Shown here one piece after another: positions 1 through 64,000 of a DNA stretch of 64,000 nt. The notes below the pieces were generated by a model, which had not been told where the DNA came from, made no database searches, and saw only the letters and a program-made list of their open reading frames with translations. The first letter of the stretch is position 1; every line of letters starts with the position of its first letter. The stretch is taken from contig OZ024741.1 of the NCBI GenBank assembly GCA_964016885.1, forward strand, positions 19,778,001-19,842,000, given 5' to 3'. A program made the position numbers and the translations under genes. Origin of the DNA: Eledone cirrhosa. Lineage: Eukaryota.

Positions 1-147
1 ATACCCAGAAATATTAGTGTCTCCAGTTCTGTTCACATACCAACATAAGAGCAAGAATGAAGGGTTCATTCTACTGACATGGCTATAAAATTGAGGTTTG
101 TTTGCATAATTACAAACGAATAGAATGTTATTATTAATGTTCGAAAA

Positions 148-325
148 GGGCGATGGATTGGCAGTATCGGCAGAGAGTCAGACGCCATGCTTTGACGCAT
201 AGAGTTACGGCCCTTGCCATTCTGAGTTCAAATCCCGCCGAGGTTAACTTTGCCTTTCATCCTTACGGGGTCGATAAAATAAAGTACCAGTAATGCACTG
301 GGTAATTGTGCCAAAAGTAGAAACA
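148..325 (+). mobile_element. tRNA-derived SINE with Deu/Nin-like core, full length, with 18-bp TSD
   Basis: Box B-like GAGTTCAAATCC, then core GCCTTTCATCCTTACGGGGTCGATAAAATAAAGTACCAG; ATTATTAATGTTCGAAAA is repeated at 130-147 and 326-343; about 10 copies in the window. Confidence 0.9.
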
Positions 326-1281
326 ATTATTAATGTTCGAAAAACTCAGATTACATTTATATATATACATATATGCATATATACATACATGTATATAAAG
401 AGAGAAGGCGAGCGGGATGAATAGACAGATAGAGAGAGAGAGAGATTTGTGATGTTTGCCAAATGAGTAATTAAACGGAACATTTGCTAGAAATAAATTA
501 TTGTGATGGGGTTGACAATTACCTCAAATCAATGAACAAGAAGAATACACGCGAGCCCAATTAATTTCTGTAGCTGGACCTACATATATATATATATGTG
601 TCTGTGTGTGTAGTGTCTCTCTCTCTATATATATATATATGTGTGTGTGTATGTGTGTGTCTATATATATATTGTATATATATCTCTATATATATATATT
701 TATATTAATACATTATATATACATATATGAATATATGTACATATATATGCATACACACACTCAGAGACGCCCCCCACCCGATATATATATATATTCAAAC
801 ACAATTTATATGTATATATAGTATGTAATCAATATATCAAACAGTTATATATTATGTATCCATCTTATATTTTCCTAGTAAATCAAACAGAAGCAGTAAT
901 ATCTTATATAAACAATATCGTTGTCAATAGAAAGTGAAAAGTGTTTGATAACAAAGATGGCAGACATGGCGTCAATTTCATGTTTAGAAATGTCACATAT
1001 ATATAAACCTTAATTTGATTGGTTAATTGCTTGACTGGCCGTTTGTTTCTCATTGGTTGCCAAACAATATAAAAGCCTATCCTTTGTGATGTCTAGAATT
1101 GAAGTTCTGTATGAATCATTTTCTTTTGGTCTACACTTTGATTGATATTTAGATGCAAGGATTGATTTCCTGAGGGAACAGGAATTGCAGACATGCTTGA
1201 AATACCAGCCCTGTCTGTGGAGGAGACGGATGTTTCGGTTCGTATCTTGACACCGGCATGTTTTTCCTGATAATAATTGTT

Positions 1282-1462
1282 TCTACTTTTGGCACAAAGC
1301 CAGCAATTACCCAGGACATTACTGGTACTTTATTTTATCGACCCCGTAAGGATGAAAGGCATAGTTAACCTCGACGGGATTTGAACTCAGACCGTAAATG
1401 GACATAACTATGCTAGAAAGCATGGTGCCCAACCCTCTACCGATACTGCCAATTCACCGCCC
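1282..1462 (-). mobile_element. tRNA-derived SINE, same family, with 20-bp TSD
   Basis: Reverse complement of the 148-325 element; TTTTCCTGATAATAATTGTT at 1262-1281 and 1463-1482. Confidence 0.9.
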
Positions 1463-1686
1463 TTTTCCTGATAATAATTGTTGGTGGTAAGATACTTAAG
1501 TGTCAACACAGTTCACTTAACTATGAGGAGGGACGTAGACACAACAATTATTAAGTTCAGGGTGTGATCCTTCTGAGTGATATATTGGGGCAAGAGCCCT
1601 TTATGCTAGCCAGCAATCGGTGCGGCGTTGCAAGTGAAATTTGGTGTACGGTAACTGTTTGGAAGCACGTCGGATAACTTGCACGT

Positions 1687-1834
1687 GACTAGAATTGTTT
1701 CATTGGAAAGAAATCAAGATTTCCTTTGAATGAAATAGTTCTAGTCCTGTAGAAGCCATTTCTATATTAAACATGATGTTTACTAATATATTGAGCACCT
1801 TACTTACTCTGGCTACCCCTGATTGAACCCGGGA

Positions 1835-1837
<3 letters not shown>
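1687..1837 (+). mobile_element. Solo PLE pseudo-LTR end fragment (HHR family C) with a short 5' inversion
   Basis: GAATGAAATAGTTCTAGTCCTGTAGAAG matches 3330-3360, 40370-40400 and 60215-60262; preceded by its own inverted copy GACTAGAATTGTTTCATT; ends in (TA)n. Confidence 0.65.
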
Positions 1838-1893
<56 letters not shown>

Positions 1894-1897
<4 letters not shown>

Positions 1898-2001
1898 TTC
1901 TGATACTGATACAATAAAATATAATTACATACATCTCTCTCTCTATATATATAGAGAGAGATGTATGTAATTATATTTTATTGTATCAATATCTGAAGGA
2001 T
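1894..2001. repeat. Near-perfect ~108-bp palindrome
   Basis: ATCCTTC..GATACAATAAAATATAATTACATACATCTCTCTCT pairs with AGAGAGAGATGTATGTAATTATATTTTATTGTATC..GAAGGAT around a (TA)n centre. Confidence 0.85.
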
Positions 2002-2024
2002 GAACTGCTAAATTGACATCGCTG

Positions 2025-2112
2025 GGGTTTGAACTCTGAATGTAAAGCTCTGTAATTAAATACCGTAACACATTTTCTCCAGCGCTCTACCGATTCCGTC
2101 AATCAACCGCCT
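2025..2112 (-). mobile_element. Diverged tRNA-like SINE head
   Basis: Minus strand reads AGGCGGTTGATTGACGGAATCGGTAGAGCG...GAGTTCAAACCCC (Box A and Box B-like). Confidence 0.6.
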
Positions 2113-2154
2113 TGCCAATCAACCACGCTCCCAATCTACGACATTCCAAATCGA

Positions 2155-2530
2155 CCAATCTCCCCCAACCTGCCAATCTCCCCCACCCTACCCCACCCTG
2201 TCGATCTCCCCCACCCTGACAATCTCCCCCACCCTACCAATCTCCCCCACCCTGCCAATCTCCCCCACCCTGACAATCTCCCCCACCCTACCAATCTCCC
2301 CCACCCTACCAATCTCTCCCACTCTGCCAATCTCCCCCACCCTGACAATCTCCCCCACCCTACCAATCTCCCCCATCCTACCAATCTCCCCCACCCTGCC
2401 AATCTCCCCCACCGTACTAATCCCCCCCCATGCCAACCCCCCCCCATGCCAACCCCCCCCCCCCTACCAATCTCCCCCCACCTTGCCAATCCCCCCCCAA
2501 GCTACCGATCTCCCCCACTCTGCCAATCTA
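2155..2530. repeat. 18-bp C-rich minisatellite (CCAATCTCCCCCACCCTG/A), about 20 units
   Basis: Direct tandem repeats; explains the WGRLVG and GEIGRV pseudo-ORFs. Confidence 0.9.
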
Positions 2531-2858
2531 TCCGTCCTCGAACTTGGTTTTAATAACATTTGACATCTAATTTATTTTTCTAACATTTTCCGCCATCAAC
2601 GATTTCAAGCTTTCGAGTTGTATATTATTGCTAGCCCTTCTTTCCTTTTGTGCTGTACTTATCTCCCCAATATCACAACTTTCTATTTATGTCAGATATA
2701 CTCTTACTGTCAGGGTCACTCTTACTGCTTTTACAATGAAATTTGTTATTATATATTTAACCTCTGTTTTCAAACATGACTTTTTGTCTCAACTTCAAAT
2801 ACATGCCAAGTGTTCTTCTTTTACCAACCTCATTTGCTCTTCTTATTTAATTCTGATT

Positions 2859-3052
2859 AGCAGTATCGGTGGATTGGCAGTATCGGTAGAGGGTCTGACG
2901 CCATGCTTTTCAGCAAAGAGTTACGGCCCTTTATGGTTTGAGTTCAAATCCCACCGAGGTTAACTTTGCCTTTCATCCTTACAGGGTCGATAAAATAAAG
3001 TACCAGTAATACACTGGGATAATTGCTGGCCTTGTGCCAAAAATAGAAACAA
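2859..3052 (+). mobile_element. tRNA-derived SINE, same family, with 16-bp TSD
   Basis: Same core; TTATTTAATTCTGATT at 2843-2858 and 3053-3068. Confidence 0.9.
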
Positions 3053-3094
3053 TTATTTAATTCTGATTGCATTGGTTGTGTACGATGTAATGCT

Positions 3095-3148
<54 letters not shown>

Positions 3149-3175
3149 AAAGAGAGAGAGAGAGAGCGAGAGAGA

Positions 3176-3382
3176 GAGTCCCCGGTTCAGTCAGGGGTAA
3201 CCACAGTTAGTAAGGTACTCAATATATTAGTAGAGTGTAGACATCAAATTTAATATAGCAATGACCTCTACAGGACTAGAACAATGTCATTCCGAAGAAA
3301 TCATCAGCAAAGCTTTCCTGGTGATTTCTTCGGAATGAAACAGTTCTAGTCCTGTAGAAGCCATTTCTATATTAAGCTTGAT
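3176..3382. mobile_element. PLE pseudo-LTR fragment with an inverted pair of family C HHR motifs
   Basis: TCTACAGGACTAGAAC..TCATCAG (minus) faces CTGGTGA TTTC TTCG GAAT GAAA CAG..CTG TA GAA (plus, 3315-3359); 3176-3281 is the reverse complement of 1738-1837. Confidence 0.7.
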
Positions 3383-3593
3383 AATAATTGCCGCGGAAAT
3401 GTTACCTTTTACTCAATTTTGCTGTCTGAAGAAATCACGATATCTATCGCCATGGAAATACGTATAACGGCTCAATTAATAAAAGACCATAACATCTTCA
3501 ACTTGGCATTCTCCTCTTTATATATATACTCCGTCATCCTTGTTTTTAAGGAAGTAATATGACGTCGAGTGCTTTAAGTGAATTGCAATATAC

Positions 3594-4135
<542 letters not shown>

Positions 4136-5248
4136 ATGTATGTATATATGTGTATATGTGAGTGTGTGAGAGAGATGAGGTGTATACGGGACAAAGAAAA
4201 AACTCCTTACGCGATCTATCGACCTTCTAAAAATGGCAGTTAAATCCCCCTCAAATTACACTCTCTCACTTCTTACAAAAACAAGAAATTAGTAGCGTGG
4301 TCCTTGTGGTACCAGATACATTGTGGGAATGTGGAAAACGGCGTAGACAAAGCTAGAACATCTTCGCTAAATCTGATTGATCAAGGTTGGGTAAAATGCC
4401 TGGGGTTAAACAACAACCAACGAACATCACCTTACCTTACAATCCTTACTAAAACAAGCCAACAAAAGACTCTATATATATGGAAGCTCTAGTTACTAGA
4501 AATAGCAGGCAATTCTTCATCAGAATAGTCATTATCATCTTTAAACCAAAGATATATTGGATAATTGTAAATTGAGATAAACTATATGGGGAAAGACGAG
4601 ATGGTCAGCGCCAGCATGTCTTTCATCATACGCCTGACCTACCAAGATTATTTAAACAATTTCAAGTTAACGTTTTATAGGAATATAACGTTTACCTCTT
4701 GTGAGGAAAGTTACCTTTGAAGCCCTGCTATCACATCCAGGGTCAGATGTGGTTTCTTTAAGTGTTTCATGCAAAATAACCCAAATGATAGGCCAACAAA
4801 GATATCTGACGCTCTACCAACGTGACCGTGTGAGAAATGTTATGAAGTCATTCCACTTGCTAGAAATAGCAGCCAAATCGCTCCGAAATCACATCCGACC
4901 ATCTTATGAAATGATAAAGTTATTCAACAAAAAGACTTTATGAACACGACTCAGGCAACTTTCATGATGACATAAGTTTCTTCGTTGTTGATCTATGATG
5001 GAAACAACAACAACAACAGTATTAACAGTACAACTACAACAACAGCAGCAGTATTAACAGTACAACAACAACAACTGTATTAACAGTACAATAACAAGAA
5101 CAACAATAATAAATAACAAGATAAGTATCAACCATCTGGATACTATCGATTTGTGAGATATCCATCGATCAATTACAAAAAAATAATCCCAGGACTTAAT
5201 AGGTTGTAACAATGGTTCAAATATTTGGTTTATATTAAATGTTTACAT

Positions 5249-5349
<101 letters not shown>

Positions 5350-5356
5350 ACCTATA

Positions 5357-5402
<46 letters not shown>

Positions 5403-5882
5403 TATATATATATACCTATATACTATATATATATATATATACATATATACTAGCTTTGAGTCCACGTGTGTTTTGTTATTTCAATTCAACACGCTGTTCT
5501 CTTGCCTGCTATTAAATTCCCTTCTGGCATCTTAGCAGTGGTTTTAGTTAACGTGTTGAGCACTGCTGAGGAACGATACCCGACCGTGATTAACTACACT
5601 GAAAAGTTTCGTGAAATAGTCTTTTAGGATTATATAGAGCATTTGTAGATTTCCCAAAATTGAAGGCTAAGTATTTCGTTCTTGATTTTATTTTGAGTAT
5701 GGTTTTTTCCCCAGCTTACACAAAATCTGAGGATAAAATTTTTCTTCTTGACTTGTTTTGAATTAGGATGAATTATTTATCGCATATCTTACGTTAAAAA
5801 TGTTTCATCTTGAGGCTATAGTCACTTATATGTCTGAATTATTGTCGGCTTTTTGCTTACATTAATTTCTCTATTTTCATTT

Positions 5883-5938
<56 letters not shown>

Positions 5939-6217
5939 CGTTGCTTCACGATCTTTGTTTGTTTACACTCTCGATGTTCCCTTTATTTACGTGTCCCAAC
6001 GACTTTTTTTAGCCGTTGCTCGCACCAAGCGGAGGTATATGGTCTTTAAAGCGAAGAAATACCGTTGATGGTTGGAAGATCACTGATGAAGGACCACTTT
6101 ATTCATATATATATATACATATATATATATATGTGTTTATCGCAATAAAGGGTCCCCAAATGCGATAAACACATGTGTGAAAATGCCCTCCTTCCTATAA
6201 CATTTAATTGTTATAAT

Positions 6218-6227
6218 TGGTGACCCC
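6218..6227 (+). promoter_or_regulatory. Primer binding site of the Gypsy element
   Basis: TGGTGACCCC 2 nt after the LTR end. Confidence 0.75.
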
Positions 6228-6484
6228 AACTAAGAACAACTTGCCTTGCAAGCATAGTTTTCCCGCGTACAGCTTGTCTTCTGAAATCCCAGCCATCTGA
6301 TTGGCTGCATCGTGCCACGTGACGGCGTCTTCACCAAAGCATTTTTTTTCTCAACCGGCCATCTTGGATTCTTCTACTGATTTCGATTGAATTCGCGTGA
6401 ACGGATTTCGGAGTTCCAGTGTGGCCTTTTGGTCGAGTGGCTGCTTCAGAGACATAGTTCGTCCTGGGAGATTCTTCGGCAATC

Positions 6485-7312
6485 ATGAATCAAAATCATT
6501 TGCCGTCCTTCGCAGGCGACATCAAGTTATGGTTTTTGCAGCTGGAATGTTTTTTTGATTTAACCAAAACCAAAGAACAGCATAAACTGAAGGTACTAGT
6601 TAGTGGCTTGCCTGTGTCGTTGGCATATTCCGTGAAGGACGTGGTAACCAATTTATCCGCAGACGTTACTTATTGCTCGTTGAAAGGGGAAATTATTCGG
6701 AGGAATACCAAGTCAGCGGAAAGTCGTTTTCGGGAATTGTTAGATGATGCGCATATGGGTGACAGGACGCCAAGCTCCTATTTGCGACATCTGCGGGAGT
6801 TGAGCGACTCCCAGGGGATGGACACCCCATTCCTCAAACAACTATTTTTCTCTCGTTTACCGCCAAGTGCGCAGATGGTCTTGGTCAATAATTTGGAGAC
6901 GGAATCGTTAGATCAACTTGCCGCATCCGCGGATAGAATACTAGAGGTGGACTCTAACAGCAGTCGGCATAATCTTTGTGTGGCTTCTTCTTCTGTTCCC
7001 CCACGCAATTCTTCTGTGGCCGACAGCAAACTGTTGGAGATGATCGAAGCGCTCACCAAAAAAGTGGAGGATTTGACCGTACAACAGAGAGAGCCTTCTC
7101 AACGTTTGAGGTACCGTTCGCCTCCGTCTGCTATTCCTCGAAACCGCTACGAGTACCGTTCGCCACCGTCTTCTGTTTCTCGCCAACACTACACTTCAGG
7201 CAGCAGTAATTCTTCGATTTGTTGGTATCATGTTAACTTAGGCAGTCGGGCGCAGCGCTGTCGGGCGCCTTGTAACTATAGGAGTTCGGAAAACGCCAAT
7301 CAGAGCCACTAG
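6485..7312 (+). CDS. gag: Gypsy Gag (275 aa)
   Basis: LPSF..WFLQLE, MGDRTPSSYLRHLREL, LFFSRLP and the C-terminal CWYH-x9-C-x3-C knuckle; slippery G-GAA-AAC at 7288-7294. Confidence 0.88.
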   Translation: MNQNHLPSFAGDIKLWFLQLECFFDLTKTKEQHKLKVLVSGLPVSLAYSVKDVVTNLSADVTYCSLKGEIIRRNTKSAESRFRELLDDAHMGDRTPSSYLRHLRELSDSQGMDTPFLKQLFFSRLPPSAQMVLVNNLETESLDQLAASADRILEVDSNSSRHNLCVASSSVPPRNSSVADSKLLEMIEALTKKVEDLTVQQREPSQRLRYRSPPSAIPRNRYEYRSPPSSVSRQHYTSGSSNSSICWYHVNLGSRAQRCRAPCNYRSSENANQSH

Positions 7313-10300
7313 GGGCGGCTAGTGAACTCTGGGAAACTCGACCAAACCGTCATCTTTTTGTGTACGATCTGCAGTCAAAAACATTTTTTATTGTCGACAC
7401 TGGCGCGTCACTAAGTATTTGGCCAGTCAGTTATCTTAAAAAAAACCCATCTGAATCAAATATCAATTTACGAGCAATCAACAACACAGCCATTCGAACG
7501 TACGGGCAAATTTCGCTTCCTCTTCGGTTTAAAAATTTGTGTCGTGAATTTAAGTGGAAGTTTACTATCGCCGACTTGCCATACGCCATTTTGGGAGCGG
7601 ATTTCCTCCACCAATTTTTCCTTGTCGATTGACATCCGCAGACAACGACTTTTTGATGCTAATACAGGCCTATCGTTCGAGGGTTCAAAGCCGGAGATCG
7701 CCACAGTAAGCCCTGCTTTTTTCTTGGCTGAAGTGGGCAGCCAGTATCACAGTTTGTTAAAATCATTCCTACAGCTGATGCAAGGAAGATTACGAATTGC
7801 TAGTCCGGATCATGTGATTGAACACTTTATATCCACTACAGGTCCACCTGTTTTCTCACGTCCTCGAAGATTATCTGCAGAGAAGTTGAAAGCTGCACGT
7901 CTTGAATTCGACCACATGCTGGAATTAAGAATAATTCGGCGTTCCACAAGTCCTTGGGCATCGCCTCTACATATGGTACTTAAATCTTCTGGTGATTGGA
8001 GACCGACGGGTGACTACCGACGCTTAAACGCGATTACTGTGCCTGACCGTTATCCAATCCCACATTTACAGGATTTTGCATCGTCATTGCAGAGTTGCAG
8101 AATCTTTTCTAAGCTTGATTTGATCCGCGCTTATAATCAAATTCCGGTTAAAAAGGAGGATATTCCAAAGACTGCTGTTGCCACTCCTTTCGGATCATTC
8201 GAGTTCCTCACTATGCCTTTCGGACTTAGAAATGCTGCAAGTACCTTCCAACGATTCATGGATGATGTCACTCGTGGTCTCGATTTTGTTTACACGTATA
8301 TCGATGATGTACTGATTGCTAGTTCTTCTCCTGAACAACATTCCAAACATCTGGATATCTTATTTCGGCGTTTACAGAAATATAATGTTCGTGTTAATGC
8401 CGCTAAGTGGGTTTTCGGCTCGACATCGCTAACATTTTTGGGCCATCTTATTGATGCCGATGGTATTCGGCCCCTTCCGGAAAAAGTTAAGGCAATTTTG
8501 AATTTGCCTCCGCCAAGTTCGCTTCGACAATTACGGCAATTCTTGGGCCTTGTGAATTTTTATAGGCGATTCGTGCCTAATTGTTCCAGCTTACTGTCCT
8601 CGTTGACAGAAATTTTTAAAAACAGTCGACAGAAGAATATGAACATTTCATTAAATGCAACGCACCTGGCGGATTTTGAGAAAGTGAAGAAAGCGTTAGC
8701 GACTGCATCTTTGCTCGCCCACCCCATGCCCAACGCCGAGCTGTCGCTCTGTGTTGATGCTTCGGATAGCGCCGTGGGCGCAGTCTTACAGCAGAAGTGT
8801 GAGGGTTACAGCAACCACTCGAGTTCTTTTCGAGAAAGTTAAAGCCTGCCGAAACTCGCTATAGCACCTTTGGCAGGGAGCTATTAGCAATTTATTTATC
8901 AGTGAAACATTTTGCTCATGTTCTTGAAGGTAGAACATTCACCATTTTCACTGATCATAAACCTTTGACGTTTGCTCTTCGAACTAAAGCAGACAAATAC
9001 TCGCCCAGAGAAACGAGACATCTGGACTTCATCTCACAGTTCACGAACGACATTCAACATATTCCGGGTTCTTTGAATACAGCGGCCGATGCGCTGTCTC
9101 GCCTGCCGATCACATCGATTTCGTCTTCCGAGGAGATAGATTTACATCGAATGGCAGCTGCTCAACCCACTCTCGAATCGTTGGATGTTACATCGCCAGA
9201 GTTTGTACATTGCAAACTGAAATACATTCCGATCTCAACTGCTGACGGACAAATACTGTGTGATGTTTCGTTGGACTCACCACGACCTCTAGTCCCAGTG
9301 GAACATCGACGAACTGTGTTTCTCGCTTTACATGGCATTTCTCACCCTGGAGTATCAGCCTCAGTAAAACTCATAACAGCCAGATTTTTCTGGCCTGATA
9401 TGAGACGTGACATTGCTGCTTGGTGCCGTTCCTGTGTCGCTTGCCAAAAGTCAAAAGTTTATAAGCACGTTAAAACTCCTCTCGGAACTTTCACCTGTCC
9501 TGATGCCAGATTCCGTCACATTCATGTGGACATCGTCGGCCCGTGGCCGATTAGTCATGGTTATTCGTATATTTTGACGATCGTTGACCGTATTTCGTGT
9601 TGGCCTGAAGCCATCCCTATGACAGATATCACTGCTGAAACGACAGCGCGTACTCTCGTATCTGCATGGATCGCTCGTTTTGGAGTACCAACCCCAATAA
9701 CAACAGACCGCGGTCGTCAATTTGAATCGAACCTCTTCCGTGAATTAACACAAATTATTGGCGCCACTCGCATAAGAACCACGGCATATCATCCAGCATC
9801 AAACGGAATGGTGGAAAGATTCCACAGGCAACTCAAAGCCTCCTTAAGGGCTTCTATGGACTCTTCACGTTGGAGCGAGTACCTACCTATTGTGTTGTTG
9901 GGTATTCGGTCGACGATAAAGGTGGACCTTGGGTTCTCCTCTGCCGAATTAGTTTATGGTACTCCTCTGGCGTTACCGGGGCAAATGCTGGCCCCTTTTG
10001 ACCTGACTTCGCAGGACCCCGCTTCCTACGTGTCCCGGCTTCATTCTTACTTCCAGGATTTACCACCGATGGACACTAGGAAGCAAACTGTAAAAACTGC
10101 CGTCCCAAGGGATATTGCCTTGTGGACACATGTGTTCGTTAGAGACGACGCCGTGAGACCCCTCTTCAACGGCCGTACTCTGGACCCTATCGTGTGCTTG
10201 CTCGCACAGACAAACATTTCACACTGGACATTCGGGGTTCCAGGGAAACGGTTTCCGTTGATCGTCTCAAACGAGCAAACCTGGACAATGACACAATGAC

Positions 10301-10415
10301 ACTTGAAACTCAAATGCCCCCTTCTTTTTCTTTGCCACATACGCCTATTTCTTCCCCCCCCCCCCCACCATCAACATACAGAACTACGACCCGTTCTGGG
10401 CGAAGGGTGCATTGA
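7290..10415 (+). pseudogene. pol: Gypsy Pol (protease, RT, RNase H, integrase) with ~3 frameshifts
   Basis: IVDTGAS; [26 protein letters not shown]; DASD..VGAVLQQ, TDHKPL; H-x3-HPG..C-x2-[25 protein letters not shown]; split over ORFs 7360, 7544, 8902 and 10194. Confidence 0.93.
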
Positions 10416-10876
10416 CCCCGTAAGCTATGCAGTAATATAAACTGAATTGTATTCTTTTCTTCTTCCAATCGTTTTTGCTGTATATTTCATTGTGTTGCTT
10501 TTTTATTCTTGACTGCCTACGGCAGTATCAATATATGTTATTTTTCGTAACATTACGACTGTTGTCAATTCTGACACAGTCCATTTTTTTAGTGCATTTT
10601 TATAGCTATGCTACATATGGCATTTTCATTGCCTAAAAAAAATTGTTTTTTGTGTTTATCGCATTTGGGGCCCCTTTATTGCGAAGAGTGTTATCTTTTC
10701 ATGCATTTTGCATCTTTTGCTGTACATTTTTTTTCTGTGTTGATGCTTGCAGACATGAACCTATTTCTTTTTTTTCATAATTTGTTGATACATGCTTCTA
10801 CATTTTGTAAACTACCTTGTGGGTTCTTCGCTTCATCGTTAACGATTTTTCGACAAAAAATCTGCTCCGAGGTGAA

Positions 10877-11084
10877 TGTAGTGACTGAGTTGGTCGCTTA
10901 GCAACCAGCAGTTGCCTCTCCTTAACAACTCTTCAGAGAGCGGAGGCAAGAGACCATCTCAGTCACTGACGCGGGTTTGAACACCACGTGAAAGGATTCG
11001 CTCCTTATAAATATTGACCATGCTGGCTTCGTAAAAAACACATGTGTGAAAATGCCCTCCTTCCTATAACATTTAATTGTTATA
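10877..11084 (+). repeat. 3' LTR of the Gypsy element (~208 bp)
   Basis: Starts TGTAGT, contains TATAAA, ends TGTTATA; end identical to the 5' remnant. Confidence 0.75.
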
Positions 11085-11094
11085 TATATATAGT

Positions 11095-12862
11095 GAAAAC
11101 TGGAACGGGAACGAAAACAGAGAGGCAGTACAAACAAAGGTTTATTAGTTTCACGCTTTTGAGAGTGGGGAGGGAACGACGTTCCGGCCATAAGACTTCT
11201 TCAGGAGAGAAGAGGGTGGGAAGAGAGTTCCGAAGGTGTGTGGAGGAGTGGGGGAGAGACATTTAGAAAAAAAGGGGGGAAACGGTGGGAGGGGTACAAA
11301 TAAAAATAAAAATAAACATAAAGATAAACAAGTGGTGGAAGGGTGTGGGGCGTGTAGGGGTGGTGGCGGGTGGAGTAGGGAGAGGGAGGCAGGGTGTCCG
11401 TGAGGGGAGGGCTGAAGGTGGTGTTTGTGCATGTGTGTAGGTGTACGTGTGTGTGTGTGTGTATGTGAATGTGAGAGTTGGGGGAAGAAGGAGGCTCCAT
11501 GTTCAGGAAAGGTGTGTGTGTACGTGTGGATGGGGAGGGGTCAGAGGGGTAGGGGAGGGAGTGTGAGGATTCCGGAGGCGAGTGTGTATATGTGGGGGTA
11601 CGCACGTGTGTGTTGGTGTTTATACGTGGTGTGGATGTGGGTGGCGTGGTTCCAAAAAAGATTGTGAGTGTATGTCCGTGGGTAAGTTCCTAAGGTAGTT
11701 CCGTGGAGTGTGCGAAGAGATGCTGGATATTTTTCATGTTATGGAGTGGATAGCTGGAACGATGACCGGTGGTGTGTAATCCGTTGGTTGTGGTGGTCGG
11801 AAGTGGGGAGATGTGAGGTGCGCGCACAACAGGAAGTAGTCAGAGGGTCAAGGCAGGATGAAAGCAGAGCAGTAGAGGAGAATGACAGATGGAGAAAGTC
11901 AGTGTGTGGTGAGGACTGTGTGTCTGTGTGTGTGGAGGTGCGGTGGACTGGGGAGAGGATGGGTAGGTGTGAAAGGTGGAGTGGGGAGCGGGTCATGTGG
12001 GGGGATGGGGTGTGTAGTGGTGTTAGTGGGATGTGTGTGTGTGAAGGGGTGTGGGTGGAGCGGGGAGAGGGAGAGAGAAATGGTGTAGGGGACGATGGAG
12101 GAAGTGTAGTGTACTGGTGTGTGTGTGTGCGTGTTTAGATGAGTGTGTGTGTGGTAAAGTGGTGTTAGTGGGTGTTAGTATACTGGTGGTGGGGAAAGGG
12201 TTGAATGCGGGGTGTTAGTGGGGGTTAGTAGTGGTTGGGTGTGTAGAGTGGGTGGTGTAGGTAGGGTGGTTGGAGTGGATGTGTGGGTGATGGTTAGTGG
12301 TGGTAGTAGGGTGTGTGGATAGTGTGAGTGCGTGTATATATGTACAGGTGGGTGTGTGCGTGATAAGAAGAGGGGTGGGGATGTTAGTATTGTTAGTTAT
12401 GGGGTGGGCCAAGGGGGTGGGTGGTGAAAAGGAGGAGTGTGTTAGTGTTGTTAGTGGGGGAAATATGTGTGGGGGGAGGAACAGGGCGGTCGAAGGTTAA
12501 AGGAATAGGGATGGGGAGTTCAGGCCGGGGGGGGGGGGTCTGTAGGGTGAAGATGGTGCGTTGTTCGACCGTGAGGCGGGCGGCGGGTGTTCCGTGGAAT
12601 TGGAGTAGGCCACAGACTGTGAGGTAAAGGGGAGCCAAAGTGGCGGGCGATGGAGGAACTACCGCCGAGACGAATATCCCGGAGGTGTTCGGTGAAACGG
12701 TCCGTCCGGTCTGTCCGACGTAGGTTGCGCTACACTCCGTGCAGCGAAGTCCATAGACTAGGTCTGGAGGAGGTGCAGTGGAAGGCGTGCCGGACAGAGA
12801 AAGAGTGGCCGTTGGGACCCTGGAAGGTGGTGGTGTTAGTGATATGAGGGAAGATGTGGCAA
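11095..12862 (-). mobile_element. Inverted, 5'-truncated PLE copy (GIY-YIG end plus 3' UTR/pLTR) related to the 12891-16820 element
   Basis: Minus frame LVYGLRCTECSATYVGQTGR..LTVCGLLQFHGTPAARLTVEQRTIF; the G-rich strand mirrors 15130-16820; degenerate HHR at 11174-11208. Confidence 0.85.
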
Positions 12863-12892
12863 CATATATATGTATATATATATATATATACT

Positions 12893-15513
12893 GCCTCCGC
12901 CTCCACCTTATCCCCCTCGGCTTCCGTCTACACTTCCACCCCTCCCCCGCTGCTTCCCCCTCCATGCAACGTATCCTCACCCGATCCTCACGCCTTCTGA
13001 TGCGCAACTCCATCCGCGCCTCCCGTTCCACCCTCCGCCTACTTGACCACCAACTGACCCCCACCCTCCTCCGCCTTTACTCCACCTGACACCCCCTCCT
13101 CGCCCAAGCCATCCTCTCCTTCATCCACAACCTCAACCACAACCTCTTCTCGTTCCTCAGCTCCACCAAAGCCCGCAAGCTACACCCCCCCCCCCCCATC
13201 CCCATACGCCCACCACTCTCTACCTCTCCCCCTACCCACACCCCTACCCAATTCCCCCCCCCCTTCCCCCCTCACCACACCCTCCCTTCCCTCCCCAAAC
13301 ACCCAAACACCACCCCTTGTTGTCACCATACCCCCTGACCTCCCCCTCTCTGCACCTGAGCGCTCACTCCTTAGTAGAGGCCTTCGCTTCATACCCCACA
13401 CTCCGCTCAGCGACGAGTTCCGCACCCGAACGGAAGTCGAGCGATTCGTGCGACGCACTAAGCTACAGGCACATTTCAGCCGAACGCCACCGGCTCCGAA
13501 CGCCCAGACCCGTTTCTCGCCCTGGGCCGACGACCATCTTCTTGGACGCCGGCCCCAGGGCAATTTAGCACCCTGGACGCCTTCGTCGATGCCAGCCGTA
13601 GCGCAGTAAATCGTTTCGACTTCCGCCACCGTTCCAAACGGCACAATATCTCACGGGCGAACTCCTCGTTCTCCGCTCCCTCCGTAGCCGAGATGATATC
13701 GTCATCAAACCGGCGGACAAGGGAGGCGCCGTGGTGGTATGGCGCGCGGACCTCTACACGGCCGAAGCCCTCAGGCAGCTCTGTAACCCCCTCTTTTACC
13801 GCCCTCTACCCTCCGATCCCACCCCCCTCTACCAACAACAAGTCTCCTCCACCATCAAAGACCTTATCGCCTCCTCCCTCCTCCCCCCACCGCTTCCCAC
13901 CTTATCGTCCGCACCCCCCGCACCCCCACCATCTACTTCCTCCCCAAACTCCACAAACCCGACAACCCCGGCCGCCCCATCGTCTCCGCTTGCAACTGCC
14001 CCACCGAACTCATCTCCGCCTTTCTCGACTCCCTCCTCGCCCCCCTTGTCACCACCCTCCCCTCCCACATCTCCGACACCAACCACGCCCTGCGCCTTTT
14101 CGACTCCTTCACCTACCTACCCGGCCCTCAGCCATTCCTCTTCACCCTAGACATCAAGTCCCTCTATACAGTCATCCCCCACGCCGACGGCCTTCGCGCC
14201 CTCAAACACTACCTCGACCTTCGCCCCTCCCCCATTCCCTCCACCCCACCCTCCTTCGCCTCGCCGAGCTGGTCCTCACCCTAAATTGTTTCTCCTTCTC
14301 GGGTGAGTTTTACCAACAGGTCACGGGGGTAGCCATGGGCACAAGAATGGGCCCGAACTATGCCAACCTTTTTGTTGGCCATGTTGAGGCCCAAATCTTT
14401 GCCCAGTACACCAGCCCCACGCCCGAACTGTACGGTCGTTACATTGACGACTGTATCGGAGCCACGACCCTCACCCGAGAACAGCTCGACTCCTTTCTCT
14501 CCTTCTTCTGCTCCTTCCACCCCTCCCTCCACTTCACCACCTCTATCTCCACCACCCACGTCCACTTCTTAGACATCTCCGTCGCCTTCGACCCCTCCTA
14601 CCACTCCCTCGTCACCTCCGCCTTCTTCAAACCCACCGACTCCCACTCTTACCTCGACTTCACCTCTTCCCACCCCACCCACACTAAACTCTCCATTCCC
14701 TACTCCCAACTTCTCAGGATCCGCCGCCTCTGTAGCCGTGATGCTGACTTCGAGTCCCAGGCCCTTTCCCTAGTCAGCCATTTCATCCGCAGAGGTTACC
14801 CCCTCTCTCGTCTACACCGCTCTCACCCGCGCCCGTGCTATCCCCCGCTCCACCACCCTCACCCCACGCCACCGCATACCCACCCACCGTCTCCCCTTCC
14901 CCATCACCTACCACCCCTCCACCTTACTCCTCCACCGCACCATCCGCCGCCTCTTCCGACGCCTCCAGTCCGACCCCTCCACCTCCCACATCTTCCCAAC
15001 CCCACCACTCCCCTCCTTCAAACGCGCACGCAATCTCCGCACCCTCCTCGTCCACAGCTCCCTACCCCCCAACCCACGCTCTGTCCCCCCCCCCCCGGTT
15101 CCTTCCCCTGTTCTAGGCCCCGCTGCAACACCTGTCCCCACATCACCAACACCACCACCTTCCAGGGTCCCAACGGCCACTCTCTCTCGGTCCGGCATGC
15201 CTTCCGCTGCACCTCCTCCAACCTAGTCTATGGATTTCGCTGCATGGAGTGCAGCGCGACTTATGTCGGACAGACGGGACGTCGCCTGGCGGACCGAGTC
15301 ACGGAGCACCTCCGGGATATTCGTCTCGGGGGCAGTTCCCCCATCGCCCGCCACTTTGGTGGCCCTGGACACACCGCACGCCATCTCACAGTCTGTGGCC
15401 TACTCCAGTGCCACGGAACACCCGCCCATCGCCTTACGGTCGAACAACGCACTATCTTCATCTTACAGACCCACACTCCCCCCGGCCTGAACTCCCCACC
15501 CTTATTCCTTTAG
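12893..15513 (+). pseudogene. PLE RT plus GIY-YIG endonuclease, frameshifted
   Basis: IVIKPADKGGAVVVW, GVAMGTRMGPNYANLF, GRYIDD, HFLDI, KPTDSHSYL, then CSRPRCNTC and LVYGFRC..TYVGQTGRRLADRVTEH. Confidence 0.9.
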
Positions 15514-16697
15514 CGTTCGACCGCCCCCCCCCCCCCCACACACACACTTATCCCCCACTAACACCACTAACACACCCCTCCTTTTAACCGCCCACCCCAC
15601 ACTAACAATACTAACACCTCCACTCCACCCCTCATCTGACCACCCTTCCCCAACTAACATACTAACATCCCTTCCCTCCCCACCTCCCGTATACTAACAC
15701 CCATTAACACCTCTTCACCAAACTACACACACACCAGTACACCACACTCCCTCCATAGAACCACACACACCCTTCTCTCCCCGCTCCACCTACACCCCCG
15801 CTCCACACTCACTCATCCCACTAACAGCCCTACTAATACACACACACACACCCTCCTCACTCCAAATCTCACACCTACCCATCCTCGCCTCCCTACCATT
15901 CCACCGACTGCTGCTATGCCCTTCCGACCACCTCTCAGCACCAACTGACCACAGCACTCCCACTGCTGACCACTTCCTGTTGCGCGCGCACCCCACATCT
16001 CTCCTCTTCCGACCACCGCTTCTTGGATTACCCACACGCGAAATTGACTTCTAACCAAATCTCCAAACGTCCGTGGAACTTACCAACTTTTCAACCACCC
16101 TCTTACGCCATCAACTATATAACTCACCCATACACACACCCCCAAAAAAAATTTTTTCTCGACACGCCACCCACACCCACAACACGCTTAAACCACACAC
16201 ACGTGCTTCCCACCACATATTTACACCCTCAGCCTCCTGATTCCTCTCCCCCCAACCCCCTATCCACACACGCACAGACACTCCTACCCCCCCCCCCCCA
16301 CACACACACACACGCCTCTTCCTGAACATGCAACCCCGTTCTTCCCCCAACCCTCACTTTCACATACACACACACACACACGCACACCTAACCACACACA
16401 CCACCTTCAGCCCTCCCCGCTCGGACACCCCGTCTCCCTCTCCCCACTCCACCCGCCACCACCCCTACTCACCCCACACCCTGCCACCACCTGTTTACCC
16501 CTCTTTTAATTTCAGTTTATTTTGATCATGCCTTTATTTTTAAATTTTCTCATTCCTTGTATTTTGAACATGCTTTATTTTTATTTATTATATTTTTTGT
16601 CTTTATTTGTTAATTTTTCATTCGCACCGTTTCCTTTCGCTATATGTCTCTCCACCACTCCCCTACACACCTTTTGAACTCTGTTCCCACACACTTC

Positions 16698-16735
16698 TCA
16701 CCTGAAGAAGGGCTTATGCCCGAAACGTCGTCCCC
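16698..16735 (+). ncRNA. Minimal type I hammerhead ribozyme motif at the PLE 3' end
   Basis: CTGAAGA A GGGC TTAT GCCC GAAA CG TC; stem I is only ~2 bp. Confidence 0.65.
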
Positions 16736-16819
16736 CACCTACCCCCACTCTCCTGAGCGTGAATTTAATAAACATTTATTGTACTGCCTGTCTGTTCTGT
16801 CCCTGTTCAAATTTTTCAT

Positions 16820-16889
<70 letters not shown>

Positions 16890-16892
16890 TAC

Positions 16893-17010
<118 letters not shown>

Positions 17011-17102
17011 GTGTGTGTATGTATATATATATATATATATATACATATACACACACACAGATATATATATACACACACACGCAGGAAGGAGGGCATCATA
17101 AC

Positions 17103-17820
17103 ACACATACATACATACATGGTGGCTGCCAACTCCTTTTCGACTACTTTATATCCATGTAGGAGAACCCCTACCGATGCGCTGAACGAGTGTGACTTTT
17201 TAGTCCAGCTAGTGACTTGAGAACTCTGGTACAAACACTACACTTGTGACAATTACTGACACATAGTGCTGGGCCCATGGTACCATGTGACGACAAGTGC
17301 AGAGAGGTCTCCAGATATAAAGCAATGCCTGTGCCGTGAAGCACATACATACATACATACATACATACATACATACATACATACATACATACATACATAC
17401 ATACATACATGGTGGCTGCCAACTCGTTTTCGAGTACGGCCACTACTTTATATCCATGTAGGAGAACCCCTACCGATGCGCTGAACGAGTGTAACTTTTT
17501 AGTCCAGCCAGCGACTTGAAAACTCTGGTACAAACACTACACTTGTGACAATTACTGACACATAGTGCTGGGCCCATGGTACCATGTGACGACAAGTGCA
17601 GAGAGATCTCCAGATATAAAGCAATGCCTGTGCCGTGAAGCTTTTATAGTGAGCAAAGGCACTGCACAAAGCCAGTCCCACTCTCTTAACCAAGATGATA
17701 TTTACCAAAAAGAAGAACAAGTCAACATCATTGGATACCATCAGGGTTGCAGGTGTTATATCAGAGTTTTCCTTCTCCTAGAATTCTGCCTTGACAAAGG
17801 CTAAGGGGTCATCTCTCATA
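17103..17820 (-). mobile_element. Internally deleted RTE-derived element with a tandemly duplicated 3' end and (TATG)n tails
   Basis: Minus 5' part has the RTE-like UTR motif CTAGGAGAAGGAAAACTCTG; the 3' part encodes a C2H2 finger [23 protein letters not shown]; ~230 bp duplicated (17118-17342 and 17408-17641). Confidence 0.7.
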
Positions 17821-17902
17821 CATACATACATACATACACACATACATACATACATACATACATACATACATACATACATACATACATACATACATACATA
17901 CA

Positions 17903-17934
<32 letters not shown>

Positions 17935-17941
17935 CATACAT

Positions 17942-20900
17942 AAGTCAGTCAACGCTATCAGTCGCATATTTTGGCGTGGGAGACTATTTATTAAATTTAA
18001 GATGAATACTATCTCCGACAGTAATGCCACAACTACAGTCGTGTTGAATAACTGGTTATTCTTCTAACTATCCCTTCTGAAGACACCTTTTATTCGAATT
18101 CGTAGAGATATCCGACTAAATACATAATTCATTTTACAAGGATTTGCTACAAACAGCATGGCTGAACACAACATAAGAAACCGAAATTATAAATCGCATT
18201 TCTCTTGGAGTTGCGAACTTAATAATGATTTATTTAATTGTTATAAAATGGCAAAAAACAATCCCTCCATTGGCTATATGAATAGAATGAAGCTACACTG
18301 GGACGAAATGCACCCAGAGCTAAATTATTTCACAGCGAAACAATTACGCCAACAAGCGACGTTTGTCGAACGTAAAAATAAGATGAATATTATTAATTGT
18401 AAGTCCCCCACAACAAACATGTTATCAACAACACGTGCTACAGATCGCCATGCTACTAGACTTCCTAGCAGCCAGGTCGAACAGCGCCTTGAAACAACTA
18501 TGCCTGTAAGAAATTTGACACCACGTGTACCACCGAAGTCTACCTCGAATGCTGGGGAAAACACTATCGATAATAATAATAATCGAGGAAATAATAATAA
18601 TAATCGAATAAATGTGACACCACGTATACCATCCGAGTCTACCTCGACTGTTGTGGAAAATACTATCGATAATGATAATCAAAAGTATAAACAATTGAAA
18701 ATTTCCCTCAACGAAATGTTCCAGAGAGAAATTAACACGTATAAATATCTCTCTGGCTGAACGTGTTAAAATGACAATGGTGAATTAAAAGGCAAATAAT
18801 GAAATACTACGTGTTATTGACGAAATAGGGGATGAATATTTACGACGGATAAAAGCCCCAACATTTTGGCAAGTCAATGCCTGTTTATATGCCTGAGCAA
18901 TGACAGTGAAGCATTATCTTGGTGATAGCAGAGATATTAACAAGAACAAAACACCACCAAAAATACCATCATATATAACTAAAATAGAAAAAAAGAGTGC
19001 TGACCTACGAAAAAACATAGGACATGTGACAATGCTCCTTACATGCAAACAAACACAAAAAAACCTCACTCCTCACCAACAAAGAGTGAAAAATAAAATA
19101 GAGACGATGTTTGGTAACAGTAGAACCAGAACTCTCCAATATAAGCTGATCACCCGCAAACAAGAATTGAGAGCTGTTAGCGAAAAACGCCGATACCTGA
19201 AGAAGGTAGATGAGAGAAAAATGCTTAATAAAAGATTCAGACGAAACCAAACATCAGTCTATAGAGATATGAAGGGAAAAATAATAAGTGTCACTGAGGC
19301 CCCATCCCAGAAAGACATAGATTCCTTTTGGAGAAAAATATGGGGTGAAAAGAAGAATTTCAACCAAGATGCAGTGTGGCTAAGAGAAATCCGAAAGAAC
19401 TATTGCTCCTACACTACAACAAAAACATATGAAATAAGTGAGGGTACCCTTGAGACTGTGATAGGAAAACTCCAAGATAAGAAAACACCAGGAAGAGACA
19501 TGATTGTCGGCTACTGGTACAAAAAACTGATATTCTATCGGAGGTATCTTACTGACCTCTACCAACAAGTTCTTAAGGGAGATACACTTATACCAGAATG
19601 GTTGACATTAGCACAAACATTACTGGTCCCCAAGAACAAAGACACCCACTTGGCAAAAAACTACCGGCCTATTGCATGCCAGAACCTGATGTATAAGATG
19701 TATACAGCCTGCCTGAAACTATTCCTCCAAGATCACTGTGAAAATAATAACATCATCACAGAGGAACAAGCAGCTGGAAAGAAAAGGGTTTGGGGATGTG
19801 CTGAACAACTCCTAATCAACAAAACTGCGATGTCAGAGGTGCGACAACTTAGGAGGAATATGACTACAGTCTGGCTGGACTACAAGAAAGCTTTCGATTC
19901 TGTTCCCCACTCTTGGATGATAGAGACCCTCCAACTTGCTAAAGTCCCAGACATAATTGTCAGAGCCATAGAGAGGCTGTCTTCTTCTTGGTATACTATC
20001 CTAAGGTTAAAGACAGAGAGGCAGGACTCTATTTTCACTGATAAAATAAAATATTGCAGGGGTATATTTCAGGGGGACAGCCTCTCTGTGATATTGTTCA
20101 TCTTGTCATTAAACCCCTTGTCCTTTCTGCTCAAGAAATGTGAGGGATACATCATTGACTCACAGGAGGACAGAAATACGAACCTAACCCATAACTTCTT
20201 TGTGGACGATCTGAAACTCTATGCCAAGAACATGGATGGGATGAAGAAAAATCTTGACCTGATTACAACGTTCTCAAAGTATATAGGAATGGAGTTTGGC
20301 CAGGATAAATGCTCATACATGACTGTAAAGCGGGGAAAAACAACAACCCAGTCCAGCAACATTGTCATCAATGGTCTAACTGTTTCACCGATATCTGATG
20401 AGGACTGCTACAGATACCTGGGGATAGATGAGAACATATCCTATAATGGTATCTGTAATAAAGAACGCGTAACCAGGGAATACTACACCCGATTAAGAAA
20501 GATCTGGTCATCGGAACTCTCTGCGCAAAACAAAACGGTGGCTCACAATGTGTTTGCTGTGCCTGTCCTAACACCAACGTTTGGAAGACTCAGTTGGACG
20601 ATAGATGAAATCCGAGCAGTTGATGTTGGAACTCGAAAAATACTGAACAACACCGGAAACTTCCACATCAACAGTGACATAGACCGCCTTTACTTGAAAC
20701 GTAAGCAGGGAGGCAGAGGCCTAACATCAGTCCAGACAACATTTGAATGTCACATCATATCTCTCCGACAACATCTACGAACCTCGAAGCGTAGGAGCCC
20801 GCTTCTCGAGCAAGTATATCTGCATGAAACAAATAAGATCATGAGAGTTGGGAAGGAACTCCTTGAGAGATATTCCCTGTGTGATAATCAAAAACTCACA

Positions 20901-21988
20901 CCCAGGGATGTCGCTCAGCAGTATCGCAGTGAATCCATGGATGAAAAACTACATACCTATCAGCAAAAAATCATGCATGGATATGTTGCCAGGAAGCTCC
21001 AAAGTGAGAGTAATATAGATAAGGAAAGTAGTCTATCTTGGACCAACAACCGCTATATTGGCTCCCACTTTGAAGGATACGCTTTTGCAATCCAAGAACA
21101 GGAGATTAACACGAAATACATGATTCACAAAAGAGATAGGGATGCAGGCAAAACACCTAGATGTGATTACAAGTGCAGACTCTGCAGAACTAACATCGAG
21201 GATATCACCCGTGTCATCAGCAAAGATGTCATCGCGGTACTATCTACCTATGAGGCATGATGTAGTGGCCAAAACACTGTACAATGCAGTTCGTAAAAAA
21301 GATAGCCTCGATAATAAACACATTAAAAGCTACAACAATGTGGAAGACATCCGTGTACATAATATGAAAGAGTACTGGTGGAATGTTCCAGTAAAAACCC
21401 GAATAAAATGCAGGCATAACAGACCAGATATTATGATATGGGACAGGGAGAAGAAAACATGCACAGTAGTGGAAATTAGCTGCCCAGCAGATGCCAATAT
21501 AATATCAAAGATTAGTGAAAAGGAGAATATTTATGCAGAACTGATGAGAAATCTGCAGATACTCCACCCTGATTACACCTTCAGATTTATGCCTGTGATT
21601 ATTGGGGCACTGGGATATGTTAGTAACTGCCTCAATATAAATCTTGAGAAGCTAGGCTTCACAGGAACAGAAAGAACACAACTAGTTAGGAAATTACAAG
21701 TACAATCCATTAATGGAACAGTAAAAATATGTAAAACATTCCAAAAATGTTGCATCTAATAACTGCATATACACATGTACAGATACAAAGCATATACACA
21801 TGCACACATACAACTCAAAGCATACACATCCACACATACAATAACATCCATATCTACACATGCATGCATACATACATATCTACCTAGTTGATGTTGTGTA
21901 AATTCCAATGAGAGAGTCTTGTGTCTATGTTAGAAAACGACTCTCTCTCTATTGGTAAAACTTTGTGAAATTATAAAACCAGAAGAAC
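17942..21988 (+). mobile_element. R4/Dong-clade non-LTR retrotransposon (RT plus RLE), probably full length, in (CATA)n
   Basis: (CATA)n on both sides; single long ORF region with RT and C-terminal restriction-like endonuclease. Confidence 0.88.
18158..21759 (+). pseudogene. R4-type ORF: RT, zinc knuckle and PD-(D/E)xK endonuclease, disrupted by stops and a frameshift
   Basis: NYRPIAC, WLDYKKAFDSVPHSW, GIFQGDSLS, FFVDDLK, YRYLGI, RKQGGRGL, CRLC, RHDVVAK, HNRPDIMIWD..VVEISCP. Confidence 0.9.
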
Positions 21989-22220
21989 ATACATACATAC
22001 ATATATACATATATATATGACATTTGTTTAAGAAATTTTCAACGATATGTGGAACGTGTCGAGTTATCTAAACATACAAAAGTACACACACGTATATATG
22101 CATACACATATACGTATACGTGTATATGTATATACATATATGTATATATGTCTGTGTGATGGTGTGAGTGTGAGTTTGCGTGTATAATATGTACATAGTA
22201 TATATACATATATCTAATAC

Positions 22221-22274
<54 letters not shown>

Positions 22275-22794
22275 GACGTAAAATAAGAAAATATTTTTTT
22301 TTTTTTTTTTTTTTTAAATTTAAAAAAAATTTTTTTTCTTACTTAAATTTTCACTCCAACTAATTAGTTTCTGCAATGGGATAAAGACATTCTCCTGCAT
22401 TGAACCACCTAGGTACTATGACATAACCTGTGTATTTGCTGGCATGGGCGTGCATCTGTGCGCTTATGTTAGTTGATATATTAAATTATCTATATTTATC
22501 TCCAAATCACTGATTTGTCGAGCAAACTTGTCAAAACCACTTCTAAAAAAAAAAAAAAAAAAAAAAATTTTTTTTGGGGTGTTAGTAGGCGTCAGTCATC
22601 TTACCATCCCATTCCTTCTAACTAGCCTCTGTGTCACGTGATTGATTCTTTAGAATCGGCCATTTGACTTGAAGCAGTGAGAATTTCGGTACATAGAATC
22701 CAGTCCTCGCAAGCTGTTCGATCTACCGAATTATTATTATTTTTATATGAGCCGCCAGTGTCCGCGCATTGCCTGGAGACTTAACTGAGAATAG

Positions 22795-22876
22795 ACTTCC
22801 TGATGACGCAATGAATTCTCGACAGTTGGATTACGTAACTGTCTTTATCCCATTGCAGAAACTAATTAGTTGGAGT
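22795..22876 (+). ncRNA. Type I hammerhead ribozyme (family A, copy 1)
   Basis: Stem I ACTTC/GGAGT; CTGATGA; stem II GCAATG/CATTGC extended by GACAGTT/AACTGTC; GAAA; palindromic CTAATTAG; GUU site. Confidence 0.85.
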
Positions 22877-23367
22877 GAAAATTTAAGTAAGAAAAAAATT
22901 TTTTTTAAATTTTAAAAAAAAAAAAAAAAAAAAAAATATTTTCTTATTTTACGTCCTTTATATTATTGTTCTGCATTCTCCTGCATTGAACCACCTAGGT
23001 ACTATGACATAACCTGTGTATTTGCTGGCATGGGCGTGCATCTGTGCGCTTATGTTAGTTGATATATTAAATTATCTATATTTATCTCCAAATCACTGAT
23101 TTGTCGAGCAAACTTGTCAAAACCACTTCTAAAAAAAAAATTTTTTTTGGGGTGTTAGTAGGCGTCAGTCATCTTACCATCCCATTCCTTCTAACTAGCC
23201 TCTGTGTCACGTGATTGATTCTTTAGAATCGGCCATTTGACTTGAAGCAGTGAGAATTTCGGTACATAGAATCCAGTCCTCGCAAGCTGTTCGATCTACC
23301 GAATTATTATTATTTTTATATGAGCCGCCAGTGTCCGCGCATTGCCTGGAGACTTAACTGAGAATAG

Positions 23368-23449
23368 ACTTCCTGATGACGCAATGAATTCTCGACAGTT
23401 GGATTACGTAACTGTCTTTATCCCATTGCAGAAACTAATTAGTTGGAGT
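23368..23449 (+). ncRNA. Type I hammerhead ribozyme (family A, copy 2)
   Basis: Identical to 22795-22876, 573 bp downstream. Confidence 0.85.
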
Positions 23450-23940
23450 GAAAATTTAAGTAAGAAAAAAATTTTTTTTAAATTTAAAAAAAAAAAAAAA
23501 AAAAATATTTTCTTATTTTACGTCCTTTATATTATTGTTCTGCATTCTCCTGCATTGAACCACCTAGGTACTATGACATAACCTGTGTATTTGCTGGCAT
23601 GGGCGTGCATCTGTGCGCTTATGTTAGTTGATATATTAAATTATCTATATTTATCTCCAAATCACTGATTTGTCGAGCAAACTTGTCAAAACCACTTCTA
23701 AAAAAAAAAAAAATTTTTTTTGGGGTGTTAGTAGGCGTCAGTCATCTTACCATCCCATTCCTTCTAACTAGCCTCTGTGTCACGTGATTGATTCTTTAGA
23801 ATCGGCCATTTGACTTGAAGCAGTGAGAATTTCGGTACATAGAATCCAGTCCTCGCAAGCTGTTCGATCTACCGAATTATTATTATTTTTATATGAGCCG
23901 CCAGTGTCCGCGCATTGCCTGGAGACTTAACTGAGAATAG

Positions 23941-24022
23941 ACTTCCTGATGACGCAATGAATTCTCGACAGTTGGATTACGTAACTGTCTTTATCCCATT
24001 GCAGAAACTAATTAGTTGGAGT
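23941..24022 (+). ncRNA. Type I hammerhead ribozyme (family A, copy 3)
   Basis: Identical to copy 2, 573 bp downstream. Confidence 0.85.
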
Positions 24023-24217
24023 GAAAATTTAAGTAAGAAAAAAATTTTTTTTAAATTTTAAAAAAAAAAAAAAAAAAAATATTTTCTTATTTTACGTCCT
24101 TTATATTATTGTTCTGCATTCTCCTGCATTGAACCACCTAGGTACTATGACATAACCTGTGTATTTGCTGGCATGGGCGTGCATCTGTGCGCTTATGTTA
24201 GTTGATATATTAAATTA

Positions 24218-24293
<76 letters not shown>

Positions 24294-24509
24294 TAAATTA
24301 GCGAGAATCGTTTTCAGCTCAGGAATTAACGAAAATCAACGTCCGATATGTGTGGCAAGCGCTCGATGAATCATATGAATCAGAGCTACAACATACGTTA
24401 AGGGCCAAACACACTGAGATGATGGTTAAACATATCATCCGCACAGCCAAAATCAAAACGACCAAGTAATTCGGGTCAAACAATAAAAATATATGTGTTG
24501 ATACTTTCC

Positions 24510-24558
<49 letters not shown>

Positions 24559-24745
24559 ATATATATACAAATATATATATATATATATATATATACAGTA
24601 TTTTCCGTTGTGTTGTAATATAAATATTACACACAGTAGATTGACAGCTCACGTAGAGTTTGCTCGACGGTTCCAGTTGTAGTTCCAAAAGTAATCCGGA
24701 GAAAAATAGAAAAATTTGAATGGATACAGTTTAGTTGAAAGGAAT

Positions 24746-24820
24746 TTATTGACACGTGTTTCTATAACAGTTACATAACCTATTTCAATGTTATTATTTA
24801 CTGTCATTTCATCAGAATAA
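24746..24820 (-). ncRNA. Type I hammerhead ribozyme motif
   Basis: Minus: TTATT CTGATGA AA TGACAGT..ACTGTTA TA GAAA CACGTG TC AATAA (stem I TTATT/AATAA, palindromic CACGTG, GUC site). Confidence 0.75.
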
Positions 24821-25298
24821 TATTACTGAGGGCCTGTTTGGTTTTTATAGAGAATATTAGAAGGGAGGGGTGAAGTTGTTAGAAGAATAGTTGAGGGAGT
24901 GGTTTTTTGATAGCAGTGAGAATTTTTGGTGGCAGTGAGTAATTAGATTCGCATCTGTTGTTTTGACATTTTTATAGAATATATTATTGGTTATTTTTCT
25001 AAATCTATAGAAGGATTAGAGATAGTAAATATATGCGTGGTTGGTTTTGTGTTTGCACTTAATTAACATTCAGTCTTAAATTTTTCTTTCAAGTGTACGT
25101 ATCCTTTCACCCACGCATTCACACACAAACATATTTGCACACCTCTACAAAATACATATACTCACATTCACATAGTAACATGTTCATACTTACATACATA
25201 TACACATGCATATATATATACACACATGTATTCATGTACATACATACGCGTTCATGTGTATACATTTTTATACTCAACTTATCTTTATATACACACGT

Positions 25299-25453
25299 AT
25301 AGACACACACATATATACATACATACTCTAGTCTATGTGTATACATATACATATATATATCCATATCCATATATATATATATATGGATATGGATATATAT
25401 ATGTATATGTATACACATAGACTAGAGTATGTATGTATATATGTGTGTGTCTA
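25299..25453. repeat. ~155-bp palindrome of low-complexity DNA
   Basis: ATAGACACACACATATATACATACATACTCTAGTCTATGTG..CCATAT pairs with ATATGG..CACATAGACTAGAGTATGTATGTATATATGTGTGTGTCTAT. Confidence 0.85.
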
Positions 25454-25739
25454 TATATATATAAGCACTTTAATACATGAATACACTTACATCTAACTAT
25501 ACACATCAAACATATATATATATTTACTTATTTATATACATTTTCACATATATATACATACTTATGGTCGCTTTTAGACACATTCATTATCGCATTTTTG
25601 CACCTATTCTCATCAGCATATCTTTCCATTATTAGTGTGGTAATTTGAGGTTATTAATATACATATATATGTTGAGAAGAGATTGTTCTTATATTTTTCT
25701 AACTATTCTCTATAAAAACCAAACAGGCCCTCAGTAATA

Positions 25740-25860
25740 TTATTCTGATGAAATGACAGTAAATAATAACATTGAAATATTGAATGTCTACATAACTAAT
25801 ACTTTGTAGATAGCAGCTGTTTTCAGGTTATGTAACTGTTATAGAAACACGTGTCAATAA
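25740..25860 (+). ncRNA. Type I hammerhead ribozyme motif with an enlarged loop II
   Basis: Same motif as 24746-24820 with ~45 extra nt in loop II. Confidence 0.65.
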
Positions 25861-25894
25861 ATTCCTTTCAACTAAACTGTATCCATTCAAATCT

Positions 25895-25931
<37 letters not shown>

Positions 25932-25937
<6 letters not shown>

Positions 25938-26745
25938 CCAGGTTTTTATCATTTATTTTGTTTGACCTGTTTAGCTTGATTTGTTTTGGGGCTTAGGTGG
26001 TTAATGCCTTCTTAACCACTTTTTCAGTTTGTATGCCGTTTTAACATATTGTTTAGCTCTAGTTTTCTGAACTATTGAGCGCTTGCCAGCATTTCTACGA
26101 TTTTGCGTTTCGTTTCGCTTTTTCTACCAGCCGAAATACGATTCTCTCTGAATTATATTTGTATTAATCTCCCGAGTCTTTCAATTAACCTGTTAATAAT
26201 TCTTATGACAGATTAATTGCATAAGTTTATTTTAAAAACTACCGGGTTGAGTGCTTATTCTATTTGTGCTATCTATGCAATTTTTTGTATGATATACACA
26301 TACTGAATTCATTTGCCAAAATATGGGGAATTTCCCCGTGTGAGATACGCATGTGCGTTTACTAAGCTCTGCGTCACTCGCAAAGTTGGTTACAGAGCAA
26401 AATTACTTGTTGATAACGTGATATTTCTTGTTCGATCTTTATGCTGAAAGCTTATAGTTTTAAGCAGAGAGTATTATTGATTTAGGTGTCATAGAAACCC
26501 TGCATTTGGATTTTACCACCAATTCCATTTGGGTCCAGGTTTTATCATTTATTTTGTTTGACCTGTTTAGCTTGATTTATTTTTTGGCTTAGGTGGTTAA
26601 TGCCTTCTTAACCACTTTTTCAGTTTGTATGGCGTTTTAACATATTGTTTAGCTCTACTTTTTTAACTATTGAGCGGTTGCCAGCATTTCTACGATTTTG
26701 CGTTTCGTTTCGCTTTTTCTACCAGCCGAAATACGATTCTCGCTG

Positions 26746-26750
<5 letters not shown>
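25932..26750 (+). repeat. Unclassified element with ~220-bp terminal direct repeats (period ~597 bp) between (TA)n tracts
   Basis: 25932-26155 matches 26529-26750; a diverged inverted relative lies at ~24298-24500. Confidence 0.7.
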
Positions 26751-26794
<44 letters not shown>

Positions 26795-26894
26795 AGGTGA
26801 GTTTTATTGTAGTACAATAAAGCAATGCAGATATCTGATAAGAAGCACTCTACAGTTTGTAGGACTGGAGTATACATAATATATAAGAACAAAT

Positions 26895-28923
26895 GTTTTA
26901 GTCCACTCTGACAAAACCAATAACTTATATGGTATTTCCAAGGATAATTATAACAACCTTATCCTAAAGGAACTTATGAAAAAATATCGTAAAACCAACC
27001 ATGAAAATTTAGAATACATAAACTTTGAAGCCTCTGAGATTATGTCAAAACTTGGCATTGAAAAAGAGACAGAACCATTCCTCCCAAGAACTCCGAGGAT
27101 AAATCTCAAGGATCACAAAAACAATTTTCGCACTGAACTACCTGTTAGATTAATCGCCCCCTTTAAATCAGATCTGGGGGTTGTTAGTAAAGCCATCTTG
27201 GATAGAATTATCCCACAGGTTCGTTCTAATTGCTCTTCTTTGAACCTAAATTTATGGTTTGGTACTTCTGAAGTGATTAGCTGGTTCAACAAATTGAATA
27301 ATAAAAACAAACTAAAATTTGTTCAATTTGATATTGCCAGCTACTATTCCTCCATTTCGCCTTCACTTATCTTTCGCACTTAAATATTCTGACATCACCA
27401 CAGATGAACTTCACATCATTCTCACCGCACGTAAAACCATCCTAGAGTTCAACAACGAATATTGGACCAGAGCCGATACCTCTAACAACTTCGACATCAC
27501 AATGGGAGCATCCGATTCATCCCAATTGACTGATTTAATTGGTATCTTTATTTTGAACTCTTTGAGTCGGAAAATTCCTCAACTTCGCGGTGGAATTTAT
27601 CGTGACGATGGACTCTTTACTATCTTAAATTGCAACATAGTTAACCTTAATATTATTAAGATCAATAAACGTAATCTCTTTAACCAACATAACCTAAAAA
27701 TTGAATTTGATAACAGTATCAAACTAGCTAATTTCTTGGATGTATCTCTTAATCTTGACACTGGCCTATATTACCCTTACCATAAAAACAATGAGAACCT
27801 AAATTATGTTAACTTTAAATCTAACCATCCTACTAATATCAAGAATGCTATAGTTAGTAATATTGGAAAAAGAATATCTAACCTATCTTCTAATAAAAAT
27901 ATCTTTGATGCTAACGCCAATTACTATAATAACGCGCTTTCTAAAGCCGGCTATCCTGATAAAATCAAATATAGTAAAGAAACAAATTCTAGAAGAAATT
28001 ACAGTAGAATAATTAATCATGATCATTCCAATAACTTTAATAAAAGACCTAGATACAAAAACATAATCTGGTATAATGCTCCTTTCTCCATCTCTATTAA
28101 TAACAATATTCCTAAATTATTCTTTAGTGCCTTAAATAAATGCTTCCCTCCCTCACATATCTATAGTAAAATATTTAACAAACACACTATAAAATTTTCT
28201 TATTCTACATCCTCCAACATTTCCAACATTATCTCTAAACACAACAATAAAATACTAAATACTAAATCTCTTCCTTCCAACACTGAATTTCATAATAATA
28301 GTACTCCCGACGTCATTGTAAACCCTAGGCTAATTTCTACAAACCCAAATACAACGTCAAACACAACTTCGCTAAATGTTCATAATCCCATTCTAAATCA
28401 AGAAACTATTATTCCTATCGCAAACAACTTCTCCAATCCAATTCCTTCTATAGATAACACTAGGTCACTCATTAATAATCTCTCTAATTGCAATTGCAAT
28501 TGCCCTATTAAAAATAAATGTCCTATCAACAACCATTGTCTTGATAAAAACTTAATTTACGAATGTAAAGTTATAACTGACACCAATTCCTTCACCTATT
28601 TTGGCTCCACTTCCACCTCTTTTAAAGCTCGTCTTTATAACCATCATTCGTCTTTTAAATACAAACTTAAAAGAACCAACACGGCTCTCTCAGAACTCAT
28701 ATGGTCCTTGAAAGACAAAAATATTAAATATAGCATCTTTTGGAAGAAGGTTTCTTCTGCGTCTCCATACTTGAACAGTTCTCTATCTAAAATCTGCAAT
28801 CTCTGTCTAAATGAAAAATTTACCATTATCTCTAATCTAGATTCTATAATAAATAGACGCACTGACTTGTTTTCTATCTGTTTGCATAAATTCCATAAAA
28901 CATTTCACAAAGTATACAGCTAA
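26895..28923 (+). pseudogene. Naiad-like PLE RT plus GIY-YIG, one frameshift/deletion near 27370
   Basis: SDKTNNLY, LKDHKNNF..VRLI, QFDIASYYSSI, ITMGASDSSQLTDLIG, IYRDDGL, FLDV, SNHP, IIWYNAPFS, CNC..CP...C...LIYECKV, YFGST..FKARLYNH, CNLCLNEK, CLH. Confidence 0.88.
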
Positions 28924-29706
28924 TATTCAATTCTTTATCAATTTAGAATCTTTTTCTCAAAGGCACATATATATATATACACTTCTTTTAAAAATATACC
29001 CATCTTTCTACCTTATTTCAAAGGTTATTATACATTCTATAATACTTGTCTACTCTTTCTACATCACCCCTATTTATCACTTCCCTTTCTTCTCTCTCTT
29101 CTTCTAATGTCTAATCCCTAATCTGTACCTTTTCTCACTCTTGCCTAACATAGAATCAATTATTACATAATACAACACATTCTTACTCTATATCACCTTG
29201 TAAAAATCCTTCGTAAACATATACATTTTTTTTGACGTTAGATTATTCATCCTCAATTCATTATTCTTTTCTCCCTTTCATCTAACTCATTATTCTCAAT
29301 ACATATTAACTCTTTCTTTTTCTTCGCACATATTATCAAACTCCTCAATATACAAACCTTAACTTTACATTATTTTTCTCTTCGTTAATTTTCAAATTCT
29401 TTTAATTTATACATTATCTTCCAACGGTTTTCAACCTCTCTATGTAAAACAATATATCTTTCTCAGTTATAAAAGCTATATCTCTCTCTCTATCACCCAT
29501 CTCTCCTCCTATCTCATTCTTCCTCATTATACTCCTCCCTCTCCACCTTCACTCTCATCTCCTCTTTTTTTTCATCCTTTCCACCCCCCACTCTAAATAA
29601 AATATTTTTCCCAATATCACACATCAATCTAAAATTACTTCTCATATGTTGATTTAAAACTGAACTATCCACAAGTGTTTTTTAACCTTCATATCATGTC
29701 CTCCTG

Positions 29707-29773
29707 TTTTATCTGATGAAAACACAAATATTATTGCATGATGATATTTGTTTTTGAAATGCGCATAATAAAA
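29707..29773 (+). ncRNA. Type I hammerhead ribozyme at the PLE 3' end
   Basis: TTTTAT CTGATGA AAAC ACAAATAT..ATATTTGT TTTT GAAA TGCGCA TA ATAAAA: 6-bp stem I, palindromic TGCGCA, AUA site. Confidence 0.82.
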
Positions 29774-29805
29774 TACATGAAACTCTTTTAACCATCTTTT
29801 GTTCT

Positions 29806-29854
<49 letters not shown>

Positions 29855-29864
29855 CATATATATA

Positions 29865-29990
<126 letters not shown>

Positions 29991-30099
29991 CATATATATA
30001 TATTTATATATATATATATATATATACATATATATATACATATATATATACATATATATATATATACATATATACATATATATATACATATATATATAC

Positions 30100-30174
<75 letters not shown>

Positions 30175-30761
30175 AAATGTTCGGTGAATCCATACGTACA
30201 TATATATATGTGTGCGTGTATGTATATATATATACATACTACTGTACGTCTGTATACATATATGTATGTACGTGTACATACTTATATTTAAGTAACAGCC
30301 GTACTAAGAGTGGGAAATGAAATTTCTGTTTCATTTTTTCCGTTTATCGTTTTCGGTGTACCCGGCCGATTAACCCACTCGATATGCAAATTGGGCTTCT
30401 CAGCTGTTAATATGCATAAGGTAAGTATATACGTTCAACAATCTGGCAGGAAGGTATACGTTGCTGACGATAGCTAATAAGCTTGAAACTAGTACAGCGT
30501 TCCTTTGTCAGTGTTGAACAAACGAGCAACGATGGTTGCTGGACACTACGGCTTAATACGGGATGTTTGTTTACAAACACACCGAGCATTATAATAAATG
30601 TTCGGTGAATCCATACGTACATATATATATGTGTGCATGTATGTATATATATATACATACTACTGTACGTCTGTATACATATATGTATGTACGTGTACAT
30701 ACTTATATTTAAGTAACAGCCGTACTAAGAGTGGGAAATGAAATTTCTTTTCATTTTTTCC

Positions 30762-30767
<6 letters not shown>
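30175..30767 (+). mobile_element. Second HHR-bearing non-coding repeat (421-bp unit, ~1.4 copies); retrozyme-like
   Basis: 30175-30347 is repeated at 30596-30767; HHR in between; (TA)n flanks; another copy at 52390-52652. Confidence 0.8.
30449..30506 (+). ncRNA. Type I hammerhead ribozyme (family B)
   Basis: GAAGG-TAT-ACGTTG CTGACGA T AGC TAATAA GCT T GAAA CTAG TA CAGCGT-T-CCTTT: bulged stem I, palindromic CTAG, GUA site. Confidence 0.85.
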
Positions 30768-30792
<25 letters not shown>

Positions 30793-31121
30793 AGCTGTAC
30801 CTCCGCTGTTTCCGACGAATGGTCTATACATTGAATCACCAAAACTGTCTGTTCATGAAATTAACGTTTAAGTGGCTGAGCATTCCACAAACACATGCAG
30901 CTTCAACGTACCTCTCAGGGAGATTGAATGTGTGACAAGGCTGCCCGATTCAATTACATCTACTAATGACTAGCTGTGTAGACTGGCGCAACATGAAATA
31001 ATATGCCATGCTCCACGACAGACCATGCCATATATATTATACACACACATTTGTTTTTGCCTTTCTGCCACTGGTTACTCTCCTCTCTCTTTAAACTTCT
31101 TCTTTAATTTCTCATTCTATA

Positions 31122-31155
31122 TTGTGATGAAGGACTAGCGTCCGAAACATTAAGA
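31122..31155 (+). ncRNA. Degenerate hammerhead motif
   Basis: GTGATGA A GGAC TAGC GTCC GAAA CAT TA (C3>G; probably inactive). Confidence 0.4.
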
Positions 31156-31291
31156 CTATTTTCCTACTATATCAAGCATAAAACTAATATAGTTCTTCAC
31201 TGTACTGTGTCGTTTGCTTTGTTATTTCTGTTTGCCTTTGCATAAATATATACTTACAGATATACATACATACAAACCCACCCACACACAC

Positions 31292-31333
<42 letters not shown>

Positions 31334-31393
31334 ACGCACACACACATAACACACACGAACACACACACATATACACACACATATACACACACG

Positions 31394-31429
<36 letters not shown>

Positions 31430-32061
31430 TATTTGATATAACTGACACATGCCTTACTTCATTCATAATTCATAAATACAATATTATTTGACAAAAGGAA
31501 GCCTTTAAATCCCGTTTTTTTTTTGTTTCAGTAGTTACTATATAACGTGTAAACCCACTAACTATTGTTATGTTACTATCAGTTCCTAGTCATTACATCA
31601 CAGAAATATCAGTCACTGGTTTCAACTGTCATTCGTAATACTCCGCCTGATTTATCATCCCATGTCATTGATCTCTTCACTTTCCCTTCATTTGATCAAT
31701 ATCTTTTCAATGTAGTTGAAAAGAAGATAGCGAGAGAATACATGTGGTATAATTATTAGAGAAGAATGATTGTGTATTTGTTATTGTTTATCTTCCCATT
31801 TCATTGACACACTATCACTGTAACACTTTCCCTTCTTTTGGGTCAATGTCTATAGCTGAAAGGTAAATATCAAGAGAGTTTCGTTGAGATTAATCCTGGA
31901 GAAAATGACATGTGAATTGTTGTTGTTATTGTTGTTTATCAACAGTTTCTGATCTAGAATATTGATCTACAATTAAGACTGTTCTAGTCATGACACTCGT
32001 GTCCTCAAATATAGCGTCCCAATAGCAACTACATCAACTATATTGTATTTCATCTTAAAAT

Positions 32062-32236
32062 AATTGTTTCTACTTTTGGCACAAGGTCAGCAATTACCCA
32101 GTGCATTACTGGTATTTTATTTTATCGACCCCGTAAGGATGAAAGGCAAAGTTAATCTCGACGGGATTTGAACGTAAAGGGACGTAACTATGCTAGAAAG
32201 CATGGCGTCCAACCCTCTACCGATACTGCCAATTCA
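32062..32236 (-). mobile_element. tRNA-derived SINE, same family
   Basis: Matches the Deu/Nin-like core and tRNA head. Confidence 0.88.
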
Positions 32237-33261
32237 AATACGACATGACTTGAGAGAGATTTGGCTGATAATTCTAGATTACTTACTTACTTATACTTGT
32301 AGCGGTGTTCACCCGGGGTAGGTTGAGCTAGCTGCATCCAAGGAATTCACAGTGTAAGTTTATTTCAATGGAGTATTTTCGGGTGATTGGTTCCACAAGT
32401 GGTGCCCAGCCACAAGTATATGTACTTTAGGATAGTGTAATCCAAGCATTACATTGGTTATAGTACTGAGCTCTCACTTTCACACCCAACCCAGTTTCTA
32501 GGAGCCAGTGCCACGAAGGGAGACACATGGGGGGAGGGGGCTGGCAGAGGTGATAAACATATTTGGGCCATTTTGTAGTCCAGCAGGAGCTCACCCCACT
32601 ACCCAGCTCAGATATACTGACCCTCAACACCACCCCACTGCCCAGCTCAGACATACCGACCCCAGCACCGAGAATATGTAACCACACCAACACATATGGA
32701 TTGTGTATCTGTGTCAGTGTATGCGTGTAACAATGGAAATACATTCTCCAATATTTTCAGAGCTATACGCCATTGTACGTAAGTCTTAAGGGGGTATAAA
32801 TGCTTCGTTTAAGTTAAAAACAAATTTCAACAAGGTGGATGAAAATTCTGTTAAGATTTTTGTAAAGACATTTTCAGGAAGCCGTTAGAAAGTATTTTGT
32901 TTATATAAGATATAGTTATGTCATATATTTCAATCTCGAGTTCGATGCTATTGTTGTTTTAGACAATACCATACCATTATCCGAAGCGCATTTTATTTTG
33001 TCAAGTTAAAAAAAGCTAATCGAAAATATAAAACAGGTGCTTGCTCTGAGAACTTATGTAAGTTTGAGTGTAGAAATATAGAAATGTAATTGTTTGTTGA
33101 ACTTAAGAGAAATTTTGTTTTATCAATTTAATTGTCATCATAATAAAAGAATTTCTATAGAGTTTTTTTAGTTAGTTCTAGTCATCACGACAAAAACAGA
33201 ACTGGAGAGCCAACTTCAATTTGAGGTTGAAAGAAATATAAGTTTCATGAGTATCAATGTA

Positions 33262-33340
<79 letters not shown>

Positions 33341-33344
33341 ATAA

Positions 33345-33445
33345 GTAAAAGAAATCGAAAATGCAGCTGGAGTCTTTTAAGAGCATTTATTTATTTCCTT
33401 TACCGGTTTCACCGTTCTTATGCTTTTCAGAAGTAGAATAGAGGT
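33345..33445 (-). mobile_element. Solo PLE 3' end with HHR motif (33398-33433), related to the 52690-52850 end
   Basis: Minus: CTT CTGAAAA GCA TAAGAA CGGT GAAA CCGG TA AAG; shares GAAATCGAAAATGCA.CTG with 52750-52770. Confidence 0.6.
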
Positions 33446-33626
33446 AAAGGGTTTGTGTATATATACATAGGAAATTAGAAATGGAAGCTTTCGCCGTATT
33501 ATTTTTTTTACTCATGTACGTCAATACGCATCTTTTTCCACTTCTTAGAGGGTTCTAAACCCCACTATCAGGCTAACATTTCTTTAATAAAAAAAAAATA
33601 CGCTGAAAGCTTCTATATATATTATA

Positions 33627-34520
33627 CTAGCAGTAAAGCCCGGCGTTGCTCGGGGTCGCTCAGTAGCTGTGTTAAAGTTACAATGTTAAGTTTCTTTCTT
33701 GGCTTAAAAACTGTAGTGTCTACTGTGCAGACTTGCATGTGGTGTTTTTGATTAATATTCCCTCAACCAACAATATGCCTTATGAAGTTAAGAAAACATA
33801 ACGATAACCCGAATGTTATAACAAAAGAGGATGCTGGGGATAGAAACTGCACTGGTTATTTATTAACAAAGATCGAAAATGTAAACACTGCAACGCAGAG
33901 AAAAACATTAGCGTAACCAAATTATCAGTTATGTCTGTATGCACGCCTATATCACCTCTCTGCACGACTGTCTGTCTGCACGCCTATATCACCTCTCTGC
34001 ACGACTGTCTGTCTGCACGCCTATATCAACTCTCTGCACGACTGTCTGTCTGCACGCCTAACGAAATTTACAGATACATATATTTTATATAAACTTATAT
34101 AATTTTTGCTTTTTTTTACGAAATATTTGCTTGTTTTAAGTAGTTTTTAAATAGACTTGTTTTCAAGTAAAAATATTGTTTTAAAAGGCTTGTTTTACGT
34201 AGTCTTTAAATCGTGTATTGTGTTAATGTCATTTTAAACGCTGAGAAAGCCAGCGTAATTTTTTTAATTTTTGCACGCAGACGCTCAATGTAAACAGAAC
34301 AAAGGGAAATAACTGATCACTTACGCTCAAAAATCGATACATTATATTCGATTTCGTCACATACGGTGGGTCAATTTGAAATTATTTTTTTTCCGATGTC
34401 TTCGCTAGGGCTCAATGTACAAGTATAGCAATTTCGGTGCAATTCCGTGAGAGATTCTAAGAGGAGATGTGTGCCAAAAATCGATAGACAGACAGACAAC
34501 CACAGTTTTATATATATAGA
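33627..34520 (-). mobile_element. Non-autonomous Helitron (894 bp)
   Basis: Minus strand A|TCTATATATATAAAAC...CCCGAGCAACGCCGGG-CTTTACTG-CTAG|T: 5' TC, subterminal GC hairpin, 3' CTAG, A-T target, no TSD; internal 37-bp tandem repeat x3 (33941-34060) and (GACA)n. Confidence 0.88.
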
Positions 34521-34533
34521 TTATATTATATTA

Positions 34534-34710
34534 TGTTGGACAGCATGCTTTCTAGCATAGTTACGTCCCTTTACGGTTTGAGTTCAAATCCCGTCGAGGT
34601 TAACTTTGCCTTTCATCCTTACGGGGTTGATAAAATACGGGGTCGATAAAATAAAGTACCAGTAATGTACTGGGTGATTGCTGGCCTTGTCCCAAAAGTA
34701 GAAACAATTA
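34534..34710 (+). mobile_element. tRNA-derived SINE, 5'-truncated, with an internal duplication
   Basis: Core with duplicated TACGGGGT(T/C)GATAAAA; (ATATT)n tail. Confidence 0.85.
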
Positions 34711-34856
34711 TATTATATTATATTATATTATATTATATTTTATCGGGGTATTGTTATAAGTAGATTGCGTAGTATTCTGAAGTAGGTACTCATTAATAAA
34801 CATAAATTGTTCTAAAAACCCCATCTGCATAGTTATTATTCACTAAATACATATAC

Positions 34857-34951
<95 letters not shown>

Positions 34952-35322
34952 AGAGAGAGAGAGAGACTAGGAGATAGAGAGACAGACAGATATATGTACT
35001 CCTCCTCAAACCGTTTAAAATTCTGTGTGAGCCCGATATATCAACTAATATCAAATACATATATCTCAGCAATATAACTCATTAGAATATAAACAACATA
35101 AACAACATAAACTATTAAAAAGAAAGAAAGTAATCATTAACATTGTAGATATGTAGAGAACCCCACTGGGATGAGTTGGTAATGAGGCGGTAACGTGTCA
35201 TGGTCGGTTCAAATATCATATATATACATATATACACACATATGTACATTTATATATACATATAGATATATATAGATATACATATGTACACACACATACA
35301 GATATAATATATATATACATAT

Positions 35323-35480
35323 AATTGTTTCCACATTTGGCACAAGGCCAGCAATTATCCCAGTGTATTACTGGTACTTTATTTTATTGACCCCGTAAGG
35401 ATGAAAGGCAAAGTTAACCTCGGCGGGATTTGAACTCAGTCCATAAAGGGACGTAACTCTTTGCTGCCAATCCACCGCCC
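35323..35480 (-). mobile_element. tRNA-derived SINE with an internal deletion
   Basis: Core match; head shortened. Confidence 0.85.
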
Positions 35481-35546
35481 TACATATTTATATTATATTT
35501 ATATTATATATATAATATATATATATATATATACATACATACATAC

Positions 35547-35627
<81 letters not shown>

Positions 35628-35645
35628 ATATATATATATATACAT

Positions 35646-35735
<90 letters not shown>

Positions 35736-35811
35736 CGAAGGAATTGTGGTAAGGAACCAGATGGACCATAATGCACCAGAGTACTCAATACTTAGGGTAG
35801 TAGAGTAGGTA

Positions 35812-35915
35812 ATAGGAAAAAGTATGACCCCGACGGCAGAGCTCAAGCGTTTCGACGGCTAGTCCAGAAATAGCCGTCGAAACGCTTGAGCTCTGCCGTC
35901 GGGGTCATACTTTTT

Positions 35916-35920
<5 letters not shown>
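35812..35920. repeat. Perfect ~50-bp-arm hairpin
   Basis: ATAGGAAAAAGTATGACCCCGACGGCAGAGCTCAAGCGTTTCGACGGCTA, 9-nt loop, then the exact reverse complement; one arm recurs at 37842-37885. Confidence 0.9.
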
Positions 35921-35987
<67 letters not shown>

Positions 35988-36054
35988 AGAGGGAGAGAGA
36001 GAGAGAATAATGACATACAAAGTAGTTTCAGATGTTAAAGTCCTTTATTAATAA

Positions 36055-36129
36055 GGTCGTGATACATATTTCGATGACGACAGTGACCACGTGATTCTGC
36101 GTCCCAGTGCCGTGATCTCATCAGGCAGC
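36055..36129 (-). ncRNA. Hammerhead-like motif with long stem II, stem I degenerate
   Basis: Minus: CTGATGA GATCACGGCA..TGTCGTCATC GAAA TATGTA TC, followed by AATAAA. Confidence 0.55.
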
Positions 36130-36445
36130 TTCCTATGTAATAAGGTTACGTTCTCGAGACAATCCAAATTGAACCGACAAGGAAACGGGCAAAAATGTTG
36201 TTCTTAAAGCAAACGCCCGTTCCCTTGTGAGCCTCAATCAACCCCACAACTTTACGCAGGCGCAAATGTGAACAAAGCTGCCCACCCAACCAACTATTAA
36301 CCCTCAAAACACTGTAAACTAACCTAGGTAGGTGACCGCCCGAGATTTTAACTTCTGAAACTCCATTATTCTACACACACTCCGTCATTCCTATGTTGAG
36401 AGCTTCAATGGAATTACATCAACATTTACCATGAGTAGATATATT

Positions 36446-36632
36446 ATTGTCTACTTTTGGCACAAGGCCAGCAATTACCCAGTACATTACTGGTACTTTA
36501 TTTTATCGACCCCGTAAGGATGAAAGGCAAAGTTAACCTTGGAGGGATTTGAACTCAGTCCGCAAAAGGACGTAACTCTATGCTAGAAAGCATGGCGTCC
36601 GACCCTCTACTGATACTGCCAATCGACTGCCC
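36446..36632 (-). mobile_element. tRNA-derived SINE, same family, full length
   Basis: Core and head match. Confidence 0.88.
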
Positions 36633-36702
36633 ATATATATATATAATATATGCATACACATATGTATACATATATGTATGCATATATATATATGTATATA
36701 TG

Positions 36703-36782
<80 letters not shown>

Positions 36783-37066
36783 TGTATATGTGTTTATATA
36801 TATATGTGTGTGTGTATATGTATCTGTGTACGTGTGTGGCTTGGTGTGGGGGTTGTATGTAAATCTGATTCTTCTCCAGATATATCAAGCGTTAAACTAA
36901 TATACCAGCGTTGCATTCTATTGTTCTTGACTCTCATATATATATATAGCTAGATAGAGAGGTAGATAGATAGATATAGATATATATATAAATATTTATA
37001 TATATATATACGCACACACATATATATATGTATATGCGTGTATACATATATTCATATACATATATG

Positions 37067-37159
<93 letters not shown>

Positions 37160-37466
37160 GTACAACGTCTAAATAAAGTGCAGTAATGGAGAAATAGAGA
37201 CACTGGTGGAGCGGAAGTGAAATAGAATTGATATATGTGTTTCTGTATATGTGTATGTGTGTATGTATTCGTGTGTCTGTGTATGTGTGTGTGTGTATGT
37301 CGGTGTGTATTTGTGTGTGTATGTATGTGTGTATGTGTGGGTATATGTGAGTGTGTATGTGTGTGTGTGTGTGTATACGTTTGGAGCACGTTGACATGTT
37401 ACCAGTGTAATATAGCGTTAAGAATAAGTTGTGGTAACGACTTTTCAAGAACCGAAGACAAACGAT

Positions 37467-37497
<31 letters not shown>

Positions 37498-37570
37498 CGG
37501 AGAGAGACACAAACATATATTCACAAGCCCATTCACACACATACAAATAAACTCACACTCACACGTGGTA

Positions 37571-37628
<58 letters not shown>

Positions 37629-37906
37629 GGTAATACCAAAGGAAAAGCAAAGGGAAAAAGAGTGCTCTATGTATAGAACAGAGCTATTTAATTAGAGAGT
37701 GAACAACACAAAATATAACTACTCCATTACCAAAGGTTTCTGGATCACAGACAATAATAATAATCTGGATCGGTCGTCAGACAGAGATTACATTTATTGA
37801 TTGGAATGTTCCATAGACACCACTGTTAGTCAACATCTGAACCAGAAATAGCCGTCGAAACGGCTTGAGCTCTGCCGTCGGAGTCTTGCACCTTATATAT
37901 ATATAC

Positions 37907-37963
<57 letters not shown>

Positions 37964-38325
37964 TCAAAGGTATATATTGAGTTAGAAACTCAAAATAGCC
38001 TCTTACAATAAAATAGCTCTAGGAAAGAGGTTTTTCGAGCCGTATATTATAATTGAATATAAAAGAAAAACGAACACAGATATATAGATATATGTGTTCA
38101 AATCGTAAGGGACCAGATTCGCTAAGGTGAAAAGAATACTAACTATAGACAAAAGGGTTTGCCAGACTCAATTTAAGAATAAATAAATACAAACCGGAAT
38201 TGTAGCAATTCCGGTTTGTATTTATTTTCACTGGTACCTATACAGCCATGACCTTAGACGTTTCTGCCCCAGTAGACCCATAAGAGGTAGACCCCCCCCC
38301 CACCACCACCACCACCATAACCTCA

Positions 38326-39777
38326 ATGGCTAAAATGAATCCCATGGAAAGGTGGATTGGGTGGACCAAAGCTGTACGGACCCCCCAAAACAATGATCAG
38401 GTAAGAAAAATGGTCGCACATGCAATAGGGGCTAGTATCAAAACTACCCTAAAGGGCCACATATTCAAGTTCAACGAGAAGATCTACACCCAAAATGAGG
38501 GAGCAGCCATTGGCGTCAGCGTAGCTGGTGATGTTGCCAACCTTTTTATGGTATGGTGGGAAAGGAGACTTAAAGATCTCCTTAATGAGAGCTCCATAGA
38601 CCTCATCATGTACTCTCGTTACGTAGACGATATCAATATAGTTATAAGAACATCCCCACAAGAGAGCACTAACAAGTTTGATTTAGAACGTAGCACAATG
38701 GAAAGCATCCAGCAGATAGCTAACTCCATACACCAGAGTATAACTGTAACTATCGACTACCCTTCCAAACACCCTAACAATAGACTACCTGTATTAGACA
38801 CGGAACTCTGGATTAACACTATAGACGAGAGAGCCCTAATTCTCCACTCACACTATGATAAACCCATGGCCTCCAAATACCTGATACCCAAAAACTCAGC
38901 AATGTCCAGTAGTGCTAAGTTTAATATTCTGATCGCAGACTTGGTACGAGTGATGAAGAACGTGTCCCGCATGTGCGACCCAACAGAAATGGAAAGACAC
39001 ATCCAACACTTCATCAACCGCATGCAGTTCTCTGGCTACAACCAAAGAGACAGAATCAGAGTATACGAAGGAGCCACGGAGAAGTATAAGACCCTCATAG
39101 AACTGGACATGAAAGGAATTTGCCCATTATACAGGAGCAAATCATGGAATAGCTTAGATAGGGCTAGACATAAGATAGGGAAAGCCACCTCATGGTATGA
39201 CAACCAGAGATACCAGAGTGTCATGTTTGTGGACGCTACCCCTGGAGGGAAATTAGCTAACCAGTGTAGAAAGGCCCTGAGAAAGACCCACTTAAAGATT
39301 AAGGTGGTAGAAAAGCCAGGAACCACCATAAAATCCCTGAACAGCAAAACCTACCCTTTCAAGAAAATCCACGGTAGTAATAGGAAATGTATCATATGTA
39401 AGGTAAACCCCTGGATAAACTGTAAAACTAGAAACGTAGTCTATAGCATAAGATGTACAGAGGGTACTTGCAGAAACATGACAACAACATACATAGGCGA
39501 GACAGCTCGTAGCATAGGTGAAAGGATAGACCAACACTGGGGGGAACTAAAAGGACGAAAAAACGGTTCAGTACTACACGAACATGCCAGACAACAACAC
39601 GACGGTAACATAGACAACATAGAAATTAGAATAATATCTAAACATAGAAATGACCCAACAGAGAGGCAAATCAGAGAGGCCAGTGAAATAGAACTTAGAA
39701 GGCCAAGGCTAAACAGAAAAAATGAATGGAATAACAACAACACCCAAACAAACAACACTGACCTAAGAGAAGTATAA
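38326..39777 (+). CDS. PLE RT C-terminal half plus GIY-YIG endonuclease (Nematis-like), 5'-truncated but uninterrupted, 483 aa
   Basis: GAAIGVSVAGDVANLFM, SRYVDD, LPVLDT, YDKPMAS, MFVDATPGG, KVVEKPG, CIIC..CKTRNVVYSIRC, YIGETARSIGERIDQH, RQIREA. Confidence 0.88.
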   Translation: MAKMNPMERWIGWTKAVRTPQNNDQVRKMVAHAIGASIKTTLKGHIFKFNEKIYTQNEGAAIGVSVAGDVANLFMVWWERRLKDLLNESSIDLIMYSRYVDDINIVIRTSPQESTNKFDLERSTMESIQQIANSIHQSITVTIDYPSKHPNNRLPVLDTELWINTIDERALILHSHYDKPMASKYLIPKNSAMSSSAKFNILIADLVRVMKNVSRMCDPTEMERHIQHFINRMQFSGYNQRDRIRVYEGATEKYKTLIELDMKGICPLYRSKSWNSLDRARHKIGKATSWYDNQRYQSVMFVDATPGGKLANQCRKALRKTHLKIKVVEKPGTTIKSLNSKTYPFKKIHGSNRKCIICKVNPWINCKTRNVVYSIRCTEGTCRNMTTTYIGETARSIGERIDQHWGELKGRKNGSVLHEHARQQHDGNIDNIEIRIISKHRNDPTERQIREASEIELRRPRLNRKNEWNNNNTQTNNTDLREV

Positions 39778-40027
39778 ATAAATAAATAAATAGATAAATA
39801 AATTAATTAATACATACACAAGCACAATAACAACAAACACACACTAGTAAAGATAGAATACATTAACCAATACACAGTCACCCAATCACGAACACACATC
39901 AAACAAAACACTATACACACACGCAAACGCATGCACAAAGAAGACAAAATAAAATAAACAAATAAATATATAAACAGACTAAATAAAGATGGCGTAGAAA
40001 ATACAATGCAACGGGAGGAAACAATAG

Positions 40028-40075
40028 CACCACTGACGATGTTGCAGATGTGCAACGAAAGAACTTTGATAAACT
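40028..40075 (+). ncRNA. Hammerhead motif at the 3' end of the Nematis-like PLE
   Basis: CTGACGA T GTTGCA GATG TGCAAC GAAA GAAC TT; imperfect stem I. Confidence 0.7.
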
Positions 40076-40353
40076 ATATATATGTGTTTGTGTCTATATT
40101 GTATCTGTATTTTTGACCGTTGGTCAGTCAATGGCAACATTGAGGACCTAATAAATTAGATTAACCGATATAAAGGACACAGAAGCGAAAAGCGAAAACC
40201 AACCAAACAGTGAGTGTGTTCTGTTATTAATTCTGGCAATATTACACAAATATGACCCTTCCCAAGTATAACTATATTTGTTCCGACACACGATTTCATA
40301 TTAAAAACCTCGCAAAACTAATACATATATATATATATATATATATACATATA

Positions 40354-40400
40354 TTCCTGATGATTTCCTACGAATGAAACAGTTCTGGTCCTGTAGATAT
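40354..40400 (+). ncRNA. Hammerhead motif, family C (solo pLTR fragment)
   Basis: TTC CTGATGA TTTC CTAC GAAT GAAA CAG TTCTGGTC CTG TA GA. Confidence 0.7.
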
Positions 40401-40969
40401 CATTTCTATAACAATAATAATTATATATACATTGAAAACTGATGATTGAGCATAATATCACTTAGGTTCAAGGGCAACCAAGACAACATTGGTACGTTTT
40501 CATCACATAAAATACAAAGTTTGTTTTATAAATAGAGACATACCCATGAAAATCATACCTTATCGGTTGGAAATTCACTGGATAGTGGAAATATATTAGG
40601 GCTTATTCAAACTTATGTGTGAATATGCAAATGAATATGTAAATAAGTGAAAAACAACCGTTTATTTAAATGACACTGGAGAAAGAGAGAGAGAAAAAAG
40701 AGAGAGAGAAAAAATAAAATTTATTACGAGAGAGATAGAGAGAAGAAATTAACAAGAGGATGAATAAAACTCATATAACGTTAATTTGGGGGAATATATT
40801 CTAAGTATATATCTAATGGTACGTGTATTTACGATTAATTAGTTGTTAAAATTCTTTTCAAATATAATATTTACTGTTATAAGTAGATAGAAAAATAAAT
40901 ATATAGAAGCATAGATAGAAAAATAAATAAATAAATAAATAATTTAAACACACAATTTACTGTGTTTAT

Positions 40970-41051
<82 letters not shown>

Positions 41052-41216
41052 TATATTATTATTATTATTATTATATATATATATATAGTAATAAAATTGT
41101 AAGAAAGTCAAGGATATTAAATTACCATTTATTCATACGTTTCAACAGGGCTAAAATATATATTAAATATCTCTCTAAATTTCTACTCACTCCTTGCCTG
41201 TTTTCCTAAAGAAAAT

Positions 41217-41334
41217 AATTGTTTCTATTTTAGGCACACGGCCAGCAATTAACCAGTACATTACTGGTACTTTATTTTATCGACCCCGTAAGGATGAAAG
41301 GCAAAGTTAACCTCGGCGGGATTTGAACTCAGAT
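41217..41334 (-). mobile_element. tRNA-derived SINE, 5'-truncated
   Basis: Core and Box B present. Confidence 0.85.
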
Positions 41335-41538
41335 CAGAAAATAATATCTACTAATCGACTCCGTGAGTTATTGGAACCTGTACCATATTCCAGAAACAAA
41401 CCTCTGGAATATTGTATTACTCGTTTCTACGAAATACGTCAAGAAAAATACTTGGTAAGCTGTTATTTCACTAATATCTGTTTAATCATTTTATAAGTTC
41501 GATTTACCAACAGAAAATGAAAATTCCCTTATCTTCTC

Positions 41539-41570
<32 letters not shown>

Positions 41571-41597
41571 ATATATGTGTGTAATATATATATATCT

Positions 41598-42076
41598 GTA
41601 ACCGGGCACTGGAGAAAGGAGTTGCCCCGAATCAGTGGAGGATCAGTAACATGGTCCCAGTGCCAAAGAGGGGAGATCTCTCTAACACCAACAACTACAG
41701 GGCGATTTTACTGACGTCACTTGTGGCAGACACCCTCAACAGGATAATTCTTAACAGGATCCAGCCTGAGATGGAGAAGAAGCTCAGGGACAACCAGAAC
41801 GGCTTCAGAAAGGGAAGATGTGGCTCAAAAGTGACACAGAGGAGACTGAGGTTAGCTGGACATGCTCACCGACATCCAGAGTTGACATTGCACTCAGTGC
41901 TCCTGTGGGAGCCCCTACATGGACACACTGGAAGAGGAAGACCAAAGTTAACGTATGTTGATGCCCTAAGGACAGACACTGGTCTGTTGGAGACGCAGGA
42001 CATGGCAGCGATAATGAGGGACAGAGACCGCTGGAGAGAACTCGTCCATGGATCTCGGGAATTTTACCCGCCCTAG
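41598..42076 (+). pseudogene. Internally deleted RTE-X-like LINE fragment
   Basis: PVPKRGDLSNTNNYRAI..NQNGFRKGR joined directly to the C-terminal RRLRLAGHAHRH..LLWEP..GRGRPKLTYVD. Confidence 0.8.
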
Positions 42077-42083
42077 ATATATA

Positions 42084-42122
<39 letters not shown>

Positions 42123-42150
42123 AGATAAGGGAAGATAAGGGAAGATAAGG

Positions 42151-42236
<86 letters not shown>

Positions 42237-42409
42237 TTAAAGAGTAACCAATCTTAAAGAGAGAGATGGAGATAGGAGAGGAGATATGAGAGGAGAGATT
42301 GATGAATTAGTTAGAAGCCAAAGCGTAAAGGCATGTGCTCAATGTGCAATATGCAGTAGAAAGCAGCTAGGTGGCTGGGTTCATGCAGAAGTTAGGTGCG
42401 CAGAGCTGG

Positions 42410-42508
42410 ATATATTCATTAGTTAAGCAAAACAAGACCACAGATTTCACAAGGAAGACATTATTAAAAGATTGTCAACATATTTTAGTTTTATGTAAGG
42501 AATGTAGA

Positions 42509-42573
<65 letters not shown>

Positions 42574-43080
42574 TTAATAATAATAATTGTTTCTACTTTA
42601 TGCACAAGGCCAGCAATTACCCAGTGCATTACTGGTACTTTATTTTATCGACCCCGTAAGGATGAAAGGTAAAGTCAACCTCGGCGGGATTTGAACTCAG
42701 ATATTGTTTCGCTACTCCATATAATATTTCTGGATCAGATGACTATATATCATTATTGATCTGGTTCAGTTGAAAATAATTAACATATTTAAAAAACAGA
42801 AATATTATATGGAGTAGCGAAACAATTGTAAACGGACATTTCCCTTTACGATCTGAGTTCAAATACCGCCGAGGTTGACTTTGCCTTTCATCCTTACGGG
42901 GTCGATAAAATAAAGTACCAGTAATGCACTGGGTATTTGCTGGCCTTGTGCCTAAAGTAGAAACAATTATTATTAATATTATTATTATTCTCTACATTCC
43001 TTACATCAAACTAAAATATGTTGACAATCTTTTAATAATGTCTTCCTTGTGAAATTTGTGGTCTTGTTTTGCTTAACTAA

Positions 43081-43089
<9 letters not shown>
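42410..43089. repeat. ~680-bp fold-back (inverted duplication) containing two SINE copies and unique flank
   Basis: Arms 42410-42731 and 42797-43089 are near-identical reverse complements around a ~65-bp spacer; SINEs at 42585-42702 (-) and 42845-42970 (+). Confidence 0.9.
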
Positions 43090-43154
<65 letters not shown>

Positions 43155-43931
43155 TGTGTATGTGTATGTATATGTATGTATATATTCATACACACACATA
43201 TAAATACACACACATATATATATATACATATTTATATATATATATACATAAGTATATTTAATATATATATGTATATATATTTATGTGTCGCTTTGTGGGA
43301 GTGCCAGTGTGTGTATGTTTGAATGAACATGTGTCTGTGTGTGTTTATGTATGTGTGTGTGTGTATGCGTCATGTTTTGTGGCTTGTTAATATATACTGC
43401 TGAAACGCAACTGTTTCAATGACTTTACAATTCGTAATGGCGGACCACATTATCTGATTGATAATGATGGGCATGTATATTGAAATAGAGGGGATATTAT
43501 TGATACATAACTCATAATCAATAACGTTCCATACTCATAATGACGGTTTATAAAAGTCTCGTTAGAAAGTACGATACAATTTACCGATGTATTTTCTCCT
43601 AAAAACTATTATTCAACTTATATAGTGTTACAATTCAATTGCACCCAATATCTATGGCAACGTCTTTCATTCATCTGATTAGTTTTGTAAGCACTGAATA
43701 TATATATATTTGCGTATAATATATAAATATATGTGTGTGTGTGTGTGTGTGTGTATGCGTGTGTGTGTGTGTGTGCGCGTGTGTGTGGGTGTGTAGGTGT
43801 GTGTGTGTGTGTGTCTCTGCCTGTGTATATATAGGTGTCTATGTGTACCTATATCTATATTTATATCTATATCTATCAATCTCCCTATCAATCTCTCTAT
43901 CAATCTCTCTATCTATCTATCTATCTATCAA

Positions 43932-46498
43932 GGAAACGAGGGGACCAAAGCTGTTAGCTGGGCCCGCGTGACAGAACCCAAAAAGAAGGAGCAGATCCAC
44001 TATCCGGTCTTTGCGAGACCAAGATGGACGGGTGAGACTTGAACCTAAGCAGATGTGCGAGGCTTTTCAGAAGCACTTTGCCGGATTGTTCGGAAGGGGC
44101 GGGGAGCCGGTTGGAGATGTGAACTTCGGTCCATACCTCGACGGCCTGCCGCGTCTCTCGGACAGGGAGGCGAAGTCCTGCGAGGAGCCGATTTCAGCCG
44201 CTGAGATAGAGGACGTGCTGAGCCTATGCGGCAAACGCAAATCCCCGGGTCTCGATGGTCTTCCATACGAACTGTATCTAGCTATGCCGGACTTGTTCCC
44301 CGATCTCCTCGAGGCGGTCAACTGCAACTGCCAACAGAACGGGAGAATTCCCTGTGCTGTGACCAAGGGCGTAGTCACGCTAGTGAGGAAGGATGAGAAC
44401 AAGGGGGACGATATAAATAATTTCAGGCCCATAACTATGCTAAATACAGAGTTACAGATTTTGGCCAAGGTGCTAGCAAAGAGGTTGGCGCTTGTCGTGG
44501 GCAACCTGGTGGGAGATGCGCAGACATGTGCTATCCCGTCCAGGTCCATCCACGACAACCTCCACCTCATGCGATACATCATAGAGAGGGTTGGGAACGA
44601 ACCCGGCTTTGGTGGGGCCCTGATCAACTTGGATCAATCTAAGGCATTCGATAGGGTCGACCATGGTTACCTGGATGCGGTGCTAGCGGCGACAGGCTTC
44701 GGAGCCGTTTTCAGGGGCTGGATCAATGCCATGCACAGCAGCCGCATCTGCTCTAGGGTCAAGGTGAACGGCTACCTCTCGGAGCCGTTCGAAATCGCGC
44801 GGTCCATCCGACAGGGGTGCCCTCTCTCCTCCCTTCTGTATGTAATGACTCTAGTGCCACTGCTGCGGAAGTTGGATTTGTTGCAGGGCATCCCGTTGGA
44901 ACCGGGATTGCGGAAAGCGGTGTCGGCCTACGCCGACAACGTAACAGTAATGGCGTCTACGGCCTCGGAAATTGGGGCGATCGGGACCTTACTGGAGGAG
45001 TACGAAAGGTTTACAGGGGCTAAGCTGAACCGGGACAAGTCGATCGGTCTGCAACTCGGCACGTGGAGGAGCAGATCGATGCCCTCCGATGGCGTCGTCG
45101 GGCACTGGACGGAGGGCGCGGTGAAGAAGAACTGGGGTGAGGTAACGAACAGGGTGTTTGCACTGACCCAGAAGTGGGCCGAGTGCAAACTGTCCCTGAA
45201 AGGTCGGGCGGAGGTGGCGAACACTTATATAGCGTCCGTCATCTACTACCGCCTGACCGTTGTGCCTTGCCCAAGGGAAACGCTCGCCAAAATGGAGCGC
45301 GCACTCTTCCAATTCCTTTGGAAGAAGGGAGCTCCTATGGTGAGGAGATCCATCTGCTGTCAACACCCTTCGAAAGGGGGGCTGGGGATGCCGTGGCTAA
45401 TGATACGTAAACACGCATTAAGGCTACGGTACCTCCAGGTATTCCTCTCCGGTCAACCGGTGTGGGCCCCGTTTGTGAGGCGAGCCTTTCCCAGACTCGT
45501 CTCACTCACCGAGCTGCAATCCTGGGTCAAGCAAAGACCGAGAAAACTGGGCGCCTGGCACACCGAGTGTGCCCAGGCGCTCACGGCTCTCTGGCAGGCG
45601 GACCCGGCTGTCAGTGGAGAATCCACCTCGTCATTCTATAGAGGGCTGGTGGTTAGCAGGTGCGACGATGCCCTCGAAGAAGCCCTAGGCATGGAGGAAG
45701 ACGAACTGGCCAACCTGTTCGGTAGGACATTCAGCTCGGGACCCATGCGCTACAGAAGGGCTCTGCCCGTTCGAGAAAGGCTCTACAGACACGGGCGCCC
45801 GGGTAGGGACCCCTCGAAAAAGATCTCTCCCAGATGCATGTGCGACGAGGAAACCGTTGCACACGCATTGGTACACTGCTCGGGAATTGCTGATCTGTGG
45901 GGCTATGTCGAACAACTGCTGTCAAGGGTGGGGCCGATCCGGTTGACCACCGAGTCTATTGTAACGATCAAGCCGCCTCCCCTCTTCAAAAACGAAGAAG
46001 AGGCGGTGTTTCTGTGCGTAATAGCCATGGCGAAAGAGGTTGTATGGTGGACGTGTCTGAAAGGACTGAGGTCAGACACCTTTCTCTCTGGCCAACAACT
46101 GGTCCGTTTCTTCCGATATCATTTCGGAAGAAGGATCAGGATGGAGAGAGAGGTGCTGCACCCCAGCCGTTTTTATGAAAGGTGGCTGAAAGTGGCGAGA
46201 ATGGCCCGTGTGAATGGGCCTTCACTCTACATCAGTCTATAGGTGAGGAAGATGAAAGACCAAGGGAGCACCCATTCTCTGTGCTCCTGAGGAAAAGGGT
46301 TGCACCCTTTTGGGGGGGGCGACCCCCCAAGGCGCCTCCTCTCTATTGAGGATTTTGTTATAAATTTTATTCTGTTATATTTTATTTTATTTTTATATTT
46401 TGTTATTGCCTCCTCCTTATTGAGGACGCCTTGTTTTGTAAACTCCCCTCTTTGTACTTGTCCCACTTTTGATGCCCTGGTGGCAAATAAAAGAAACA
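43932..46498 (+). mobile_element. L1/Tx1-clade LINE, 5'-truncated copy, in (TCTA)n
   Basis: Open ORF2 remnant to 46242 (KSPGLDGLPYE, NFRPITMLN, LDQSKAFDRVDH, RQGCPLS, AYADN, GGLG, C..ETVAHALVHC); ends GCAAATAAAAGAAAC then (TCTA)n. Confidence 0.92.
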
Positions 46499-46757
46499 TA
46501 TCTATCTATCAATCTATCTATCTATCTCTCTATCTCTCTGGGATGGACACATGTGCTGAGCTCGCTCGGTAAGTTTCGTTTAAATTTATCTGGAAATTGT
46601 GAACTGTAAACTTTCATTTTCGTACCATTTTGTAGAGGGACTGCCAGGTCAAATTTTGATCTGGTCAGTCTCTCAAAATATTTTACGCCTTTAGGCGTAA
46701 TAGTGTTGTAAAAATTTTATCTTTCGAAAAATTTCGAAAAATCCTATTTTGATAAAA

Positions 46758-47903
46758 ATGGCTGAAGCATCTTCACCAACATTCAAAGGAGAAAAGGGGA
46801 AGTCATACTCACAGCTTCCCCCTGCCACTGTTACAGCAGCAGATGCCAAAGGCAGAGGTCAGCCAGAGGAAGAATTTTCTTCACCTGCTGACCGACAACT
46901 TGATGTAGCCACAACTATACAAGAAACTGAAAACAACAACAACAACGACAACAACAGCAACAATAAAGACAACAAAAACAACAACAACACAAACGTCACA
47001 AGTATCCACACACCAAACGAGAAAGACAACAACAACAAAGATGAAAACAACTCAAACGACGAGAAACAAAACAATACAAACACCAACAATGAAAACAAAA
47101 TATCTTTTGCACAAACGGCTAAATTATCAGTCACTTATGTGCTTGAAGATATTTCAAAAGCCAAAGAAATGCTGGAAAAAGCCAAAAAATATGTATCTTT
47201 TTGCGAAAATGGTTCGTTTTCTATAAATTCACCTCCAGAACTAAAAAAACAGACGGAATTACGAACTGTCGTATTCCGTACAATTTTATATAAGACAAAA
47301 AAACCAGCACAACCATCTCAAGCTGAAATTCAGTTAGTACTGAAAGAAGCGATGAAAGACATCACTTTCATACAAAAGGATAAACTCTATGGGAGTTTAT
47401 CCATATTGATGAAAGACGAATTGGCGGCGAAAATATACTCTGTGTCGCCAATTCGTTCCACACACTACACCTTCTTCCCCACCTACATGGGTAAAAAAAC
47501 CCAGAGAATATGGATAACCACCATCACCCCAAACATAAACTACTGGTGGTTACTAACCGGTTTCCTCAATTTAGACGAGGATAATCTCATTTCAATAGGG
47601 AAGGCATCCGGCGACGCGTTCAGTGGAACGAGTATCGCAGTTCTGACACAAATAAGGCCAGAACGTATCGCCCAAATCCCTGAGCAGGTCATGCTGGATG
47701 ACCGTACCCACCTCAACATTATTGTGGAGGGTAGGCTTCCCTCCTGTTATCTCTGTGGCAATAGAGGTCACCTGAGGGCTGCCTGTCCCCAGCTCACACA
47801 GAAAAAAACACTGCTACCAACAACAACAAAAACAACCACAACAACAACAACAAAAACCACCACAACAACAACAACAAAAACCAACAACACCACCACCACC
47901 ACC

Positions 47904-47937
<34 letters not shown>

Positions 47938-48458
47938 ACACGTGAAAAAACAACACAGAATACTGTCCCACCCAACCTCTCCCCACCCAAAACAAATACA
48001 AAAACACACACACCGCAAACACTACCAGAAAACATACCCCTCCCACCCAACAAGGAAGACGAACCCCTTTCGTCGCAAGACGAAAAAGATCCCTTCCAAA
48101 CAGTAAAAAGAAAGAAGAGGAGGCGCACCACAGACACACTTGTTAACTTTAACCTCCCCAAGAGAACACAAACTACACACAAACCACCCCTCCCCGTCAC
48201 ACAACACTAACTGCTACACAAAAAAAGACTTTACAATATACATACATGAACACAGACAACAAAGAACTACTGAAAACAATTTCATCAAACCCTTCGGTCC
48301 AAACTGAAGGGCCTAACTTTATAACTGCTGTGGGACTACCTCATTTGAAAATTATTAAAGTCCCAATGAACTTTTATAAAACACTGAAAATACATTTCAC
48401 GGAGGACGTGCCCCCCCCCCCCCCCCCTGCGCCAAACCAATCAACCGCGTCCTCCTAA
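46758..48458 (+). pseudogene. Tx1 ORF1 (gag-like, CCHC knuckle); frame broken in the (ACA)n tract
   Basis: ATG at 46758; CYLCGNRGHLRAAC; Asn- and Thr-rich repeats; stop at 47945 with probable continuation to 48458. Confidence 0.75.
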
Positions 48459-48646
48459 AAAAATCACCCCCCACCCCACCCATACACCCACTCAACCACA
48501 AACGCCCCAACCCCACAACACACTGATGCCCCTTCACTTCCACGAACCACCACCCACCCAACAACCCATCCCCAACCAGCATGGAAATTGAGCGGCCCGT
48601 TTCCCGGGACGCAGAGAGGTAAGTGCCTTTTCTCCTTGCCACCAAC

Positions 48647-51600
48647 ATGGCTGTGCTAAGAGTAGGATGTCTAAATGCGCGTGGCCTGGGCTCATCTTGG
48701 AAGCAAGCAATGCTTCTAAATGACCTCAGGTCACGATCTATAAATGAGATGGTTATCTGCGAGGCCCGAATCAGCAGCATGCGACAGCTAGCCCCCACCT
48801 TTGACGACTTTGAGATGCACGCATCTCTCTGTCAGCCCGGAGGTGGGGGTGGGGTTGTCGTTCTGCTGCAAAAACATCTGGGTCTTGCCACACAGATAGT
48901 TCACTTGGACCCAGGGGGTCGACTGGTGGTGCTGGACCTTGGCAGTGGTGAAGGTGGAGCCTTTAGGCTGGTAGCCGCATATGCCCCTTTTGGGACAGAG
49001 CAGCCCGACTTTTTCCAGCGTCTGGAGTCTTTTCTAGGGACGTCCCGTTCCCTGCTTTTAGTGGGGGACTGGAATGGTATCCTGGATGCACGTTGGGACT
49101 ATGCAGGGGCATGTTCCGAAGAGAGGGGTGCAACAGCCTCAAGGGGTTACTCGGCCGATTTGAACTGGCCGATAGATTTCGACTAGATTTTCCGACGGTG
49201 CCAACCTGGTCTTGGTCAAATCGCAGCGGATCATCTAGGTCGTATCTAGATAGGTTTTTAGTTAGAAATAAGGACAGGGACTTTTTAAGTTGTCCAGAAA
49301 TGCTCATGGTTGGCTACTCAGACCACAAGTTGGTGACCTGCATGGTCAACCTTGATAGAACTCATAGACAGGGACCCGGTTACTGGAAGCTCAACTTGTC
49401 CTTGCCGGCAAGTAGAGCTTACAGGGATCGGATTAGTACGTTAGTTAAGGAACGGTTGACTGGAGCGATCGTCAACAGCAGGTGGTGGGTATCTCTAAAG
49501 AGAGAGATGAGAGTAGTCTCGATAGAATTTAGTAAGGTTCTAGCTGCGGATAGGAATAGGAAGGAAAGGGAGCTAATAGATAGAGTAGAAGAGGCAATTA
49601 GAAGCGGCGACGTGGCCAGAGTGCTAGCGTCGAGAACGGCTTTGAGCCAGTTTTTCGACGCGAAGCACGAAGGCTGCATTGTCCGAAGTAAAATACGTGC
49701 TCTAGGGAACGAGGGGACCAAAGCTGTTAGCTGTGTCCGCGTGACAGAAACCAAAAGAAGGAGCAGATCCACTATCCGGTCTTTGCGAGACCAAGATGGA
49801 TGGGTGAGACTTGAACCTAAGCAGATGTGCGAGGCTTTTCAGAAGCACTTTGCCGGATTGTTCGGAAGGGGCGGGGAGCCGGTTGGAGATGTGAACTTCG
49901 GTCCATACCTCGACGGCCTGCCGCGTCTCTCGGACAGGGAGGCGAAGTCCTGCGAGGAGCCGATTTCAGCCGCTGAGATAGAGGACGTGCTGAGCCTATG
50001 CGGCAAACGCAAATCCCCGGGTCTCGATGGTCTTCCATACGAACTGTATCTAGCTATGCCGGACTTGTTCCCCGATCTCCTCGAGGCGGTCTACTGCAAC
50101 TGGCAACAGAACGGGAGAATTCCCTGTACTGTGACCAAAGGCGTAGTCACGCTAGTGAGGAAGGATGAGAACAAGGGGGACGATATAAATAATTTCAGGC
50201 CCATAACTATGCTAAATACAGAGTTACAGATTTTGGCCAAGCTGCTAGCAAAGAGGTTGGCGCTTGTCGTGGGCAACCTGGTGGGAGATGCGCAGACATG
50301 TGCTATCCCGTCCAGGTCCATCCATGACAACCTCCACCTCATGCGATACATCATAGAGAGGGTTGGGAACGAACCCGGCTTTGGTGGGGCTCTGATCAAC
50401 TTGGATCAATCTAAGGCGTTCGATAGGGTCGACCATGGTTACCTGGATGCGGTGCTAGCGGCGGCAGGCTTCGAACCCGTTTTCAAGGGCTGGATCACTG
50501 ATATGCACAGCAGCCGCATCTGCTCTAGGGTCAAGGTGAACGGCTACCTCTCGGAGCCGTTCAAAATCGCGCGGTCCATCCGACAAGGGTGCCCTCTCTC
50601 CTCCCTTCTGTATGTGTTGACTCTCGAGCCACTACTGCGGAAGCTGGAGTTGTTGCAGGGCATTCCTTTGGAACCGGGATTGCGGAAAGCGGTGTCGGCC
50701 TACGCCGATGACGTGACAGTAATGGTGTCGACGGCCTCCGAAATCGGGGCGATCGGCACCTTACTGGAGGAGTACGAAAGGTTCACAGGGGCTAAGCTGA
50801 ACCGGGACAAGTCGATCGGTTTGCAACTCGGCACGTGGAGGGGCAGACCGACGCCCTCCGATGGCATCGTCGGAGGGCCCGCTGAAGTTGCTCGGGGTCT
50901 GGTTCGGACCAGACCTCCAGCTGGAGAAGAACTTGGCGGAGGTCACGAACAGGGTGTTTGCACAGACCCAGAAGTGGGCCAGTTGCAAACTATCCCTGAA
51001 AGGTCGGGCGGAGGTGACGAACACCTATATAGCGTCCGTCATCTACTACCGCCTGACCGTTGTGCCTTGCCCAAGGGAAACCCTCGCCAAGATGGACTGC
51101 GCACTCTTCCAATTCCTTTGGAAGAGGCGGGCTCCCTTGGTGAGGAGATCCATCTGCTGTTAACACCCTTCGAAAGGAGGGCTGGGGAAGCCGTGGCTAA
51201 TGATGCGTAAACACGCATTAAGGCTACGGCACCTCCACGTATTCCTCACCGGTCAACCGGTGTGGGCCTCGTTTGTGAGACGAACCTTTCCCAGACTCGT
51301 CTCACTCACCGAGCTGCAATCCTGGGTCAAGCAAAGACCGAGAAAACTGGGCGCCTGGCACACTGAGAGTGCCCAGGTGCTCACCGCCCTCTGGCAGGCG
51401 GATCCGGTTATCAGTGGAGACTCCACCGCAACATTCTATAGAGGGCTGGTACGCAGCAGGTGCGACGACGCCCTCGGAGAAGCCCTAGACATGGAGGAAG
51501 ACGAACTGGCCAGCCTGTTCGGTAGGACATTAAACCCGGGACCTATGGACAACTTCCAGAAGTCCCTGGCCTGGCAGTGCTACCGAGGGGCTCTACCTGT

Positions 51601-52073
51601 TCGAGAAAAAACTCTACAAACACGGGCGCCCGGGTAGGGACCCCGCCAAAAAGATCTGTCCCAGATGCGTGTGCGACGAGGAAACCGTTGCACACGCATT
51701 GGTACACTGCTCGGGAATTGCTGATCTGTGGGGCTATGTCGAACAACTGCTGTCAAGGGTGGGACCGATCCGGTTGACCACCGAGTCTATTGTAACGATC
51801 AAGCCGCCTCCCCTCTTCAAAGATGAAGGAGAGGCGGTGTTTCTGTGCGTAATAGCCATGATGAAAGAAGTTGTATGGTGGACGCGTCTGAAAGGACTGA
51901 GGTCAGACACCTTTCTCTCTGGCCAACAACTGGTCCGTTTCTTCCGATATCATTTCGGAAGAAGTATCAGGATGGAGAGAGAGGTGCTCCACCCCAGTCG
52001 ATTTTATGAAAGGTAGGTGAAAGTGGCGAGAATGGCCCGTGTGAATGGGCCTTCTCTTTACATAAGCCTGTAG
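48647..52073 (+). pseudogene. Tx1 ORF2 (APE endonuclease, RT, zinc finger) with frameshifts and stops
   Basis: CLNARGL, LVAAYAP, VGDWN, SYLDRFLV, SDHKLV, YWKLN, AFDRVDH, QGCPLS, YADD. Confidence 0.92.
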
Positions 52074-52339
52074 GTGGAAAAGAGGAAGGAACGAGGGAGC
52101 ACCCCCTCTCTGTGCTCCTGAGGAGAAGGGTTGCACACTTTTTTCGGGGGTGTGTGCGACCCACCAAGGCGCCTCCTCTCTATTGAGGATTTTGTAATAA
52201 ATTTTATTTTTTGTTATATTTTATTTTATTTTTATATTTTGTTATTGCCTCCTCCTTATTGAGGACGCCTTGTTTTGTAAACTCTCCCCATTGTACTTGT
52301 CCCACTTTTGATGCCCTGGTGGCAAATAAAAGAAACATT

Positions 52340-52379
<40 letters not shown>

Positions 52380-52389
52380 CATATATATA

Positions 52390-52652
52390 TGGCAGGAAGG
52401 TATACGTTGCTGACGATAGCTAATAAGCTTGAAACTAGTACAGCGTTCCTTTGTCAGTGTTGAACAAACGAGCAACGATGGTTGCTAGACACTGTACGGC
52501 TTAATTCGAAATGTTTGTTTACAAACACACCGAGCATTATAATAAATGTTCGGTGAATCCATACGTATATATATATGTGTGCATGTATGTATATATATAT
52601 ACATACTACTGTACGTCTGTATACATATATGTATGTACGTGTACATACTTAT
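52390..52652 (+). mobile_element. Partial copy of the 421-bp HHR repeat (family B); HHR at 52395-52452
   Basis: Near-identical to 30444-30707 with the HHR sequence unchanged; (TA)n flanks. Confidence 0.85.
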
Positions 52653-52689
52653 ATATATATATATATATATTAGAAAGTGAGGTTTTTTT

Positions 52690-53384
52690 TACAAAATGAA
52701 AAATAACCGAGGTCTCCTACACGAGTGAAAAGTATAAAGAAAAAAAGATGAAATCGAAAATGCAACTGTTGTCTTATTTTTAAAATAAATATATATATTT
52801 ATTTGGTTCCCTTACCGGTTTCGCAGTTCTTCTGCTTTTCAAAAGTAGAGTTGAGATGGAGGGTCTGTGGTTTTTCTCACGTCTGGTTGGTCTCTGTATG
52901 TTACTTGTTTTATATGGAAAAGGTGGCTCGAAATGCCAGGTTTTTCGAGAAGTAATTTGATTGGTTGGTCAATAATTATAATAAATTTCGTGCCAGTTCG
53001 CGTTACAAAGTTCTTCAAACAAGAGGGGGGGGGGGTCACAGGTTGTTTTTTTCATATATGAGTGTTTGAATTTCTTTTTACTTGAAGAAAGGGGCTCACG
53101 AAGGCTTTTTTTTAATAAGCGTAATTTGATTGGTTATAAATGAAATTATAGCTGTCACGTGAACAAGTTTTCATTAAATTTTCGCGCCCTTATTTGGAAA
53201 TCCATTCTGTAGCCTTTTTAGAGAATTTTATGACAAGCAAAAGATAATGGTCAAGAGAAATGGGATGGGAGAATTGTTCTGGTTCAGTGTAATATGGTTA
53301 GTTCGCTGGGGTGTCAGAATTGAGATTTTATATTGAATAAAGAAAGTAAAGATATGTATGTTTATTTGTGTGCTTGTGTGTGTA

Positions 53385-53457
<73 letters not shown>

Positions 53458-53725
53458 TGGAAGATGATTCTATTAGTAGAAATGGGGGAGGGAGTTGTGT
53501 GTGTGTGTGTATATGGGTGTTATGTGTGTGTGTGTGCGAGTATGTTGAGATGGAGAGAATATATATTTTGTGTGTGTGTATATATGTGTGTAGGAAAGTG
53601 ATTCTATTAGTAGAAATGGGGGAGGGAGTTGTGTATGTGGGTGTGAGGGTTGTTATGTGTGTGTATGGGTGTTATGTGTGTGGGAGTATGGTTAGCATGT
53701 TAAGATGATGAGAATATATATATAT

Positions 53726-53802
<77 letters not shown>

Positions 53803-56625
53803 GAAAATGATTCCTTTAGTAGGAATATTTTTGAATGAACATATTTTCCTTACTTATTCGTATTTGTTCTGTTGTATTGTCAGTGCAAACGTATATTAAG
53901 GTTTATTTAGTTCGGGTTTTTATTTTCTAAAGTAGAAGGTGTTATGTGTGTGTGTATGTGTCTGTTTGGATAGTTAGCATGTTATGGTGTTGACATAATG
54001 TATATTAAACCATATTTAATGCTGGTCTATATTTTTAAATAAACATATTTTCCTTATTTATTCGTATTTGTTCTGTTGTATTGTTAGCGTAAAGGTAAAA
54101 TGGGAAGACTTGGAATTTGGGTGTCTTATTACTTGCGCAAATGTCGAGATATGCGCTTAGTGGTATCTGTCTCGTGGTTGGATCTCGTAATTGTTGGCGA
54201 TGAACTGTTATTCAGTTTCTGAGTGTGAGTTTAGTTTGTCCTACATAATCTTCATTGCATCCTTTACATTTAATGGCATAAATTAGATTTTTTGATGAGC
54301 AAGTGAAGTGATTTTTAACAGTAAAATTTTGTCCTGATTTAAATGTATACGTGTTGCCGTCAATGAGGTGAGTGCAGGTTCCACAATTAGAGCGACCACA
54401 TTTTTTGACACTTGGTTGTGGGTTTGTGGTAGGTAATTTGGCATTGGTGAGTAATGTTTTCAGTGATTTCGGTTGTCTTTTGCTTTTGATTATTTTGTGT
54501 GTTTCAAGGGCTTTTTCATTCTTGGGTTTTGTTTTAGTAGTGGGATGTTCTAGTGTTGTAAGCTTCCGCATTTCTTGGGTTGTGTGTTGAGATATATGAT
54601 AGAATATTGGACGTACCTTGAATTTGTTTCTGTTTTCGTAATTCATCAATGCCTATTGCTTTAGCCCTTTCTATTCCATTATTTATTAGTAATAGTGGGT
54701 ACCCTCTTTCGAGTAGAATTTCCTTTAATTCTTGAAGTCTTTTATTTCGCGTTTCATAATTGGAGACAATTGTGCAAATTCTTCTTGCTAGGTTAAAAGG
54801 AATGTTCGTCTTCGTGTGCTTTGGATGGTTGGAGGTGAATAGCAGGTATTGTTTGGAATCTGTTGGTTTGTAGTGTATGTCAGTTTCGATATTTGTGTCT
54901 TTTTTTAAGATTAAGATGTCCAGAAATGGGAGTTGATCTTGGCTGTATTCCATTGTGAATTGGATGTGGTTATTGATGCCGTTTATTAAGGTTTTTGAAA
55001 TCCTTCAGTTGGTCGAGTGTGTGGGACCAAAGAATGAGACAATCATCCAAGTAGCGTTTCCAATTCTCTGATAAATATTTGTGGAAGTTCAATCCGTATT
55101 TTGATTTGGACTGTTCATATATCTGGACTTCTAAGTATGCCATGACTAAGTTGGCATAAGTTGGAGCGGCTTTTGTACCCATCGCAGTCCTCGATATTTG
55201 CTTGTAAGTATTTCCATCGAAATCAAAAAAGTTGTTCTGTAAGATGAATTATAATCCCTCAGTGATGAAGCTTTTTTCTATTCTGTCAGGTATCTCATTG
55301 GGATATTTCTCTAGCCAGAATCCTATTGCTTCTAGTCCGTATTGGTGTGGTATCGTTGTGTAGAGATTCACTACATCGAAAAACACAATAATAGTGTCGT
55401 TGGTGACATGTTTGGGGAGGTGGTTTAAGGGGTCCAGATCGTCTCTTACAAGGCTTGGTATGTGTTTGAGAATTGGTTTTAGTAGTATGTCTATAAAGTT
55501 GCTCAGTCTGTGTGTTTCACATTGTGGGCCCGCTACAATTGGTCTTAATTTAAGGTCTGTGGGGGGTATTGTATGTTCACGCAGGCACAGGTGGATTGTT
55601 TACAGGCATCGTTAATTATTTTACACTTGTGGATCTTCGGAAGTCCGTAAAGTTGCTGGTTTTGTATTCAAAATGTGTTAAATAATCGCGTTCCTTTTTA
55701 GTTAGGTCTTCTTGGTATCGATAAATCAGTGTGTTTAATCTGGTCATTGTTTTTTATTGCTGGTAGTTTTTTTACTCTTTCATAGTAATTAGTATTTTGT
55801 AAGAAAGAGAACATAGAATTTTTATATTTTTCAGCCTCCATAATGACAACAGTACTTCCCTTGTCCGCTTCCTTAATTATAATGTCCGTATTGTTTTATA
55901 GTTCATGGATAATCTCCCATTCCCTTCGACTCGTGTTGGGTTTGGGTTTAGGTTGCAGTAGTTCATGGTATGGGAAGGTAGCTATGTGGTCACAAAATTT
56001 GTCCAGAACTCTGTTTCCACCTTTTGTTGGGTTGTAGCTGCTTTTATTCCGTACAATTGATTCGTCGTTATTCTCTTTGTCAAAGAATTCCTCTGTGAGA
56101 CGTAATTTTCTACAGAAGTGTGAGATATTGTCATTTATCTCATTGGGGTTAGAGTATTGTGGTGTTGGTGTGAATTTCAGTCCTTTGGAGAGAATTTTTA
56201 CTTATTGGGCTAAGAGGTTTGTATTTGAAAGGTTGATTATTTTCGGTTTTTCAAAATCGGTTTGTGCCACTGGGTGTCGTGAGTCCTGTAGCCTTGGTCT
56301 AAAAAATGATTTTTCTGGAATGTTTTTTCAATGGTATTATTATATCTAATGGTATTTCCCCTGTTGTTGTGTGGTCTTGTATAGAAGTTTCGGACGTATT
56401 GAGGTTCTGTGTCCATCTGTTGGTCGAGTGACTTGAATTTTTCTTCGTTGGAGTTGGCTCTTAATCGCAACAGTTCTATTTCTGTTTTAAATTTTTCTAA
56501 CGCCATCTTTTCCTTAAGTCTTTGTTGGTTTTCTGGTTCATTCGGGATGGGTTTTATTTGGAGTTTTTGGGGGAGGATGATTGGGGTAGAGTTTAGCCAC
56601 TTTTCATATATGTCTGCCTTGCAGT
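52690..56625 (-). mobile_element. Penelope-like element (Neptune-like), degenerate
   Basis: Minus frames: IIKEADKGSTVVIM, RPIVAGP, FDVVNLYTTIPH, MGTKAAPTYANL, RYLDD, LPFLDI, YKPTDSKQYL, CGRSNCGTC, NLIYAIKC..YVGQT; long CA-rich 3' UTR. Confidence 0.88.
52808..52846 (-). ncRNA. Hammerhead motif, U3-A8 core variant, at the PLE 3' end
   Basis: Minus: CTT TTGAAAA GCAG AAGAA CTGC GAAA CCGG TA AGG. Confidence 0.65.
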
Positions 56626-56742
56626 TTAGCCACTTTTTATATATATATGTAGAAGTTATATTTAATTTGTTGGGATACAACAAGCAAATATTTTTATAAC
56701 TGATATAAAGCACTCAACAACTTTTTGGAGTAATTTCACAAA

Positions 56743-59794
<3,052 letters not shown>

Positions 59795-60154
59795 GGAAAT
59801 CAGTAAAATCGAATCTCTGGCGGTTTGCAAGTAAATTCGGCCTACTTATATGAAATGATGAGTTAGCAAAGCACTCGATAAGATAGGGCCTTAGAGTAAT
59901 AACATACGTTTAAATAGCTTGACAAATCGAACATTGTGGTAGGCGAAACTAACACACAATATATACCAAAGCAACGATAGAACTAGTCAGGTTGAGAAAA
60001 GTACACCTGGACAAATCAAACGAACAATCGTTTAAAGTGTTTCTTTGAATCCGAAATATATATATATATATATTAAAATAACAGATTAAAGTCTAAGCAA
60101 AGAATCGCTGCTTTCACCCTTAACGGGATCTTCTGGAACTAAAAATATATTTAT

Positions 60155-60200
<46 letters not shown>

Positions 60201-60214
60201 TTAATATAGAAGAG

Positions 60215-60262
60215 ATTCTACAGGACTAGAACTGTTTCATTCATTAGAAATCATCAGGAATC
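60215..60262 (-). ncRNA. Hammerhead motif, family C, intact core
   Basis: Minus: TTC CTGATGA TTTC TAAT GAAT GAAA CAG TTCTAGTC CTG TA GAA (stems I, II and III all pair). Confidence 0.78.
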
Positions 60263-60779
60263 TGGGTATCAAAAAATAAATATGGTATTTATAGGTCTCT
60301 ACAAGTGGTAGGAGAGGGTGGGGAGTGGGATGGGTGCAGGTCATTGGTTGATAGAAAAGGGAGTTCATTAAAAGCTAATTCTACAAGGCTATAGTTTATT
60401 TTTATTTTTATTTATATTTATTTATGTTTTTAGAGTAACAAAGGCAGACAGAATTCTATAAACAGGTTCCGGATGGCATACCATTCCTTGTCAATAAGTT
60501 TCTCTTAAGCTAACAGATGTCTATAAAGTCAGTGGGGGGTCAGTCATGGTCGATAGAATTAAAGAAAAGGGAGATTCTTTAAAAGCTAAAGTCATTAAGG
60601 TTCTACTAAGTGACAAAGGTCTAGAGAATTCTGCAGACAGATTCAAAATACTGAGTGCATATCTTACTATTATCTTCGAACTTCTCTTAAACTAATCAAC
60701 TATATGCCAAAAATCAACAGACACATTCACAAAAAAAACCCCAAAAAAACAAAAAAACAAAAAAACAAAAAAACACATA

Positions 60780-62626
<1,847 letters not shown>

Positions 62627-62627
<1 letters not shown>

Positions 62628-63327
62628 ACTTTAACTTTGAATAACTTTGAAATGTTTTGGCCAGTATTGGCCCAGGCCATGTCTAACTTAATAGCACCAC
62701 CTGGCGAAGTCTTTCAATTCAGGATTTGGGCACCATGGCCCATTCGAGAAGAGAATTACTGTTTGCGGAGACATATCCGGGTGTGGGTGGTTTGTCCGGG
62801 ATTACTTGGAGGAATTTGTCCAAAGACTTCTTGAATTTTGTGTGGTCAGTTTCTGTTTTGACGTGTCCTGGTGTGATGTTGAAGAGAGCAGGGCCGATTG
62901 AGGTGAAATAATTGTGCCGTATTGTTGTTATGAGTTGCGATTTAGATTTTTGAATGGGACGGATAGCACGGGGCCCAAGCCTTGGGTGTATCTTGAAGGC
63001 GATGCCAACATCATTTGGGCAGTGATGATGGAACATTTTCCACATCATGCAGATAATATAACGCTCACGGCGACGTTGGAGTGAGTAAAGTTTCAGGTTT
63101 TCCAATCGACCCCAGTAGTCAAGGTCTGACATGCCATCTATCTTTTTCGTGATTGCCCTTTGAGGAGCTTCAAGTTTCATGATACTTTGTTTCGTGTGGG
63201 GAGACCACAGTGGACAACAGTATTCAAGGTGTGGTCGGGCGAAAGTAGAGAAGAGAAGGATAATGGTGCGGGAATCTCTCGACTGGAAGGTTCTGAGGAT
63301 CCAGGAACACATTCTGCGGGCCATGTC
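62627..63327 (-). mobile_element. CR1-group LINE 3' fragment
   Basis: [74 protein letters not shown]; short 3' UTR with an (AAAGTT)-like tail. Confidence 0.88.
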
Positions 63328-63362
<35 letters not shown>

Positions 63363-63367
63363 TATAC

Positions 63368-63398
<31 letters not shown>

Positions 63399-63482
63399 CA
63401 TACATATACACAAACATATACATACATATACATACATAAATATACACACATAAAACACATATACACACAAACATACATATAT

Positions 63483-63543
<61 letters not shown>

Positions 63544-63761
63544 TACACATATACACATATACAAACAAATATATACACATACAAGTAAATAGGTACTCAA
63601 TAAATATACGCATATACGCAGGCACATAAAGACACCTCTACAGGCAGAAAATGTAGATACGAAAGAGGTACTCACATGACCATAGTGGTCGTATTTCAGG
63701 TTGAGGAGGGGTGGGGGTAGGGTGGGGAGGAGGTATAGGGGCCAATAGGGGGAGGTCGTTT

Positions 63762-64000
63762 TTAGCCATCGGGCTTTAACACTGGCTTAAAGTGTTTGAA
63801 TGTTGCAAAGTTCTTGTGCATGCAGTTCGGGCAGTGTTCAGAGAGTTTGTTCAGTAGCGGGCCCTTGGCGAATAAAATTTCGTAGCTCTCTGAAATACAA
63901 AGGTCGCAGCCCTTGTGTCCTCCGTTGTAAGAGCGCGCTTTCTGGAGTATTTTCCAATTAAGCGTGAAGGGGGTGGAGTTCCTTTTGAGGTCCCAAACGT
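63762..64000 (-). pseudogene. C-terminus of a third Naiad-like PLE ORF (runs off the window edge)
   Basis: Manual minus-strand translation: VWDLKRN..WKILQKARSYNGGHKGCDLCISESYEILF..LLNKLSEHCPNCMHKNF..DG*; same motif order as 28700-28923. Confidence 0.8.

Follow-up and report, generated by a model that had tools for sequence, protein, structure and literature searches.

The 64,000-nt stretch of Eledone cirrhosa DNA analysed here (the window) holds two copies of a hammerhead-bearing repeat at (TA)n tracts, and raises the question of how a repeat that encodes no protein is inserted. For the mobility of animal retrozymes, the available text of Cervera and de la Pena 2020 (PMC7229834) names Penelope-like elements (PLEs) as candidates only, and a 2026 preprint (bioRxiv 10.64898/2026.07.22.740005) adds phylogenetic support and describes the mechanism as still to be elucidated. 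Our analysis makes it very probable that the repeat is a non-coding element of 420 bp, whose type I hammerhead covaries and whose copies end in 3' at one of two fixed sites next to (TA)n, likely copied in trans by a PLE RT-endonuclease from a circular or uncleaved RNA of more than unit length.

Two truncated copies in the window

Copy 1 (30175..30767, + strand) comprises 1.41 units, is truncated at its 5' side and ends at unit position 173, the tail site described below. It lies between a (TA)n target tract at 29806..30171, which doubles as the 3' flank of an unrelated PLE-like element, and a second (TA)n tract at 30768..30792, which confirms the first-pass annotation of 1.4 tandem 421-bp units between (TA)n. 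The two repeats of copy 1, with a period of 421, are set apart by one substitution and one indel; the figure of 421 comes from one extra base in the first repeat, and the natural cut-to-cut units of the family measure 420-433 nt.

Copy 2 (52390..52654, + strand), annotated earlier as a second copy at 52390-52652 with another start point, is indeed such a copy: 0.63 unit, 5'-truncated at unit 270, with a short-site end (unit 113) followed by (TA)n; by blastn, 52387-52657 shows 96.3% identity to unit positions 267-537. Its hammerhead core (52410..52440, + strand; predicted cut after 52440) has the same letters as that of copy 1, and outside the hammerhead the two copies differ by four substitutions and two indels. 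The annotated contrast between an unchanged ribozyme and changed neighbours therefore holds letter by letter, but the absence of changes in 58 nt, set beside 6 events in ~205 nt, does not by itself reach significance (p ~0.2). As each window copy has one hammerhead, neither is able to release a unit-length RNA by double cleavage, and any circle would derive from multi-unit loci elsewhere.

The hammerhead ribozyme

The sequence of copy 1 reads as a type I hammerhead at 30443..30511 (+ strand) with a long stem I that contains an internal loop: stem I is CGUUG/CAGCG; the core CUGACGA occupies 30464-30470; stem II (30471-30484) consists of a U.U mismatch and three AGC/GCU base pairs capped by a UAAUAA loop, and is followed by GAAA; and stem III has two base pairs (AC-UA-GU) inside the palindrome ACUAGU, with GUA ending at 30494. 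The ribozyme annotated at 30449-30506 with a GUA site thus stands as to type and predicted cut (after A30494), and its stem I proves longer than was given. Stem I can be extended further, to 30433-30519 (fold z -3.04, with 1 of 200 shuffles as good). The Rfam model HH9 aligns to the hammerhead at 19.7 bits (E 0.013), well under its gathering score of 52; Rfam microRNA matches were discarded as TA-repeat noise.

An intact type I catalytic core is indicated by this direct reading, by covariation and by conservation in a sample collected independently of the ribozyme. For covariation we aligned 44 of 50 distinct hammerhead sequences, leaving out six that are truncated, rearranged or core-mutated. 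The named structure is paired in 93.4% of cells, against 24-48% in slid controls, and double changes, most of which come from the split between families A and C (see below), occur in 8 of 20 pairs: three in stem II, three in proximal stem I and two in distal stem I. Invariance of the core in this alignment is built in by the selecting pattern, and conservation was therefore measured in 75 segments anchored outside the ribozyme, counting variants common to at least three copies. Such shared variants account for 0.76% of core letters and 0.57% of stem II letters, compared with 2.9-5.4% in non-ribozyme regions. Proximal stem I is variable (8.75%), mostly at the pair 287/323, where U.G, A-U and G.U alternate; both positions vary in a further match set as well. 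The conservation and covariation that the annotation had proposed to look for are thus found, the covariation in stems I and II between families and the paucity of shared variants in core and stem II.

The ribozyme probably acts as a dimer, because a 2-nt loop is unable to close stem III and the ACUAGU palindrome pairs with itself (-6.8 kcal/mol); a dimeric ribozyme has been reported for amphibian retrozymes. From the U.U at the base of stem II and the 2-bp stem III we predict weak activity of the monomer. An axolotl motif of similar kind was reported to be 22% cleaved in 1 h and, in bioRxiv 10.64898/2026.07.22.740005, eight of nine Xenopus elements to be without cleavage. Cut-to-cut monomers are predicted to fold as branched circles, with z-scores of -8.8, -15.8 and -9.6 (25 shuffles each), those of families A and B being inflated by TA-rich stretches.

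An abundant non-coding family

In the 3.0-Gb assembly, where the window occupies G000:C2:19778001-19842000, the exact 31-nt core has 12,380 matches and its reversed control none, so that a chance origin of the hammerhead repeat can be dismissed; identity is 98-99% for most of the 40 top-scoring candidates, which are spread over many contigs. A looser pattern retrieved two sister families beside that of the window (A): family B, with a UAACAA loop, a unit of ~456-540 nt and an internal TA expansion, and family C, with stem II GUUG/CAAC or GAUG/CAUC and a unit of 466-469 nt. The three are alignable over the whole unit and together hold ~36,000 cores (A+B 26,560, C 9,312; controls 0). The units have a low GC content (0.31-0.38) and form arrays of 2 to 31 hammerhead-bearing units. 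The sole ORF of at least 100 aa that lies fully inside the element has 105 codons on the minus strand and no Pfam match; the element is non-coding and shows no LTR structure.

An octamer, ATGCAAAT, at 30384..30391 (+ strand) in copy 1, is placed ~80 nt upstream of the hammerhead core and recurs in 60 of 69 natural units of the three families (A 19/27, B 8/8, C 33/34). The promoter of newt satellite 2 includes an octamer. Newt satellite 2 is likewise a tandem hammerhead repeat, its ribozyme works as a dimer (PMC7229834) and its promoter is internal and of snRNA type (PMC2220036); in the retrozyme, ATGCAAAT is a possible promoter element.

Taken together, the sequence data characterize the repeat as a real animal non-LTR retrozyme, abundant and recently active, with a clear PLE insertion footprint. 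The element class is already known; we found no paper on the family itself in the literature, where the supplements of PMC7229834 and of the bioRxiv preprint may list related repeats.

Two fixed 3' ends

The ends of insertions were mapped over the first 24.3 Mb of contig C1, in all segments that match exactly a 23-nt anchor lying downstream of the ribozyme; they number 77, a few of which are duplicates. Their 3' ends fall at unit 161-175 in 37 segments, at 105-118 in 32 and elsewhere in eight; that is, 69 of 77 lie within 29 of 421 positions, or 7% of the unit. There are thus two fixed 3' sites ~59 nt apart, and the 5' ends are scattered over the unit. The 3' flank is TA-rich in 64 of the 77 segments, the 5' flank in nine. 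A largely overlapping, ribozyme-anchored sample gave 60 of 75 ends at the two sites and 5' ends in all ten bins, and the corresponding two sites also bound examples of families B and C.

Inverted insertions obey a further rule. Among the 77 segments, 34 are arranged as 17 inverted pairs whose members meet at their 5' ends; of these pairs, 15 combine a short with a tailed end, two a short with an irregular end, and none two short or two tailed ends; without two duplicated pairs, the count is 13 of 15 independent pairs.

In copy 1 the short end falls at window 30708 (unit 113), in the loop of a short hairpin, UACUUA-UAUU-UAAGUA (30696..30716, + strand), the putative RT start site 1. The stretch from there to the other fixed end (30709..30767, + strand; 59 nt) corresponds, on the end map and by comparison with PMC11167929, to the optional tail of PLEs, and its end would be RT start site 2. 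Fixed 3' ends with an optional tail and variable 5' truncation, a tail on one end of inverted copies, and an AT-rich target are all traits of the PLE type. On the anatomy of the insertions, the two-end pattern is to be read as the PLE footprint of two internal reverse-transcription start sites.

The circular permutation of junctions that the first-pass annotation had expected is not seen: because 3' ends are fixed and 5' ends are scattered, what appeared as different start points is 5' truncation. The annotation had set against its own reading the case of fixed termini attached to a coding PLE; the termini are fixed, and no copy attached to a coding PLE was found.

A probable RNA template of more than unit length

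The first cut site is crossed by 65 of the 77 segments and a second by 16, and 47, counted from the tail end, exceed one whole unit and reach into the tail of the previous unit. Insertion from a circular or multimeric RNA, as annotated, accordingly keeps its more-than-unit template and loses the reason given for it, the permuted starts. A linear, ribozyme-cut template was rejected: in 30-nt bins reaching up to the two cut sites, 5' ends stop in 6 of 71 and 3 of 19 cases, within the range of neighbouring bins in this small sample, and 5' ends at unit 311-345 number nine of 77 where ~6 are expected. Passage of the cut site without such a pile-up implies a circular or an uncleaved template. With start sites 214 and 274 nt beyond the cut, moreover, copies made from a linear cut-to-cut monomer would be no longer than 274 nt and would lack the ribozyme.

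Forty-two repeat pairs share 44 variants between the two repeats of one insertion, against 8.4 in shuffles (maximum 18), which suggests that lineages keep re-duplicating single units; such re-duplication would offset 5' truncation. Two templates explain the passage of the cut site as well as the re-duplication: a ligated circle, which PMC4209133 and PMC7229834 propose, and an uncleaved multimer from tandem donors. The sole PLE system tested in vitro (PMC11167929) did not require hammerhead cleavage and used mainly unprocessed RNA as template, which favours the linear multimer over the circle. We give the ligated, self-paired circle an even chance, regard the uncleaved multimer as a serious possibility that falls well short of even, and hold template jumping to be rather unlikely.

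Long arrays were considered, and dismissed, as evidence that copying proceeds by rolling circle: variants recur in periodic subsets of their units, and 15 differences are common to units 1 and 3 of one array. This periodicity points to later DNA duplication, by which, to judge from the shared variants, long arrays have partly grown. The longest example, a 31-unit, 14-kb array of family C (G000:C1:5738327-5752443; L203, L204), has units that differ by 0.5%, with periodic shared variants, and keeps the inverted anatomy, with the short end on the long arm and the tailed end on the inverted arm.

Coding PLE-like elements in the window and the genome

The window contains a 5'-truncated coding PLE-like element at 38284..40340 (+ strand), with an RT and a C-terminal endonuclease, its own hammerhead near 40035, a tail and (TA)n; its designation as a PLE relies on visual reading of motifs, on its hammerhead and on its anatomy, the Pfam RT match being sub-threshold only. 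Its family counts 33,603 first-look candidates at 94-95% aa identity, with open frames of 1,100-1,200 aa and up to 1,217 aa. Used as a positive control for the end map, this family has the same kind of double end next to (TA)n: of 37 rows, 17 stop at a short end and 14 at a tailed one, 31 in all. We detected no sequence homology between the retrozyme and this family; the short end lies at the loop of a small AU hairpin in both. The family is a candidate trans-mobiliser of the retrozyme.

A second PLE-like element (27316-29805) has an ORF at 27316-28923, a long 3' region and its own hammerhead at 29713; its (TA)n flank harbours copy 1 of the retrozyme, and members of its family elsewhere have two ends ~90 nt apart. 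Other resident hammerhead families have similar double ends at (TA)n, so that the family at 38284 is one candidate helper among several. A third PLE-like ORF, at 13462-16820, carries a minimal hammerhead-like motif just ahead of the (TA)n tract at 16820.

An RT plus GIY-YIG ORF continuous with the repeat was not found by tblastn of the window PLE frames over the sampled loci and by reading of junctions. PLE ORFs near retrozyme copies are nested neighbours, with (TA)n between or with a joint at mid-ORF truncation points. Among the sampled loci, which cover few of the genome's PLE families, there was no pLTR homology to a coding PLE. Rare ACTAGT hammerhead variants (225 matches; 30 loci and 8 regions examined) proved to be either family copies that have mutated or degenerate motifs standing alone, none of them linked to an ORF, and loose ends in public contigs gave no ORF junction among the matches listed; matches in organisms B and C (a few low-depth contigs) were left out.

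At one locus (L242:1800-1830) the tail end of a retrozyme is joined without (TA)n to a 5'-truncated PLE ORF; a template switch or the deletion of a target site may account for this single case. Motifs of the form CTGA(T/C)GA...GAAACTAGT, highly variable and scattered through unrelated sequence without an ORF linked to them (L224, L227, L231, L236, L244-L251), are possibly remnants of an old PLE family.

Alternative explanations

Could a circle have been opened or primed at random points, so that the junctions are circularly permuted? Tandem copies of more than one unit, free passage through the cut site and the strong predicted folding of the monomers as circles would all suit this explanation. 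It is scarcely credible in view of the confinement of 69 of 77 3' ends to two sites that make up 7% of the unit, and of the examples from diverged families that end at the same two sites. Fixed ends refute random priming; the circle itself stays among the possible templates. Movement of a SINE-like element by a LINE (L1/RTE-type) that favours (TA)n, the hammerhead being incidental, would draw on the LINE-type RT ORFs that are common in the window and on copy 2, which follows a (TCTA)n tract 3' of such an ORF. This explanation is highly improbable: it is at odds with two alternative 3' ends internal to a tandem unit, with the strict pairing of short and tailed ends in inverted copies, and with the covariation and conservation of the hammerhead; nor did the sampled loci give any match to L1-type flank sequences.

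The copies might also be 5'-truncated pseudo-LTR remnants of a coding PLE, subsequently amplified locally as a satellite, the route proposed in bioRxiv 10.64898/2026.07.22.740005. The same preprint reports homology to annotated elements, PLEs in nearly every case, for 24 of 57 Xenopus retrozyme families, and both the PLE end signature and the local duplication in long arrays agree with such a route. We nevertheless consider it very unlikely for the present copies: the 47 segments that pass a whole unit continue into the previous tail and never into an ORF, and nearby PLE ORFs are set apart by (TA)n or joined at mid-ORF truncation points. That copies on many contigs are 98-99% identical, each with its own fixed ends, indicates that the unit itself retrotransposes. 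An ancestral origin of the retrozyme from a pLTR is possible. The preferred reading is therefore a non-coding unit copied in trans by a PLE protein.

A proposed mechanism and its relation to known systems

Under trans-copying by a PLE protein, tandem loci would be transcribed; two hammerheads would pair through the ACUAGU palindrome and cut after GUA, a pairing proposed because stem III, with its two base pairs and 2-nt loop, is unable to close by itself; and the monomer would be ligated into a self-paired circle. A PLE protein would then nick (TA)n and start cDNA at the two internal sites 214 and 274 nt past the cut, using one start site per DNA strand in inverted insertions, and the cDNA would stop at random; local DNA duplication would later enlarge some loci. 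A stricter version of this proposal, tentative and in our judgement a little short of even, sees here the footprint of a retrozyme circle reverse-transcribed by a dimeric Penelope-like enzyme in a single event: two structure-defined internal starts would be used, one per nicked strand, RNA shape rather than shared sequence would be recognised, and the ~36,000 copies in three families would record the process.

The retrozyme shares with the metazoan non-LTR retrozymes of coral, mussel and axolotl (PMC7229834) a non-coding, low-GC tandem unit, a type I hammerhead, thousands of copies and a predicted self-paired circle, and the axolotl HHR_Amex2 has a similar U.U at the base of stem II and a weak stem III. 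Its unit of 420-540 nt compares with circles of ~170-400 nt in that work, where cleavage and circRNA are shown, whereas the present family is known from sequence alone; conversely, insertion ends with the PLE two-site footprint are mapped here. Vertebrate retrozymes interpreted as PLE derivatives (bioRxiv 10.64898/2026.07.22.740005) likewise co-occur with PLEs and have dispersed monomers and multimers in arrays; that study argues from phylogeny and co-distribution, ours from insertion anatomy, with no pLTR homology found in the sampled loci.

In the description of Craig et al. 2021, PLE insertions are partial tandems truncated on the 5' side; they include an inverted copy, and as a rule just one of their ends bears a tail. 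The Poseidon protein of Anolis was shown in vitro (Frangieh et al., PMC11167929) to cut AT-rich DNA and to extend its two strands; synthesis begins at two sites inside the RNA, and the tail is the stretch between these. PLEs (PMC11167929, Craig et al. 2021, PMC4209133) and the retrozyme have in common 5' truncation, partial tandems, an inverted 5' copy, a tail on one end and AT-rich targets, as well as a hammerhead upstream of the RT start sites and a palindromic stem III. Unlike PLEs, the retrozyme has no ORF, a tail of ~59 nt rather than 30-40, and a long canonical-type stem I where PLE hammerheads are minimal; none of the PLE families of this genome that were examined is homologous to it in sequence.

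The family thus supplies end-map evidence on how animal retrozymes move, of a kind that we did not find in the available portions of the cited retrozyme and PLE papers. The two-start-site tail signature, recently explained biochemically for a PLE, now appears on a non-coding repeat in thousands of recent copies, and the mobility question becomes testable with a defined RNA, two predicted starts, a (TA)n target and a PLE family with frames of 1,100-1,200 aa in the same genome. The near-strict pairing of short and tailed ends in inverted insertions bears on how a PLE dimer handles two DNA strands.

Further hammerhead-like motifs and coding regions

Another hammerhead-like repeat forms an inverted pair at 24750-24830 and 25715-25900, with cores at 25745 (+) and 24815 (-), and further hammerhead-like motifs lie at 5566, ~31105, ~40347 and 59617. 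At 17101-17641 there are 1.8 copies of a 299-bp repeat with (CATA)n tracts, in which a motif scan gave no hammerhead core and which is present in L027 too. The regions 6458-10299, 18897-21260, 43972-46242 and 48967-51210 hold an LTR-retrotransposon pol region (RT, RNase H, integrase) and three LINE-type RT frames.
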